Virus record (IMG/VR): IMGVR_UViG_2808606498_000012 | Strand: one strand, 5' to 3' | Origin: an uncultured virus (IMG/VR IMGVR_UViG_2808606498_000012) | Taxonomy: Duplodnaviria; Heunggongvirae; Uroviricota; Caudoviricetes | DNA length: 64,000 nt | Part shown: piece after piece, positions 1-64,000 of the stretch | How the letters are laid out: every line of letters starts with the position of its first letter | Numbering within the stretch: the stretch's first letter is position 1 | Made by a program: the position numbers and the translations under genes | Notes under the pieces: generated by a model | The model's database searches: none | Told to the model about the DNA's origin: nothing | Seen by the model: the letters and a program-made list of their open reading frames with translations, nothing else

Positions 1-1214
1 CTACAGCACCTTCATCCCCTGCCCCAGCGGGGATACGGCATACCAGGTGGCCAGCACCGCCACGCCCACCCGATTCGCACAGCCGGTCTTGTCCATGATG
101 TGTTTCAGGTGCTGCTTTACGGTGTTCTCCGAAATGGAGGCCAGCAGCGCAATCTCGGCGTTGCTCTTTCCCTTGCCGATCCATGCCGCCACCTGCCGCT
201 CCCTTTCGCTCAGCAGCGACATCACCCGCAACGCGTTGTGCCAGGTCTTCTCGGTATCGGCGACAGCCCGCATCAGCGTGCGATGCAGCACGGGCGTCAG
301 GTCGCGCAAGACTGACGCCAGGAAAGGCGCGTCGATCGAAGGCAACCGATGAAAACTNNNNNNNNNNNNNNNNNNNNNNNNNNNNNNNNNNNNNNNNNNN
401 NNNNNNNNNNNNNNNNNNNNNNNNNNNNNNNNNNNNNNNNNNNNNNNNNNNNNNNNNCGTCAGGTCGCGCAAGACTGACGCCAGGAAAGGCGCGTCGATC
501 GAAGGCAACCGATGAAAACTAAAATAGGTTCCGATGCAATGACCTTCGTCATAAATACCGTCGGCGACGGCGTTTCTCAGGTCGTCCATGATGAATTTGG
601 CCAGCCACACCCGATCGGTTTCGGCCGTTGGCGCGGCGGCATCGAAATANNNNNNNNNNNNNNNNNNNNNNNNNNNNNNNNNNNNNNNNNNNNNNNNNNN
701 NNNNNNNNNNNNNNNNNNNNNNNNNNNNNNNNNNNNNNNNNNNNNNNNNCGTCAGGTCGCGCAAGACTGACGCCAGGAAAGGCGCGTCGATCGAAGGCAA
801 CCGATGAAAACTGAAATAGGTTCCGATGCAATGACCTTCGTCATAAATACCGTCGGCGACGGCGTTTCTCAGGTCGTGCATGATGAATTTGGCCAGCCAC
901 ACCCGATCGGTTTCGGCCGTTGGCGCGGCGGCATCGAAATATACCGGGCTGCGCGTGGCGAACCAGCGCCGCATCAGAGGCGTATCGATTCCACCGGCCA
1001 CATTCTGGATGGCCGCCAGATACTCGATCGGAAAATCGACCGTGACGATATGGTCCATCAGGACGCCGGCAGAGGTGATCCGGCCATGACTGCAGACCAT
1101 GCACTGGTTTTTCAGGATGGCGCCGACGTGATTGCGGACCCACGCCTTGAATTCATCGATGTTCGGAACGGCCTCCGCCGCCGCGAGGCAGTGCTCAATG
1201 ACATTAATTTGCAT
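1..1214 (-). CDS. LuxR-family transcriptional regulator (N-terminal ligand-binding-like domain, C-terminal HTH), about 250 aa when 750-1214 and 1-357 are merged; interrupted by two gaps with redundant overlaps
   Basis: C-terminal LSERERQVAAWIGKGKSNAEIALLASISENTVKQHLKHIMDK is a LuxR HTH; contigs overlap on the LPSIDAPFLASVLRDLT segment. Confidence 0.85.
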
Positions 1215-1729
1215 TTTTCTTATGGATTCCCGTCCCTGTCCCTCATTTTATCCGAGGCACCCCACACCGAGACCGGTCGATTATCCACAAAAGACGCCCA
1301 CCCCCCTCTTCTCCCCCGAAAAACAATCTTCAAATCAGCATAATGAAATCAACCGGTTTCAATTCTACGGGAATGATGCATTTTCTAACTCTAAATTAAG
1401 GCATCATGCGCCCTGCACCTTTGTGCAACGCCAACGGCTCATGCACAGGATCTGGGTGCCTGCTGATCACCGTTTGTGGCGGAAGACCTCAACCGGCGTC
1501 GCCGAATGTCCGCATCGCCAGCCAATACGCGTGAGCAACAGTCCGCTGACTGGAGGCGATGCGCGATCACCGAGCATGCCTCTGCGCAAGGCCCGAGCCT
1601 GATTGCACGGATGCCACCCTGCCGCCATGACACGCATGGGGAGACCCACGCTCGTGGCGCAGGAGGCACTCTGGTGCCGACAACGATGCCGTTCGCCAAC
1701 GCGCCGCCCGCCGTCGGCGGTCAAGGGGG

Positions 1730-1757
1730 TTGGCTAGGCCGCCCGATGTGCTACAAT
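1730..1757 (+). promoter_or_regulatory. Putative sigma70 promoter of tRNA-Ser
   Basis: TTGGCT-N16-TACAAT with TG extended -10 and GC-rich discriminator, 11 nt before the tRNA. Confidence 0.55.
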
Positions 1758-1768
1758 CGCGGGCTTCC

Positions 1769-1859
1769 GGAGAGATGGATGAGTGGTTTAAGTCGCACGC
1801 CTGGAAAGCGTGTATAGGTTAATAGCCTATCGGGGGTTCGAATCCCCCTCTCTCCGCCA
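1769..1859 (+). tRNA. tRNA-Ser(GGA); probable attachment site of prophage A
   Basis: GGAGAGA acceptor arm pairing with TCTCTCC, anticodon arm CACGC-CTGGAAA-GCGTG, long variable arm, GGTTCGAATCC T-loop, encoded CCA. Confidence 0.97.
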
Positions 1860-2003
1860 GGATTCAATCTTGGCGATTCCCGCCAACTCCCAAACACCCC
1901 CGAAAACGCCGCCTGTACGCGGGTTTTGGGGGTAACGGCGTTCTTGCCGCCTCCCAGTGCCCCTCACATAATCCACCCATCAATTGTGGGTAGAAACGTG
2001 GGT

Positions 2004-3239
2004 ATGGCATCTTCCAGACAGATTCACCGCTTGAACGCCCTGCGCGTCGCCAAAGAAGTGGCGCCCGGCTACCACGCCGACGGCGGCGGCCTGTATCTCC
2101 AGATTTCGACGAGCGGGTCGCGCTCATGGATTTTTCGTTACTCCCTGGCGAAGCGGGCGCGGGAGATGGGCCTGGGTCCGCTGTCGGCGATCTCGCTGGC
2201 CGAGGCCCGCGCGCAGGCCGCCCACTGCCGCAAGCTGCTTGCCACCGGCATCGACCCGATCGAGAGTCGCAAGGAACGCGATCGCGCTGCCCAGGCCGCC
2301 CCTGACGGGTTGCTATTCCGCGACGCCGCCCGAGACTACATCAATGCCCACCGGGACAGCTGGAGGAACGCCAAGCACGCCCAGCAGTGGGAAAACACCC
2401 TTGAGACCTACGCCTACCCGGTCATCGGCGATGTGGACGTGCGCGACATCGACACGGGCATGGTCGTGCGCGTACTGCAACCCATCTGGATGAAGAAGGC
2501 GGAGACGGCCAGCCGCGTACGCGGGCGCATTGAGTGTGTGCTCGATGCCGCCAAGGTCCTTGGCAAGCGCAGCGGCGAGAACCCGGCGCTCTGGCGCGGC
2601 CACCTGGACAAGCTTCTGCCGAAACGCGATCGCGCCAAGAAGGTGAAACACCATCCCGCCCTGCCCTGGGCGGACATCCCCGGCTTCATGCCGGAACTTG
2701 CGGAACGCGCAGCCCCGGCGGCCCGCGTGCTGCACCTCCTCATCCTCACCTGTGTGCGCACAACCGAGGCACTGGAGGCCAAGCCGGAAGAGTTCGACCT
2801 GGAGCGGCGTATCTGGATCGTGCCGCCCGACCGGATGAAGATGGAAAAGGAGCTGCGCGTGCCGCTGAGCGAGCCGGCGGTGCAGATCGTGAAAGAAGCG
2901 CTGAAGAAGGCCGACGGCTACCTGTTCCCCGGCCAGAAGAAAGGCAAGCCGCTATCGAACATGGCCATGCTGAACATGCTCGACCGCATGGGCTACGAAG
3001 GGATCACCGTGCACGGCTTCCGGTCGACGTTCCGCGACTGGGTGGCCGAGTGCACCGAATACCCAGACTCGCTCGCCGAGATGGCGCTGGCGCACGCAGT
3101 GGAAAGCAAGGTGGAAGGCGCCTACCGCCGGGGGGACATGCTTGAGCGGCGGCGCCGGATGATGGAAGACTGGGCCCGCTATTGCAGCGGGCAAACGGGT
3201 GTAGTGGTGCCGCTCAAGCGAGAGGCTTCAGCGGCGTGA
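2004..3239 (+). CDS. int: P4-like tyrosine integrase
   Basis: Arm-binding N-terminus (DGGGLYLQISTSGSRSWIFRY), catalytic R..K..HGFR..LAH..Y; directly downstream of tRNA; tandem GTGGGTA repeats just before the ATG. Confidence 0.95.
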   Translation: MASSRQIHRLNALRVAKEVAPGYHADGGGLYLQISTSGSRSWIFRYSLAKRAREMGLGPLSAISLAEARAQAAHCRKLLATGIDPIESRKERDRAAQAAPDGLLFRDAARDYINAHRDSWRNAKHAQQWENTLETYAYPVIGDVDVRDIDTGMVVRVLQPIWMKKAETASRVRGRIECVLDAAKVLGKRSGENPALWRGHLDKLLPKRDRAKKVKHHPALPWADIPGFMPELAERAAPAARVLHLLILTCVRTTEALEAKPEEFDLERRIWIVPPDRMKMEKELRVPLSEPAVQIVKEALKKADGYLFPGQKKGKPLSNMAMLNMLDRMGYEGITVHGFRSTFRDWVAECTEYPDSLAEMALAHAVESKVEGAYRRGDMLERRRRMMEDWARYCSGQTGVVVPLKREASAA

Positions 3240-3429
3240 CGCCCGGCTTTGGTATTGGCCTGCCGGCCTTCATGGCAAGCCAGGCGTCGATGTCTTCGTC
3301 CAGCCAGGCGGTACGGTTGCCGCCGAGCGAGAACGGCTTGGGAAACTCGCCCTTGGTGATCATACGATAGATCGTAGATTGGCCGAGGGAAACCTTCTCG
3401 GCGACTTGCTTGATGTTGATGGCTTTCAT
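3214..3429 (-). CDS. alpA: AlpA-family regulator / recombination directionality factor
   Basis: MKAINIKQVAEKVSLGQSTIYRMITKGEFPKPFSLGGNRTAW; convergent on integrase; ATGA overlap with primase stop. Confidence 0.9.
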   Translation of the reverse strand: MKAINIKQVAEKVSLGQSTIYRMITKGEFPKPFSLGGNRTAWLDEDIDAWLAMKAGRPIPKPGVTPLKPLA

Positions 3430-6131
3430 GCGGCGCTTCCGTTGTTGTTGCGTTGCTTTGTTGATCCTGACTCGAACACCCAGCACTTGACCGTCTCCGG
3501 CCGCTTGGGCAGGTGCAGGTGTTCGCGGTTGTGATAGGCATTGATGGCGCTGTTGACGGCGCGGATGTCCACAAACTTGCGCTGGCGCGAGGTCTTCAGC
3601 ACGCGCTTGAGATCCTCGATGGGTGGCAGCTCGATACGCCGCTCGCCTGCGGCCTGTGCCATGTGCTGCAGGTTGATTGCAACCAGGCCGGCCCCGCGCG
3701 CGTGGTTGAGGATCGGCCGATCGTCGTCGGCCGACTCGATGAAGTCGTAGACCTCCCAAAACTGTTGGACATGCTTGTGGTCCGCGCTGATGGCCTGCTG
3801 ACGCGCGGCGACCATGCGCCCCAGTTCGGCCAAGCCGGCGGCGTGCTGCTCGTCGGTCAGTGGCAAGACCAGGCGCAGGGCATCGACCATCGCCATGATC
3901 TGGGCGTGGTTCTTCGCAAGGCGCACCGTTTTCACATCAGCGCGCGCTAACAGGGCGTTCTCGTGCTGAGACACGCGGGCGTCGAAGGTCTCCAGCACTT
4001 GCTTCTCCGCCATCACGGCCGCCAGAAGAAAACCGGACACCTCCTCGATGGCGATGCGCTCCAGAGCCTCGGCGGCGGCGCGCGTTGCCGGCGTCTGCGC
4101 AGACCGGTCGCAGTAGATGTGCACGATGCGCTGAAGCACCGCATCGCTCGCGCTCACTTCCGCGTTCTGGCTGATGACGATGGCGCCCCTGAAAGGGGGT
4201 TCGTAGGTTTCGTTCCCGCCATTCTTGACGCCACGTGCGCGGGTGCTGCGGCCGTTGTAGGCCGTCTTCAGTTCGTCCCAGTCGAAGCCGCGCTGCTTGG
4301 CCCCCTCCTCGCCCCGGTCTGCCTCGATCAGCACCACCGGAAGGTTGGACACCTGCGCGAAGTTCCGCGCGCGCGCCGCCAGGGACGACTTGCTGGGGTC
4401 GAAGCCCTCGTAATCGCGTCGGCCGCACAGCTTCCAGAGAAATTCAATCAGCGTAGTCTTACCGGCCCCAGGCTCGCCGACCAGCTCCAGGAATGGATAG
4501 CTCTTGTGGGACTGGCGGATCTGCTCCGCGAATAGGCTCCCGAACCAAAAGGCGAGCGCCACCAAGCCCTTCGCGCCGAAGGCTTGCCACAACAGCGGCA
4601 GCCAGTCGGCCGGTGCCGCCTTGCCATCAGCGTTGAGAGTCAGGGTAGCGGACTGGCTGATCGTCTTGATCGCCAGCTTGCCGATGTCGAAAAAATCCTC
4701 GTCATTGAGGCGGTACAGCCGGCCGTCCTTGACGGCGACATCGCCGTAGACGTAGCAGCCGTGCTCTTTGCTGTAGCCCATGTAATCGATGGTCTGCACG
4801 GTCGGGATGCGCGCGAGCTGGCGTGCGAGGTAGCCGTCGAGCTGGGTGCCCGTGCCGGTATACATGGCACCCGGCGCCACGCCCAGCAGGCGCTTCTTGA
4901 ACTCGCTACTGCTGGCGATCTGCGCACTGGTGAAGGTCGCCTTGATCGGCTCGCCATCGTGCGGAAAGGCCACGCGGAAGTAGTACCAGGACTCGTCGGT
5001 TTGCGGGCTGGCCTGGTAGTAGAGCGCGGTGGGCTGACAGTTGGCGACCATCTGCACCACGCCGGCGCGCAGCACGGCGTGCTCGCGCACTTCGCCGTCG
5101 GGCATGTCCGGGTGGGCTTCGCGCACCGCGGCAGTTTCGCGCTGGAAGGCGTCCAGCTCCAGCTTGAACCAGTACGACCGTTGCCGGTAGTCGAACGGGA
5201 ATTGCGCGTCGCCCGTGCGGTGGTAGATCAGGCGGGCCTTCTCGGATGGGCTGGCAGCGGTGAACAGGTCGCCCAGATAGCGATATTCCTCCACGTGTTG
5301 CGGCGACAGCCGGTCACGTAGATGCAGCTCGTTCCAATCCATTTTGACCTTGCCCATCTGCTTGGGCAGCGCGGCGGAGGCGGCCCAACCGTCTGCCCTG
5401 GCGCGCTCGATGTGCTGGGCCATGTAACGGCGCCCCGCACGGTCATCGTCGAGTGCCCAGACAAGACGCGGGCGAGACCGACCGGTAGCCGCGCACTGCT
5501 CTGCCAAAGCGGCCAGCGCAGCGCGCGGATAGTTGACGCACGAAAGCAAGGCTGCGGCGGCGATACCGTGATGCAGGAGCGCGATCGCATCGAAGATGCC
5601 CTCCACCAGCCACAGTTCGCCGGCCTCGGATGACAGGTTGGGCGGCTGCCACCAGGTGCCGCCATACTGCCCGCAGAAGGTGGCCTTACGGTCGCCGAAC
5701 CGTTCAGGCTGGTCGATGATGCGCTCCCAGTACGTTCCGGCAGCCAGCGGGAAGCGTACTGTCGCGCTGCCAATCTTCAGTTCGTGGCTGTAGTAGCTCT
5801 CCTGCACGTACCAGCCGGCGATGCGTGCCAGATCAAAGCCACGGGCGTCGCGCAGGTAGGCATCCGCAGCGGCGTTGGGCGTTTCTGGCGAACGCACATA
5901 GCGGTCGCTCCACGAAGCGAACAGCTCGGGATATAGCTCTTTGACGTGCAGCTCGGACGCACATTTGTTGAGGCGGTTGCAGCGGACGACCCAGGGGGTG
6001 GCGGAGAAGGCCCACAGCGAGCGCTTGCCGCAGGACGGGCATTGCCCACCCTCCAGCTTGTTGTTGCGCTCCTTGAAATCGTAGTCGCGCAACAGGCGGA
6101 AAACGATGTCGGCGGCAAGGGGTGCGTTCAT
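3426..6131 (-). CDS. Zn-finger/Toprim primase-helicase replication protein (901 aa)
   Basis: CPSC..CNRLNKC zinc finger, Toprim VEGIFDA and DDDRAG, Walker A GEPGAGKT. Confidence 0.9.
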   Translation of the reverse strand: MNAPLAADIVFRLLRDYDFKERNNKLEGGQCPSCGKRSLWAFSATPWVVRCNRLNKCASELHVKELYPELFASWSDRYVRSPETPNAAADAYLRDARGFDLARIAGWYVQESYYSHELKIGSATVRFPLAAGTYWERIIDQPERFGDRKATFCGQYGGTWWQPPNLSSEAGELWLVEGIFDAIALLHHGIAAAALLSCVNYPRAALAALAEQCAATGRSRPRLVWALDDDRAGRRYMAQHIERARADGWAASAALPKQMGKVKMDWNELHLRDRLSPQHVEEYRYLGDLFTAASPSEKARLIYHRTGDAQFPFDYRQRSYWFKLELDAFQRETAAVREAHPDMPDGEVREHAVLRAGVVQMVANCQPTALYYQASPQTDESWYYFRVAFPHDGEPIKATFTSAQIASSSEFKKRLLGVAPGAMYTGTGTQLDGYLARQLARIPTVQTIDYMGYSKEHGCYVYGDVAVKDGRLYRLNDEDFFDIGKLAIKTISQSATLTLNADGKAAPADWLPLLWQAFGAKGLVALAFWFGSLFAEQIRQSHKSYPFLELVGEPGAGKTTLIEFLWKLCGRRDYEGFDPSKSSLAARARNFAQVSNLPVVLIEADRGEEGAKQRGFDWDELKTAYNGRSTRARGVKNGGNETYEPPFRGAIVISQNAEVSASDAVLQRIVHIYCDRSAQTPATRAAAEALERIAIEEVSGFLLAAVMAEKQVLETFDARVSQHENALLARADVKTVRLAKNHAQIMAMVDALRLVLPLTDEQHAAGLAELGRMVAARQQAISADHKHVQQFWEVYDFIESADDDRPILNHARGAGLVAINLQHMAQAAGERRIELPPIEDLKRVLKTSRQRKFVDIRAVNSAINAYHNREHLHLPKRPETVKCWVFESGSTKQRNNNGSAA

Positions 6132-6163
6132 TTTGCGGCGTATTGATGTTCTATACGTGAGAG

Positions 6164-6376
6164 TCAGTCGTCCAAGTCGCCGGCGGCGCGGCGCTTGAGG
6201 TCGACGGTGGGTGGATTGCTCGAGCGCGGGCGCCGGCGGAACTTGGGCGCCAGCGCACTTGCGGCCGCGGTGACTGCCGCCCGCAGTTGGGGCGGCATGG
6301 CCTCGTAGGGAGTGGTCAGACGCAGAAAGCGGTGAGCCCACCGCACGTCCGATTCGGTGACGGCGTGTTTAGCCAT
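6164..6376 (-). CDS. Small phage early protein
   Basis: Coupled ORF in early operon; C-terminus VDLKRRAAGDLDD conserved at 17436-17490. Confidence 0.7.
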   Translation of the reverse strand: MAKHAVTESDVRWAHRFLRLTTPYEAMPPQLRAAVTAAASALAPKFRRRPRSSNPPTVDLKRRAAGDLDD

Positions 6377-6605
6377 GGCAGCGGCTCCCGAAGCCCTTCC
6401 ACACGCCGTGGCCGTAGCACAGCGTGAAGAAAACACTGGCCGTGAACATCCCGCCCTCGCCGCTCACGTGCGTCAGGTACAGCCAGGCTGGCTGGCCCAG
6501 CAAGCCAACCAGCGAGCCCCAGCGCTGGGTGCGCTGGTCGTAGTTCATCAGGGCCACCGACACCATGGCCGACAGCAGCATCCAGAGGTCAACGAGGGCG
6601 AGCAT
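6369..6605 (-). CDS. Small membrane protein
   Basis: Hydrophobic 78-aa ORF overlapping both neighbours. Confidence 0.6.
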   Translation of the reverse strand: MLALVDLWMLLSAMVSVALMNYDQRTQRWGSLVGLLGQPAWLYLTHVSGEGGMFTASVFFTLCYGHGVWKGFGSRCHG

Positions 6606-6811
6606 CACAGCACCTCCCGGAAGAGACACAGTGCTGCGAGGGCAACGACGAAAGGAGCCGCCGCCGCGCACAGCATGTGGCGGCAGCCGTGCTTCGTTTC
6701 GCATTGCTCGATGGACGCGGCGGTTCGGGTCACCCAGACGCAGAACACCCCGACGCTAGCAACCATGGCTGCCAGCGTGACAGCGAGGACGACGGCCTGT
6801 GCGGTAGTCAT
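6605..6811 (-). CDS. Small membrane protein (2 TM)
   Basis: Two hydrophobic stretches; stop/start overlaps. Confidence 0.6.
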   Translation of the reverse strand: MTTAQAVVLAVTLAAMVASVGVFCVWVTRTAASIEQCETKHGCRHMLCAAAAPFVVALAALCLFREVL

Positions 6812-6972
6812 ACCGTCCTCCCGATCGGGCGGGCGGTCCCGCTGCAGGCGTGCATGCCTTGCGCTTCCAGGGCGCCCAGCACGCGAACGATTGCGTCGAA
6901 GCTTGACACAGCGATGGTGGCGACCGACAGCAGCTGGCCACCGGTGACAACACGTACGAGGAAGGGTTTCAT
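6808..6972 (-). CDS. Hypothetical phage protein
   Basis: 54-aa ORF with GGAGG-like RBS and ATGA overlaps. Confidence 0.55.
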   Translation of the reverse strand: MKPFLVRVVTGGQLLSVATIAVSSFDAIVRVLGALEAQGMHACSGTARPIGRTV

Positions 6973-7202
6973 GCGACCACCTCTTCGGGCGACGGGAGCA
7001 CTACGGCTTCGCCGGCGGCCAAGGCCGTGCAGCCTTCCCCCAGGTGGATTGTCAACTTCAAGGGGGAGCCATCTTTCATGCAGATGGTGACGTCCTGCGT
7101 GGCGAAAACTCGTGTCTCGTCGTTGTAGACATACTTGCCGAAGTGCACAGGTCCGACTTCGACTCTTTCGGCCAAGCACAGGGAGGTGTGAATGATTGGC
7201 AT
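6969..7202 (-). CDS. Hypothetical phage protein
   Basis: MPIIHTSLCLAERVEV..., GGAG RBS, coupled to next ORF. Confidence 0.6.
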   Translation of the reverse strand: MPIIHTSLCLAERVEVGPVHFGKYVYNDETRVFATQDVTICMKDGSPLKLTIHLGEGCTALAAGEAVVLPSPEEVVA

Positions 7203-7246
7203 GGCGAAACTCCGGGGCAAAGCCGCGTGGGCGGCGGTTTTTGGGC

Positions 7247-7293
7247 AAAAAAAACCCCTCACGCCTTGCAAGGCGCGAAAAAAACGTGAGGGG
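7247..7293 (-). terminator. Putative intrinsic terminator/attenuator downstream of ogr
   Basis: 9-bp arms CCCCTCACG (7255-7263) and CGTGAGGGG (7285-7293) followed by T8 on the minus strand. Confidence 0.5.
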
Positions 7294-7316
7294 AAGAGGA
7301 TTAGGGGGCTACGCCG

Positions 7317-7565
7317 TCAGCCGGGCAGCAGGTCGAGCTGGCGCGGGTTTCCGGGCAGCAAGCGGGCGCGGCCGGCGGGGAGGAAAGCCTTCGGGTTCGG
7401 CTTCATGCTCGGCGCGATGGTGTTGACAGCGGAGAGAATGGCCCGACAGGTGTAGGCGCATTCCACGTCGGGGCACTGGAAATACAGCTCGCGCGACAGC
7501 AGCGACAACTCGCGGCTGGTGCGGATGTGCATGCGAGCGGCGCAATGCGGGCACGTCATTTTCAT
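7317..7565 (-). CDS. ogr: Ogr/Delta-family zinc-finger late-gene activator
   Basis: CPHC..IRTSR..RELYFQCPDVECAYT, the Ogr C-x2-C-x22-C-x4-C pattern. Confidence 0.92.
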   Translation of the reverse strand: MKMTCPHCAARMHIRTSRELSLLSRELYFQCPDVECAYTCRAILSAVNTIAPSMKPNPKAFLPAGRARLLPGNPRQLDLLPG

Positions 7566-7756
7566 TGCTTGATCTCCAGGGGAACTACAAGCCGCAGGGA
7601 GCGGCGCTTACCGGTCATACGTTCGGCGGTGTTTCTAAGGGATGTCTTCACGAGCCATTCAGCGGCCTGTTGAGTGGAGGCAAGGCCTTGCTGTTGGCGC
7701 ACCTGCTCCAACACCTGCAGCTCCTCTTCGGTGATACACAGCTCAATCTCCGACAT
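7562..7756 (-). CDS. Small phage protein, possibly DNA-binding
   Basis: 64-aa ORF coupled to ogr. Confidence 0.65.
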   Translation of the reverse strand: MSEIELCITEEELQVLEQVRQQQGLASTQQAAEWLVKTSLRNTAERMTGKRRSLRLVVPLEIKQ

Positions 7757-7784
7757 CGTTTCAGCGGCTACTTGGCGTCTTCAG

Positions 7785-7976
7785 TTAAGCGCTGCGCGGC
7801 TCTACAGTGGAATCACCGGCGCACAGTTGCGTTGCTTCCTTGAGCAAAACGCGACGGGCGAGCGCCGCAGGTTGCTCACCAACAAGGTTGGCCAGCGAGA
7901 TAAAAAAGGCGAACTCGTAGTCATCAAGTCGGATGGTGATGCGGTGGTCGCGCACCTTCTTCGGATCGGGATACAT
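7785..7976 (-). CDS. Small phage protein, ribbon-helix-helix-like
   Basis: MYPDPKKVRDHRITIRLDDYE, beta-strand then helices. Confidence 0.65.
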   Translation of the reverse strand: MYPDPKKVRDHRITIRLDDYEFAFFISLANLVGEQPAALARRVLLKEATQLCAGDSTVEPRSA

Positions 7977-8002
7977 GGAGGTCTGGCGTGGTGTAAGTGC
8001 GG

Positions 8003-8200
8003 TCAGGTGGCGCTGGACGAACGGCTATCTCGGTCGGCCATGCCCTGAACAATGAGGTGGCGGGCCATGTTGGACAGCGTACGACCCTCCTTCTGGGCCT
8101 GCGCTTTCAGCTTTGCCAAGTGCTCGGGCTCCAGGTTCACCAGCACGCGCGAGCGGGCACCAGTTGGACAGCGCTCCCGCGGAACATCAGCAGTAGTCAT
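8003..8200 (-). CDS. Arc/CopG ribbon-helix-helix regulator (Cro-equivalent position)
   Basis: RVLVNLEPEHLAKLKAQAQKEGRTLSNMARHLIVQG; first gene of early operon, divergent from repressor. Confidence 0.75.
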   Translation of the reverse strand: MTTADVPRERCPTGARSRVLVNLEPEHLAKLKAQAQKEGRTLSNMARHLIVQGMADRDSRSSSAT

Positions 8201-8237
8201 GGTGATATTCTCAGTGAGTACATTGGAATCACACGCA

Positions 8238-8265
8238 ATTATGCACACGAATGTGTGCATGTCAA
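8238..8265 (-). promoter_or_regulatory. Early (lytic) promoter with overlapping palindromic operator
   Basis: Minus strand TTGACA-N16-CATAAT; ATGCACAC-GAAT-GTGTGCAT inverted repeat at 8241-8260. Confidence 0.75.
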
Positions 8266-8717
8266 CAGAATTGGACACACAAACGTCAACCATTGGGGGC
8301 CGGCTGCGCGAGGAACGTAAGCGGCTAGGTCATAGCCAATCCCAGTTCGCAGAGCTGGCTGGCGTCCACAAGAATGCGCAAGGCAACTATGAAAGCGACC
8401 TACGCAGGCCTGACACGGACTATCTGGTGCAGATAGCGCAGGCTGGTGTGGACGTGCCCTACGTGTTGTTCGGCGAGCATTCCAGCGCGAGCTTGGCTCC
8501 GGATGAGGCCATGCTGCTGCATGGGTGGCGCCGGCTGGATAAGCGTGCCCGCGCAGGCGTGCTGGCGCTCATGGGTGGACTGGAAGAGGTAGACGAACCG
8601 GTCCCCGCGACGAAGACGCGGGCTTCCGGCCGCGCCCAGGTCATCAACGGCGGTTCGAACAACGTGCAAATCGGCAGCGTCAAGACGGGACGACGCAAGG
8701 CCGCTAAGACGCAGTGA
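8259..8717 (+). CDS. XRE-family prophage repressor (alternative start 8241)
   Basis: IGGRLREERKRLGHSQSQFAELAGVHKNAQGNYESDLRRPD HTH; no S24 peptidase domain; NVQIG tail. Confidence 0.9.
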   Translation: MSTELDTQTSTIGGRLREERKRLGHSQSQFAELAGVHKNAQGNYESDLRRPDTDYLVQIAQAGVDVPYVLFGEHSSASLAPDEAMLLHGWRRLDKRARAGVLALMGGLEEVDEPVPATKTRASGRAQVINGGSNNVQIGSVKTGRRKAAKTQ

Positions 8718-8779
8718 GTGCCTTGGGGCGCTACAAGCTGCCGGAATCCCCCAGATGCCGGGGAAAGGGAGGGGATGCT

Positions 8780-9130
8780 GTGGCGGCCCCGACGTGCAAG
8801 GAATGTGGGACCGAGCTTGCCAGCCGGGTAAAGTCGTGCCCGCATTGCGGCGCGCCAAGTCCAGGCGTTACGCCTCAACGTGCGCTGGTGTGGCTCGTCG
8901 CCTTTTTTACGGCTGGAGGCCTTGTGGCCGGCGTTGCAAGCTGCTGGCCTGACATAGCTGAAGCTGCGTCGTCAGCCTGGAGACTGCACGTCGTTACGAG
9001 TCTTTTTGGCGCCGGTGTGTGGGGCTCGCAGGGTGCGCTGGCTCCGCCTGCATCTGAGACCAATAGGCGTGCCAATCCGCTACCGTCGTCCACAACGCAG
9101 CCCGCAATTGAGAATTGCTCAGGGCGATAA
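8780..9130 (+). CDS. Zinc-ribbon membrane protein downstream of repressor
   Basis: CKECG..CPHCG then hydrophobic helix; GGGAGG RBS before GTG. Confidence 0.65.
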   Translation: MAAPTCKECGTELASRVKSCPHCGAPSPGVTPQRALVWLVAFFTAGGLVAGVASCWPDIAEAASSAWRLHVVTSLFGAGVWGSQGALAPPASETNRRANPLPSSTTQPAIENCSGR

Positions 9131-9581
9131 GCGATCGCGCCCCGAACCGATCTTCGCAGTAAGCGAGTGTCGAAGCCTGGAGGCCTTTGCGAACGCGCCA
9201 CATCCGCATGATCTGCCGGACCATGGTCGAGCGCGGCAGGTTGTCGCCACGTGCGCACGCTAGCCACCCGTCTAGGTATGAACGCGCCTCCCAGTATTGC
9301 TCGTGCTTCAGTTCGGAGCTGTCGTCCAAGCCGCGCCCGTTGAGATGGGCGCACAGGGCATCCCACACGGTGCCGGCGTTCACCAATCCTTCTTCTGCCA
9401 ATTCGATCTGCAGGGCAATGTGTGTCAGTTCGGCGCGCTGTTCTGGGGTCATGCGTTCATTTGCCGTTGATGGCGGCGCATGGCATTGAGACCCCCGGCT
9501 CGGATCGCAGATCACAACTTTGCCAATCTGGACGTTGCCGTGACCTTCGGTGATGCTCTGGTGAATGGTCTTGCCCTGCAC
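8994..9581 (-). CDS. 195-aa protein with N-terminal NVQIG motif and ORF6C/antirepressor-like helical domain
   Basis: GGAGG RBS 5 nt before GTG; TPEQRAEL..VWDAL..SELKHEQYWEARSYLDGW resembles the ORF6C pattern (by eye). Confidence 0.65.
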   Translation of the reverse strand: MQGKTIHQSITEGHGNVQIGKVVICDPSRGSQCHAPPSTANERMTPEQRAELTHIALQIELAEEGLVNAGTVWDALCAHLNGRGLDDSSELKHEQYWEARSYLDGWLACARGDNLPRSTMVRQIMRMWRVRKGLQASTLAYCEDRFGARSLIALSNSQLRAALWTTVADWHAYWSQMQAEPAHPASPTHRRQKDS

Positions 9582-9842
9582 CCTAACCTCCCCCCGCAAA
9601 GCGGTGCAGCAGCACGCCAACGCCATGGCAATTCACGTCGGCGGGAAAGGAAAGATATCTGTAAGTTTTAAAGCGGTGCAGGATAGACTGAGTTTTGCCC
9701 GACCCCAAGGGCAAATTTCGGTTTTGAATAATGACTTTCTTCAACATTCGACTTAAACCGACCGCACAATTGCGGCCGGAATGCAAGTCTTGATGCATCA
9801 ACTAGTTGCCTACAATCCCTTCCGCGGAGGGGATGAGATTGC

Positions 9843-10592
9843 CTAGGCTGACAAAGGCTCGCACGCCCGCAAACGTTCGCGCGCCACTTCGTGATAGGCC
9901 GTCTCCAATTCGCAACCGATCCAGGAGTGGCCCGCCTCCTTGGCTGCCACCAGGAACGTGCCCGCCCCGGCGAACGGGTCGCACACGACGCTCCCCGGCG
10001 GCACCAGGCGCACGACTTCACGCGCGAGCGCCAGCGGTTTCTCGGTCATGTGTCGCTTGGGCAGCGGCAGGCGTTCGTTGAAGACGCCAGGCAGGTAGAC
10101 CGGATTGCCGGCCGGCACCGCGCCCTTCGTCGCCCACACCATGAACTCGGCCTGCGCCGAGAAGCCGCCCGAACGAGGCCGCGCGCGGCCGACCGTCTTG
10201 TCCCACACCGCCACGCCGCGCCAGATGTAGCCCGCCCCCTGAATGGCATCGGTCAGACTCGGCAGTTGGCGCCAGTCGGTGAAGCACACCAGGTAACCAC
10301 CCTCCTTGGTCGCACGGTAGGCCTCGGCCAGCCAGGTCATGCACCAGAACGTCCAGGACCGTTGGTCCTTGTTGTCATGGCCGAAAGTGGCGTACTGAGT
10401 TCGCACACCAGAATTGATGTATTTCGTCCCAGGCGCCTGCGTGCGTACGCCGGCATGCAAGCCGCCCGACGAATACGGCGGGTCCGTGAAGAACAGGTCG
10501 ACCGATGCATCGGGCAGGTCGCGCAACACGTCCAGGGCGTTGCTACGGTGCAGGTGGTTGAGCTGCGCGGCAGCGCGAGCGTTCGTGCTCAT
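9843..10592 (-). CDS. Orphan N6-adenine/N4-cytosine DNA methyltransferase (beta class)
   Basis: DPPY near N-terminus, HMTEKP, DPFAGAGT near C-terminus. Confidence 0.93.
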   Translation of the reverse strand: MSTNARAAAQLNHLHRSNALDVLRDLPDASVDLFFTDPPYSSGGLHAGVRTQAPGTKYINSGVRTQYATFGHDNKDQRSWTFWCMTWLAEAYRATKEGGYLVCFTDWRQLPSLTDAIQGAGYIWRGVAVWDKTVGRARPRSGGFSAQAEFMVWATKGAVPAGNPVYLPGVFNERLPLPKRHMTEKPLALAREVVRLVPPGSVVCDPFAGAGTFLVAAKEAGHSWIGCELETAYHEVARERLRACEPLSA

Positions 10593-10752
10593 GGGTGGGG
10601 TCTCCACTGTACGAAGCTCGGCGGCTCTCTGGTGCGGGGCGCTCGGCCCTCAAAACGTTCATGGTCCCGCAACGCGGGCATTTGATGGCAAGGCGCACGT
10701 ATTCACCTGCGCCGAGTTTGCGGTGGCACGCACCGCAACGGATGTCCTGCAT
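10543..10752 (-). CDS. com: Mu Com-like zinc-finger regulator
   Basis: MQDIRCGACHRKL..IKCPRCGTMN; overlaps MTase start. Confidence 0.88.
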   Translation of the reverse strand: MQDIRCGACHRKLGAGEYVRLAIKCPRCGTMNVLRAERPAPESRRASYSGDPTHEHERSRCRAAQPPAP

Positions 10753-10785
10753 GAATTGCTGTTCCTGCTGTGCTAGGATGCCGGC

Positions 10786-10886
10786 GCCTCGCGAGGTGGC
10801 GCGGCCCTGGCCGGTCTGGCAGGTCCGATCTGCTAGAGCGGGTCGTGGTGGGTGCTCCAACACCCGCCACGTCGCCGCGTCTTTCT
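10786..10886 (+). ncRNA. Candidate structured small RNA antisense to the com leader
   Basis: Extended -10 TGcTAGGAT at 10771-10779; closing stem plus 10-bp and 11-bp hairpins with G-U pairs valid only on + strand. Confidence 0.4.
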
Positions 10887-11022
10887 TCCCTCGGCTGGCG
10901 GTTCCCGCCGGCCTGCCCCTTGCGAGGCTCCCCGTTTCACACGCTGGCCGTCACGGCGACGGCCCGGCGCTCCAGGGACAGCACCAGGATGCCGCACGCG
11001 CGCGCGCAAAGCACCGCCGGCC

Positions 11023-11047
11023 TGTTGTCGATCCCTCCGCCACAACA
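11023..11047. promoter_or_regulatory. Late-promoter activator box TGTTGT-N13-ACAACA upstream of com-MTase
   Basis: One of seven identically spaced copies. Confidence 0.7.
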
Positions 11048-11064
11048 CGACAACGCCGGCACCA

Positions 11065-11912
11065 TCACCCGGCGGCCGTACCCGATTCTTCCAACTTCTC
11101 CGGCTGGATCTCCAGCTCCAGTGCGCTGGTGTAGCCGCGATCGTTCAGGCTGTGCGTTACCTTGCCGACGCTCCACTGCGTATTGTCGATGTCCTTCTTC
11201 CACCCGCTCACGCTCGCATGCAGTGAGGGGAACAGGTCCGGCCGGCCGCGCGCCAGCGTGATCGAGAAGGTAGCGACACCGCGCTGAATCCTGCGCCACG
11301 CGGCGCGCGCGCCGCGCTCGGCGTTGGCCTTCGATGCGTAGGTGTGGCGCAGTACCTTCACGTTATCCGGGTTGGGCTGCGCGGCCACCGTCGCGGCCTT
11401 CTTCCTCTTCTTCACCTTGCCGTCCCGCTTCTCTTTCGTGACGGTGGCGTTGGAGGCGTCGACCACCACTTCGCCGCGCGTGCCGGCGCGGGTGTCCTGG
11501 TAGTAGGCCTTCACGCCGTTGTAGTTCTCCCGGTCAGCCACCAGGAAGGTATGCGTGTCGCCTGCCTCCCGGGTGATGCTGACCTTCGGCAAGGCGAGGC
11601 CGGATCCGCTGGTCGGCTCGCCGGCCGGGATGAACAGCAGTGTCCCGTTCTTCACGGTGGCGATGGCATCGAAATCGCGCGCCAGGCGCGTCAGGAAGTT
11701 TGCGTCCGACTCGCCGGTCTGGTCCACGTGTGCGATGACCTTGCCGGCCAGCTTCTTGCTGACCATGGACGTGAGCTTGTTGCGGGTGGCAATGGCCTGC
11801 ACGATGGCGCCGACGGTCTTGCCGGCGTAGGAGCTGTCCCGCCTGGTGATGAGGCCGCCGTCCAGCTCCACACTACGCGCGCGGATCGTGAGGCGATCCG
11901 GCGGGCCGGTGT
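11065..11912 (-). CDS. P2 late control/baseplate hub protein D, C-terminal part (copy A)
   Basis: HVDQTGESDANFLTRLA..ATVKNGTLLF; truncated by gap. Confidence 0.9.
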
Positions 11913-12012
11913 NNNNNNNNNNNNNNNNNNNNNNNNNNNNNNNNNNNNNNNNNNNNNNNNNNNNNNNNNNNNNNNNNNNNNNNNNNNNNNNNNNNNNNNN
12001 NNNNNNNNNNNN

Positions 12013-12643
12013 CCTCGGCGGGGCGGATGCGCTCGAGTTCGCGGTCGAGCTGCTCAGCGCTGCATTCCATCAGCCGCAGTTCGCCGCCGACGAGGTTGAG
12101 CCAGGCCAGGCCGACCAGCGGCGCGGCGCCGCGCTTGCCCGGGATCTGCGCGATGGCGAGCAGGTGGTTGTTGACCTTGTCGGACAGCAGCGCCGCGTCG
12201 GTCAGCGTGCCGGGCGTGACCACGCGCACGACCTTGCGCTCGACCGGTCCCTTGGTGGTGGCCGGGTCGCCGATCTGCTCGCAGATGGCGACCGATTCGC
12301 CCAGCTTGACCAGCTTGGCCAGGTATTGCTCGACTGCGTGGAACGGCACGCCGGCCATGCGGATCGGCTGGCCGTTGGTGGTGCCGCGCGAGGTCAGCGT
12401 GATGTCGAGCAGACGTGCGGCCTTTTCGGCGTCTTCGAAGAACAGTTCGTAGAAGTCGCCCATCCGATAGAAGACAAGCGTATGCGGATGCGCCGATTTC
12501 AGCTTGAGGTACTGCTGCATCATCGGCGTGTGCTTGCTAACGTCTTGTCCCGAAACTATCTGTTCTACTTCGTTTTTCACCTGCAATTCCTTTGCTGTAC
12601 TGGCTTCGTAGCCGATCGTGCCTTCTTTGATCGCGCCGTCCAC
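12013..12643 (-). CDS. mutS: DNA mismatch repair protein MutS, 5' part (start uncertain, probably element-supplied)
   Basis: [54 protein letters not shown]. Confidence 0.96.
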
Positions 12644-12675
12644 GCTCGTCTTCGTTCGCCAACGCTTGGCGATTT

Positions 12676-12982
12676 GGCGTAGCTTTTTGTCGTATGATGC
12701 TGAAAAACCTACGCCGCGCTCTTGGGTTGAGTATCAGCAAAACCTACGCCAAAAAAACCTACGCCATGTACTTCAATGCCCGCGCTGCCAAGCTGCTCAA
12801 GCCTGGCGAACATATGACCATCGACGGATGCCCTGGGCTGCGCTTTGAATGTAGCGCTTCACGCCGAAGCTGGATCTACCGCTACAAGTCGCCTGTGGAC
12901 GGAAAAATGCGCCAAGTCAAGCTTGGCGCGTGGCCGGCTATGTCATTGGCCGGCGCCGTCGTCGAGTGGGAAAAGCTACGCC
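12676..12982. repeat. AAAA(C/G)CTACGCC repeats, putative integrase arm sites
   Basis: Direct copies at 12704, 12739, 12754, 12971; inverted copy at 12676-12687. Confidence 0.8.
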
Positions 12983-14049
12983 AAGCGCGCGATACCGGTC
13001 GCGATGTCGCCGTCGAGAAGCGTTCTACTCGAACGCTGGCTCGGGCAACGACCAATGGAGAAATTGTACCGGAGCGTGTTCCGTACACCGTGCGCAGGCT
13101 ATGCGAGGACTATTTGGTTGGTCACATCGAGCGCAATCGCACATTCAAGGGCGCAAAGGAAGTGCGTCGAATGTTCGACACAATGCTTGAGTCGATAGCC
13201 GATGTGCTGCCGCAGAATGTGACTCGCGCCATGGCTTTCGATCTCTTGAACGCTTTTGCGCATATTCCGGTCCAGGCTGGCAAGCTTCGTACCGAACTGG
13301 GGGCCTCCTGGGACTACGGCCACGACTCCGGCCGGTTGGCCGAGGATGTGCCGAACTGGTGGCGTCAGATTATGCGCGGGCGCCTGCGCAGTGTCGGCAA
13401 GCGTATTGAGGGTAAGCCGATCGGAAAAGTGAAGCGCGTCCTGTCCGACCAAGAAACAGGGGAACTGATTCGCTGGCTGCCGAATTTCTCGGCTTTGGTC
13501 GACGACGTATGCACGATGTATCTGTGGACCTGCACGCGTGGTGATGACATCGTCGAGATTCGAGTCGAGGAGATTACCGAAGAGGAGGATGGTCTTTGGT
13601 GGACCATCCCGAAGGCAAAGACCAAGATTGCCAAGAACGACAACGCACCGGATCATCGAGTGCCGCTGGTGGGCCGTGCCGAGGTGGTGGTGCGGCGGCG
13701 CATGGCAAATGCCAAGGATGGTTGGCTGTTTCCGTCAAGGGCGGGAGGTCCAACTGAGCAGAAGGCCATTCAGAGTGCTGTCTGGAGTCGCCAGCCGTAC
13801 TGCAAGTCCCGTCCCGAGTTGGAGCGATCGCGCCTGCCAGTGACCCACTGGGCGCCGCATGATCTGCGGCGTACCGGGCGCACGATGCTAACTGCATTGG
13901 GCTGCCCGACAGACGTGGCCGAATCGATCCTGGGCCACATGCTGCCGGGTGTGGAGGGAGTCTACAACCGCCACACGTATGATCGTGAAAGGCGGGAGTG
14001 GTTGACGCGGCTCGGCGCGCATTTGGAGGCGCTCGCGGCCGCCAGGTAA
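12766..14049 (+). CDS. int: Tyrosine integrase (mutS-associated)
   Basis: GCPGLRF..RRSWIYRYKSP arm domain; catalytic R..K..HDLRR..LGH..Y. Confidence 0.94.
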   Translation: MYFNARAAKLLKPGEHMTIDGCPGLRFECSASRRSWIYRYKSPVDGKMRQVKLGAWPAMSLAGAVVEWEKLRQARDTGRDVAVEKRSTRTLARATTNGEIVPERVPYTVRRLCEDYLVGHIERNRTFKGAKEVRRMFDTMLESIADVLPQNVTRAMAFDLLNAFAHIPVQAGKLRTELGASWDYGHDSGRLAEDVPNWWRQIMRGRLRSVGKRIEGKPIGKVKRVLSDQETGELIRWLPNFSALVDDVCTMYLWTCTRGDDIVEIRVEEITEEEDGLWWTIPKAKTKIAKNDNAPDHRVPLVGRAEVVVRRRMANAKDGWLFPSRAGGPTEQKAIQSAVWSRQPYCKSRPELERSRLPVTHWAPHDLRRTGRTMLTALGCPTDVAESILGHMLPGVEGVYNRHTYDRERREWLTRLGAHLEALAAAR

Positions 14050-14277
14050 TCAACGGTGGCCGGTGTTCGGTGGTGGCGGAAGGTTGGACACCGGGCATGC
14101 CTCCGCCCATGCCTGAACTTCACGCACGAGCCACCCGACGCGGCGTGACGAAATCATACGTGGCTTGGGGAACCTCTCTTCGCGCACCAATTGTTGCACT
14201 GTTGTTTCGGACAGAGAGACTGCGGCGGCAACAGACTGCAGATCAAGGTAGATGACGGTCTTCACTTGCATTGTCAT
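14050..14277 (-). CDS. alpA: AlpA-family regulator / excisionase
   Basis: VAAAVSLSETTVQQLVREERFPKPRMISSRRVGW. Confidence 0.88.
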   Translation of the reverse strand: MTMQVKTVIYLDLQSVAAAVSLSETTVQQLVREERFPKPRMISSRRVGWLVREVQAWAEACPVSNLPPPPNTGHR

Positions 14278-14336
14278 TCAACATTCTTGGTTTATTTTGG
14301 ATCTTTTCGGGTAGCGGTCGGGGCGCACTGAACTCC

Positions 14337-17021
14337 TTACGCGTTGGCTCGCTTTCCAGACTCGAACACCCAGCACTTGACGGTCTCCGGCCGTTTGGGC
14401 GCGTGCAGGTGTTCGCGGTTGTGATAGGCACTGATGGCGCTGTTGACAGCGCGGATATCCACAAACTTGCGCTGACGCGAGGTTTTCAGCACGCGCTTCA
14501 AGTCCTCAATGGTGGGCAGCTCGATACGCCGCTCGCCGGCCGCCTGAGCCATGTGCTGAAGGTTGATCGCGATCAAGCCGGCCCCGCGTGAGTGGTTGAG
14601 GATGGGGCGGTCGTCGTCGGCCGACTCGATGAAGTCGTAGACCTCCCAAAACTGCTGGACGTGCTTGTGATCCGCGCTGATGGCTTGCTGACGCGCCGCA
14701 GCCATGCGGCCCAGCTCGGCCAGGCCGGCGGCGTGCTGCGCATCGGTCAGCGGCAAGACAAGCCGCAGGGCATCGACCATCGCCATGATTTGTGCATGGT
14801 TCTTTGCCAAACGCACCGTTTTCACTTCGGGGCGCTCCAGCAGAAATTGTTCGTGCTGCGACACGCAGGCATTGAATGCCTCCAGCACGCGGTTTTCTGC
14901 CATGACGGCCGCAAGGAGGAAGGCAGACACGTCCTCGATGGCGATGCGCTCCAACGCTTCTGCGGCGGCGCGCGTGGCGGGCGTCTGCGCAGAGCGGTCG
15001 CAGTAGATATGCACGATGCGCTGAAGCACCGCGTCGCTCGCGCTGACCTCGGCGTTCTGGCTTATGACGATGGCGCCGCGGAAAGGCGGCTCGTAGGTTT
15101 CGTTCCCACCGTTCTTGACCCCGCGCGCGCGGGTGCTGCGGCCGTTGTAGGCAGTCTTGAGCTCGTCCCAATCGAAGCCGCGCTGCTTGGCTCCCTCCTC
15201 ACCCCGGTCCGCCTCGATCAGCACCACAGGCAGATTGGACACCTGCGCGAAGTTCCGCGCGCGCGCCGCCAGGGACGATTTGCTCGGGTCGAAGCCCTCG
15301 TAATCACGTCGGCCGCACAGCTTCCACAGGAATTCAATCAGCGTGGTCTTGCCGGCGCCAGGTTCGCCCACCAGCTCCAGGAATGGATAGCTTTTGTGTG
15401 CCGAACGGATCTGCTCCGCAAACAAGCTGCCGAACCAGAAGGCCAGAGCGACGAGCCCCTTGGGTCCGAAAGCCAGCCACAGCAGGGCGAGCCAGTCGGC
15501 GGACATGGCTTTGACATCGGTGTTGAGGCTCAGGGTGGCGGACTGGCTGATGGTCTTGATGGCAAGTTTGCCGATGTCGAAGAAGTCTTCATCATTGAGG
15601 CGGTAAAGCCGACCGTCCTTGACCGCCACGTCGCCGTAGACGTAGCAGCCGTATTCCTTGCTGTATCCCACGTAATCGATGGTCTGCACCGTGGGGATGC
15701 GTGCGAGCTGGCGCGCGAGGTAGCCGTCGAGCTGGGCGCCCGTGCCGGTATACATGGCGCCCGGCGCCACGCCCAGCAGGCGCTTTTTGAACTCGCTGCT
15801 GCTGGCGATCTGCGCACTGGTGAAGGTCGCTTTGATCGGCTCGCCATCATGCGGAAAGGCCACGCGGAAGTAGTACCAGGACTCGTCGGTTTGCGGGCTG
15901 GCCTGGTAGTAGAGCGCGGTGGGCTGACAGTTGGCGATCATCTGCACCACGCCGGCGCGCAGCACGGCGTGCTCGCGCACTTCGTCGTCGGGCATGTCGG
16001 GGTGTGCTTCGCGCACCGCGGCGGTTTCGCGCTGGAAGGCGTCCAGTTCCAGCTTGAACCAGTACAGCCGGTTCCGATAGTCGAACGGGAATTGTGCGTC
16101 GCCGCCTCGGTGATAGGTAAGGCGGGCCTTCTCGGATGGGCTGGCAGCGGTGAACAAGTCGCCCAGGTGGCGGTATTCCTCCACGTGTTGCGGCGATAGC
16201 CGGTCACGCAGGTGCAGCTCGTTCCAATCCAATTTGAGTTTGCTTGCCTGCTTGGGTAGCGCTGCGGCCGCGGTCCAGCCGTCCGCACGGGCACGCTCGA
16301 TGTGCTGGGCCATGTAGCGACGGCCGGCGCGGTCATCGTCGAGCGCCCATACAAGTCGCGAACGTGCTCGGCCGGCAGCCGCGCATTGCTCCGCCAAAGC
16401 GGCCAGCGCGGCACGCGGGTAGTTGACGCACGATAGCAAGGCCACGGCCGCGATGCCATGGTGCAGAAGCGCGATCGCGTCAAAGATGCCCTCCACCAGC
16501 CACAGTTCGCCGGCCTCGGATGGCAGGTTGGGCGGTTGCCACCAGGTGCCGCCATATTGCCCGTGGAACGTGGCCTTGCGGTCGCCGAACCGCTCGGGCT
16601 GGTCGATGATGCGCTCCCAGTACGCTCCCGCAGCAAGGGGAAAGCGCACCGTAGCGCTGCCAATCTTCAGTTCGTGGCTGTAGTAGCTCTCCTGCACATA
16701 CCAGCCGGCAATGCGTGCCAGATCGAAGCCGCGGGCGTCGCGCAGGTAGGCATCCGCAGCGGCGTTGGGGGCGTCGGGCGAACGCACATAGCGGTCGCTC
16801 CACGACGCGAACAGCTCGGGGTACAGCTCTTTGACGTGGGACTCGGACGCGCATTTGTTGAGGCGGTTGCAGCGGACGACCCAGGGAGCGTCGGAGAAGG
16901 TCCACAGCGTGCGCTTGCCGCAGGATGGGCAGACACCCGCCTCCAGCTTGTTGTTGCGCTCCTTGAAGTCGTAGTCGCGCAGCAGGCGGGACACGATGTC
17001 GGCGGTGAGGGTTGGGTTCAT
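14337..17021 (-). CDS. Zn-finger/Toprim primase-helicase, copy B (894 aa)
   Basis: Colinear and highly similar to 3426-6131. Confidence 0.9.
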   Translation of the reverse strand: MNPTLTADIVSRLLRDYDFKERNNKLEAGVCPSCGKRTLWTFSDAPWVVRCNRLNKCASESHVKELYPELFASWSDRYVRSPDAPNAAADAYLRDARGFDLARIAGWYVQESYYSHELKIGSATVRFPLAAGAYWERIIDQPERFGDRKATFHGQYGGTWWQPPNLPSEAGELWLVEGIFDAIALLHHGIAAVALLSCVNYPRAALAALAEQCAAAGRARSRLVWALDDDRAGRRYMAQHIERARADGWTAAAALPKQASKLKLDWNELHLRDRLSPQHVEEYRHLGDLFTAASPSEKARLTYHRGGDAQFPFDYRNRLYWFKLELDAFQRETAAVREAHPDMPDDEVREHAVLRAGVVQMIANCQPTALYYQASPQTDESWYYFRVAFPHDGEPIKATFTSAQIASSSEFKKRLLGVAPGAMYTGTGAQLDGYLARQLARIPTVQTIDYVGYSKEYGCYVYGDVAVKDGRLYRLNDEDFFDIGKLAIKTISQSATLSLNTDVKAMSADWLALLWLAFGPKGLVALAFWFGSLFAEQIRSAHKSYPFLELVGEPGAGKTTLIEFLWKLCGRRDYEGFDPSKSSLAARARNFAQVSNLPVVLIEADRGEEGAKQRGFDWDELKTAYNGRSTRARGVKNGGNETYEPPFRGAIVISQNAEVSASDAVLQRIVHIYCDRSAQTPATRAAAEALERIAIEDVSAFLLAAVMAENRVLEAFNACVSQHEQFLLERPEVKTVRLAKNHAQIMAMVDALRLVLPLTDAQHAAGLAELGRMAAARQQAISADHKHVQQFWEVYDFIESADDDRPILNHSRGAGLIAINLQHMAQAAGERRIELPTIEDLKRVLKTSRQRKFVDIRAVNSAISAYHNREHLHAPKRPETVKCWVFESGKRANA

Positions 17022-17076
17022 CCCTTGCCCCCCAATATGGAAGTGGAGGGAACGTTCCTGATTTCGCAAAGCCGCA

Positions 17077-17415
17077 TCACAGGCTCTCCGGTACGGCCTG
17101 TTGCACTACGGCCTGTTGCACATCGGTAAGGGAACCGGCCGGCATGGCCTCCCAGTCGATCCCGTTCCATTGCGCAAAACGAATCAGCTGCTGGTGGTAG
17201 TAGTCGCCGCCCTGGATGTTCCAGAGTGGCACCGGTACGCCGCGCATCCACCGCCGGATGATTTCGCGGCCGATGTGTTCCACCAGCACGCCGGCGTCGT
17301 GGCTCTCGTTCCAGGCCGGATTGATCTGTGCGATATGCCACAGAGCGGCAAGGTAGTCGTCGGTGCAGCCTTGCAGGCTGTTGGTGTCGATGTTGAAAGC
17401 GATGGATGTTTTCAT
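17077..17415 (-). CDS. Hypothetical phage protein (absent at the equivalent position in prophage A)
   Basis: 112-aa ORF with host-like codon usage between primase and the DLKRRAA gene. Confidence 0.7.
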   Translation of the reverse strand: MKTSIAFNIDTNSLQGCTDDYLAALWHIAQINPAWNESHDAGVLVEHIGREIIRRWMRGVPVPLWNIQGGDYYHQQLIRFAQWNGIDWEAMPAGSLTDVQQAVVQQAVPESL

Positions 17416-17435
17416 GGTCGTTGTTTTAGAGAGGG

Positions 17436-17490
17436 TCAGTCGTCCAGATCGCTGGCGGCGCGGCGCTTCAGGTCAACGGGGTCGGAATTG
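17436..17490 (-). CDS. 3' end of homologue of 6164-6376
   Basis: PVDLKRRAASDLDD; truncated by gap. Confidence 0.7.
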
Positions 17491-17691
17491 NNNNNNNNNN
17501 NNNNNNNNNNNNNNNNNNNNNNNNNNNNNNNNNNNNNNNNNNNNNNNNNNNNNNNNNNNNNNNNNNNNNNNNNNNNNNNNNNNNNNNNNNCCCCTCCGGA
17601 GGGGCTAGTAGGCAGTGTGGCGCTTGTCGTAGAGTGCCGCCGTCTTAACACCAGCGGCTAACAATAAAAAGAGGGGCCGCCAACTAGAAGT

Positions 17692-18060
17692 ATGAAGTCA
17701 CGTTTTGAATTTCACGGCGAAGTAGAAAAGGTCATCAACGGAACCACGATTTTTCTCGCGCCGAGAGCCATTCGAGACACAGCAGCAACCCCTACCGGAT
17801 CGCGAGGCCGGCGCAAAAGACGCCAGCAGCTCGCTTTCCCTCAGCGTTGGAAGATGATTGCCCTGGTCTCGGTCACTAGTGCTGCGGTTGCCGCGCTGGT
17901 AACGAGCTGGGTCCTCGCGGATGCGCCTTTGTCCGATTGCCAGTGGGACGGCCACTTTTACTCTGTCGGCGCCATCATGCACGCCTATGAGTCGGATACT
18001 TTTGAGTGCGTGCTCGATCCAACAGCGCATCGCGATCCGTACTGGGTGCCCAGCGCCTGA
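17692..18060 (+). CDS. Single-pass membrane protein with C-terminal DUF1496-like domain
   Basis: TM helix then CQWDGHFYSVGA..FEC..W. Confidence 0.65.
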   Translation: MKSRFEFHGEVEKVINGTTIFLAPRAIRDTAATPTGSRGRRKRRQQLAFPQRWKMIALVSVTSAAVAALVTSWVLADAPLSDCQWDGHFYSVGAIMHAYESDTFECVLDPTAHRDPYWVPSA

Positions 18061-18198
18061 TCAGAATAAAAATCAGCGAGACTCAATCGCATTGCCTGGG
18101 AGCGGATATCGCTCTCCATTCCTGGGTCGCCGGCTGTCGAACACGACCAATTGACACAGCACGACTAGGGCATCGACGCTAGGCACGTTCGGCTGCCG

Positions 18199-18762
18199 CT
18201 ATTGCTCGTCATGCGCATTCTTCGATGAGATGTCGCGCGACCCACTCCGCGACCGGCGGACTGACGGCGTTTCCGGCACCTTGAGCTTCTGCAAAGTTGG
18301 CCGCATCCAGTCCCTTGCAAAGCCCATGATGCTCAATCGTTCGGCTCCGCTCAGCCATCGCACTCCATCCGTCCTCGATAGCGACGAGGCCAGAACCGCC
18401 GAGGTTGATTTGGCCGGGTGCGCTGCCAGCAAGTAAGGTAGGGTAAGCCCATCCCGCGAGGCCGATGCCAGTTTGTTGCGCTTTCGGCGCGCGAGGAAGG
18501 CTGTCCACTGGTCCGGCATCAGCCAGCAGCTCGACGGGGGGCTGGCATCCCAAACCGGCGACCATGAAAACGCGACGGCGTTTCGTGGGGACTCCGAAAT
18601 ACTGAGCATTAAGCACCCGCCAGAATCCCAGATACCCGCATTCGGCAAGGGTCCCGATGACTGCCGCAAAGTCTTCGCCATCGTTGCAAGAGAGCAGCCC
18701 CGTGACGTTCTCAAGGACCAGCCAGCGAGGCCGCAGCTCGTTGATGATGCGGACGACTTCAT
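18199..18762 (-). CDS. Putative beta chain of the C5-MTase, overprinted in an alternative frame
   Basis: Long stop-free alternative frame carrying motif IX-like VRWLSGAERLSIMGFARDW. Confidence 0.75.
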   Translation of the reverse strand: MKSSASSTSCGLAGWSLRTSRGCSLATMAKTLRQSSGPLPNAGIWDSGGCLMLSISESPRNAVAFSWSPVWDASPPSSCWLMPDQWTAFLARRKRNKLASASRDGLTLPYLLAAHPAKSTSAVLASSLSRTDGVRWLSGAERLSIMGFARDWMRPTLQKLKVPETPSVRRSRSGSRDISSKNAHDEQ

Positions 18763-19075
18763 AGAAGAGTCCGCTGCGCTCGCCAGCGAGTCCGGCGCGC
18801 TTGCCCATGGTGCTGAGGTCTTGGCAGGGGAAGCCGCCGACGATGACATCGACGGGGAGCAGGTTGTGCCGTCCGCAGGTGCGCACGTCATCGAAGCGCT
18901 GGGCGTGGGGGAAGCGGTCTGCGAGTACGGCGCGGCGGATAGGGTCGATTTCGACCTGCCAGGCGGTACGGAAGCCGGCGCGCTCGAAGCCGAGGTCGAA
19001 GCCGCCGATGCCGGCGAAGAGGCTGCCGACCGTGGGGCTATGGGCGTGGTGCGGTGTGTCGGGGTTGGCATACAT
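18209..19075 (-). CDS. C5-cytosine DNA methyltransferase, alpha chain (lacks motif IX)
   Basis: SLFAGIGG (I), GGFPCQD (IV), LENV (VI), GVPTKRRRVF (VIII), GNAVSPPVA (X). Confidence 0.92.
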   Translation of the reverse strand: MYANPDTPHHAHSPTVGSLFAGIGGFDLGFERAGFRTAWQVEIDPIRRAVLADRFPHAQRFDDVRTCGRHNLLPVDVIVGGFPCQDLSTMGKRAGLAGERSGLFYEVVRIINELRPRWLVLENVTGLLSCNDGEDFAAVIGTLAECGYLGFWRVLNAQYFGVPTKRRRVFMVAGLGCQPPVELLADAGPVDSLPRAPKAQQTGIGLAGWAYPTLLAGSAPGQINLGGSGLVAIEDGWSAMAERSRTIEHHGLCKGLDAANFAEAQGAGNAVSPPVAEWVARHLIEECA

Positions 19076-19232
19076 GAGCGTCCTGAAGGTGTGACGCTCG
19101 GGGGCGTTCCGGGGCGGGGCTCGTGGCCCGCAAGGTGTTGATGGCCCGGCAGCGCGGGCACTTGATGACGAGGCGCGTGTATTCGCCTTCGCCGAGTTTG
19201 CGGCTGCATCCGCCGCATCGAATGTCCTGCAT
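19038..19232 (-). CDS. com: Mu Com-like zinc-finger regulator, copy 2
   Basis: MQDIRCGGCSRKL..IKCPRCRAIN; overlaps MTase start. Confidence 0.88.
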   Translation of the reverse strand: MQDIRCGGCSRKLGEGEYTRLVIKCPRCRAINTLRATSPAPERPRASHLQDAHVCQPRHTAPRP

Positions 19233-19300
19233 AAAAGTCCGGTGTTGCCTGAGATCAAACGGCAGGATGCCGCACGCGCGCGCGCAAAGCACCGCCGGCC

Positions 19301-19325
19301 TGTTGTCGATCCCTCCGCCACAACA
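19301..19325. promoter_or_regulatory. Late-promoter activator box upstream of com-C5 MTase
   Basis: TGTTGT-N13-ACAACA, identical to 11023-11047. Confidence 0.7.
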
Positions 19326-19342
19326 TGGCAGCGCCGGCACCA

Positions 19343-20193
19343 TCACCCGGCGGCCGTACCCGATTCTTCCAATTTCTCCGGCTGGATCTCCAGCTCCAGC
19401 GAGCTGGTGTAGCCGCGATCGTTCAGGCTGTGCGTTACCTTGCCCACGCTCCACTGCGTGTTGTCGATTTCCCGTTTCCATCCACTCACGCTCGCATGCA
19501 GTGAGGGGAACAGGTCCGGCCGGCCGCGCGCCAGCGTGATCGAGAAGGTAGCCACGCCGCGCTGAATCCTGCGCCACGCGGCGCGCGCGCCGCGCTCGGC
19601 GTTGGCCTTCGATGCATAGGTGTGGCGCAACACCTTCACGTTATCCGGGTTGGGCTGCGCGGCCACCGTCGCGGCCTTCTTCGTCTTCTTCTTGACCTTG
19701 CCGTCCCGCTTCTCTTTCGTGACGGCGGCGTTGGAGGCGTCGACCACCACTTCGCCGCGCGTGCCGGCGCGGGTGTCCTGGTAGTAGGCCTTCACGCCGT
19801 TGTAGTTCTCGCGGTCGGCCACCAGGAAGGTGTGTGTGTCGCCTGCCTCTCGGGTGATGCTGACCTTCGGCAAGGCGAGGCCGGATCCGCTGGTTGGCTC
19901 GCCGGCTGGGATGAACAGCAGTGTCCCGTTCTTCACGGTGGCGATGGCATCGAAATCGCGCGCCAGGCGCGTCAGGAAGTTGGCGTCCGACTCGCCGGTC
20001 TGGTCCACGTGGGCGATGACCTTGCCGGCCAGCTTCTTGCTGACCATGGACGTGAGCTTGTTGCGTGTGGCAATGGCCTGCACGATGGCGCCGACGGTCT
20101 TGCCGGCGTAGGAGCTGTCCCGCCTGGTGGTGAGGCCGCCGTCCAGCTCCACACTACGCGCGCGGATCGTGAGGCGATCCGGCGGGCCGGTGT
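19343..20193 (-). CDS. P2 protein D, C-terminal part (copy 2)
   Basis: Near-identical to 11065-11912. Confidence 0.9.
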
Positions 20194-20293
20194 NNNNNNN
20201 NNNNNNNNNNNNNNNNNNNNNNNNNNNNNNNNNNNNNNNNNNNNNNNNNNNNNNNNNNNNNNNNNNNNNNNNNNNNNNNNNNNNNNNNNNNNN

Positions 20294-20594
20294 TGAGGCG
20301 ATCCGGCGGGCCGGTGTGCTCCAGCTCGTCCACCTTGAACGTGCCTTTGCTTACCACGCCGGTATCCGCCCACCCGATCGACAGCGCCAGGCGCACGCCT
20401 TTCGCCGGCAACTCCAGCAAGCCGTCACTGTCGTCCAGCTCGATGTCGAGCTGATCCGCCTCGAAGCCCGGGTTGTCGGTAAGCGTCAGCCCAATCAATC
20501 GGTCTTGGAAGCGGCCGGTGATGTCCTTGTCGCCGACCTTCAGCCGGTAGATGGGCTTCGGCTCGGTATCGCTGGTGAGCATCGCGGCCGTCAC
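20294..20594 (-). CDS. P2 protein D, N-terminal part
   Basis: RLIGLTLTDNPGFEADQLDIELDDSDG. Confidence 0.88.
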
Positions 20595-20753
20595 GACAGG
20601 GCCTTCGTCACAGTGGTCACGACCTTGGACAGCAGGTCATCATCGACGCGCGTCAGCTTGATTGTGAAATCGACCGCGCGGGCCGCGCCATCCTGGAAGA
20701 AGTAGGTACGCTTCACGTCCATGCTCTCGATGACGAACTGCCCGTAGTAGTGG
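20591..20753 (-). CDS. P2 tail protein U, C-terminal part
   Basis: YGQFVIESMDVKRTYFFQDGAARAVDFTIKLTRVD. Confidence 0.85.
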
Positions 20754-20853
20754 NNNNNNNNNNNNNNNNNNNNNNNNNNNNNNNNNNNNNNNNNNNNNNN
20801 NNNNNNNNNNNNNNNNNNNNNNNNNNNNNNNNNNNNNNNNNNNNNNNNNNNNN

Positions 20854-21154
20854 TGAGGCGATCCGGCGGGCCGGTGTGCTCCAGCTCGTCCACCTTGAAC
20901 GTGCCTTTGCTTACCATGCCGGTATCCGCCCAGCCGATCGACAGCGCCAGGCGCACGCCTTTCGCCGGCAACTCCAGCAAGCCGTCGCTGTCGTCCAGCT
21001 CGATGTCGAGCTGATCCGCCTCGAAGCCCGGGTTGTCGGTGAGCGTCAGCCCAATCAATCGGTCTTGGAAGCGGCCGGTGATGTCCTTGTCGCCGACCTT
21101 CAGCCGGTAGATGGGCTTCGGCTCGGTATCGCTGGTGAGCATCGCGGCCGTCAC
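20854..21154 (-). CDS. P2 protein D, N-terminal part (other copy)
   Basis: Near-identical to 20294-20594. Confidence 0.88.
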
Positions 21155-21722
21155 GACAGGGCCTTCGTCACAGTGGTCACGACCTTGGACAGCAGGTCAT
21201 CATCGACGCGCGTCAGCTTGATCGTGAAATCGACCGCGCGGGCCGCGCCGTCCTGGAAGAAGTAGGTACGCTTCACGTCCATGCTCTCGATGACGAACTG
21301 CCCGTAGTAGTGGNNNNNNNNNNNNNNNNNNNNNNNNNNNNNNNNNNNNNNNNNNNNNNNNNNNNNNNNNNNNNNNNNNNNNNNNNNNNNNNNNNNNNNN
21401 NNNNNNNNNNNNNGGTACGCTTCACGTCCATGCTCTCGATGACGAACTGCCCGTAGTAGTGGCCGGTGCCCTCGATGAGCGTGTAGGCGTCGCCGGTATT
21501 GGCCATGGCCTCCAGCGCGGCCAGTGTCCACTCGCCGCCAGTGAGTTCCGGCAGCAGCTTGCCGGACAGCGTGATCGTCTCGTCGTCCTGCCCGGTGAAC
21601 TGGCGGGCTGGCCGCCGGCCGACCCGGTTGTTCGACGGGTGCCGCCAGCCGACCTGGCGCTGAAATTCTTGGTAGGGGGCCGTGTCCAGGCTGAACACAA
21701 ACAGCCCCAGTGCCATCATCAT
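21151..21722 (-). CDS. P2 tail protein U (gapped, overlapping contig ends)
   Basis: MMMALGLFVFSLDTAPYQEFQRQVGWRHPSNNRVG. Confidence 0.88.
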
Positions 21723-21724
21723 GG

Positions 21725-21901
21725 TCAATCCGTATCGGTGAAGCGCGAGCGTCCACGCGCCGCGCGTTGGTTCTCGATCTGCCGAAGCCGGTCTTCCACC
21801 AGCCGCGCAATCAGCCGTTCATCGCTACCCGCCGGCGGGTTGATGACGATGGTGATGGGTGCGGCGGCAGCCGGCGCCGCGGTGCCAGCGACCGAGCTGG
21901 C
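21725..21901 (-). CDS. Tape measure protein T, C-terminal end (one copy)
   Basis: PITIVINPPAGSDERLIARLVEDRLRQIE, as at 22313-22485. Confidence 0.8.
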   Translation of the reverse strand, partial: ASSVAGTAAPAAAAPITIVINPPAGSDERLIARLVEDRLRQIENQRAARGRSRFTDTD

Positions 21902-22001
21902 NNNNNNNNNNNNNNNNNNNNNNNNNNNNNNNNNNNNNNNNNNNNNNNNNNNNNNNNNNNNNNNNNNNNNNNNNNNNNNNNNNNNNNNNNNNNNNNNNNN
22001 N

Positions 22002-22310
22002 GGTACGCTTCACGTCCATGCTCTCGATGACGAACTGCCCGTAGTAGTGGCCGGTGCCCTCGATCAGCGTGTACGCATCGCCGGTGTTCGCCATGGTCTC
22101 CAGCGCGGCCAGCGTCCACTCGCCGCCGGTCAGTTCCGGCAGCAGCTTGCCGGACAGCGTGATCGTCTCGTCGTCCTGCCCGGTGAACTGGCGGGCCGGC
22201 CGCCGGCCGACCCGGTTGTTCGACGGGTGCCGCCAGCCGACCTGGCGTTGAAACTCTTGGTAGGGGGCCGTGTCCAGGCTGAACACGAACAGCCCGAGTG
22301 CCATCATCAT
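22002..22310 (-). CDS. P2 tail protein U, N-terminal part (other copy)
   Basis: Near-identical to 21414-21722. Confidence 0.88.
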
Positions 22311-22312
22311 GG

Positions 22313-25300
22313 TCAATCCGTATCGGTGAGGCGCGAGCGTCCACGCGCCGCGCGTTGGTTCTCGATCTGGCGCAGCCGGTCTTCCACCAGGCGCGCAATC
22401 AGCCGTTCATCGCTACCCGCCGGCGGGTTGATGACGATGGTGATGGGCGCGGCGGCAGCCGGCGCCGCGGTGCCAGCACCCGAGCNNNNNNNNNNNNNNN
22501 NNNNNNNNNNNNNNNNNNNNNNNNNNNNNNNNNNNNNNNNNNNNNNNNNNNNNNNNNNNNNNNNNNNNCCGGTCAGCCTGGCCGCGACCGATTGAACGGC
22601 CTGCAGCGGGCCGGCCTGTCCGCGCGTGATGCCATCCCCCAAGCCGGCCATGGTGAACCCGCCCAGCTCGGCGAAGACGCGGGATGGCGAGTGGATGCCC
22701 AGCAGGCTCTTGAAGGCCGTGATCGCACCGCTTGCCACGCTGCCCACGGCATCCGTGACCCAGCCGATGGCGCTGCGGATGCCGTTGGCCAGCCCCTGCA
22801 CGATGTTTGAGCCGAACTCGGTGAACTTGGCCGGCACGTCGAACCCGAACCACTGCAACACCGGCGCGAGCGCGGCGTAGAACAGGCCCGCCGGCGACCA
22901 GTTCAGGATCAGCGCGGACACGCCGGCGATGCCGCCGTCGAACGCCGTCTTCACCTGCTGCCACAGCCCCGAGAAGAACTCGCTGATCGGCTCCCAGTAC
23001 CGGTAGATCAGGTAGGCCGCGACCGCAATTGCCGTCACCAGCAGGCCAATCGGGTTCATCAGCAGCACCCGGCCCAGCACCGCCACGGCGCGCATGACCA
23101 CGCTGAAGGCGCCCGCCAGACCACGCAACACGCCCGACAGCACGCCGCCTGTGACACCGAGCTTGCCGAAGAGGATGCGCAACATCGCGTAGGGACCCAG
23201 CACGGACGCCACGGCCAGCATGATCGGCCCCAGCACCAGCAGAGAGGCCGCCAGCGCGCCGACCGCGACGGCGGCGGCCTTAGCCAGCGTTGGGTGGTTC
23301 TGCATGAACGAGGTGGCGCCCTCGGCGGCCTTGCCGACCAGCTCCAGGCCGCGCGCGTACAGCGGCAACACCTTTTCGCCCAGCGCCTTCTCCAGGTCGT
23401 GCACCTTCCCCAGCGTGTCCAGCTCCTGGCCTTGGGCAGTGCCCTTCGCCCTGGCTTCAAGCTGATCGATGCCAGCAGCACCTTCATTCAGCCGCATGTT
23501 CTTGTGGATCTGCTGGCGCTGCNNNNNNNNNNNNNNNNNNNNNNNNNNNNNNNNNNNNNNNNNNNNNNNNNNNNNNNNNNNNNNNNNNNNNNNNNNNNNN
23601 NNNNNNNNNNNNNNNNNNNNNNCATCCTGGCGGCCACCCGCTGAACGGCCTGCAGCGGCCCCTCCTGGCCGCGCGTGAGGCCTTCCCCAAGGCCGGCCAT
23701 GGTGAACCCGCCCAGCTCGGCAAACACGCGGCTGGGCGAGTGGATGCCCAGCAGGCTCTTGAAGGCCGTGATCGCACCGCTTGCCACGCTGCCCACCGCA
23801 TCCGTGACCCAGCCGATGGCGCTGCGGATGCCGTTGGCCAGGCCCTGCACGATGTTGGCGCCGAACTCGGTGAACTTGGCCGGCACGTCGAACCCGAACC
23901 ACTGCAACACCGGCGCGAGTGCGGCGTAGAACAGGCCTGCCGGCGACCAGTTCAGGATCAGCGCGGACACGCCGGCGATGCCGCCGTCGAACGCCGTCTT
24001 CACCTGCTGCCACAGCCCGGAGAAGAAGGCGCTGATCGGCTCCCAGTACCGGTAGATCAGGTAGGCCGCGACCGCAATGGCCGTCACCAGCAGGCCAATC
24101 GGGTTCATCAGCAGCACCCGGCCCAGCACCGCCACGGCGCGCATGACCACGCTGAAGGCGCCCGCCAGACCACGCAACACGCCCGACAGCACGCCGCCCG
24201 TAACGCCCAGCCTGGCGAACAAGATGTGCAGCATGGCGTAGGGACCCAGCACGGACGCCACGGCCAGCATGATCGGCCCCAGCACCAGCAGAGAGGCCGC
24301 CAACGCGCCGACCGCGACGGCGGCGGCCTTGGCGAGCGTCGGGTGGTTCTGCATGAACGAGGTGACACCCTCGGCGGCACTGGCGACCAGCTCCAGGCCG
24401 CGCGCGTACAGCGGCAACACCTTTTCGCCCAACGCCTTCTCCAGGTCGTGCACCTTCGCCAGCGTGTCCAGCTCTTGGCCTTGGGCTGTGCCCTTTGCCC
24501 TGGCTTCGAGCTGATCGATGCCAGCAGCACCTTCATTCAGCCGCATGTTCTTGTGGATCTGCTGGCGCTGCNNNNNNNNNNNNNNNNNNNNNNNNNNNNN
24601 NNNNNNNNNNNNNNNNNNNNNNNNNNNNNNNNNNNNNNNNNNNNNNNNNNNNNNNNNNNNNNNNNNNNNNNAGCTGATCGATGCCAGCAGCACCTTCATT
24701 CAGCCGCATGTTCTTGTGGATCTGCTGGCGCTGCAGGTACATCTGCGCGAAGAGGCCCGCCGCCGTGCGGTTGGAGAAGATGCTGCCGATGGCGTCCTCG
24801 ACCTGCTTGCGGTCGGTGATGCCCTTGGCGGCCAGCGTCGGCAGCAGCACCTTCTCCAGCCACGCGAACTGGTTCTGGCGGAACAGGTCCGCGCCCTTGA
24901 GCGCACCCGGGTCCATGAACGACACCTGCCCGGCCTTGTCTTCCTTGACCTTGCTGCGGTCGGCGATCAGGCCGAAGTTGTCCAGGTTGTGCAGCGCGCG
25001 CTTCGTCGTCTTGCCTTGGTACAGGTTCTGATAGGCGCTCATCATGGCCGTCCCCACGCGGTTGCCGCCCATCTCCTGCACCAGCGGTTCCAGCGTGTAG
25101 TAGAACGCCTTGTCGTCGGCGCCCTTCGCGGCGAGTCCACCGGTCTTGATGACGTTGAGCCATTCGTCAGCCTGCACGCGCCCGCCGGTCGCCGTGATGA
25201 CCTTCTGCACCATGTCGGCTTGCTTCTTGAACTCGCCCTCGCTCGCCAGGCCGCCGCGCAGCTCAATGACCTTGAGCATATCCACGAACTTGCGCTCGTT

Positions 25301-25877
25301 CTCGGCGCCGTCCGCCTGGCCGAACACGGCTGCGTTGGCGAACTTCATCTTGGCGAGCGTCGGCATCACCAGCTCGGCGTGGTGCGTGTCCGCGAACACG
25401 CTCATGGCGTCGCGCATCAACTCGGCCTTCTCGACCTGGCTAACGCCGTAGGCCTTCATCTTCTCGGCGAAGGCCAGCGCTTCCTTGGTGGACTCGTCGC
25501 CCAGACCAAGCGCGCCGATGCGTACCCGCTCCAGGTCGTAGTGCTTGGCCTCCCCCAGGCCCTTGAGCAATGGNNNNNNNNNNNNNNNNNNNNNNNNNNN
25601 NNNNNNNNNNNNNNNNNNNNNNNNNNNNNNNNNNNNNNNNNNNNNNNNNNNNNNNNNNNNNNNNNNNNNNNNNGCCGGTGATGGCCGCGTCCCGCGACAG
25701 CTTGCGGAAGCTGTCGATGCCGGCCTGCGTGCGCTCCAGGTCCTGGAGCTGGGCGCGCGTGGCCTTCACGGCCCGGGCCAGGTCGTTGTTGGCGTTCATC
25801 AGGTTGCGCAGCGGCCGCGTGGCTTTGTCCACGGCGGCCAGCACCACCTCCAGGCGCAGGCGGCGGGCGTCGCTCAT
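22313..25877 (-). CDS. Tape measure protein T, interleaved fragments of two copies
   Basis: Start MSDARRLRLEVVLAAVDKATRP at 25877; Ala/Leu-rich helical repeats; LGIHSPSRVF; 22569-23522 and 23623-24571 are paralogous. Confidence 0.88.
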
Positions 25878-26047
25878 TCCTCGGCCCCGCTGCGTTCGCG
25901 CGCGCGTTCGCGCCACTCCATCAGCTCAACGATACCCATGGCGTACAGCTCGTCCAGGCGGAAGGAGAAGATCACGCCGATGTCTGCGGCGGCGTCTTCG
26001 ACTCGGTCGGGAAGGTGTCCTGCTGCTGAGCCTTCGTCAGCAAAAAA
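25874..26047 (-). CDS. P2 E' tail chaperone extension (-1 frameshift product)
   Basis: Slippery TTTTTTG at 26041-26047; -1 frame reads ADIGVIFSFRLDELYAMGIVELMEWRERA. Confidence 0.85.
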   Translation of the reverse strand, partial: FFADEGSAAGHLPDRVEDAAADIGVIFSFRLDELYAMGIVELMEWRERARERSGAEE

Positions 26048-26298
26048 CCGGTCACCTCGACGGCCAGTTGGGTCAGGTCGGCCGGATCCAGCTTGCTCAC
26101 GTCGGCGGTGGTCAGCGTCGGCGTGGTGATGCGCGGCAGAACCGTGTGCAGGGCAGTCACGTCCATGCGCATCAGATCCATCAGGCTCACGCCGCGCAGC
26201 TCGCCGGCGCCGGGCTTGCGCACGGTGATCGTGCTGATCGTCTGTTCCCCGCGCGTGATCGGGGTGTCCAGGGTGATGGTTGCGGGTTTTTTTTCCAT
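25972..26298 (-). CDS. P2 tail assembly chaperone E
   Basis: ITLDTPITRGEQTI..RKPGAGELRGVSL..VLPRITTP. Confidence 0.9.
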   Translation of the reverse strand: MEKKPATITLDTPITRGEQTISTITVRKPGAGELRGVSLMDLMRMDVTALHTVLPRITTPTLTTADVSKLDPADLTQLAVEVTGFLLTKAQQQDTFPTESKTPPQTSA

Positions 26299-26536
26299 GG
26301 TGGTCAAAGCGATGAAGAGTTGAGGTGTGCCCGGGCGGATCAGCCCACCCGGGCGAGGTGGGCGGCGCCCGGGTTAAAGGCCGATTGCGCGGCGCTGCGC
26401 GGCCAGGCGGTCCNNNNNNNNNNNNNNNNNNNNNNNNNNNNNNNNNNNNNNNNNNNNNNNNNNNNNNNNNNNNNNNNNNNNNNNNNNNNNNNNNNNNNNN
26501 NNNNNNNNNNNNNGGGCGAGGTGGGCGGCGCCCGGG

Positions 26537-27046
26537 TTAAAGGCCGATTGCGCGGCGCTGCGCGGCCAGGCGGTCCACGCCGAAAATGATTTCGATGAAG
26601 TTCACGAAATCCAGCTCGCACCAGACTTCGCCGTTGACGCTCAGCTTGTAGTAGGACAGCGAAGACTTGACCTTGAAGGCGCCTTTTTCGCCGGCCTTGG
26701 CGCCGCCGAAGTCGATTTCGGTGTGCCGACCACGCACGATGATCTCCATCGAATCGGGTTCGCTGCTGTCCTCGCGCTGGTAGGAGCCCGCGAAGCGGAT
26801 CATGGCGCCGGCGACGGTGGTGATGCCGTATTGCTTGATGATTTCGCGCATCGGGCCACCATAGGTGGTTTCGATCTCCAACTTCTCGTTGCCCAGGTCG
26901 ATATCGATAGGGCCGTTCATGCCGCCGGCGCGGTATTGATCCAGCTTGCGCGCGAGCTTGGGCAGGGTGACTTCTTCGCATTCGCCGGCGTAGCTCACAC
27001 CATCCGCGAAGACGTTGAAATGTTTGAGTTTGCGTGGCAGAGCCAT
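26537..27046 (-). CDS. P2 tail tube FII
   Basis: MALPRKLKHFNVF..LPKLARKL..YRAGGMNGP. Confidence 0.93.
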   Translation of the reverse strand: MALPRKLKHFNVFADGVSYAGECEEVTLPKLARKLDQYRAGGMNGPIDIDLGNEKLEIETTYGGPMREIIKQYGITTVAGAMIRFAGSYQREDSSEPDSMEIIVRGRHTEIDFGGAKAGEKGAFKVKSSLSYYKLSVNGEVWCELDFVNFIEIIFGVDRLAAQRRAIGL

Positions 27047-27077
27047 GGAGATTCCTTGTCAGGTGGTGGGACGCAGC

Positions 27078-27528
27078 TCAAGCCGCCTTGACGGCTTCGG
27101 CGAACTGCATCAGGTAGCGATCGGTGATGCGCTGGCGGAACGTGAGGTCTTCCAGCGGCGGAACGGGCGTGTAGTCGTAGTCGATGGCGAGTTGCCCGGC
27201 CTTCAGCGTGTCCTTGCTGTTGGCGTCCGCGTCGAACCACGCGGCGCCGCCCAGCAGGTATCCGTTGCGGGTCAGCATGCGCAACTTGGCATTGATGCCC
27301 TCCAGCAGATCGCGCACGAGGGTGGGCGTCATCGGTAGGTCGTTCGCCCACATGTGTGCTTCCGCCATGGTGTCGGCCAGCACCTGCGCGGTGCGGGTGT
27401 AGTTCTCGAAGGCGAACAGCGGATCCGCGCTGCACGTGCGCGAGCCCCAGAAGCGGAAGCCGTCGCGGTGAACCAGCGTGGTCACCTCGTTGGCGTTCAG
27501 ATAGCCCGCGTCGGTGGCCGGGTCCTGG
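27078..27528 (-). CDS. P2 tail sheath FI, C-terminal part
   Basis: [36 protein letters not shown]. Confidence 0.92.
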
Positions 27529-27651
27529 NNNNNNNNNNNNNNNNNNNNNNNNNNNNNNNNNNNNNNNNNNNNNNNNNNNNNNNNNNNNNNNNNNNNNNNN
27601 NNNNNNNNNNNNNNNNNNNNNNNNNNNNGGGCGAGGTGGGCGGCGCCCGGG

Positions 27652-28161
27652 TTAAAGGCCGATTGCGCGGCGCTGCGCGGCCAGGCGGTCCTCGCCGAAA
27701 ACGACTTCGACGAAGTTCACGAAATCCAGCTCGCACCAGACTTCGCCGTTGACGGTCATCTTGTAGTAGGTCAGCGAGGACTTGACCTTGAACGGTGCTT
27801 TGGCGCCGGCCTTGGCGGTGCCGAAATCAATTTCGGTATGCCGGCCGCGCACGACGATCTCCACCGCATCGACTTCCTTGGTGTCCTCGTGCTGGTAGGC
27901 GCCGGCGAAGCGGATCATGGCGCCGTCGACGGCGGTGGTGCCGTACTGCTTGAGGATTTCGCGCATCGGGCCGCCGTAGGTGGTTTCCAGCTCCAGCTTC
28001 TCGTTGCCCATGTCGATCTGGATGGCGCCGTTCATGCCGCCGGCGCGGTATTCCTCCAGCTTGCGCGCGAGCTTGGGCAGGTTGATTTCTTCGCATTCGC
28101 CGGTGTGGACCACACCGTCCGCGAATACGTTGAAGTGTTTGAGGATGCGTGGCAGGGCCAT
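27652..28161 (-). CDS. P2 tail tube FII (other copy)
   Basis: Colinear paralogue of 26537-27046. Confidence 0.93.
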   Translation of the reverse strand: MALPRILKHFNVFADGVVHTGECEEINLPKLARKLEEYRAGGMNGAIQIDMGNEKLELETTYGGPMREILKQYGTTAVDGAMIRFAGAYQHEDTKEVDAVEIVVRGRHTEIDFGTAKAGAKAPFKVKSSLTYYKMTVNGEVWCELDFVNFVEVVFGEDRLAAQRRAIGL

Positions 28162-28192
28162 AGTGATTCCTGGTCAGGTGGTGGGACACAGC

Positions 28193-29671
28193 TCAAGCCG
28201 CCTTGACGGCTTCGGCGAACTGCATCAGGTAGCGGTCGGTGATGCGCTGGCGGAACGTGAGGTCTTCCAGCGGCGGGACGGGCGTGTAGTCGTAGTCGAT
28301 GGCGAGCTGGCCGGCCTTCAGCGTGTCCTTGGTGTTGGCTTCCGGGTCGAACCACGCGGCGCCGCCCAGCAGGTAGCCGTTGCGGGTCAGCATGCGCAGC
28401 TTGGCGTTGATGCCCTCCAGCAGATCGCGGACCAGCGTCGGCGTCATCGGCAGATCGTTTGCCCACATGTGGGCTTCCGCCATGGTGTCGGCCAGCACCT
28501 GGGCGGTGCGGGTGTAGTTCTCGNNNNNNNNNNNNNNNNNNNNNNNNNNNNNNNNNNNNNNNNNNNNNNNNNNNNNNNNNNNNNNNNNNNNNNNNNNNNN
28601 NNNNNNNNNNNNNNNNNNNNNNNGCCCACATGTGGGCTTCCGCCATGGTGTCGGCCAGCACCTGGGCGGTGCGGGTGTAGTTCTCGAAGGCGAACAGCGG
28701 ATCCGCGCTGCACGTGCGGGAGCCCCAGAAGCGGAAGCCGTCCCGGTGAACCAGCGTGGTCACCTCGTTGGCGTTCAGATAGCCCGCGTCGGTGGCCGGG
28801 TCCTGGNNNNNNNNNNNNNNNNNNNNNNNNNNNNNNNNNNNNNNNNNNNNNNNNNNNNNNNNNNNNNNNNNNNNNNNNNNNNNNNNNNNNNNNNNNNNNN
28901 NNNNNNGTTGGCGTTCAGATAGCCCGCGTCGGTGGCCGGGTCCTGGAGGTCCCAGAACACGTCGCGCGATAGGCCGGTCACGCCACCCACTGCCACGTTG
29001 GAAAGTGTCTTGTGCCAGCCGGTGTCGTTGTCGATCTTGGCGCGCAAGCCGACCGCGCGGGCCGTGGCCCACAGGGTGGTCTCGGCATTGGCGGCGGTAT
29101 CCCAGCCGACGAAATCCGGCCAGATCACCATCGCTTCGCGCTGGCCGAAGTTGCTGCGGTAGGCGACGGCCTCTTCCTTGGTCTGGCAGCCGTACGCCGA
29201 CAGGTATGCGAACGCGCGCAGCTTCTGCGCGATGGTGACCAGCTCGGTTCCGACTGGCAGGCTGTCGAGCCCCGGCACAGCCAGGATGCGCGGCGCGACG
29301 CCGAAGCGGTTGCGGGCGGCCAGCAACGCCTTCATGCCGGTGTAGCGGCCGGCCGCGTTGGTGGTGCCGATCAGGTTGGACGTGGTCTCGGCCTCGGACT
29401 CGCCACCGGCGACGCGCACCACGACCGTGAGCGGGTTGGTCTGGTCGGTGATGGCGTCGAGCGTGCGGGCGAGCGTGCCTTTGTCGCCGGCCTTGCCGAT
29501 GTAGGCCTGCGGGTTCGTCAGCAGGACGGGCGTGTCGAGCGGGAAGGCCGCCGCGTCGGCATCGTCAGCGGTGCAGACGATGCCGGCCACGGCGGTCTCG
29601 ATGGTGCGGATAGGTCGCGTGCCGTCGTTGAGTTCAACAACGCGCACGCCGTGGTGGTAGTCGGTTGGCAT
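28193..29671 (-). CDS. P2 tail sheath FI (gapped)
   Basis: [30 protein letters not shown]. Confidence 0.92.
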
Positions 29672-29747
29672 GCAGTCCTCCGGGATGGTCCGACGATGGA
29701 TCGTCCCGGCAGGATGCAGCGCACGCGCGAGGAAGTCGCGCGCTTGC

Positions 29748-29772
29748 TGTTGTGGCGGCGCGCGCTACAACA
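29748..29772. promoter_or_regulatory. Late-promoter activator box (pF equivalent)
   Basis: TGTTGT-N13-ACAACA upstream of FI. Confidence 0.72.
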
Positions 29773-30229
29773 AGACGTTGGCCGAGGCCTGCTGATTGAG
29801 TGGCGCGAGCATCCACAGGTGCTGCGGTGTCACGCGCCGCACACAGTCCGCGCGGAACAGCGGCTCGCCCGCCTGGTGGAATGACCAGGCCAGCAGCTCG
29901 CTACAGAACCACGCATCGTCCTGCTGCCAGTCGCGGTGCAGGCCGATGCCCAGCACGGCGGTGTAGTCGTAAGGCTTGCCGATCTGGCTGGCCGCCGCCG
30001 CGATGATCCGTGCCGGGTCGCGCGCCGGCATCGTCGCCAGCTCGTACCGGTCCGCGCGCTGAATGGCTTCGGCCAGCGGCACGCGGCGCACGCCATGGCC
30101 GGGCATGGATTCGATGACCTGGTCGCCGTCCACCATGGCGACATGGCTCCACGCCGACCAGGCACACGCGCGGATCGCCCAGCCCAGTGGGCCGTCGGTA
30201 GCGGTGAAAAGTAGCTGGACGCTGCTCAT
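29765..30229 (-). CDS. Permuted NlpC/P60 (YiiX/YaeF-like) papain-fold protein
   Basis: WSHVA (His) precedes GKPYD and WFCSEL (Cys). Confidence 0.85.
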   Translation of the reverse strand: MSSVQLLFTATDGPLGWAIRACAWSAWSHVAMVDGDQVIESMPGHGVRRVPLAEAIQRADRYELATMPARDPARIIAAAASQIGKPYDYTAVLGIGLHRDWQQDDAWFCSELLAWSFHQAGEPLFRADCVRRVTPQHLWMLAPLNQQASANVLL

Positions 30230-30351
30230 GCTTGTCCCCCGCTCATGCCCGNNNNNNNNNNNNNNNNNNNNNNNNNNNNNNNNNNNNNNNNNNNNNNNNN
30301 NNNNNNNNNNNNNNNNNNNNNNNNNNNNNNNNNNNNNNNNNNNNNNNNNNN

Positions 30352-31116
30352 GTTGGCGTTCAGATAGCCCGCGTCGGTGGCCGGGTCCTGGAGGTCCCAG
30401 AACACGTCGCGCGACAGGCCGGTCACGCCACCCACTGCCACGTTGGAAAGCGTCTTGTGCCAGCCGGTGTCGTTGTCGATCTTGGCGCGCAAGCCGACCG
30501 CGCGGGCCGTGGCCCACAGGGTGGTCTCGGCATTGGCGGCGGTATCCCAGCCGACGAAATCCGGCCACATCACCATCGCTTCGCGCTGGCCGAAGTTACT
30601 GCGATAGGCGACGGCCTCTTCCTTAGTCTGGCAGCCGTACGTCGACAGGTAGGCGAAGGCGCGCAGCTTCTGCGCGATGGTGACCAGCTCGGTCCCGACT
30701 GGCAGGCTGTCGAGCCCCGGCACAGCCAGGATGCGCGGCGCGACGCCAAAACGGTTGCGGGCGGCCAGCAACGCCTTCATGCCGGTGTACCGGCCGGCCG
30801 CGTTGGTGGTGCCGATCAGGTTGGACGTGGTCTCTGCCTCGGACGCACCACCGGCGACGCGCACCACGACCGTGAGCGGGTTCGTCTGGTCGGTGATGGC
30901 GTCGAGCGTGCGGGCAAGCGTGCCTTTGTCGCCGGCCTTGCCGATGTAGGCCTGCGGGTTGGTCAGCAGGACGGGGGTATCGAGCGGGAAGGTGGCCACG
31001 TCGGCATCGTCGGCGGTGCAGACGATGCCGGCCACGGCGGTCTCGATGGTGCGAATGGGGCGCGTGCCGTCGTTGAGTTCAACGACGCGCACGCCGTGGT
31101 GGTAATCGGTTGGCAT
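30352..31116 (-). CDS. P2 tail sheath FI, N-terminal part (other copy)
   Basis: Near-identical to 28907-29671. Confidence 0.92.
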
Positions 31117-31273
31117 GCAGTCCTCCAGGAGTGTCCGTAGGGGTACACAGACGTCCAGGCAGGATGCTGCGCACGCGCGNNNNNNNNNNNNNNNNNNNNN
31201 NNNNNNNNNNCCGTAGGGGTACACAGACGTCCAGGCAGGATGCTGCGCACGCGCGTGAATGTCGCGCGCGTGC

Positions 31274-31298
31274 TGTTGTGGCGGCGCGCGCTACAACA
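31274..31298. promoter_or_regulatory. Late-promoter activator box (pF equivalent, other copy)
   Basis: TGTTGT-N13-ACAACA. Confidence 0.72.
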
Positions 31299-31755
31299 AG
31301 ACGTTGGCCGAGGCCTGCTGATTGAGCGGTGCGAGCATCCACAGGTGTTGCGGTGTCACACGCCGCACGCAGTCCGCGCGGAACAGCGGCTCGCCCGCCT
31401 GGTGGAATGACCAGGCCAGCAGTTCGCTACAGAACCACGCATCGGCCTGCTGCCAGTCGCGGTGCAGGCCGATGCCGAGCACGGCGGTGTAGTCGTAGGG
31501 CTTCCCGATTTGGCCGGCCGCCGCCTCGATGATCCGCGCCGGGTCGCGCGCCGGCATCGTCGCCAGCTCGTACCGGTCCGCTTGCTGGATGGCCTCGGCC
31601 AGCGGCACGCGGCGCACGCCATGGCCGGGCATGGATTCGATGACCTGGTCGCCGTCCACCATGGCGACATGGCTCCACGCCGACCAGGCACACGCGCGGA
31701 TCGCCCAGCCCAGGGGGCCGTCGGTAGCGGTGAAAAGTAGCTGGACGCTGCTCAT
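31291..31755 (-). CDS. Permuted NlpC/P60 protein (other copy)
   Basis: Near-identical to 29765-30229. Confidence 0.85.
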   Translation of the reverse strand: MSSVQLLFTATDGPLGWAIRACAWSAWSHVAMVDGDQVIESMPGHGVRRVPLAEAIQQADRYELATMPARDPARIIEAAAGQIGKPYDYTAVLGIGLHRDWQQADAWFCSELLAWSFHQAGEPLFRADCVRRVTPQHLWMLAPLNQQASANVLL

Positions 31756-32174
31756 GCTTGTCCCCCGCTCATGCCCGNNNNNNNNNNNNNNNNNNNNNNN
31801 NNNNNNNNNNNNNNNNNNNNNNNNNNNNNNNNNNNNNNNNNNNNNNNNNNNNNNNNNNNNNNNNNNNNNNNNNNNNNGCTGGGCCGCGTGGTTTCGGTGG
31901 CGTTCACGTCCGCCGGCGTCGTGCCGATGTCGGCGATGGTGACGGCGGAGCCATCCGCCTTGGAGAACAGGTCGACGCCGCGCCAGTCGGCCGAGACGCT
32001 CCAGCTGCCGTCGCGGAAGACGGCCATCTCGTGCGGGCCAGCAGCGGGCGGCGCCTGGTCGGTGGCGTGGGCGGGGATGAGCACGACGCCCGGTTCGAGC
32101 GGCGAGTGGTCCGCCGGCGAGCTGCCCGCGTATTCGCCGGTGGTGGGGTGGTAGTGGTAGACGGTGTCGGTCAT
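31752..32174 (-). CDS. Tail fibre assembly chaperone (gapped)
   Basis: VYHYHPTTGEY..SPLEPGVVLIPAHAT..DWRG, directly after fibre. Confidence 0.85.
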   Translation of the reverse strand: MTDTVYHYHPTTGEYAGSSPADHSPLEPGVVLIPAHATDQAPPAAGPHEMAVFRDGSWSVSADWRGVDLFSKADGSAVTIADIGTTPADVNATETTRPSXXXXXXXXXXXXXXXXXXXXXXXXXXXXXXXXXXGMSGGQA

Positions 32175-32186
32175 GGCGTCGATCGG

Positions 32187-33141
32187 TCAGTACTTGATGC
32201 AGGGGAGGAACGCGACGTTGCGCGGGCGGGCCATGTTGATGAACCCCTTGTTGTTGGCATCAACGAAGGTTGCGGCCGAGGAGTCGTACATCGTGAGCGG
32301 GAAGGCGCCGACCCAAGGGTCGGCGATGTTCGACCAGGCCACGTTGGTGCCGTCGCCCAGCGCCGTGATGTTGAAACTGGCGATGCCGCCCACGTCGTCA
32401 TGCACGACCGGGGAGCCGGACTGCCACGTGCCGATTCCGCGGCCGCTATCCACGCCGCGCCCGTCATCCCAGCCGCGCAGGAATTCGCCGCGCAGGTCCG
32501 GGAGGTTGAACGTGGCGGCGCCGTCGCCCGCGCCGAACGTGGTGCCAATCTCGGCATACAGCGCCGCGTAGGTCGTACGATTGACCGCCGCGCCGTTGGC
32601 CTTGAGCCATCCGTTCGGGGCGGTGGAGCGCGCGAAGTACCCGATCAGCCCCGCCTGGCCCACCAGCTGCCGCCAGGCGGTCCACGTGCCGCTGCTGGCG
32701 CGGTAGCGCGTGAACACTTCGTTGTCCGACGAGTGGACGAGCTGGAAAACCATCGTCGCACTCTCCCGCCACACCTTGAGCACGCCGTGGCCGCTCGGCG
32801 CGTTGGCGTTGTCACTGGTGTAGTAGTACTCCCCCGGCGCCACCAGGGCGTTCAGGTCGCCCACTGCCTTGTTGCTGGTCGCCAGGTCGGCGCCGATGCC
32901 GGCGGCCAGCCCCTGCGCGGCCGTGACGGCATCCGTGATGCCATACCCAGAGAGCGTGGTGGGATTGGTGCCGCCGGTGACCTGGCCGCGGCTGTTCACG
33001 GTGACGCTGCGATACGTGCCGGCCGCCACGCCCGTCTTGCCGCTCACCAGCTCGAAGGCGAGCGCCGTGGTGCCAATCGTGATCGGCGCGTCGGTGGCGA
33101 GCTGCCACAGAGAATCGCCGTTGGCCGCCCCCGCCTCGACT
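32187..33141 (-). CDS. Tail fibre H, C-terminal part
   Basis: Collar domain PNGWLKANGAAV.RTTYAALY..FNLPDLRGEFLRGWDDGRGVD; ends RPRNVAFLPCIKY. Confidence 0.9.
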
Positions 33142-33241
33142 NNNNNNNNNNNNNNNNNNNNNNNNNNNNNNNNNNNNNNNNNNNNNNNNNNNNNNNNNNN
33201 NNNNNNNNNNNNNNNNNNNNNNNNNNNNNNNNNNNNNNNNN

Positions 33242-33365
33242 GCGCCTCGTCGGTGGCGTGGGCTGGGATGAGCACGACGCCCGGTTCGAGCGGCGAGTGG
33301 TCCGCCGGCGAGCGGCCTGCGTATTCGCCGGTGGTGGGGTCGTAGTGGTAGACGGTGTCGGTCAT
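33242..33365 (-). CDS. Tail fibre assembly chaperone, 5' part (other copy)
   Basis: MTDTVYHYDPTTGEY. Confidence 0.8.
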
Positions 33366-33377
33366 GGCGTCGATCGG

Positions 33378-35042
33378 TCAGTACTTGATGCAGGGGAGAA
33401 ACGCGACGTTGCGCGGGCGGGCCATGTTGACGAAACCCTTGTTGTTGGCGTCAACAAAGGTTGCGGCTGACGAGTCGTACATCGTCAGCGGGAAGGCGCC
33501 GACCCAGGGGTCGGCGATGTTCGACCAGGCCACGTTGGTGCCGTCGCCCAGCGCCGTCATGTTGAAATTGGCGATGCCGCCCACGTCGTCATGCACGACC
33601 GGGGACCCGGACTGCCACGTGCCGAAGCCCCGGCCGGTATCCACGCCGCGACCGTCATCCCAGCCGCGCAGGAATTCGCCGCGCAGATCGGGCAGGTTGA
33701 ACGTGGCGGCGCCATCGCCCGCGCCGAATGTGGCGCCAATCTCGGCATACAGCGCCGCGTAGGTCGTACGACTGACCGCCGCGCCGTTGGCCTTGAGCCA
33801 TCCGTTCGGGGCGGTGGAGCGCGCGAAATACCCGATCAGCCCCGCCTGGCCCACCAGCTGCCGCCAGGCGGTCCACGTGCCGCTGCTGGCGCGGTAGCGC
33901 GTGAACACTTCGTTGTCCGACGAGTGGACGAGCTGAAAAACCATCGTCGCACTCTCCCGCCACACCTTGAGCACGCCGTGGCCGCTCGGCGCGTTGGCGT
34001 TGTCGCTGGTGTAGTAGTACTCCCCCGGCGCCACCAGGGCGTTCAGGTCGCCCGCAGCCTTGTTGCTGGTCGCCAGGTCGGCGCCGATGCCGGCGGCCAG
34101 CCCCTGCGCGGCCGTGACGGCATCCGTAATGCCGTAGCCGGCAAGCGTGGTCGGATTGGTGCCGCCCGTCACCTGGCCGCGGCTGTTCACGGTGACGCTG
34201 CGATACGTGCCGGCCGCCACGCCCGTCTTGCCGCCCACCAGCTCGAACGCAAGCGCGGTGGTGCCGATCGTGATCGCGCCGTTGGTGGCGAGCTGCCACA
34301 GTGAATCGCCGTTGGCCGCGCCGTCCTCCACCGGGATCAGCATTCCCGGGGTCACCTCCAGGGCCTGGTCAGCGTCCGCGGCCCGCGTCCAAGCGGCGGC
34401 GGCCACCACGTAGATGCCATTCTCCGCCGGCGCGGCGGCCTGGTCCTTCACCAGCACGCGATCGCCGGCCGCCAGCACGACCCCGTCGATCGTCTGCAGG
34501 CCGTACTTCGCAATCGCCGCGGTGGTCGCCACCCGCACCGACTGCTTGCCGTCCAGCTTGTTCAGCTCGGTCGCGACCTTGTCGTCCACGTATTGGCGCG
34601 TCGCCAGCACGATCGCCGGATCGATCTTCAGCTCGACAGCGGCGCCCGAGGCCGACAGCACGACCATGCGCACAACCTGCGTGCGGCCGGAGCCTTCGGC
34701 CATCTGTGGCTTGTACGTCTCGGGGCAATTACCGTAGTAGGCGAGCGTGCCGTCCGCGTCGATGAGGCCCAGCTCACGAACCCACCAGCCACCCACGGTC
34801 TCGGGGATCACCAGCTCGGCCACGAACTGCCCGGGGTTGACCTGATCCTGCCAGATCGCGTTGATCTGCGCGCGGTAGCACTCGTTGACCAAGGCGGTGC
34901 GGGCGCGGTCGGGCGTGGGCAGCGCGCCGCCACCGTCGCCCACGGCGATGTGGGTGTATTTGCGCGCCTGGCCAAGCGCCTTGGCGTTGGCGTCGCGGGC
35001 CTCGCCGGCGGCGGTCGGCACGATGAAGAAGGTCTGGGGCAT
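33378..35042 (-). CDS. Tail fibre H, complete (554 aa)
   Basis: P2 H N-terminus (IAVGDGGG..GGWWVRELGL..CPETYKP..GSGRTQ) plus collar domain. Confidence 0.93.
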   Translation of the reverse strand: MPQTFFIVPTAAGEARDANAKALGQARKYTHIAVGDGGGALPTPDRARTALVNECYRAQINAIWQDQVNPGQFVAELVIPETVGGWWVRELGLIDADGTLAYYGNCPETYKPQMAEGSGRTQVVRMVVLSASGAAVELKIDPAIVLATRQYVDDKVATELNKLDGKQSVRVATTAAIAKYGLQTIDGVVLAAGDRVLVKDQAAAPAENGIYVVAAAAWTRAADADQALEVTPGMLIPVEDGAANGDSLWQLATNGAITIGTTALAFELVGGKTGVAAGTYRSVTVNSRGQVTGGTNPTTLAGYGITDAVTAAQGLAAGIGADLATSNKAAGDLNALVAPGEYYYTSDNANAPSGHGVLKVWRESATMVFQLVHSSDNEVFTRYRASSGTWTAWRQLVGQAGLIGYFARSTAPNGWLKANGAAVSRTTYAALYAEIGATFGAGDGAATFNLPDLRGEFLRGWDDGRGVDTGRGFGTWQSGSPVVHDDVGGIANFNMTALGDGTNVAWSNIADPWVGAFPLTMYDSSAATFVDANNKGFVNMARPRNVAFLPCIKY

Positions 35043-35221
35043 GGCGTTATTGAGTGACGGTCAGGGTGTCGATGGCGTGGGAAGCGGCCGAGACAGCCGC
35101 GGTGCCGCTCACGACGATGTCNNNNNNNNNNNNNNNNNNNNNNNNNNNNNNNNNNNNNNNNNNNNNNNNNNNNNNNNNNNNNNNNNNNNNNNNNNNNNNN
35201 NNNNNNNNNNNNNNNNNNNNN

Positions 35222-35896
35222 GTCTGCATCGGCCGCGCGCGCCCAGGCGCCGGCCGCCGCAACGTAGATGCCGTTGTCCTTGCCCGCGTTCTGGTCCTTG
35301 ACCAGCACCCGGTCGCCGGCGGCAAGCGTCACGCCGTCGATGGTCAGCAGTCCGGAGAACGCGGCCAGGTTCGCGGTGGTGGCAACGCGCACCGATGGCT
35401 TGCCGTCCAACTTCGCCAGCTCGGCGGCGATGGTCGTGTCGACGTACTGCCGCGTCGCCAGCACGATCGCCGGATCGATCTTCAGCTCGACGGCCGCGCC
35501 CGAGGCCGACAGCACGACCATGCGCACAACCTGCGTGCGGCCGGAGCCTTCGGCCATCTGCGGCTTGTACGTCTCGGGGCAGTTGCCGTAGTAAGCAAGC
35601 GTGCCGTCCGCGTCGATGAGGCCCAGCTCACGAACCCACCAGCCACCCACGGTCTCGGGGATCACCAGCTCGGCAATGAACTGGCCGGGGTTGGCTTGAT
35701 CCTGCCATAGCGCGTTGATCTGCGCGCGGTAGCACTCATTGACCAGGGCGGTGCGGGCGCGGTCGGGCGTGGGCAGCACGCCACCGCCGTCGCCCACGGC
35801 GATGTGCGTGTACTTACGCGCCTGGCCGAGTGCCTTGGCGTTGGCGTCCTTGGCCTCGCCGGCGGCGGTCGGCACGATAAAGAAGGTCTGGGGCAT
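35222..35896 (-). CDS. Tail fibre H, N-terminal part (other copy)
   Basis: Paralogue of the 33378-35042 N-terminus. Confidence 0.9.
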
Positions 35897-35900
35897 GGCG

Positions 35901-36571
35901 TTATTGAGTGATGGTCAGGGTGTCGATGGCGTGGGAAGCGGCCGAGACAGCCGCGGTGCCGCTCACGACGATGTCNNNNNNNNNNNNNNNNNNNNNNNNN
36001 NNNNNNNNNNNNNNNNNNNNNNNNNNNNNNNNNNNNNNNNNNNNNNNNNNNNNNNNNNNNNNNNNNNNNNNNNNNCGCGGTGCCGCTCACGACGATGTCG
36101 GGCGGCTCGTAGGGGTAGACGGTCAGCACGTCGCCCAGATAGGCGGCGGCACTGGTGTGCTGGGTGCCACGCACCTCCAGGCTGATTTGCAGGCCGAGCA
36201 TCGGCCGTGAACACGGCTTAGCGTCGTCAATGAGGCGTTCCAGCTCGGCATACATGGCCTCGTTGATGCCGGTTTGCAGCACGCCCACATCGAGCCGTAA
36301 CGACCCGCGCGGCCCGGGCGGATTGGTCTGCCACCACTCGATGACGCGAATCAGGTAGCCCAGCGGCTCCACCGCGCGGCGAAGCGCGCCGATCGTGCCC
36401 TTCTTGCGATGCACGAAGTAGGAGGCGGCCGTCACGGCGCGCTTGGCGGCGAGCGGCCAAGCCGGGTTCCAGCGGTCCACGGAAAACGACCAGGCCAGGA
36501 AGGGCAACAGCTCGCCCGGACAGGTGGCCGGGTTCCACAGGTCGCGCAGCGGCACCGGCACGCGCTCGATG
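35901..36571 (-). CDS. P2 tail protein I (gapped, partial)
   Basis: LWNPATCP.ELLPFLAWSFSVDRW..HRKKGTIGALRRAVEPLG. Confidence 0.9.
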
Positions 36572-36671
36572 NNNNNNNNNNNNNNNNNNNNNNNNNNNNN
36601 NNNNNNNNNNNNNNNNNNNNNNNNNNNNNNNNNNNNNNNNNNNNNNNNNNNNNNNNNNNNNNNNNNNNNNN

Positions 36672-37347
36672 CGCGGTGCCGCTCACGACGATGTCGGGCG
36701 GCTCGTAGGGGTAGACGGTCAGCACGTCGCCCAGGTAGGCGGCGGCGCTGGTGGCCTGTGTGCCGCGCACCTCCAGGCTGATTTGCAGGCCGAGCATCGG
36801 CCGGGAACACGGCTTGGCGTCGTCAATGAGGCGTTCCAGCTCGGCGTACATGGCCTCGTCGATGCCGGTTTGCAGCACGCCCACATCGAGCCGGAACGAC
36901 CCGCGCGGCCCGGGCGGATTGGTCTGCCACCACTCGATGACGCGAATCAGGTAGCCCAGCGGCTCCACCGCGCGGCGAAGCGCGCCGATCGTGCCTTTCT
37001 TGCGATGCACGAAGTAGGAGGCAGCCGTCACGGCGCGCTTGGTGGCGAGCGGCCAGGCCGGATTCCAGCGGTCCACGGAAAACGACCAGGCCAGGAAGGG
37101 CAACAGCTCGGCCGGGCAGGTGGCCGGGTTCCACAGGTCGCGCAGCGGCACCGGCACGCGCTCGATGCGCGCACCCGCCTGGGCNNNNNNNNNNNNNNNN
37201 NNNNNNNNNNNNNNNNNNNNNNNNNNNNNNNNNNNNNNNNNNNNNNNNNNNNNNNNNNNNNNNNNNNNNNNNNNNNNNNNNNNNCGCCTGGGCGGCGCGG
37301 CGCTCCAGCGGCGTCGCGTTCGGCGGCAACAGGGTTGCGCTACTCAC
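36672..37347 (-). CDS. P2 tail protein I (other copy, gapped)
   Basis: MSSATLLPPNATPLER; same motifs. Confidence 0.9.
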
Positions 37348-38245
37348 TGGCGCCCCCGTTGACGATATCCACGCCGGTGCAGTAGCCCGCCTGCGTCAGA
37401 TCGAGCGCGATGTCTTCGGCCGGTTCGTGCAGCACCAGCTTTTCCACGCCCTCCACATGTAGTGCCGCCGTGATCGCCGNNNNNNNNNNNNNNNNNNNNN
37501 NNNNNNNNNNNNNNNNNNNNNNNNNNNNNCGCTTGCCCGCCGCGTCCAGGATCGGCTCGGCCGCCGGTCCCGATGCCAGGTACAGCGTGGCACGGATGCG
37601 GTACGGGACGATGGTGGCGGATTGCACCGTCAGGCGGTCGCCGAGCGGCCGGGTATCGTCATCGCTCAACGCGGTGCGTACAGTCGCCAACAGGCTTTCG
37701 TCGGCGGTGCCGTCGCCCAGGTGCGACNNNNNNNNNNNNNNNNNNNNNNNNNNNNNNNGGCTGATCGCGCGCGCGTCCGCCACCCGGCCGTCAGCCGAGC
37801 GCGCGAAGAACTCGTAGGCCTTGGTCGGGCCGGCCACGGACAGCCCTTCAAACGCTTCCTGTGCGCGCTCGCGCAGTGAGTCGTCGCCCTCCATCACGGC
37901 GGGCGTCGGCGGCACGGTGGTGTCGTCGGCCGGCGTGATGGTCAGACGCCGTACGTTGAAGTTCGCCGCGATCTGCTCCAGGTCTTCCCCCTCAGCGAAG
38001 GCCAGCATGACCCCGCGCGCCGCGTCGTTCACGCGCTGGCGCCACACCAGTTCGCGGTAGGCGTTCTCCTGCAAGAGCTTGGTGATCGGCTCGGATTCCA
38101 GCTCCAGCGTGGCGCGCGCGGCGTCCCGCTGGTCGGCTGGGTGCAGCGACACAAAGTAGTCTTTCCGCTCGGCCAGGATGGCTTCGTAGTCGAGCGTTTC
38201 GACCACGGCCGGCGCCGGCAACTGCGACAGGTCGATGGTGGCCAT
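37340..38245 (-). CDS. P2 baseplate J (two short gaps)
   Basis: MATIDLSQLPAPAVVETLDYEAILAERK..FEGLSVAGP. Confidence 0.93.
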   Translation of the reverse strand: MATIDLSQLPAPAVVETLDYEAILAERKDYFVSLHPADQRDAARATLELESEPITKLLQENAYRELVWRQRVNDAARGVMLAFAEGEDLEQIAANFNVRRLTITPADDTTVPPTPAVMEGDDSLRERAQEAFEGLSVAGPTKAYEFFARSADGRVADARAISXXXXXXXXXXXSHLGDGTADESLLATVRTALSDDDTRPLGDRLTVQSATIVPYRIRATLYLASGPAAEPILDAAGKXXXXXXXXXXXXXXXXXXAITAALHVEGVEKLVLHEPAEDIALDLTQAGYCTGVDIVNGGASE

Positions 38246-38247
38246 GG

Positions 38248-38595
38248 TCAGCTCCGGAGGGACACGGACAGCGTGCCTGCCGCTTCACGGCGCGGGCCGT
38301 CCACGCGGTCGGCCTCGATGTCGATCACGGGCTTGCCGTCCGCATCGATCCAGAACCGCACCGAGGCAATGCGGATGCGCGGCTCCCAGCGCACCAGCGC
38401 CGACACGGCGGCGGACATGGTGCGCAGGCGGGTTGCCGGGTTCAGCGGCTGGTCGATCAGCTCGGGGACCTCGCTGCCGTAGTCGCGCCGCATCACCCGC
38501 GAGCCGATCGGCGTGGAGAGGATGTCGCGCATCGACTGCGCCACGTGCGGCAGGTCGGAAAGCGCTCGGCCGGTGGCGTTGTTCATGCCGGTCAC
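38248..38595 (-). CDS. P2 baseplate W (gp25-like)
   Basis: DILSTPIGSRVMRRDYGS..RWEPRI. Confidence 0.93.
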   Translation of the reverse strand: MTGMNNATGRALSDLPHVAQSMRDILSTPIGSRVMRRDYGSEVPELIDQPLNPATRLRTMSAAVSALVRWEPRIRIASVRFWIDADGKPVIDIEADRVDGPRREAAGTLSVSLRS

Positions 38596-39107
38596 CGCGT
38601 GCCCTCCGTCCAGTCGCCGCCGCGCTGCACGCCGCCGTGGTCGTGCTTGTCCAGGACTACGCCGTTGGACGAAAGCTGGCCGCCCTCGTGCGTCAGGCTG
38701 CCGGTGATCTTGTTGCCGTGCTCCCCGCCCTGGCCGGCGATGCCGTTCTCATACGCGAACCGGCCTTTGACCGTCACGTCGCCGTCGAAAACGGTGTTCG
38801 GCGCCTTCACCAGCACGTTCGCGGCGGCCTCCAGGAACACCGTCTTGACGCCCTGCACGCTCAGCAGGCCGGCGGCGTGGTCGTAGCTGGTGAGCGCGCC
38901 ATCCGGATAGAGCGTGACTGTCCGGTTGGGGTCGTTGCTCGGGACATCGTTGTCGGCGGTCGGGATGCCGCACAGGATGACGGCGTTGGCCGTGTCGCCG
39001 CTGGGGCAGAACAGCAGCACCTGCTCGCCCACGGTCGGGGGGTTCCAGGTGCGCGTCCGGCCGGCGCGGCGCTCGGCCCACGGGCGCCAGGTGGTGGTGA
39101 GGCCACC
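38592..39107 (-). CDS. P2 baseplate spike V, partial
   Basis: RAGRTRTWNPPTVGEQV..HDHGGVQRGG. Confidence 0.9.
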   Translation of the reverse strand, partial: GGLTTTWRPWAERRAGRTRTWNPPTVGEQVLLFCPSGDTANAVILCGIPTADNDVPSNDPNRTVTLYPDGALTSYDHAAGLLSVQGVKTVFLEAAANVLVKAPNTVFDGDVTVKGRFAYENGIAGQGGEHGNKITGSLTHEGGQLSSNGVVLDKHDHGGVQRGGDWTEGTR

Positions 39108-39207
39108 NNNNNNNNNNNNNNNNNNNNNNNNNNNNNNNNNNNNNNNNNNNNNNNNNNNNNNNNNNNNNNNNNNNNNNNNNNNNNNNNNNNNNNNNNNNNN
39201 NNNNNNN

Positions 39208-39681
39208 CGCGTCCGCCACCCGGCCGTCGGCCGAGCGCGCGAACTGCTCGTAGGCCTTGGTCGGGCCGGCCACGGACAGCCCTTCAAACGCTTCTTGTGC
39301 GCGCTCGCGCAGCGAGTCGTCGCCCTCCATTACGGCGGGCGTCGGCGGCACAGTGGTGTCGTCGGCCGGTGTGATGGTCAGACGCTGTACGTTGAAGTTC
39401 GCCGCGATCTGCTCCAGGTCCTCCCCTTCTGCGAAGGCCAGCATGACCCCGCGCGCCGCGTCGTTCACACGCTGGCGCCACACCAGCTCGCGGTAGGCGT
39501 TCTCCTGCAAGAGCTTGGTGATCGGCTCGGATTCCAGCTCCAGCGTGGCGCGCACGGCGTCCCGCTGGTCGGCTGGGTGCAGCGACACAAAATAGTCTTC
39601 CCGCTCGGCCAGGATGGCTTCGTAGTCGAGTGTTTCGACCACGGCCGGCGCCGGCAGCTGCGACAGGTCGATGGTGGCCAT
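39208..39681 (-). CDS. P2 baseplate J, 5' part (other copy)
   Basis: Near-identical to the 38245 start. Confidence 0.9.
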
Positions 39682-39683
39682 GG

Positions 39684-40031
39684 TCAGCTCCGGAGGGACA
39701 CGGACAGCGTGCCTGCCGCTTCACGGCGCGGGCCGTCCACGCGGTCGGCCTCGATGTCGATCACGGGCTTGCCATCCGCGTCGATCCAGAACCGCACCGA
39801 GGCGATGCGGATACGCGGCTCCCAGCGCACCAGCGCCGACACGGCGGCGGACATGGTGCGCAGGCGGGTTGCCGGGTTCAACGGCTGATCGATCAAGTCG
39901 GGGACCTGGCTGCCGTAGTCGCGGCGCATCACGCGCGAGCCGATCGGCGTGGAGAGGATGTCGCGCACCGACTGCACCACATGCGGCAGGTCGGCAAGCG
40001 CGCGCCCGGTGGCGTTGTTCATGCCGGTCAC
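39684..40031 (-). CDS. P2 baseplate W (other copy)
   Basis: Near-identical to 38248-38595. Confidence 0.93.
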   Translation of the reverse strand: MTGMNNATGRALADLPHVVQSVRDILSTPIGSRVMRRDYGSQVPDLIDQPLNPATRLRTMSAAVSALVRWEPRIRIASVRFWIDADGKPVIDIEADRVDGPRREAAGTLSVSLRS

Positions 40032-40777
40032 CGCGTGCCCTCCGTCCAGTCGCCGCCGTGCTGCACGCCGCCGTGGTCGTGCTTGTCCAGGACTACGCCG
40101 TTGGACGACAGCTGGCCGCCCTCGTGCGTCAGGCTGCCGGTGATCGTGTTGCCGTTCTCGCCGCCCTGGCCGGCGATGCCGTTCTCATACGCGAACCGGC
40201 CTTTGACCGTGACATTGCCGTCGAAAACGGTGTCCGGCGCCTTCACCAGCACGTTCGCGGCGGCTTCCAGGAACACCGTCTTGACGCCCTGCACGCTCAG
40301 CAGGCCGGCGGCGTGGTCGTAGCTGGTGAGCGCGCCATCCGGGTACAGCGTGACAGTCAGGTTGGGGTCGTTGCTCGGAACGTCGTTGTCGTCGGTCGGG
40401 ATGCCGCACAGGATGACAGCGTTGGCCGGGTCGCCGCTGGGGCAGAACAGCAGCACCTGCTCGCCCACGGTCGGCGGGTTCCAGGTGCGCGTCGTGCCGG
40501 CGCGGCGTTCGGCCCAGGGGCGCCAGGTGGTGGTGAGGCCACCNNNNNNNNNNNNNNNNNNNNNNNNNNNNNNNNNNNNNNNNNNNNNNNNNNNNNNNNN
40601 NNNNNNNNNNNNNNNNNNNNNNNNNNNNNNNNNNNNNNNNNNNGCCCAGGGGCGCCAGGTGGTGGTGAGGCCACCGGTGCGCACGCGCACGGCCGGCGGC
40701 CTGGTGTGGCGAATCTCGGCGATGGTGCCGATGCGTAGAAGGTTTTCGAGAAGGCGGGCGAGGTCTGCGGTGTCCAT
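40028..40777 (-). CDS. P2 baseplate spike V (gapped)
   Basis: MDTADLARLLENLLRIGTIAEI; C-terminal HDH metal site. Confidence 0.92.
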   Translation of the reverse strand: MDTADLARLLENLLRIGTIAEIRHTRPPAVRVRTGGLTTTWRPWXXXXXXXXXXXXXXXXXXXXXXXXXXXXXXXXXXGGLTTTWRPWAERRAGTTRTWNPPTVGEQVLLFCPSGDPANAVILCGIPTDDNDVPSNDPNLTVTLYPDGALTSYDHAAGLLSVQGVKTVFLEAAANVLVKAPDTVFDGNVTVKGRFAYENGIAGQGGENGNTITGSLTHEGGQLSSNGVVLDKHDHGGVQHGGDWTEGTR

Positions 40778-40820
40778 GACCGCAGAGTGCCGGGTGCACG
40801 TAAGTGGTGCATCTACTGTG

Positions 40821-40845
40821 TGTTGTGTAGGTGCGCGTTACAACA
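40821..40845. promoter_or_regulatory. Late-promoter activator box (pV equivalent)
   Basis: TGTTGT-N13-ACAACA upstream of V. Confidence 0.72.
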
Positions 40846-41077
40846 GCTTCCCGTTTTATCGTTTGGGGGGTATACCCGGAGGGAAGATAATCCGATTTAC
40901 CTTGAAATACCAGTTTTGGGGCTCTACACAGAATTATGCGGTAAGGGATTGCCTGGATGAGGGAAACCATTTTTCCCCGATCGAGACCGGACGTGCAAGT
41001 TGGCGTCCTGACGTCACAAAATAACTAATCCACGCCGAAATTTTGCGATTTCTGCCAAAACAGAAAAAGGGGGGGTG

Positions 41078-42100
41078 ATGAGTGAGAATACGATATCAGA
41101 AGGCAGCGATAATCCAAGCGAATTTAAATTGCAGGCAGAAGCGTCGGGCGCTGTGGTTAGTCTGCAAGTTTGGCAAGATATTTGGTATAGACTCACTGGA
41201 AAGGTTGAAGAAATTTCAAAATGCTGGTCCGACCCATTTCAAGTGAGGCTAAATCACCTTCAGGCTTTGCACAAGCGACTTGAGCAAACTTGCGAGCAAT
41301 ACGTTATTACCGGAGCCAATGTTTCGATAGTCGTGTTTTTTTCGGATGATCGATCGGAGCAATTCACGTCTTGGCAGAAATTCAACACCCTCATATCGTC
41401 CAATGTTGTTCCGGTAGAAAGCATTCACCTTGCTTACAATTTTTTGGTTACCCCTCCAAAGGTCCAAGAACCACAATCTTACTCAATTTCCTTGCGTGTC
41501 GCCTCCAGAGTTTCGGTTATAAAAAAGCTTCGAAGTGAATCATTTATTTTTGGTCGAATTCCATTAATCGTAAGGCAGATTGGCTGCCAAACGGCAGAGG
41601 CGAAAATTAAGTATGCTGATTACGTTATAGCGCGCACGATGTTGCATGCTATTGATGAGTGGGCGAAATCTCTTCCTTGTGCTTCTGAGTCGAAGGCCCT
41701 GCGCTGGATAAGGCAGAAAAGCCACGCCGCCCCAGCAATATTCAGGTATTTTCTGGCTGCAATTTGTCTTGTGGCCTCGATAGAAGCAATTCCACTAATT
41801 TTCGCACAGGATGCGACCATTCCAAGGTTGGCTTATTTCCTCATCGGAGCTTTTGGTTGCATCTTCACTGGTTACAAAATTGGGCACCACGTCGGACGAA
41901 GAGTTGAGGATGCAATGAATATATATTGCTCATTGTCTTATATTGAACTGACCGATGGAGACACCAAAGTAATATTAGAGGCAAAAACAATAAATAATAG
42001 ATCATTGCTTATTTCATGGTGCGGAACGATTGCAACGCTGATTTTGTCAACTTTCTCCAAATTTTGCGCGGGGTGGCTGCTTCACTTGGTTGTGAGGTAA
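41078..42100 (+). CDS. Low-GC moron: soluble N-domain plus about 3 C-terminal TM helices, function unknown
   Basis: 340-aa AT-rich ORF opposite to late genes. Confidence 0.8.
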   Translation: MSENTISEGSDNPSEFKLQAEASGAVVSLQVWQDIWYRLTGKVEEISKCWSDPFQVRLNHLQALHKRLEQTCEQYVITGANVSIVVFFSDDRSEQFTSWQKFNTLISSNVVPVESIHLAYNFLVTPPKVQEPQSYSISLRVASRVSVIKKLRSESFIFGRIPLIVRQIGCQTAEAKIKYADYVIARTMLHAIDEWAKSLPCASESKALRWIRQKSHAAPAIFRYFLAAICLVASIEAIPLIFAQDATIPRLAYFLIGAFGCIFTGYKIGHHVGRRVEDAMNIYCSLSYIELTDGDTKVILEAKTINNRSLLISWCGTIATLILSTFSKFCAGWLLHLVVR

Positions 42101-42186
42101 ATTTAAATTTACATGTGGAATGCTAGTTTAGCGCGCGGCAAGATGCACAAAAGTGAGATGGCCTTCTATTAAGTATCCACTGAATA

Positions 42187-42846
42187 ATGTTAACCGCCAT
42201 GCAATCGATGTATCAGTACTTCTCCGCCGAACACGGAAGCGCATTTAATTGCGCGTTGCCTGAGCTTCGCCAGAGCATCGCGAGTATTCGGTTCGTCGAG
42301 CGAGAGCGAGAATGCGATCACGGCGTCGCCGGCAATACGTTCCGCGCCTACGTGGGCGGGGCCAACCCTCCCAGCGTCATCTACCGCCAGTGGGCCAAGC
42401 GCGTGTGTGAGCAACTTGACCCACAGGTTCAGGTTCTTGCTCACCAACTAAGCACTGCGGAAGGTTTTCGTGCATGGCACACGTCACTCGCGGACTCCTT
42501 GCAGGCGCACTGGGTGAGTCACCAAAGGCTTCAGTTGTCCTTCGCCCACCAGCACAAGCTTATCGATCTGTTCGTCAAGTGGCTGAGCCGTTACGATTTT
42601 GGCTGTCAACAACTATCAGAGTCCTTCATCTCCCATGCCAATTGCGCCCTAGATAGCCAAACGTTGGGCAAGTTGAACGAGTGCCTTTCCATGGCTCTGC
42701 CGCTATCCAAGCCTTCAATGGGACATATTCATTCAGAGAAAACGTATGCGTTTTGCCAGAGTCTTATTGAAAGCTTCTCCATTCACTACGGAGGTACTCG
42801 TCTTCTTTTCGACTACTTTGCGTGGCGACCTGGTGGTGGTCGCTAA
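42187..42846 (+). CDS. Moron, helical protein of unknown function
   Basis: 219-aa ORF; HQHKLIDLFVKWL..HANCALDS..Y..CQ..FDYFAW. Confidence 0.75.
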   Translation: MLTAMQSMYQYFSAEHGSAFNCALPELRQSIASIRFVERERECDHGVAGNTFRAYVGGANPPSVIYRQWAKRVCEQLDPQVQVLAHQLSTAEGFRAWHTSLADSLQAHWVSHQRLQLSFAHQHKLIDLFVKWLSRYDFGCQQLSESFISHANCALDSQTLGKLNECLSMALPLSKPSMGHIHSEKTYAFCQSLIESFSIHYGGTRLLFDYFAWRPGGGR

Positions 42847-43173
42847 CCCTTCTCGACGCCGCCGGCGTGCCGCTGTGATTTTCTCGCCCAATGTGGTCCC
42901 GAAACATTGATGTAATCGGGCCCCGCGATTTATGTTGCCGGGCAAATCTGTTGTTTAATGGTATACGCAAACGAGGATGCTGAGCCATCACCTTGAAATT
43001 GCAGCACCTTGGTTCTGAACACAAATTGTGTGCCGCAAGTCAATCGTCGGAGTGCTGATTTTGCTTAATTAAGTACCCGATCCACCCAACACAGAACTAT
43101 CATAAGTATAGATTTAAAAAACAAGGATTGGATGCAATTAATGTAATTTCAATTGCCATTGAATGTCGCGGGG

Positions 43174-43593
43174 ATGAATATGGATAATCTGGAAATGCCT
43201 GAAAAAATATTCCTAAAAGACGGGGGCGTCATGGTAAGCAATGCTCGCTTTGTTTTTAATGCGGACACAGTGGCGATGGGGGCAGTTAACTCGCTCTCCG
43301 TTCGGTCGATGGACTTAACGCCATCAAATACTTTTCCGGTTCTACTGTGTATTGTTAGCTCTGTTTATGCTTTGATTGCAATTTTTTTTTCTGATTCGCC
43401 AACAAATGCCGTGATTGGTGTTATGGTGTTGGTAATTGGCATCCTGTGGTGGCGATCCATCAAGGAGAGAATAATGTTCACAATTTATTTGACAACATCT
43501 TCGGGCGAATTGAAGACATTCGAAAGCTTCGATGAGAACGCAGTGCGTAGGGTGGAAAAAGCTCTCACGGATTCAATCGTGTATCGTGGTTGA
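43174..43593 (+). CDS. Low-GC moron, 2-TM DUF6232-like membrane protein
   Basis: VMVSNARFVF..two TM..LTTSSGE..ALTDSIVYRG. Confidence 0.75.
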   Translation: MNMDNLEMPEKIFLKDGGVMVSNARFVFNADTVAMGAVNSLSVRSMDLTPSNTFPVLLCIVSSVYALIAIFFSDSPTNAVIGVMVLVIGILWWRSIKERIMFTIYLTTSSGELKTFESFDENAVRRVEKALTDSIVYRG

Positions 43594-44043
43594 AGGGGAA
43601 AGGGATAGGTGCCGAAGAACTACGTCTGTAATGCATTCCACATCGCTTTGATCTAAGCCCATCAGTTCCCGCGCCGGGTACTGGGCGGTCAGCCCGGACT
43701 TGTTGACCCGATCGCGCAGGCCGAAGTGGTGGACAGCGGCAATGCGCCGAGCCTTGTTCACGAAAGTCACCACGGCGGTGTTCGCATCGGCCTCGGCCTT
43801 CATATACCGCGCCATCCGCAGCCGAGCAAACATCGCCCGCCGGATGTGGCCCTTGCGGTGCCGCAGTTGCGGCTTGCGAGGAGCATAGAGCGAGCCGTCC
43901 GGGTTGCGCTGCTCGGCAATACGCGCAGCTTGGCGCCTGCGCAGCTCGACGGCCACGGCCCGTGCCAGCACTCGCCGGGCCGGCGTATCCATCCTGGTCA
44001 GCATTCCCGCCAGCCAGGCCTCCAGCTCGCGAAACTCGCTCAA
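43573..44043 (-). CDS. P2 tail completion/virion morphogenesis protein S
   Basis: RIAEQRNPDGS..RIAAVHHFGLRDRV..YPARELMG. Confidence 0.92.
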   Translation of the reverse strand: MSEFRELEAWLAGMLTRMDTPARRVLARAVAVELRRRQAARIAEQRNPDGSLYAPRKPQLRHRKGHIRRAMFARLRMARYMKAEADANTAVVTFVNKARRIAAVHHFGLRDRVNKSGLTAQYPARELMGLDQSDVECITDVVLRHLSLSPSTTIHD

Positions 44044-44474
44044 TTCGGCCTCCAGCTTGCCGGGTCGTCGGCATCGTTGACCGGCTCAGGGTGGTGTTCC
44101 ACCTGGTAGCCGGTCCCGACCGGCTTTACTGTGACCCGCTCGGTCAATTGCAGTTTGATCGCCATGTCGACCGTGCAGTGGTTCAGGATGTCAGCCTCGA
44201 ACTTGAAGCCGTCGCGGCGCTTGTCGTCGTTGGTGAACAGCTCCGGTTGATTGAGCCGCAGCCAGGCCAGGACCGGCACAACGATGGTGTCCGCGTTGTC
44301 CGGGTAGTCGGTCACGATGGCTGTCAGGGTGTAGTGGTACTCGAAGGACAGGGAACGGGCGCCTGTGCCGACCACGCGCCCCTCGTCCACGAATACGTGC
44401 AACGCATCGGGATTGGCGGCCAGGTGGGGCACCGCTACCGTCAGCGCGTCGCGCAGGCTGGCGGGTTTCATCAT
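44040..44474 (-). CDS. P2 tail completion protein R
   Basis: MMKPASLRDAL..LHVFVDEG..SLSFEY..WLRLNQPEL..LQLTERV. Confidence 0.92.
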   Translation of the reverse strand: MMKPASLRDALTVAVPHLAANPDALHVFVDEGRVVGTGARSLSFEYHYTLTAIVTDYPDNADTIVVPVLAWLRLNQPELFTNDDKRRDGFKFEADILNHCTVDMAIKLQLTERVTVKPVGTGYQVEHHPEPVNDADDPASWRPN

Positions 44475-45087
44475 GCCGCCACCCGCCCTTCGGTCTGGTA
44501 GCGGGCAAAGGCGCGCGCCAGCTTCACGTCGTACAGGTTGTCCTTGTAAGACGGCCCGTTGTAGAGCGCGGCGAATGTGGACCACTTCCCGCCGGCAAGC
44601 GCTTTGTGCAATGCCGGATCGGCGGAAACGAACAGCACAAAGGCGTCGAGCTGCGCCCCCTCGCCGCTGGTCATGGCGTCTGCGAAGGCGTCCACGCTCG
44701 GATACACCAGCCGCTCCCAGTGGTATCCCATGACTTGAAACAGCCCCCAGCTCGCCGACGCAAGGGCGCAGTCGCGGTCGATGGCAATGGCCTGGGTCAG
44801 CCGCATGTGTTCGCCCGCTTTGCCCACATAGCCGCCGCGCTGCGGGCTGACGATGTTGGGGAACTGGCGGGCGAGCGCGTCCGCATCCCGGTCGGCCTGG
44901 CGCAATTGACGGTACATGATGTGCCGCTCGAACAGGATCACAGGGCGTCCGTCCGCCAGGAACCCGGCGCCCAGGCTCTCCACCTCGTTCACAGCACGCA
45001 CCGCAGCCACCGGCACGCCCAGCGTATCCGCTGCGCGCTGCAGGTCTGCCGCGGACAGGTGGCCCGGCTGGCGCGCGCCCGCACGCA
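44471..45087 (-). CDS. Endolysin, N-acetylmuramidase (DUF3380-like), partial
   Basis: EVESLGAGF..ILFERH..SASWGLFQVMGYH..YNGP. Confidence 0.9.
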
Positions 45088-45378
45088 NNNNNNNNNNNNN
45101 NNNNNNNNNNNNNNNNNNNNNNNNNNNNNNNNNNNNNNNNNNNNNNNNNNNNNNNNNNNNNNNNNNNNNNNNNNNNNNNNNNNNNNNGCTTGGGTCATCG
45201 TTGACATAGCCACTCCTTATTCGCGAGTCAGCCGAGGAGACTCCTCGGCTCAAGATGCTTTCGCAACCAGAACTTCTCAGATTATGACAGGAGCGGCCAA
45301 AAATGGGCAATCATCGGAGCTACAGAGAACGGATTTCGATGTGGGGTGATTTTCAGACTTGTGAGCGATTACGGCGAT

Positions 45379-45846
45379 TTATTTTGCGAGGTGTGAAAGG
45401 GCGAGGTCAGCGATACGCTGGACGTCCGCCTCGTCAAGCCCCAGCAGCTCGCGTGCTGGGTATTGGGCGATGGCGCCGCTCTTGTTCACCCGGTCGCGCA
45501 AGCCGAAGTGGTGGACGGTGGCGATGCGCTGCGCGTTGCCTGCGAAGCTCACCACTGCAGTGTTGGCGTCGGTCTCCGTCTTCATGTAGCGGGCCAGCCG
45601 CAGACGCACGAACATAGCGCGGCGGATGCGGCCGACGCGGTGCCGCAGCTGCGGCTTGCGCGATACGTAGGGGCTACCGTCCGGGTTGCGCTGCTCGGCG
45701 ATGCGGGCAGCTTGGCGCCGGCGTNNNNNNNNNNNNNNNNNNNNNNNNNNNNNNNNNNNNNNNNNNNNNNNNNNNNNNNNNNNNNNNNNNNNNNNNNNNN
45801 NNNNNNNNNNNNNNNNNNNNNNNNGTGCGTCCAGCTTGGTCAGCAT
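45379..45846 (-). CDS. P2 protein S (other copy, gapped, 5'-shortened)
   Basis: Same motifs; normal start removed by a 30-bp deletion. Confidence 0.85.
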   Translation of the reverse strand: MLTKLDAXXXXXXXXXXXXXXXXXXXXXXXXXXXXXXXXXXRRRQAARIAEQRNPDGSPYVSRKPQLRHRVGRIRRAMFVRLRLARYMKTETDANTAVVSFAGNAQRIATVHHFGLRDRVNKSGAIAQYPARELLGLDEADVQRIADLALSHLAK

Positions 45847-46286
45847 CCCCGCCAGCCAGGCCTCCAGCTCGCCGAGTCGTCGGCATCGTTGACCGGCTCC
45901 GGGTGGTGCTCGACCTGGTAGCCGCCGCCAGCCGGCTTCACGGTTACGCGCTCGGTCAATTGCAGCTTGATCGACAGATCGACCGTGCAGTGGTTCAGGA
46001 TTTCAGCCTCGAAGCGGAACCCGTCGCGGCGCCGCTCGTCGTTGGCGAACAGGTCGGGTTGGTTCGTCCGCAACCAGGCCAGGACCGGGACGACGATGGT
46101 GTCCGAGCTGTCCGGGTAGTCGGTCACGATCAGCGTGAGTGTGTACTGGTACTCGAACGACAGCGAGCGGGCGCCGGTGCCGACCACGCGCCCCTCGTCC
46201 ACGAACACATGCAGCGCGTCGGGATTGGCGGCCAGGTGCGGCACGCTGGCCGTGAGCGCGTCGCGCAGGCTGGTGAGCTTCATCAT
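45840..46286 (-). CDS. P2 protein R (other copy)
   Basis: Paralogue of 44040-44474 with altered C-terminus. Confidence 0.9.
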   Translation of the reverse strand: MMKLTSLRDALTASVPHLAANPDALHVFVDEGRVVGTGARSLSFEYQYTLTLIVTDYPDSSDTIVVPVLAWLRTNQPDLFANDERRRDGFRFEAEILNHCTVDLSIKLQLTERVTVKPAGGGYQVEHHPEPVNDADDSASWRPGWRGC

Positions 46287-46783
46287 GGCGCGACACCCTC
46301 CCCGATAACGGTTACGCCCTGGTCGCGCAACAGCTGCTGCAGGGCAGTCAGTTGCGCGCTGTTGGCGTGGCTGTCGGTGTAGTTGTCGGCGACGGTGCCG
46401 GCGACAGTAGAGAGCGCAACGCCCGAGGGGGCCGCATCAGCATCGCCGGCACCTGGATCTGGCACTGCGCCGGCGGCGGCGGCGTCGTGCAGCCGCACAA
46501 AGCCGCGAGGAACAACGCAGGAAGCATCAGCCTGGATCGGGACATAGCGCGGAATCTCCTTGATGATGGTGTCGCCCTTCAGGCGGATCGTTTGCACGCG
46601 GTCCACGTACTGCGTGACGGTGACGGTGCTGCCCTGGGCGCCCTTGAGCTGTGTACGCAGATCGGCGGCGGTCCTCTCGGCGGTGTCGGCGCGATCGATG
46701 GCGGCGTCGTAGCTGTGCGCCAGCCACACGCCCAGGCCTGCGACGGCCGCCAGCACACACAGCACAGCGAACGCGCGGTTCAT
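46283..46783 (-). CDS. i-spanin (LysB/Rz-like)
   Basis: N-terminal TM, coiled coil, located after endolysin. Confidence 0.82.
   Translation of the reverse strand: MNRAFAVLCVLAAVAGLGVWLAHSYDAAIDRADTAERTAADLRTQLKGAQGSTVTVTQYVDRVQTIRLKGDTIIKEIPRYVPIQADASCVVPRGFVRLHDAAAAGAVPDPGAGDADAAPSGVALSTVAGTVADNYTDSHANSAQLTALQQLLRDQGVTVIGEGVAP
46348..46545 (-). CDS. o-spanin lipoprotein (Rz1-like) embedded in the i-spanin gene
   Basis: MSRSRLMLPALFLAALCGC lipobox, Pro-rich mature part, alternative frame. Confidence 0.75.
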   Translation of the reverse strand: MSRSRLMLPALFLAALCGCTTPPPPAQCQIQVPAMLMRPPRALRSLLSPAPSPTTTPTATPTARN

Positions 46784-47378
46784 GCGGCCTCCCGCTCTTC
46801 GGCCTGGTAGCGTGCGAAGGCGCGCGCCAGCTTCACGTCATACAGGTTGTCCTTGTAGGCTGGCCCGTTGTAGAGCGCGGCGAAGGCGGACCACTTCCCG
46901 CCCGTGAGCGCCTTGTGCAAGGCGGGGTCACTGGTGACGAACCGCACGAAGGCGTCGAGCTGCGCTCCCTCGCCGCTTTGCATGGCGTCCGCGAATGCCT
47001 GCACGCTCGGATACCCCAACCGCTCCCAGTGGTATCCCATGACTTGAAACAGCCCCCAGCTCGCCGACGCAAGGGCGCAATCGCGGTCGATGGCGATGGC
47101 CTGAGCGAGCCGCATGTGCTCCCCGGCCTTGCCCACGTAGCCGCCACGGCTCGGGTTGACGATGTTGGGATACCGGGCCGCGAGCGCGTCCGCATCCTGG
47201 TCGGCCTCGCGCAGCTGCCGGTACATGACGTGCCGCTCGAACAGGATCACGGGCCGTCCGTCCGGCAGGAACCCGCTCCCCCGGCTCTCAACCTCGTTGA
47301 CCGCGCGCACCGCCGCCAGGGGCACGCCCAGCGTACCCGCCGCGCGTTGCAGATCCGCCGCCGTCAGGTGCCCGGGCT
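46780..47378 (-). CDS. Endolysin (other copy), partial
   Basis: Paralogue of 44471-45087. Confidence 0.9.
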
Positions 47379-47478
47379 NNNNNNNNNNNNNNNNNNNNNN
47401 NNNNNNNNNNNNNNNNNNNNNNNNNNNNNNNNNNNNNNNNNNNNNNNNNNNNNNNNNNNNNNNNNNNNNNNNNNNNNN

Positions 47479-47775
47479 CAGGCGCACGAGCCAGGACGTG
47501 TCGCCGCCGCCCATGCGGAACAGCTCCACCACGTTACCGCGCACCGAAAAGACCGCCAGGCACAGGACGGCAGTGATGCCGTTTTGCGCCATCAGCGCCC
47601 AATCGAAGCGGCCGAACAGCACGCCGATCGGCACGGCGCCGGCCAGCACGATCAGGGCGTAGGCGAGCCGCGACGCCCACGGGCGGTGCGCCGCGCNNNN
47701 NNNNNNNNNNNNNNGCAGCAGACGCAGCGCGATCAGCGCGCACAGCACCGCCTGCACGATGAACAGGGCATTCAC
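47479..47775 (-). CDS. Holin-family membrane protein (gapped)
   Basis: 3 TM, HRPWASRLAY..RGNVVELFR; upstream of endolysin. Confidence 0.75.
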
Positions 47776-48339
47776 GGTTGGTTTCCTCCACGGTTGTCGC
47801 TGCTGCCACCCCGCAGGGCGGCCAACAGCTTGTCGCTGTTGTCGGCCGCGCGGATCAGCGCCAGCAGCAGCTTCACCACCACCGTGGAGGCCACCAGCGC
47901 GCCCACGGCCTCGCTGACTTCGGTGTTGGCGGGCAGCGCCCGGGCGATCAGNNNNNNNNNNNNNNNNNNNNNNNNNNNNNNNNNNNNNNNNNNNNNNNNN
48001 NNNNNNNNNNNNNNNNNNNNNNNNNNNNNNNNNNNNNNNNNNNNNNNNNNNGGCCACCAGCGCGCCCACGGCCTCGCTGACTTCGGTGTTGGCGGGCAGC
48101 GCCCGGGCGATCAGGGACGCGGCGAGCGGCGCCGACAGGACGCCCGCCACGATCGACAGCACGAGGAAGGACAGCTTCTTTGCGACCGTCAGTTCGCCCG
48201 AATTGAGCGCGAAGACGGCCGCGCCGGCGAAGGCGCCAAGCACAGTGCCCGGGTCCACGCCAGGCAGCAGGGAAACCGCGCCTACGCTGGTGACGGCAAC
48301 GGCGGCGGCGGACGTACCGGTTGCGATGGGTTCAGCCAT
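47772..48339 (-). CDS. Putative holin (gapped, overlapping contig ends)
   Basis: MAEPIATG..GTVLGAFAGAAVF, multiple TM. Confidence 0.78.
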
Positions 48340-48354
48340 ATGGATTCCTTGGGT

Positions 48355-48561
48355 TCAGTCCCACAGCTGCACCGTCTGCGCGGCCTGCCGCTGCGGGGAA
48401 ATGTCGGGCAGTACCAGCTCGGTCCCGTGCGGCAGGATGGGACCCAAGTCGGCGATGCCGGGGTTGGCGGCCAGCACGGCTTCCGTCACGCTCGCCGTGC
48501 GGCCGTACACCCGCCGGCAGATGGCGTCGATGGTGTCGCCCTGGATGGCCCGCACGCGCAT
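48355..48561 (-). CDS. P2 tail protein X (LysM-like)
   Basis: AIQGDTIDAICRRVYG..ANPGIADLGPILPHG..VQLWD. Confidence 0.93.
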   Translation of the reverse strand: MRVRAIQGDTIDAICRRVYGRTASVTEAVLAANPGIADLGPILPHGTELVLPDISPQRQAAQTVQLWD

Positions 48562-49040
48562 CAGATCAGCTCCACGGTGGTGCGCGCAGCGCCGGTGATG
48601 TCGCTGACTGCCCAGCGCGCATCGCGGCGCAGATCATCCACCGATGTGTTTTCCGCCTCGGCCTTGCGATCTCCCGCGGCGGTGGCGTCGAACGACCGGT
48701 ACCGCTCCATCAGCCAGGCCGCCGCCGTGCAGTGGACCGCGCGCAGGTAGCGGTGCACGTGGCGGCTCCGGCCGTCGATCCACTGCCCCGGCACTGCGCC
48801 CAGCTCCGTGAATCCGGCGGCGAGCTGCTGCGCCTTCCATGCCGCCAGCTCGTCGTTGACGAACAGCGCGGCGTCGACCAGCGCGGCGCGTAGGCGTTCG
48901 GGCGTGACTGTGCCGTCCAGGCGCATGGCGGCGCAGGCCTGGTCGACGTCGATGTCCGGGAAAAAGCCGTCGTTGCCGATCGGCTGCCCACCGGGTTGCG
49001 CCGGCGTCGGTACGGGTGCTGCTGCGATGAATGAGGACAT
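48561..49040 (-). CDS. P2 head completion protein L
   Basis: NDGFFPDID..RLDGTVTPERLR..RDARWAVSDI..TVELI. Confidence 0.92.
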   Translation of the reverse strand: MSSFIAAAPVPTPAQPGGQPIGNDGFFPDIDVDQACAAMRLDGTVTPERLRAALVDAALFVNDELAAWKAQQLAAGFTELGAVPGQWIDGRSRHVHRYLRAVHCTAAAWLMERYRSFDATAAGDRKAEAENTSVDDLRRDARWAVSDITGAARTTVELI

Positions 49041-49137
49041 GGTCTTGATGAGCTGGGAGGCGGTGGACGGGGCGACGATTCGCGGCACGCCGGAAGGTCG
49101 CCCCGTGCCGCCTCGATGCGCGGGGTCACGCTCGGTA

Positions 49138-49860
49138 TCAGCTGCGGCCGTCGCCCTCCTTCGCGTCGGCCTTCGCTGTGTTCTTGATGTCGCGCTCGAT
49201 GCGCTCGATGTCTTTCTTCACGCCGCACTTGTCGTGCAGCTCCAGGGCGCGGCGCAGATGCGTTAGCGCGTCCATGCGCCGGGACACAGCCTCCGGACCG
49301 GTGGCCACCTCCGCCAGTGCGGCGCAGGCATAGCCCATCGCCTTGTGCAGCTTGGCGCGCACCTCGTCCGGCATGTCCTCGGCCGCGACCAGCTCGGCCA
49401 CCTCGCGCAGCGTGGTCACGTCCACCGGATCGCCGGCCTCGATGCCCTTCAGGGCCATGTTGGCGAACTCTTCGGCGATCAGGCAGGCCGTGGTGCGCTG
49501 GTACTGGTCGGGCATCTCCAACTGGTGCCGGATCGCGTAAGCGGCCAGCTCCAGGGCGTCGGCGAAGTTACCGACATCGATCAGCCATACCATCACCGTC
49601 ATAAAGACTTCGTCCTGCGCGCCGGTGTCGGCCTCCAGCACGCCACGGACCCAGGCCGCGTACTCGGGCAGCAGCTTGCGCTTGAGCTCCGCCTTGCGCT
49701 CGACGGACTGCACCTGCTTGAGCTGGCGCTTGTGCTCGGCCAGTTGCGCCAGCATCAGCTCCTGGCCGGTGGCATAGCGCAGCGGGTTGGAAGCCTGCGC
49801 GGCCTTGGCCGCCGAGGCGGCCGTCACGCGCAGGAAGTGGTTGCGGGCCGGGCTGGTCAT
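49138..49860 (-). CDS. P2 terminase small/endonuclease subunit M
   Basis: LKQVQSVERKAELKR..DMPDEVRAKLHK..GVKKDIERIER. Confidence 0.92.
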   Translation of the reverse strand: MTSPARNHFLRVTAASAAKAAQASNPLRYATGQELMLAQLAEHKRQLKQVQSVERKAELKRKLLPEYAAWVRGVLEADTGAQDEVFMTVMVWLIDVGNFADALELAAYAIRHQLEMPDQYQRTTACLIAEEFANMALKGIEAGDPVDVTTLREVAELVAAEDMPDEVRAKLHKAMGYACAALAEVATGPEAVSRRMDALTHLRRALELHDKCGVKKDIERIERDIKNTAKADAKEGDGRS

Positions 49861-50873
49861 GCTGCCGCCGCCAGTTCGATGTTCTCGGCCATGGCTGCGC
49901 ACGCCAGGTCTTCGATCACGTACGCGTCGTTGCTCGACTCGTAGTTCTCGATGCGATCGCGCTTCGCGTTGTCCAGGATCGTGCGACGGCGCGCGTTCTC
50001 CTGGTAGTAGATGGACAGGTTGTCCAGGCGCGTCACCAGCAGGCCATTCGCCGGGAAGTACGGCACGCGCACCGCCTGCAGGTTGCCGATGCGCTTCTGG
50101 CTGATGATGAGGTCGGCCGCGATCTGCTGGACCGGGTCGCGGTCTTTGTTCACCAGCGGGAAGTACTTGTCGGCCAGCAGGTTGCGACCACACAGCACGA
50201 CCAGCTCCGGATCCTCGGCGTACCACGGCTCGACCAGCTGGTTCACGACGTCGAACACCAGGGCGTCCAGGTTGCCGTAGTCCCCACCCGCGCCGACGAT
50301 GATCTTGCCGGCCGCTTTTTTGCCTTCCTCCATGACGCGCTGCGGCGCCTGTTCGCGCAGGTTCTGCAGCCAGCCTTTGTTCACGTCCTGGAGCATCGGG
50401 TTGACCACCCGATTGGACGTGGCGGCTCGGCTGACACCGTTGAAGCCGATCATGATGCGATCCAGCGCCTGGCGCTTGATGATGGCGTCGCGGATCCGGG
50501 TCTGGAAGTCGGGGAACTTGGCCCAGGCGTCCAGCCTCTGGTAGGTGATGTGCGTGTCGGAGTTGGTCTGCTCGCACCGGTAGCGGCGGCCGTCCAGCGT
50601 GGCAATGTCGGAGGTCTGCCGGTCCTGCTGGGTGGTGTCGGTGTTGCTTGCCACCGGGCCCGACACGCCCAGGCCGATCTTTTCGGCTTCCTGTTCGGGC
50701 ACGCCATAGAAGTTGATGCGGGTCAGGAAATCGCTCGACTCCTGAACCTTGGTCTCCAGCTTCTGCTGGACGCTCGGCGCGACGCTGAACTTCTCATCAA
50801 CGCGAGCCACGCCGTTGAGCTTGGCGATTGCGTCCTTGTAAGCCGTGAAGAGGCGGCGGGTTTCGTTGCGCAT
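49857..50873 (-). CDS. P2 major capsid protein N
   Basis: MRNETRRLF..LDAWAKFPDFQ..ALDRIMIGFNG..YESSNDAYVIED. Confidence 0.95.
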   Translation of the reverse strand: MRNETRRLFTAYKDAIAKLNGVARVDEKFSVAPSVQQKLETKVQESSDFLTRINFYGVPEQEAEKIGLGVSGPVASNTDTTQQDRQTSDIATLDGRRYRCEQTNSDTHITYQRLDAWAKFPDFQTRIRDAIIKRQALDRIMIGFNGVSRAATSNRVVNPMLQDVNKGWLQNLREQAPQRVMEEGKKAAGKIIVGAGGDYGNLDALVFDVVNQLVEPWYAEDPELVVLCGRNLLADKYFPLVNKDRDPVQQIAADLIISQKRIGNLQAVRVPYFPANGLLVTRLDNLSIYYQENARRRTILDNAKRDRIENYESSNDAYVIEDLACAAMAENIELAAAA

Positions 50874-50926
50874 TGTGTTGACTCCGGTGTGTGGTCTGGT
50901 TGGTGTGCTGCGGGCCGGTGGCCGGG

Positions 50927-51766
50927 TCAGCAATCGGTCGTGATGGACGCGCCGTCGCCACCCGTGGCCGGCGGGCGGGCGGCGTAGGTGTCGGTCTTCT
51001 CGAGCTGGGCCTTCAGCGCGTTGAACTGCTTGTCGCGTTCCGCGCCTTGGCTGCTCATGGCGGTCAGCTGGTCGGTGACGGCCTTGAGCGCCGTACTGAA
51101 CTGCTCGCCGGTTGCCTGCACCTGCTGTGCGACCGTCTGCACGGCTTCCTGCACGTCCGCAAAACGTGCGTCGTTGTTGCTGTCGGATCTGCGCTGCTTG
51201 GAGAACAGGCGCTTGATGCTGTCGGCAAAGCCCGTGGGCACACTCGTCGCCGTGTAGTTCGTCACTTCGGGCGAGAAGTCGAGCGGCACCTCCACGGCCT
51301 CGGTGAAGAGGTTGTCCGGGTGCTGCTTGCGCGCGGCGAGCGGGTTCGTTTTGGCCTTGGCGCTGAACTGCAGGACTTCGCACCCGAGGCTCGCCGGGTT
51401 GTCGGTCACGGCCAGGCCGACCAGATAGGCCTCGCCGGTATCCGCAAAGCTCGGCTGCAGCTCCATGGACGAAAAGATCTTCTGCCGGGCCTTGGTCATG
51501 GCGACCAGATCGTCCGTGGGGTCGATCTGCGCGAACAAACCGAGCTTGCCGTCCTGTTCCTCGGTCTTCAGCGCGGTCACGTCGCCGTAGGCCTTGAACG
51601 GGCCGGCCGGGTCGTAGCCGCGGATGTGCTCCAGGTTGACGCGCGCGGTGTAGACCTTGGGGTCGTAGTTGCTTGCCATCTCGATCAGCGTTTCGCGGTC
51701 GATCACGCGGCCGTCGCTCGTTGCGCCTTCGGTGGCGATGCGGAAGAACTTGGTGCCCTTGGCCAT
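50927..51766 (-). CDS. P2 capsid scaffold/protease O
   Basis: KFFRIATEGATSDGRVI..YLVGLAVTDNPASLG..RPPATGG..TDC. Confidence 0.95.
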   Translation of the reverse strand: MAKGTKFFRIATEGATSDGRVIDRETLIEMASNYDPKVYTARVNLEHIRGYDPAGPFKAYGDVTALKTEEQDGKLGLFAQIDPTDDLVAMTKARQKIFSSMELQPSFADTGEAYLVGLAVTDNPASLGCEVLQFSAKAKTNPLAARKQHPDNLFTEAVEVPLDFSPEVTNYTATSVPTGFADSIKRLFSKQRRSDSNNDARFADVQEAVQTVAQQVQATGEQFSTALKAVTDQLTAMSSQGAERDKQFNALKAQLEKTDTYAARPPATGGDGASITTDC

Positions 51767-51841
51767 GGTGTCCTCTGTGGTCAGTGGTTCGGTGTGGTGC
51801 TGCCATCTTCTGCGTGCGGCATCGCGCGGACAACGCATTGA

Positions 51842-51866
51842 TGTTGTGAGAACCCGCGCCACAACA
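51842..51866. promoter_or_regulatory. Late-promoter activator box between divergent O and P
   Basis: TGTTGT-N13-ACAACA. Confidence 0.75.
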
Positions 51867-51909
51867 GGCTGCGCGTGGCACGCGCGCGCGTGGCCGGTAG
51901 CGTTGCGGC

Positions 51910-53691
51910 ATGACTACGCTTCCGCCTCTCACCTCGCTCTCGATCGACCCCGAAAAGGACCCGCGCCGCATCGCGCGCACGCTGTACTGGCAGGGCTACC
52001 GCGTCGCGCGCATCGCCGAAATGCTGGGCGTCAAGCCTGTAACGGTGCACAGCTGGAAGCGCCGCGATGGGTGGGATGCGACGGATGCGGTGGAGCGCGT
52101 GGCGTCCAGCATCGAAGAGCGCATGGCGCAGCTCGTCGCCAAAGAAGTGAAGGAAGGCCGGGACTACAAGGAAATCGACCTGCTCGGCCGACAGATGGAG
52201 CGCATGGCGCGCGTGCGCCGGTACGAGGCCAGCGGCAACGAAACCGACCTGAACCCGAAGGTCGCGAACCGCAACAAGGGGCCGCGCAGCAAGCCCGAGC
52301 GCAACGCGATCAGCCCTGAGGAACAGACGCAGCTCCTGAAGGCCTTCCGCGACTCGATGTTCGATTACCAGCGCGTCTGGTATGAGGCTGGGCAGGTCGA
52401 GCGCATCCGCAACCTGCTCAAGAGCCGGCAGATCGGCGCGACGTGGTACTTCGCACGCGAGGCGTTCATCGACGCGCTGACCACTGGCCGCAACCAGATT
52501 TTTCTATCGGCCAGCAAGGCGCAGGCGCACGTCTTCAAGCAGTACATCGTCCAATTCGCGAAGGATGCGGCCGGCGTCGAGCTGAAGGGCGACCCGATGG
52601 TGTTGCCAAACGGGGCGACGCTGTACTTCCTCGGGACCAACGCCCGCACCGCGCAGAGCTACCACGGCAACCTGTACTTCGACGAGTACTTCTGGGTGCC
52701 GCGCTTCCAGGAACTGCGCAAGGTCGCCTCCGGCATGGCGATCCACAAGCACTGGCGGCAGACGTATTTCTCCACGCCGTCCAGCTTGTCGCATGAGGCC
52801 TATCCGTTCTGGTCCGGCGCGCTGTTCAACCGCGGCAAGGCCAAGGACAAACAGGTCAAAATCGACGTGAGCCATGCCGCGCTGCGCAACGGCATGCGCT
52901 GCGCGGACGGCCAGTGGCGCCAGATCGTGACGGTGGAGGATGCGCTGCGCGGCGGCTGCAACCTGTTCGACATCGACCAGTTGCGGCTGGAGTACAGCGA
53001 ACTCGATTTCGCCAACCTGCTGATGTGCTCGTTCATCGACGACAACGCGTCCGTGTTTCCGCTCTCGATGCTCATGCGCGGGATGGTGGACAGCTGGGAG
53101 GAATGGGAGGACTTCCGGCCGTTCGCGCCGCGGCCGTTCGGCGACCGGCCTGTGTGGGTCGGCTACGACCCCAACGGCGGCGGCGGCGACAGCGCTGCGC
53201 TGGTGGTGGTCGCCCCGCCGCTGGTGCCGGGCGGCAAGTTCCGCGTGCTAGAGCGGCACCAGTTCCGCGGCATCGACTACGAGGAACAGGCCGGCGCCAT
53301 CCGGCGCGTCACTGAGCGCTACAACGTCGCCTACGTGGGCATCGACCGGACCGGCATCGGCGATGCGGTGTTCCGCCTGGTGCAGAAGTTCCGCCCGGAC
53401 GCCGAGGGGTTCACCTATTCCGTAGACGTGAAAACCGCCCTGGTGCTCAAGGCGCACGACGTCATCAGCAAGGGCCGGCTGGAGTTTGACGCCGGCTGGA
53501 CGGACTTCGCCGCGTCGTTCATGTCCATCAAGAAAACCACCACCGCCGCCGGTGGCCGCGTCACCTATCAGGCCGGTCGTTCGGAGGACACCAGCCACGC
53601 CGACCTGGCGTGGGCCTGCATGCATGCGCTTTCGCACGAACCGCTCGAAGGCGTCACCACCACCAATACCAGCATCCTGGAGATTTCATGA
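51910..53691 (+). CDS. P2 terminase ATPase subunit P
   Basis: LKSRQIGATWYFAREA, YFDEYFW, HADLAWA. Confidence 0.96.
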   Translation: MTTLPPLTSLSIDPEKDPRRIARTLYWQGYRVARIAEMLGVKPVTVHSWKRRDGWDATDAVERVASSIEERMAQLVAKEVKEGRDYKEIDLLGRQMERMARVRRYEASGNETDLNPKVANRNKGPRSKPERNAISPEEQTQLLKAFRDSMFDYQRVWYEAGQVERIRNLLKSRQIGATWYFAREAFIDALTTGRNQIFLSASKAQAHVFKQYIVQFAKDAAGVELKGDPMVLPNGATLYFLGTNARTAQSYHGNLYFDEYFWVPRFQELRKVASGMAIHKHWRQTYFSTPSSLSHEAYPFWSGALFNRGKAKDKQVKIDVSHAALRNGMRCADGQWRQIVTVEDALRGGCNLFDIDQLRLEYSELDFANLLMCSFIDDNASVFPLSMLMRGMVDSWEEWEDFRPFAPRPFGDRPVWVGYDPNGGGGDSAALVVVAPPLVPGGKFRVLERHQFRGIDYEEQAGAIRRVTERYNVAYVGIDRTGIGDAVFRLVQKFRPDAEGFTYSVDVKTALVLKAHDVISKGRLEFDAGWTDFAASFMSIKKTTTAAGGRVTYQAGRSEDTSHADLAWACMHALSHEPLEGVTTTNTSILEIS

Positions 53692-54773
53692 GCCGCAACA
53701 AGACCCGCCGCGCTGCGCGCACGGCATCCGCCCACGTGCGCACCGCCAACACCGATGCGCCGACCGAGCGCCACACGGACCGGGCCGCGCAGGCCGAGGT
53801 GTTCTCTTTCGGCGATCCGGTCGAAGTGCTGGACCGGCGCGAGCTGCTGGATTACGTCGAGTGCATGCGTATGGGCCAGTGGTATGAACCGCCCATGCCG
53901 TGGGATGGCCTGGCGCGCTCGTTCCGCGCCGCCGCGCACCACAGCTCGGCCGTCTACGTGAAGCGCAATATCCTGGTCTCGACGTTCATTCCGCATCCGC
54001 TGCTGTCGCGCGCGACCTTCGAGCGCTTGGTGCTGGACTGGCAGGTGTTCGGCAATGCGTACCTGGAGCGCCGCGAAAACGTGTTGGGCGGGACAATCCG
54101 GCTCGATACGCCCCTGGCCAAGTACGTGCGGCGCGGGCTCGACCTGAACACCTATTTTTTCGTGCAGAACTGGCAGCAGCCGTACACCTTCGCCGCCGGC
54201 TCAGTGTTCCACCTCCAGGAACCGGACATCAATCAGGAGGTGTATGGCCTGCCGGAATACCTGTCCGCGTTGAACGCCACGTGGTTGAACGAATCGGCCA
54301 CGCTGTTCCGCCGCCGGTACTACAAAAACGGCTCCCACGCCGGTTTCATCCTGTACATGACCGACGCGGCGCAGAGGCAAGAGGATGTCGACACGCTGCG
54401 CGAGGCGATGAAGAGTGCCAAGGGGCCGGGCAATTTCCGCAACCTGTTCATGTACGCGCCTAACGGCAAGAAGGACGGGATCCAGCTGCTACCGGTGTCC
54501 GAGGTGGCCGCGAAGGACGAGTTCTGGAACGTCAAAAACGTCACGCGCGACGACCAACTCGCCGCGCACCGCGTGCCGCCGCAGCTCATGGGCATCATCC
54601 CGAACAACACCGGCGGATTCGGCGACGTGGAGAAGGCCGCCCTGGTGTTCGCGCGCAACGAGGTGAAGCCATTGCAGGACCGCCTGTTGGCGGTCAATGA
54701 CTGGATCGGGGAGGAGGTGGTGCGGTTCGCGCCATATGCGCTGGGTGCAGCCGGCCAAGCGGATGCGCCATAG
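53688..54773 (+). CDS. P2/PBSX-family portal protein Q
   Basis: FSFGDP..WYEPP..QEVYGLPEY..GPGNFRNLF..HRVPPQLMG. Confidence 0.96.
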   Translation: MSRNKTRRAARTASAHVRTANTDAPTERHTDRAAQAEVFSFGDPVEVLDRRELLDYVECMRMGQWYEPPMPWDGLARSFRAAAHHSSAVYVKRNILVSTFIPHPLLSRATFERLVLDWQVFGNAYLERRENVLGGTIRLDTPLAKYVRRGLDLNTYFFVQNWQQPYTFAAGSVFHLQEPDINQEVYGLPEYLSALNATWLNESATLFRRRYYKNGSHAGFILYMTDAAQRQEDVDTLREAMKSAKGPGNFRNLFMYAPNGKKDGIQLLPVSEVAAKDEFWNVKNVTRDDQLAAHRVPPQLMGIIPNNTGGFGDVEKAALVFARNEVKPLQDRLLAVNDWIGEEVVRFAPYALGAAGQADAP

Positions 54774-54839
54774 CCGGCCCGAGCTTCCCACCATGGTCGA
54801 TGGAGTCGCCCAGACGGCTGATTCAGCGCATATCGGGTT

Positions 54840-57080
54840 TCAGGAAGAGGCTGGTTGAGCGGCACCCGCTTGCGCAGCATGCGGCGCGGACGTGTCGCTC
54901 GCCAGCATCCACACGGTGGCCGTGTTCCAGACGGGCCGCTCACCCTTGACGCGCTGCCACAGCGACGGTTCGCCCGCTACCGCCACCTTGGGCATGATCT
55001 GGCCCTCGCGGATGAACTGTCGCCGCTCGCTGGCGATGGCGCCCGCTTCGTTGCACTGCCACCAACCCGTTTGCGGGCAGGTGTAGCCGGTGACAACCGG
55101 TTCGCTTGCTGAAGCGATGGACGGATCCCGCTGCGGGTAGGCCAGCGTGCAGTCCACCCCAGGGGGCGGTTCTCCCGGTTCGGGCTGGTGGCCCTCGTCG
55201 TTTTCCATGAAGTATGGGTCGCTGCATTTCCAGTCCGCCAGGGCTTTGAGGTAGGACCAGTAGGCAATATCGGTGTAGCTCTGGTTCAGGCCCAGCGCCA
55301 GGTCCCACGCCATCACACCGCGCACGACGAATTCGTTACTCGGCAGGGTGCTGTGATTGGTCAGGTTGTGCGCGGTGTTAATCAGGTCCTTTTGTGCCGC
55401 ATCGACCGTCTTGTAGACCGGGTAGCGCTTCCCATAGACGTCCACCTCCATACGCACCACTTCGTAGTTCGGGCCATAGACTTGGCCGTAGGCGTACACG
55501 TCGCGGGCGTCGCCGCCACTGATAGTAGGGCGCAGCTTGCCTCGGTACTCGTGAAAGTCCTTGAGGCGTCCATCCCATCCGCTTAAGACTGACCAAGCAT
55601 TCTCCCCCTTCGCATCCTTCGCCTGCTCCATGTGTTGCCGTAGTGCTGTGTCCGTCAGCCACGGCACGGTAGGCGCGTTGATGTAGACGGCCTCCTCGGC
55701 CTGTTCCAGGGGCGAATAGATGCCATAGACGCAAACGACTTTTTCTGAAGGTGGAACCCAGAACTCCGTGCGCTCCGTGCCGATCTCCTTGCCGTCGTCG
55801 TCCTTGGTGATGGCGAAGCTCTTAGGGCACGCGGCGTAGTGGTACTCGCCCTTGCCGGCCTCAATGTTCTCGGCAAACATGCGCACGCACAAGTTGGAGG
55901 CGCCCACGCGCCCCTGCTCGACCTGCGTCAGCGCTCGCCAGCCGATCGAGCGCAGCACGCTCGCCCCCATCACGCGATCGTGCGGATTGGCGTAGACATA
56001 GAACTTACCGAACTCTTCGCGGTCCAGCAGCGACGCGCGCGCGGGGGTGCAAAGACACTGTGCCTGCTGGTTGGCTTCGGTGAAGGCGTCGGCATGCTCA
56101 CCGGCCTCCTTGACCACATCGGCCACGGCCTTGAGGGTGGCGAAGCGCGCCGCCTGGGTGACAACGTAGTCATTGCCGAATTGCAAGCACTCCATCAGGC
56201 CGCCGGGTTCATTCAGGCTGAAGGGGCTGTTGCACACGAACAGCGCCTCCGGGCCGCGCACGCCCTGCTCCTTGAGCATGAGGGTAGCAAGCATCGACAC
56301 CATCGTGCCTTGGCTGTGGCTGACAATGTTGATGGTCTCGTGCGGGCTGTTGCGGCGAACGGTGGCTATGAGGTTGGCCAGCCGGCGCGCGGCATGCACG
56401 TAGTACGTGCGCGGCGGGCACTCGGTCAGGTAGCGGTCGGTGATGGGGTTCATGCGCTGGAAGGCGAGCGTGAAGCCCTTGTCCTTGCGGAACATGTGCC
56501 ACAGCCCCGAGGTGCCGTTCTGAAAGGGGCCGCCACCCCAGGCGTCGTCCTCATCCAGCGCCACCGGGTAGGCGCGCAACTCGGGGTGGTGGGTGTCGCG
56601 ATAGTCATGCGCGCTTGGTCGGCCGCAGTCGCCTTTGCGAGACTTGAAGCCCCAATAGAAACGGATCACCGGAGAGGTGGCGGCCAAGTAGTCGCTGTTG
56701 GCGGCAGTCTGCACACCCTCGAAGTGGGGGCGAGTGCGCCTGAGAGGGTGCTCAAGGTCGTAGATGTAATTGGGGTCATCCCTCTTGACCGATGTTCTCA
56801 ATTCGACGGCTGTCCCCCATCGCCCCAGCCGGTCATTGAGGCCCGCGCAGAGATGCTGTTCGGCGTCGTTGTACCACTCGCCCTCGCTGTTGACGCCATG
56901 CACGAAGATGACAAGGCACGGCAGCGGGTTGCGTTGGCGGGCCACGGGCTTGCCTTCATGCTCGGGGCCGTCAATCGCGATGCCAAGTTCGAGTGTGAGC
57001 GGGGTGGACTCGTACTTGAGCGGCACCTCCGTGAGCGTATCGACCTTGGGGGCAAAGGACTGGAACTTGGTGGCTCTCAC
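54840..57080 (-). CDS. Tle3-like (DUF3274-type) alpha/beta-hydrolase T6SS effector, 746 aa
   Basis: VIFVHGVNSEGEWY, SPVIRFYWG, WGGGPFQNG, nucleophile SHSQG, NPHDRV, NHSTL. Confidence 0.82.
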   Translation of the reverse strand: MRATKFQSFAPKVDTLTEVPLKYESTPLTLELGIAIDGPEHEGKPVARQRNPLPCLVIFVHGVNSEGEWYNDAEQHLCAGLNDRLGRWGTAVELRTSVKRDDPNYIYDLEHPLRRTRPHFEGVQTAANSDYLAATSPVIRFYWGFKSRKGDCGRPSAHDYRDTHHPELRAYPVALDEDDAWGGGPFQNGTSGLWHMFRKDKGFTLAFQRMNPITDRYLTECPPRTYYVHAARRLANLIATVRRNSPHETINIVSHSQGTMVSMLATLMLKEQGVRGPEALFVCNSPFSLNEPGGLMECLQFGNDYVVTQAARFATLKAVADVVKEAGEHADAFTEANQQAQCLCTPARASLLDREEFGKFYVYANPHDRVMGASVLRSIGWRALTQVEQGRVGASNLCVRMFAENIEAGKGEYHYAACPKSFAITKDDDGKEIGTERTEFWVPPSEKVVCVYGIYSPLEQAEEAVYINAPTVPWLTDTALRQHMEQAKDAKGENAWSVLSGWDGRLKDFHEYRGKLRPTISGGDARDVYAYGQVYGPNYEVVRMEVDVYGKRYPVYKTVDAAQKDLINTAHNLTNHSTLPSNEFVVRGVMAWDLALGLNQSYTDIAYWSYLKALADWKCSDPYFMENDEGHQPEPGEPPPGVDCTLAYPQRDPSIASASEPVVTGYTCPQTGWWQCNEAGAIASERRQFIREGQIMPKVAVAGEPSLWQRVKGERPVWNTATVWMLASDTSAPHAAQAGAAQPASS

Positions 57081-57085
57081 GGGTT

Positions 57086-57847
57086 CTAGCTCGCGTTGAC
57101 GGTGGACGGGCTCTGCTGCTGTTGCTTCTGCAACTGGCGCTCGCGGTTGATTGAGGGGCGCCAAGGGAGGTCCCGTCTGCACGTGAAATACTGAGCCGGG
57201 TCTTCATATCGGCTGTTGACCACCTGTTCGCGGGCGAGCTTGCGGATGCGATCACCTTCGGATTCGCCGGACGACTCCTCTCGATATCTGAGCATGATTT
57301 CTTGCTTGGAGGGATCTATGACGAACCATCTTGCTCCCTCCCATTCGCTAAATGCACCACGTGGCCCTCTCTCGCCTCCGCCTCCGGCATAGATGTTGTT
57401 TCCGACGACAACAACGTCGCTGCTGCCACTGACCTGTGGTCGAAGCGATTTGAACGTTCGTCCCTGGTCAAAGGAAACATAGACAGCCAGGTCATTCCGG
57501 GCTACCACATAGGGCGAGTTGACCACCTTAAATAGTCCCTTGGGATTGCCCTTCTTGTTTCCATCAATCTGCGTTCGTACGCCCAACTGCTCGTCCACAT
57601 AGAACAAATTGTCTTGGCACGGTAGATTAAAGCCAGGTTCGGGGTCGTTCTCGATGTAGCGGTGATCATCGAAGCGGTACACCACCTGTTTAGGTGGACG
57701 CGCGATGTTGTTCAGCGTCTTCTCACTGATCGTGTCGCCGAAGCCGACCGATGCGGCGGCCCGGTCGGCGGGCGAAAGGCCACAGGCAGCCAGCAACAGC
57801 AATGCTGCAGTTGCGCCGACCAACATGGCAATGCGGGGGTTTTGCAT
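57086..57847 (-). CDS. Tli3-like immunity lipoprotein (upstream in-frame start at 57931 adds an effector-like stub)
   Basis: Lipobox LLAAC; QVVYRFDDHRY..C..FYVD..GVRT. Confidence 0.78.
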   Translation of the reverse strand: MQNPRIAMLVGATAALLLLAACGLSPADRAAASVGFGDTISEKTLNNIARPPKQVVYRFDDHRYIENDPEPGFNLPCQDNLFYVDEQLGVRTQIDGNKKGNPKGLFKVVNSPYVVARNDLAVYVSFDQGRTFKSLRPQVSGSSDVVVVGNNIYAGGGGERGPRGAFSEWEGARWFVIDPSKQEIMLRYREESSGESEGDRIRKLAREQVVNSRYEDPAQYFTCRRDLPWRPSINRERQLQKQQQQSPSTVNAS

Positions 57848-57927
57848 GACGGGAAAATGGCCTCGTTTCAGCGTCACTTCCGTGAGGGATTCGACCTTGA
57901 GCACAAACTGCTTGAACCTGGACGCTC

Positions 57928-58299
57928 TCATGGGTTCGCGTTGACGGTGGATGGGCTTTGCTGTTGCTGCTTCTGCAATTGGCTCTCACGATTGATCGAG
58001 GGGCGCCAAGGGAGGTCCCTTCTACACGTGAAATACTGAGTCGAGTCTTGATCAGTGCTACGGACATTCACGTACTCACGAGCGGCTTTTTTTAGCTCCG
58101 CATAGCGCGGATCTGGCTTTGGCACAGGCCAGCCTGCGGCTTCCATTCGATGAATCTGATACGGATCATCAAGCGGTTTTTGCGCGGTGTACTGAAGCTC
58201 GATCTTTTGCTCGTCTGGCTTGATGATTCGAAGTCTGATGTGGCCGCTAGGGAAACGCTGATCAATGGGGTCCGTGAATGGAATCGCGAGCCATCCTGT
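57928..58299 (-). CDS. 3' part of a second, divergent immunity paralogue
   Basis: Same C-terminus QYFTCRRDLPWRPSINRE.QLQKQQQQSPSTVNA; in-frame stop within 7 nt of the contig edge. Confidence 0.65.
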   Translation of the reverse strand, partial: TGWLAIPFTDPIDQRFPSGHIRLRIIKPDEQKIELQYTAQKPLDDPYQIHRMEAAGWPVPKPDPRYAELKKAAREYVNVRSTDQDSTQYFTCRRDLPWRPSINRESQLQKQQQQSPSTVNANP

Positions 58300-58406
58300 T
58301 CAAGGTNNNNNNNNNNNNNNNNNNNNNNNNNNNNNNNNNNNNNNNNNNNNNNNNNNNNNNNNNNNNNNNNNNNNNNNNNNNNNNNNNNNNNNNNNNNNNN
58401 NNNNNN

Positions 58407-58697
58407 GGCCACCAGCGCGCCCACGGCCTCGCTGACTTCGGTGTTGGCGGGCAGCGCCCGGGCGATCAGCGACGCGGCGAGCGGCGCCGACAGGACGCCC
58501 GCCACGATCGACAGCACGAGGAAGGACAGCTTCTTTGCGATGCTCAGGTCGCTTCCGGCATTGAGCGCGAAGACGGCCGCGCCGGCGAAGGCGCCAAGCA
58601 CGGTGCCCGCATCCACGCCGGGCAGCAGCGAGATTGCGCCCACGCTGGTGACGGCAACAGCGGTGGCGGACGTACTGGTTGCGATGGGTTCAGCCAT
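58407..58697 (-). CDS. Putative holin, 5' part (other copy)
   Basis: Paralogue of the 48339 start. Confidence 0.78.
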
Positions 58698-58712
58698 AGG
58701 GGTTCCTTGGGG

Positions 58713-58916
58713 TCAGTCCCACAGCTGCACCGTTTGCACGGCAGGCTGCGGGGAGATGTCGGGCAGTACCAGCGCGGCCCCGTGCGGCAGGATGGGCCCG
58801 AGATCGGCAATGCCGGGATTGGCGGCCAGCACGGTCTCTGTCACGCCCGCCGTGCGGCCGTACACCCGCTGGCAGATGGCGTCGATGGTGTCGCCCTGGG
58901 TCGCACGCACACGCAT
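58713..58916 (-). CDS. P2 tail protein X (other copy)
   Basis: MRVRATQGDTIDAIC..VQLWD. Confidence 0.93.
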   Translation of the reverse strand: MRVRATQGDTIDAICQRVYGRTAGVTETVLAANPGIADLGPILPHGAALVLPDISPQPAVQTVQLWD

Positions 58917-59395
58917 CAGATCAGCTCCACGGTGGTGCGCGGGGCACCGGTGATGTCGCTGACAGCCCAGCGCGCGTCGCGGCGCAGATCGTCTACGGAG
59001 GCGTTCTCGGCCTCGGCCTTGCGCTCGCCCGTGGCGGTGGCGTCGAATGACCGGTACCGTTCGATCAGCCAGGCCATTGCCGTGCAGCACACGGCCCGCA
59101 AGTAGCGGTGCACATGCCGGCTGTGGCCGTCGATCTGCTGCGCCGGCACGGCGGCGAGCGTTCCGCAGCCTGCGGCGACCTGGCCGGACTTCCACGCCGC
59201 CAGTTCATCATTGAGGGACAGCACGGCCTCGACCAACGCGGCGCGCAGCCGCTCGGGCGTCACGGTGCCGTCCAGACGCATGGCGGCACGCGCCTGATCG
59301 ACATCGATGTCCGGGAAAAAGCCATCGTTGCCGATGGGCTGGCTGCGGGGTTGTGCCGACGCGGGAACGGGTGCTGCTGCGATGAATGAGGACAT
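58916..59395 (-). CDS. P2 head completion protein L (other copy)
   Basis: Paralogue of 48561-49040. Confidence 0.92.
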   Translation of the reverse strand: MSSFIAAAPVPASAQPRSQPIGNDGFFPDIDVDQARAAMRLDGTVTPERLRAALVEAVLSLNDELAAWKSGQVAAGCGTLAAVPAQQIDGHSRHVHRYLRAVCCTAMAWLIERYRSFDATATGERKAEAENASVDDLRRDARWAVSDITGAPRTTVELI

Positions 59396-59492
59396 GGTCT
59401 TGATGAGCTGGGAGGCGGTGGACGTGGCGACGATTCGCGGCATGCCGGAAGGTCGCCACGTGCCGCCTCGATGCGCGGGGTCACGCTCGGTA

Positions 59493-60215
59493 TCAGTTGC
59501 GGCCGTCGCCGTCCTTCGCGTCGGCCTTCGCTGCGTTCTTGATGTCGCGCTCGAGGCGTTCGATGTCCTTCTTGACGCCGCACTTGTCGTGCAGCTCCAG
59601 CGCGCGGCGCAGGTGCGACAGCACGAACTGACGCAACGCGGGCACGTCCGGGGCATTGGCCTTGCCGATCTGCGCGCCGTGGGCGTAGCCGATGGCCTTG
59701 TGCAGCTTGGCCCGCACCTCGTCCGGCATGTCCTGGCTGCCCACCAGCTCGGCCACTTCGCCCAGCGCCGCCAGATCCACCGGCTCGCCGGCCTCGGTCG
59801 CTTTCAAAGCCATGTTGGCGAATTCCTCGGTGATCAGGCAGGCGGTGGTGCGCTGATACTGGTCAGGCATCGACAGCCCGTGCCGGATAGCGTAGGCGGC
59901 GAGCGGCAGCGCACCGGCGAAGTCGCCCGCATCGATGTGCCACACCATGACCGTCATCAGCACTTCGTCCTGCATGCCCGTGTCGGCTTCCAGTACACCC
60001 GCCACCCAGGCCGCGTACTCGGGCAGCAGCGTGCGCTTGACCTCGGCCTTGCGCTCGATGGACTGCACCTGCTTGAGTTGGCGCCTGTGCTCGGCCAACT
60101 GCGCCAGCATCAGCTCGTGGCCGGTCGCGTAGCGCAGCGGGTTGCCGGCCTGCGCCGCTTCGGCAGCGAGTCGGGCCGTTACGCGAAGGAAGTGGTTGCG
60201 GGCCAGGTTGGTCAC
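59493..60215 (-). CDS. P2 terminase subunit M (other copy)
   Basis: Paralogue of 49138-49860. Confidence 0.92.
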   Translation of the reverse strand: MTNLARNHFLRVTARLAAEAAQAGNPLRYATGHELMLAQLAEHRRQLKQVQSIERKAEVKRTLLPEYAAWVAGVLEADTGMQDEVLMTVMVWHIDAGDFAGALPLAAYAIRHGLSMPDQYQRTTACLITEEFANMALKATEAGEPVDLAALGEVAELVGSQDMPDEVRAKLHKAIGYAHGAQIGKANAPDVPALRQFVLSHLRRALELHDKCGVKKDIERLERDIKNAAKADAKDGDGRN

Positions 60216-61264
60216 GCGGCCTCCTCGGCGTCCGTCAGGTCGAACTCGATGTTTTCGGCCATGGCAGCACAGTCCAGGTCTTCGACCACGTATGCGTCGT
60301 TGCTCGATTCGTAGTTCTCGATGCGATCGCGGCGGGCGTTGTCCACCACCGTGCGGCGGCGCGACCCTTCCTGATAGTAGATGGACAGGTTGTCCAGCCG
60401 GGTCACCATCAGGCTAGCGGGCGGGAAGAACGGCACACGGACCGCCGGCAGGTTGCCGATACGCAGTTGGCTGACGATGACATCGGCCGCCAGGCGCTCA
60501 GAGGGCGCCTGATCCGCATTGATGAGCGGGAAGTATTTGTCGGCAAGCAGTTGGCGCCCGCACAGCACGACCAGCTCGGGGTCCTCCGCGTACCACGGGG
60601 CCACCAGTTCGTTGACCAGTTGGAAGACCACCGCATCGAGTGTCGCGTAGTCGGCGCGGGTCCGCTTACCGTCCTTCAGGAGCTTGCCCACGACGATTTG
60701 ATCGCGTGCCTTGCCGTCCCGCATAACGCGCGCGGGAGCGCCGTCGCGCACGTGCTGCAACCATCCCGTATTGACATCTTGCAGCAGCGGGTTGGCGACA
60801 CGGTTGGAAGTCGGCGTGCGCTTGACGCCGTTGAACCCGATCGTCATGCGGTCCAGTGCCTGGCGCTTGAGGATGGCATCGCGGATGCGGGTCTGGAAGT
60901 CTGGGAACTTCGCCCAGGCGTCCAGCTTCTGGTAGGTGATGTGGGTATCCGAGTTGGTCTGCTCGCAGCGATAGCGGCGGCCGTCCAGCGTCGAAATGTC
61001 GGCCGTCTGGCGATCCTGCTGGCTGGTGTCGGTCGTGCTGGCGATCGGCCCGGATACGCCCAGGCCCAGCTTCTCGCCTTCCTGCTCGGTCACGGGATAG
61101 ACGTTGATCTTGGAGAGGAATGCGCTCGATTCCTGCACCTTATTCTCAAGACGCTGCTGCACCGTCGGGCTGACGGTGAATTTCTCGTCGACGCGATCCA
61201 CGCCGTTCAGCTTGGCGATTTCTGCCTTGTAGGCCGCGAAGAGGCGGCGGGTCTTGTTCTGCAT
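60212..61264 (-). CDS. P2 major capsid protein N (other copy)
   Basis: Paralogue with an insertion (GKLLKDGKRTRADY vs GAGGDY). Confidence 0.95.
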   Translation of the reverse strand: MQNKTRRLFAAYKAEIAKLNGVDRVDEKFTVSPTVQQRLENKVQESSAFLSKINVYPVTEQEGEKLGLGVSGPIASTTDTSQQDRQTADISTLDGRRYRCEQTNSDTHITYQKLDAWAKFPDFQTRIRDAILKRQALDRMTIGFNGVKRTPTSNRVANPLLQDVNTGWLQHVRDGAPARVMRDGKARDQIVVGKLLKDGKRTRADYATLDAVVFQLVNELVAPWYAEDPELVVLCGRQLLADKYFPLINADQAPSERLAADVIVSQLRIGNLPAVRVPFFPPASLMVTRLDNLSIYYQEGSRRRTVVDNARRDRIENYESSNDAYVVEDLDCAAMAENIEFDLTDAEEAA

Positions 61265-61302
61265 GGTGTTGGCTCCGGTGGGATGGGGGTGGGTCGGCTG
61301 CC

Positions 61303-62145
61303 TCAGCAATCGGTCGTGATGACGGCTGCGCTACCGTCGCCGCCGGTGGCCGGCGGGCGCGCAGCGTAGGCGTCGGTCCGGTCCAGGTCGGCCTTGAGAG
61401 CGTGGAACTGTCGATCGCGCTCCGCGCCTTGCGCATTGAGCGCGGCGAGCTGGTCGGTCATGGCCTTGAATGCCGCGTTGAACTGCTCGCCGGTGGTCTG
61501 CAACTGCTGCGCGACGGTCTGCACGGCATCCTGTACGTCCGCAAAGCGGGCGTCGGTGGCGTCGTCGGACTTCCGCTGTTTGGAGAACAGCCGCTTGATG
61601 CTGTCGGCCAGGCTCGCGGGCGCACCGGCAGGCGTGTACGTGATCGGCTCCGAGAAATCCAGCGCCAGTTCCACGGCTTCGGTGAAGAGGTTGTCCGGGT
61701 GCTGCTTGCGCGCGGCGAGCGGGTTGGTCTTGGCCTGGGCGCTGAACTGCAGCACCTCGCATCCGAGGCTCGCCGGGTTGTCGGTCACGGCCAGACCGAC
61801 CAGGTACGCCTCGCCGGTATCCGCGAAGCTCGGTCGCACTTCCATCGACGAAAAGATCTTCTGCCGCGCCTTGTTCATGGCGATCAGATCGGCGGTGGGG
61901 TCGATCTGCGCGAGTAGGCGCATCTTGCCGTCCTGCTCTTCTGCGCGCAGCGCGGCCACATCGCCGTAAGCCTTGAACGGGCCGGTCGGGTCGTAGCCGC
62001 GGATGTGCTCCAGGTTGATGCGCGCGGTGTAGGTCTCCGGGTTGTAGTTCTTCGCCATCTGGATCAGGTCATCACGATCGATGACGCGGCCGTCGCTCGT
62101 CGCGCCTTCGGTCGCAATGCGGAAGAACTTGGTGGACTTCGCCAT
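61303..62145 (-). CDS. P2 capsid scaffold O (other copy)
   Basis: Paralogue of 50927-51766. Confidence 0.95.
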   Translation of the reverse strand: MAKSTKFFRIATEGATSDGRVIDRDDLIQMAKNYNPETYTARINLEHIRGYDPTGPFKAYGDVAALRAEEQDGKMRLLAQIDPTADLIAMNKARQKIFSSMEVRPSFADTGEAYLVGLAVTDNPASLGCEVLQFSAQAKTNPLAARKQHPDNLFTEAVELALDFSEPITYTPAGAPASLADSIKRLFSKQRKSDDATDARFADVQDAVQTVAQQLQTTGEQFNAAFKAMTDQLAALNAQGAERDRQFHALKADLDRTDAYAARPPATGGDGSAAVITTDC

Positions 62146-62213
62146 GGTGCTGTCGTGGGTGAGTGGTGGTGGTGCCATCTTCGGCGGCGACCACCGTGCG
62201 GGCAACGCAGCGA

Positions 62214-62238
62214 TGTTGTGAGGACCCGCGCCACAACA
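62214..62238. promoter_or_regulatory. Late-promoter activator box between O and P (other copy)
   Basis: TGTTGT-N13-ACAACA. Confidence 0.75.
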
Positions 62239-62281
62239 GGCGCCGCGTGGCACGCGCGCGCACGATCGGTAGCGTGGCGGC

Positions 62282-64000
62282 ATGACCACGCTGCCTCCGC
62301 TTGCCTCGCTCTCCATCGATCCCGAAAAGGACCCGCGCCGTATTGCGCGCACGCTGTATTGGCAGGGCTACCGCGTCGCCCGTATTGCCGAAATGCTGGG
62401 CGTCAAGGCTGTTACGGTGCACAGCTGGAAGCGGCGCGATGGGTGGGACGCGACGGATGCGGTGGAGCGTGTCGCGTCCAGCATCGAAGAGCGGATGGCG
62501 CGGCTGATCGCCAAGGACACGAAGGAAGGGCGGGACTACAAGGAGATCGACCTGCTCGGCCGGCAGATGGAGCGCCTGGCGCGCGTGCGCCGGTATGAGG
62601 CGTCAGGCAACGAGGCCGACCTGAACCCGAAGGTGGCGAACCGCAACAAGGGAGCGCGCCGCCAGCCCGAGCGCAACGCTGTCAGCGAGGACCAGCACAA
62701 GCAACTCGTGGACGCCTTCCACGACGCGATGTTCGATTACCAGCGCGTCTGGTACGAGGCGGGGCAGGTCGAGCGCATCCGCGACCTGCTGAAGTCGCGG
62801 CAGATCGGCGCCACGTGGTACTTCGCGCGCGAGGCGTTCATCGACGCACTGACCACGGGCCGCAACCAGATTTTTCTATCGGCCAGCAAGGCGCAAGCGT
62901 ATGTGTTCAAGCAATACATCGTCCAGTTCGCCAAGGACGCGGCCGGGGTCGAGCTGAAGGGCGATCCGATGGTGTTGCCCAATGGCGCCACGCTGTACTT
63001 CCTCGGGACAAACGCCCGCACCGCGCAGAGCTATCACGGCAACCTGTACTTCGACGAGTATTTCTGGGTGCCGCGGTTCCAGGAGCTGCGCAAGGTTGCC
63101 TCCGGGATGGCGATCCACAAGCACTGGCGGCAAACCTACTTCTCCACGCCCTCCAGCCTGGCCCATGAAGCGTATCCGTTCTGGTCTGGCGCGCTGTTCA
63201 ACCGGGGCAAGGCGAAGGACGCGCAGGTCAAGATCGACATCAGCCACGCCGCACTGCGTGATGGCCTGCGCTGCGCGGATGGGCAGTGGCGCCAGATCGT
63301 GACGGTAGAGGACGCGCTGCGCGGCGGCTGCAACCTGTTCGACCTCGATCAGTTGCGCCTGGAGTACAGCGAGCCGGAATTTGCCAACCTGCTCATGTGC
63401 GCGTTCATTGATGACAACGCATCGGTGTTTCCGCTCTCGATGCTCATGCGCGGGATGGTGGACAGTTGGGAGGCCTGGGACGACTTCCGCCCGTTCGCGC
63501 CGCGCCCGTTCGGCAATCGGCAAGTATGGGTCGGCTATGACCCCAACGGCGGGGGCGGCGATAGCGCCGCGCAGGTGGTGGTGGCGCCTCCGCTGGTGCC
63601 GGGCGGCAAGTTCCGCGTGCTGGAGAAACACCAGTTCCGCGGCATCGACTACGAGGAACAGGCCGCTGCCATTCGCCGCGTGACCGAGCGTTACACCGTG
63701 GCCTACATCGGCATCGACCGTACCGGCATCGGTGATGCGGTTTACCAGCTCGTGAGCAAGTTCCGCCCCGATACCGAGGGATTTACCTACTCGGTCGATG
63801 TGAAGACGCGCCTGGTGCTCAAGGCACACGATGTCATCAGCAAAGGCCGGCTCGAATTCGACGCGGGGTGGACCGACTTTGCCGCGTCTTTCCTGTCCAT
63901 CAAGAAAACCGTCACCGCCGCCGGCGGCCGCGTCACCTATCAGGCCGGCCGCTCGGAGGACACCAGCCATGCCGACCTGGCGTGGGCCTGTATGCACGCG
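62282..64000 (+). CDS. P2 terminase ATPase P (other copy), runs off the window
   Basis: Colinear with 51910-53691 up to HADLAWACMHA. Confidence 0.95.
   Translation, partial: MTTLPPLASLSIDPEKDPRRIARTLYWQGYRVARIAEMLGVKAVTVHSWKRRDGWDATDAVERVASSIEERMARLIAKDTKEGRDYKEIDLLGRQMERLARVRRYEASGNEADLNPKVANRNKGARRQPERNAVSEDQHKQLVDAFHDAMFDYQRVWYEAGQVERIRDLLKSRQIGATWYFAREAFIDALTTGRNQIFLSASKAQAYVFKQYIVQFAKDAAGVELKGDPMVLPNGATLYFLGTNARTAQSYHGNLYFDEYFWVPRFQELRKVASGMAIHKHWRQTYFSTPSSLAHEAYPFWSGALFNRGKAKDAQVKIDISHAALRDGLRCADGQWRQIVTVEDALRGGCNLFDLDQLRLEYSEPEFANLLMCAFIDDNASVFPLSMLMRGMVDSWEAWDDFRPFAPRPFGNRQVWVGYDPNGGGGDSAAQVVVAPPLVPGGKFRVLEKHQFRGIDYEEQAAAIRRVTERYTVAYIGIDRTGIGDAVYQLVSKFRPDTEGFTYSVDVKTRLVLKAHDVISKGRLEFDAGWTDFAASFLSIKKTVTAAGGRVTYQAGRSEDTSHADLAWACMHA

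What the first reader, a model, noticed from the sequence alone, without database searches (positions are those of the whole stretch)
8637..9581. Matched RHIM-like motifs on the prophage repressor tail and a neighbouring antirepressor-like protein: possible amyloid-type lysogeny switch
Seen: the repressor ends in QVINGGSNNVQIGSV (8637-8681) after a low-complexity linker. The convergent 195-aa ORF begins with QSITEGHGNVQIGKV (NVQIG at 9522-9536). Nine of 15 residues are identical, and four of the shared residues use different codons (GTG/GTC, CAA/CAG, ATC/ATT, GTC/GTT), which points to selection on the peptide rather than a recent DNA repeat. The proteins share no other visible similarity, and the repressor has no S24 autocleavage domain. 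Established: (I/V)Q(I/V)G is the RHIM core, and fungal and bacterial amyloid signalling uses one motif at the C-terminus of one protein and the N-terminus of an adjacent gene's product. Inference: the second protein, whose body resembles ORF6C antirepressor-associated domains, may co-assemble with and sequester or modulate the repressor, giving RecA-independent control. I do not know of this being described for a phage switch.
Basis: partly seen in the sequence, partly recalled or inferred. Interest (0 to 1): 0.88.

Follow-up and report, generated by a model that had tools for sequence, protein, structure and literature searches.

The report
Repressor tail matches neighbouring protein's head
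A prophage repressor ends in the same short glycine/asparagine/glutamine-rich peptide that begins a neighbouring protein, and the two copies change together across related phages, which suggests the two proteins touch through this peptide in a way not yet described for the control of lysogeny.

Summary
In detail: coordinates, 9 of 15 identities and 4 of 9 differing codons all hold. The element is the immunity region of a P2-like (phiRSA1-like) Ralstonia prophage. The repressor has an XRE HTH, a helical hairpin and a disordered tail, and no S24 domain.

The match is not a local oddity. In this repressor family the tail peptide matches the first residues of a nearby gene's product in at least six motif classes, and the classes change together. 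A permutation over 7 class representatives put the true pairing as the single best of 5040. Profiles built from the partner heads of four classes retrieve only repressor-tail sequences of that class, or of loci left unclassed in the script, as top hits among 9,527 ORF C-termini.

Partner bodies differ: ORF6C/Flk_N-like soluble proteins, zinc-ribbon proteins, multi-TM proteins, and TM proteins with a periplasmic Cys domain. The head peptide is the one feature shared by all partners read. Composition resembles published bacterial amyloid signalling motifs.

A direct, homotypic tail-head contact is the best reading. Amyloid templating and an antirepressor role remain untested. The Pfam RHIM model does not match. 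No paper describing this was found in four literature searches. This scan noted the same phenomenon before on other DNA (four notes).

The parts
8003..8203 (-). Arc/ribbon-helix-helix early gene, divergent from the repressor (the position of Cox/Apl in P2-like switches)
   Evidence: Pfam RHH_5 E 1.6e-8; PHROG 3431 'Arc-like repressor' E 9.7e-9
8238..8265 (-). Sigma-70-like promoter (TTGACA-16-CATAAT, 11 of 12) reading towards the early genes; it overlaps the start of the repressor gene
   Evidence: consensus match only
8259..8717 (+). Immunity repressor ORF (152 aa from ATG 8259). The true start is uncertain: the closest database entry is 172 aa.
   Evidence: HTH_3 E 2.3e-8; NCBIfam RstR/DicA-like, below cut-off
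8292..8471 (+). XRE helix-turn-helix domain (residues 12-71)
   Evidence: Pfam residues 16-62; AF2 helices 12-71 with pLDDT about 90
8499..8582 (+). C-terminal helical hairpin (residues 81-108), conserved across the family; a dimerisation role is inferred
   Evidence: AF2 H81-92 and H95-108; conservation
8583..8636 (+). Variable linker (residues 109-126), predicted disordered
   Evidence: pLDDT below 50 for residues 109-152; variable
8637..8681 (+). Tail motif (residues 127-141) with core N-V-Q-I-G
   Evidence: the only invariant columns of 17 C-termini lie here
8682..8714 (+). Basic end of the repressor (11 residues); a K/R-rich end follows the motif in nearly all tail classes
8714..9130 (+). 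Zinc-ribbon plus transmembrane ORF. Its start overlaps the repressor stop (GTGA) and its 3' part overlaps the partner's 3' end on the other strand. It carries no motif; any role in the module is unknown.
   Evidence: Pfam Zn_Ribbon_1 E 5.9e-6; a homologue at the same place in L023
8994..9581 (-). Partner ORF, 195 aa from GTG 9581 (GGAGG 5 nt upstream)
   Evidence: PHROG 5825, function unknown, E 6.8e-12
9516..9560 (-). Head motif (residues 8-22) with core N-V-Q-I-G at 9522-9536
   Evidence: invariant K, Q, I, G, G, N, V, I, G in 24 sequences; pLDDT below 50 for residues 1-24 and 29-38
9042..9449 (-). Helical body (residues 45-180): six helices in two three-helix bundles. The first bundle is ORF6C/Flk_N-like.
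   Evidence: AF2 pLDDT 84-97; hhalign 96% to P0086, which carries Pfam ORF6C; NCBIfam Flk N-terminal part E 1.7e-5
9582..9842 (.). Region upstream of the partner: a perfect 12-nt direct repeat (9598-9609 and 9670-9681), a terminator-like hairpin on the + strand (9694-9715), and no LexA box

Best explanation
The repressor and the 195-aa protein form one instance of a two-gene module found in P2-like (Peduoviridae-type) prophages of Burkholderiales. One protein is an XRE immunity repressor whose disordered C-terminal tail carries a 13-38-residue peptide rich in G, N, Q, V and I. The other is a partner whose disordered N-terminus carries the same peptide. Shown: the peptides match within each locus and differ between motif classes, while the partner's body is exchangeable. 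Inferred: the two peptides bind each other directly by like-on-like beta-strand stacking, as amyloid signalling motif pairs do. Through this contact the partner (an ORF6C/Flk_N-like protein here, usually a membrane-anchored protein elsewhere) captures or nucleates the repressor tail and so ties repressor activity to a cue sensed by the partner. That would give control of the lysogeny switch without RecA or S24 cleavage. Open questions: whether the assembly is a true templated amyloid or a small discrete beta-sheet, and whether the result is derepression, buffering or membrane tethering.
For: (1) Pairing. All 10 distinct genome loci with an intact partner hold a repressor of the family within 5 kb. 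So do 11 of 12 viral-contig loci and 12 of 20 metagenome loci (4 of the 8 without have short flanks).
(2) Co-variation. In genus g15 and in L052/L053 both peptides change together, from the N-V-Q-I-G type to a G-I-(T/I)-Q-V type. In all 11 Burkholderia-type loci the next gene begins with a peptide like the tail. In 16 further loci an unbiased ungapped scan puts the neighbouring gene's head first in 11 and second in 3; the 2 repressors without such a tail give nothing.
(3) Specificity. In a 20x20 Smith-Waterman matrix, own pairs score 27-59 against means of 22.6-26.9 for other classes. The own partner ranks first in 13 of 20. A permutation over 7 class representatives puts the true pairing as the single best of 5040. 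For classes A, B, D and F, the top hits of the head profiles among 9,527 ORF C-termini are repressor tails of that class or of loci left unclassed in the script (in class A also L013_10314_10574, a remnant of a second repressor C-terminus). For class C, all 11 own tails fall within the top 12.
(4) Partner bodies differ (soluble helical; ORF6C-like + TM + Cys domain; zinc ribbon + TM; multi-TM), so among the partners read the head peptide is the only shared feature. Of 13 distant representatives of the partner family, 12 also start with such a peptide, by my reading.
(5) Both peptides lie in regions with pLDDT below 50. They are enriched in G 2.5x, N 2.25x, I 2.1x, Q 1.9x and V 1.6x, and depleted in P 0.13x and L 0.14x. 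This matches the bias reported for BASS motifs (passage read).
(6) Motif classes differ among phages of one host genus (Ralstonia). This argues for pair-specific recognition rather than a host factor.
(7) The module occurs in cultured phages: KS5 gp11/gp12 and phiE202 gp21/gp22.
Against: There is no physical evidence of any kind, and the complex predictor was not on offer. The Pfam RHIM model gives no hit. The partner has no NTPase or other known oligomerising sensor domain, unlike NLR or Agp-type sensors. Aligned stretches are often shorter (13-23 residues) than the roughly 25 reported for BASS, and K is not depleted. Some pairs are weak: phiE202 scores 26 and RSY1 scores 21 by Smith-Waterman, and neither is the best ORF in its locus. 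In class E only 2 of 3 tails appear among weak hits, and class C E-values are 0.7-4.5. The module is dispensable: KL3 gp13, L079 and L070 lack the tail, and one lineage (L034, L036, L037, L039) keeps the partner with no repressor within 6 kb. In this window the genes are convergent, and in relatives they lie up to 5.2 kb apart, so they are not an operon. In the other classes the partner is co-transcribed with the repressor, which argues against a simple induced antirepressor.
Confidence: 0.55

Rival explanations
1. Shared third party or mimicry. The two peptides do not bind each other. Both fit the same site on something else: a protease or adaptor, a chaperone, or a groove on the repressor or on the partner's own body. 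In the last case the partner's head would act as a competitor or pseudo-ligand.
For: Identity-type co-variation is also expected if two ligands share one pocket. Both peptides are disordered short linear motifs. A basic run follows the tail in nearly all classes, as degrons and docking tags often have.
Against: No third co-varying gene is conserved in the loci; between the classes only the two genes are shared. Partner bodies are unrelated between classes, so a common groove in the partner is unlikely. Motif classes differ among phages of the same host genus, which argues against a host factor. A groove in the repressor's helical hairpin is not excluded.
Confidence: 0.2
2. Independent self-association. 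Each protein uses its peptide only to oligomerise with itself (repressor cooperativity, partner clustering). The likeness reflects common descent of the peptide by duplication, or occasional copying between neighbouring genes, without cross-talk.
For: Some tails carry two pseudo-repeats (class D), which could zip repressors together. In class F the two copies are nearly identical, 12 of 13 residues, as a recent copy would be.
Against: The likeness is kept while the classes diverge strongly, and it is kept across convergent genes up to 5.2 kb apart. In the window, 4 of 9 identical residues use different codons and no DNA repeat links the two sites. Independent self-association gives no reason for the two peptides to stay alike.
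Confidence: 0.12
3. Chance or compositional likeness of two low-complexity ends.
For: Taken alone the window match barely beats the best random ORF (35 against 32). Single E-values of head profiles against tails are 0.0004-4.5.
Against: Other classes have the same composition yet score only 22.6-26.9 on average. The true pairing is the single best of 5040, own-class tails crowd the top of 9,527 C-termini, and the motif columns are invariant.
Confidence: 0.02

Closest known systems
Amyloid signalling motif gene pairs: bacterial BASS1-10 in Bell/NLR pairs (bioRxiv 10.1101/2020.01.06.895854, passages and section 9 read) and BASS11 in E. coli Bab/Agp (bioRxiv 10.1101/2024.11.07.622273, abstract and sections 4 and 10 read); fungal HET-S/NWD2 as cited there
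   Same: One short motif sits at the C-terminus of one protein and at the N-terminus of a protein encoded nearby. It shows a G/N/Q/V/I-rich, P/L-poor composition, several motif families, exchangeable domains around the motif, pseudo-repeats in some C-terminal bearers, and a location in prophages (Bab/Agp).
   Different: The C-terminal bearer is a DNA-binding lysogeny repressor, not a membrane-targeting cell-death domain. The N-terminal bearer has no NLR, TPR or nuclease sensor part; it is a small ORF6C/Flk_N-like or membrane-anchored protein. The aligned motifs are often shorter. No fibril or prion data exist.
RHIM (RIP homotypic interaction motif) and the RHIM-like BASS3/PP motifs
   Same: The window's two peptides contain the core V-Q-I-G preceded by N. 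The papers give G-hydrophobic-Q-hydrophobic-G as the shared signature (passage).
   Different: The Pfam RHIM model does not match. Other classes of the same module have other cores (G-x-V-G-Q-x-V; A-V-N-I-G). The likeness is therefore to the motif type, not to the family.
Phage antirepressors (recalled, not from a call: Tum of 186, Ant of P22) and the ORF6C domain of Bro/KilA-N-type antirepressor-like proteins (Pfam PF10552)
   Same: A small phage protein encoded near the immunity region that could act on the repressor post-translationally. The partner's first helical bundle is ORF6C-like by a transitive profile link.
   Different: There is no LexA box, no sequence similarity to known antirepressors was found (Pfam, PHROGs, PADLOC, NCBIfam), and in most classes the partner is co-transcribed with the repressor and membrane-anchored. 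Recognition through a shared terminal peptide is not known for these proteins.
Flk, the membrane-anchored flagellar regulator of enterobacteria (NCBIfam NF007987; its biology is recalled, not from a call)
   Same: The N-terminal cytoplasmic part of Flk is similar to the partner's body (E 1.7e-5 for the window's protein, 8.5e-14 for relative P0088). Many partners, like Flk, end in a membrane anchor.
   Different: The score is far below the family cut-off (24 against 353 bits). The context is a prophage immunity region, not flagellar genes. Whether Flk has a matched-peptide partner was not examined.
Membrane sequestration of transcription regulators (recalled examples: Mlc by PtsG, anti-sigma factors)
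   Same: A possible outcome for the classes in which the partner is a membrane protein.
   Different: Those systems use folded domain contacts, not a shared terminal peptide.

Membership tests
Amyloid signalling motif (ASM/BASS-type) gene pair | The same short motif at the C-terminus of one protein and the N-terminus of a protein encoded nearby | tested here: met
   Window. Relatives and other classes.
Amyloid signalling motif (ASM/BASS-type) gene pair | Motif of about 25 residues, enriched in Q, N, G, V, I and depleted in K, P, L | tested here: inconclusive
   G 2.5x, N 2.25x, I 2.1x, Q 1.9x, V 1.6x, P 0.13x, L 0.14x, but K 1.5x. Aligned lengths are 13-38 residues, mostly 13-24.
Amyloid signalling motif (ASM/BASS-type) gene pair | The N-terminal bearer is a sensor that oligomerises (NLR/STAND, or TPR-GreA/B-C-PIN in Agp) | tested here: not met
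   No NTPase or repeat domain in any partner scanned (Pfam). The bodies are small helical or membrane proteins.
Amyloid signalling motif (ASM/BASS-type) gene pair | The C-terminal bearer is a cell-death or immune effector (Bell/HeLo, TIR, CHAT and others) | tested here: not met
   It is an HTH_3 repressor placed divergent from an Arc-like early gene.
Amyloid signalling motif (ASM/BASS-type) gene pair | The motif forms cross-beta fibrils and the N-terminal copy templates the C-terminal one | not testable with these tools
   Only indirect evidence: both peptides have pLDDT below 50 in the monomer models. The complex predictor was not on offer.
RHIM (Pfam PF12721) | Core (I/V)-Q-(I/V)-G | tested here: met
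   V-Q-I-G in both window proteins. All 17 class-A tails have N-V-Q followed by I, V or L and then G, S or A.
RHIM (Pfam PF12721) | Significant match to the family model | tested here: not met
   No RHIM hit at E up to 1 for either protein or at E up to 10 for 26 partner sequences. Short motifs are hard for this test.
ORF6C / Flk_N-like domain (partner body) | Match to Pfam ORF6C above the gathering score | tested here: inconclusive
   0 of 26 family members hit. Three of 4 Burkholderia-type partners hit below threshold, E 0.016-0.2. Relative P0086 hits at 32.6 bits against a cut-off of 22 and aligns with the family profile at hhalign probability 96%, E 3.9e-9. Atlas feature leads point to ORF6C/Flk_N clusters. 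NCBIfam Flk N-terminal part at E 1.7e-5, far below cut-off.
P2-type immunity switch repressor without autocleavage | HTH repressor divergent from a small early Cox/Apl/Arc-like gene with promoters between them; no S24 domain | tested here: met
   The same layout is annotated in KS5, KL3 and phiE202. DNA binding and immunity themselves were not tested.
SOS-controlled antirepressor (Tum type) | LexA box in front of the gene | tested here: not met
   No CTGT-N8-ACAG with up to 1 mismatch in 9582-9842.

The most novel reading that the evidence does not exclude
Temperate phages of this group run part of their lysogeny decision through a prion-like switch. A small sensor, often membrane-anchored, nucleates a cross-beta assembly with its N-terminal peptide. 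That assembly recruits and inactivates the repressor through the identical peptide on its tail, giving an all-or-none, self-propagating induction signal that does not depend on RecA. The motif classes would then be a second specificity code beside operator specificity, keeping co-resident prophages from cross-inducing one another.
Probability: 0.28. Interest if true: 0.93.

Novelty: new variant of a known kind. Interest (0 to 1): 0.82.

Why it matters
How P2-like phages without a cleavable repressor leave lysogeny is poorly understood for most of them. This module offers a concrete candidate that is widespread in the Burkholderiales prophages sampled here and can be tested: a peptide-coded link between the immunity repressor and a second protein that is often in the membrane.

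If the link is amyloid-like, amyloid signalling would extend from cell-death effectors to a transcription factor and to the lysis-lysogeny decision. It would also show that a 15-25-residue tag is enough to wire a regulator to a sensor.

If the link is a discrete contact, it is still a new class of repressor partner. In that case the motif classes would give a ready-made set of orthogonal interaction tags.

Tried and rejected

I stopped that step. Only the window's codons were checked, by hand, so selection at the peptide level is shown at the codon level for the window pair alone.

3. Fold of the partner: Foldseek against PDB found nothing at E up to 0.001. VIA-align wide gave at best Z 7.8 (Red-beta C-terminal domain, 61 residues) and Z 7.4 for Sak and NinB. 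This is below the level the tool calls meaningful for helical bundles, so I treat it as a lead only.

4. Fused 'all-in-one' forms: a search for longer relatives of the repressor found one protein, an HTH plus Peptidase_S24. The representative search with the partner profile found 19 proteins, none with an HTH. One of them, P0084, looks like a fusion artefact with an integrase piece. This is weak evidence that fused forms are rare.

5. PADLOC gave no hit for the partner, the zinc-ribbon ORF or three other partners.

6. LexA box: none in the partner's upstream region.

7. RNA. Contigs from one RNA-seq run (X2) cover 9114-9340. Contigs from two runs whose RNA status is a guess (X1, X8) cover 9195-9763 and 9571-9755. 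Contigs in RNA libraries do not prove transcription, and uncovered parts say nothing. I take this as no more than a weak hint that the partner region is expressed.

8. The ungapped 14-mer scan is noisy in GC-rich six-frame ORFs, with background best scores of 25-38, and it fails for class C, which needs gaps. I replaced it with Smith-Waterman and profile tests.

9. Operator sharing: no repeat links the Pe region with the partner's upstream region.

10. The search of earlier findings by sequence found nothing.
Full report
1. What is in the window

The region 8003-9626 is the immunity region of a P2-like prophage. The stretch 7300-10700 is 99.9% identical to predicted Ralstonia prophage records, and its left part is 90% identical to phage phiRSA1. 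The closest proteins carry Ralstonia pseudosolanacearum/solanacearum names.

An Arc/RHH gene (8003-8203, -) and an HTH_3 gene (8259-8717, +) diverge from a strong sigma-70-like promoter match. KS5, KL3 and phiE202 have the same annotated layout: an 'Arc-like repressor' gene next to the repressor gene.

The AF2 model of the repressor shows an HTH domain (residues 12-71) and two further helices (81-108). Residues 109-152 have pLDDT below 50. Pfam finds no S24 domain.

A zinc-ribbon/TM ORF follows (8714-9130, +). Then comes the convergent 195-aa ORF (8994-9581, -), which is co-directional with a DNA methylase gene (9843-10607) and a gpD tail gene fragment.

2. The observation

GTG 9581 has a GGAGG 5 nt upstream, and homologues start at the same place, so the peptide occupies residues 8-22 of the partner. 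No DNA repeat joins the two coding stretches.

3. Conservation and pairing

The partner family is small. It was found in 10 of 396 scored genomes of the family and in 3 of 29 genera, with 5 genomes not scored. Only 19 of 1.84 billion representative proteins match at E up to 0.001.

In 24 partner sequences the head columns K, Q, I, G, G, N, V, I, G are invariant. In 17 repressor C-termini the only invariant columns are Q, I, G, S, N, V, Q of the motif. This holds even in three repressors whose preceding region is not homologous.

Every one of the 10 distinct genome loci with an intact partner has a family repressor within 5 kb (L014 repeats L001). So do 11 of 12 viral-contig loci; the exception, L032, has under 4 kb of flank.

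Of 20 metagenome loci, 12 have the repressor. Four of the other eight have short flanks. The remaining four (L034, L036, L037, L039) are nearly the same DNA (L036 is 99% identical to L034). In L034 the partner borders DNA that I read as chromosomal ligase and helicase genes, a reading not tested against family models. Several metagenome loci are the same contigs as the viral ones, so these counts are not independent.

4. Co-variation

In genus g15 and in L052/L053 the repressor lies directly upstream on the same strand. There both peptides have changed together to an M-x-A-x-G-x-G-I-x-Q-V type.

I then followed repressors of the same family that carry other tails. In all 11 loci of the Burkholderia type, the gene starting 35-240 nt after the repressor begins with a peptide like the tail (Q-x-F-x-G-x-x-G-Q-x-V-x-G-D-V).

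In 16 more loci I compared each tail with all ORFs of its locus in an ungapped scan. The neighbouring gene's head came first in 11 loci and second in 3. The two repressors without such a tail (one S24-like, one helical) gave nothing.

In a 20x20 Smith-Waterman matrix, own pairs score 27-59 against other-class means of 22.6-26.9. The own partner ranks first against all partners of other classes in 13 of 20 pairs. With one representative for each of 7 classes, the true pairing is the single best of 5040 permutations.

I also built profiles from the partner heads and searched them against the C-terminal 60 residues of all 9,527 six-frame ORFs of all loci. For classes A, B, D and F the top hits are repressor tails of that class or of loci left unclassed in the script, at E 0.0004-0.15; class A's also include one remnant of a second repressor C-terminus in L013. 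For class C, all 11 own tails are within the top 12, but at E 0.7-4.5. Class E is weak, with 2 of 3 tails among hits of E 2-5. Classes C, E and G resemble one another, so I count about five clearly distinct motif types.

5. Weak or negative cases

The phiE202 gp21/gp22 and RSY1 ORF38/ORF37 pairs look alike by eye, but they score only 26 and 21 by Smith-Waterman and are not the best ORFs of their loci. RS-AB1 is like RSY1, and its annotated partner start appears too late. KL3 gp13 has no such tail.

6. What the partners are

The window's partner has a disordered head (residues 1-38) and six confident helices (residues 45-180). Pfam finds nothing for any of the 26 family members.

The family profile aligns with P0086 at hhalign probability 96%, and P0086 carries Pfam ORF6C above the cut-off. 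NCBIfam finds the N-terminal part of Flk at E 1.7e-5. Atlas features point to ORF6C/Flk_N clusters.

Other classes have other bodies, by my reading of the sequences and from weak Pfam hits:
- ORF6C-like domain, then a TM helix, then a small periplasmic Cys domain (Burkholderia type, L078);
- zinc ribbon plus TM helices (L069);
- multi-TM (L065, L066);
- a soluble helical protein (L076, L080).

Twelve of 13 distant representatives also begin with a G/N/Q/I/V-rich peptide. Two of them (P0085, P0088) begin with an N-R-V-(G/A)-G-R-D type head and end in a membrane anchor. That is the motif named in earlier scan notes on E. coli prophages.

7. Comparison with the known

Papers on bacterial amyloid signalling describe a motif of about 25 residues at the C-terminus of an effector and at the N-terminus of a sensor encoded next to it. 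The motif is enriched in Q, N, G, V, I and depleted in K, P, L. One family (BASS3) shares G-hydrophobic-Q-hydrophobic-G with RHIM. Bab/Agp shows that such a pair works in E. coli antiphage defence.

The matched stretches here have that composition except for K, and the window's core is V-Q-I-G. They differ in both bearers: a repressor instead of a death effector, and a small ORF6C-like or membrane protein instead of an NLR. The Pfam RHIM model does not match.

Four literature searches found no paper linking a phage repressor to such a motif. A term search in PMC12261475 found none of six terms (HTH, helix-turn-helix, transcription, repressor, phage, Proteobacteria), and one in PMC13506858 found no HTH, helix-turn-helix, prophage or lysogen; its three 'repressor' hits concern translational repressors. 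The KS5/KL3 genome paper (PMC3091744, passages read) lists gp11 as repressor and gp12 as membrane protein without comment. Subscription journals are not covered by these searches.

8. Mechanism

Shown: the two peptides are matched, co-varying, disordered and terminal, and the partner bodies are exchangeable.

Inferred: the two peptides make direct like-on-like contact. Among the partners read the peptide is the only thing they share, and the classes differ among phages of one host genus. Both points argue against a groove in the partner and against a host factor.

Further inferred, with less weight: the partner captures or nucleates the repressor in response to a cue. In most classes the partner is made together with the repressor and sits in the membrane, so it should be a conditional sensor or anchor rather than an induced antirepressor. 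In this window the partner is soluble, convergent and has its own upstream region without a LexA box. That region holds a perfect 12-nt direct repeat and a hairpin.

Contigs from RNA libraries cover parts of the partner gene and its upstream region. This is only a weak hint of expression.

9. Verdict

The finding is a new variant of a known kind (matched-motif signalling pairs) in a new setting, the lysogeny switch.

This scan reported the same phenomenon earlier on other genomes. I reached the generality independently before reading those notes. links the E. coli-type partners to this window's partner family.

Noticed in passing
window 1-57000: The window holds two phiRSA1-like gene sets in tandem. 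The first is integrase 1926-3239, primase 3426-6341 and a gpD fragment 11065-11871. The second is integrase 12694-14049, primase 14337-17069 and gpD 19343-20152. Many late genes appear twice or in pieces (sheath, tube-like 'head closure', tail terminator). Only the first set has the tail/head module.
   Followed up: partly
window 11873-12643: An ORF on the - strand that I read as the N-terminal part of MutS lies between the gpD fragment and the second integrase. It is interrupted by a run of N (withheld bases), so the junction cannot be read.
   Followed up: no
window 8714-9130: A zinc-ribbon plus TM ORF whose GTG overlaps the repressor's stop and whose 3' part overlaps the partner gene on the other strand. 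It is conserved at the same place in L023. Similar zinc-ribbon/TM genes lie in the cargo between partner and repressor in L013. Some partners of other classes contain a zinc ribbon and a TM helix themselves.
   Followed up: partly
window 9598-9609 and 9670-9681; 9694-9715: A perfect 12-nt direct repeat spaced 72 nt, and a terminator-like hairpin on the + strand, both in the partner's upstream region. They could be an operator pair and the end of the repressor transcript.
   Followed up: no
L013 10314-10574 (-): A remnant of a second repressor C-terminus with the same motif lies in the cargo region between partner and repressor.
   Followed up: no
L034-L039: In the lineage where the partner has lost its repressor, 5 of 6 loci carry N to D in the core (G-N-G-D-V-Q-I-G). 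This is anecdotal but fits relaxed constraint.
   Followed up: no
gpD genes of many loci (e.g. L001 1841-2980) and window 11065-11871: The tail protein D has a stretch (R-A-G-x-R-G-E-V-V-x-D-A-S-N) that scores 35-38 against the stretch just before the class-A tail motif. Probably chance.
   Followed up: no
window 10543-10863 (-): A small ORF with two CxxC pairs just upstream of the methylase gene. By recall it resembles the Com-type zinc finger that precedes phage methylase genes. Not tested.
   Followed up: no
L082 3060-3452 (Ralstonia phage RS-AB1): The annotated 68-aa gene after the repressor seems to start too late. The open frame extends upstream to an M followed by a peptide faintly like the repressor tail.
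   Followed up: partly
window 8994-9581 and proteins P0088, P0086: The partner family shares its helical body with the N-terminal part of the flagellar regulator Flk. Flk may descend from, or be related to, this prophage protein family.
   Followed up: no
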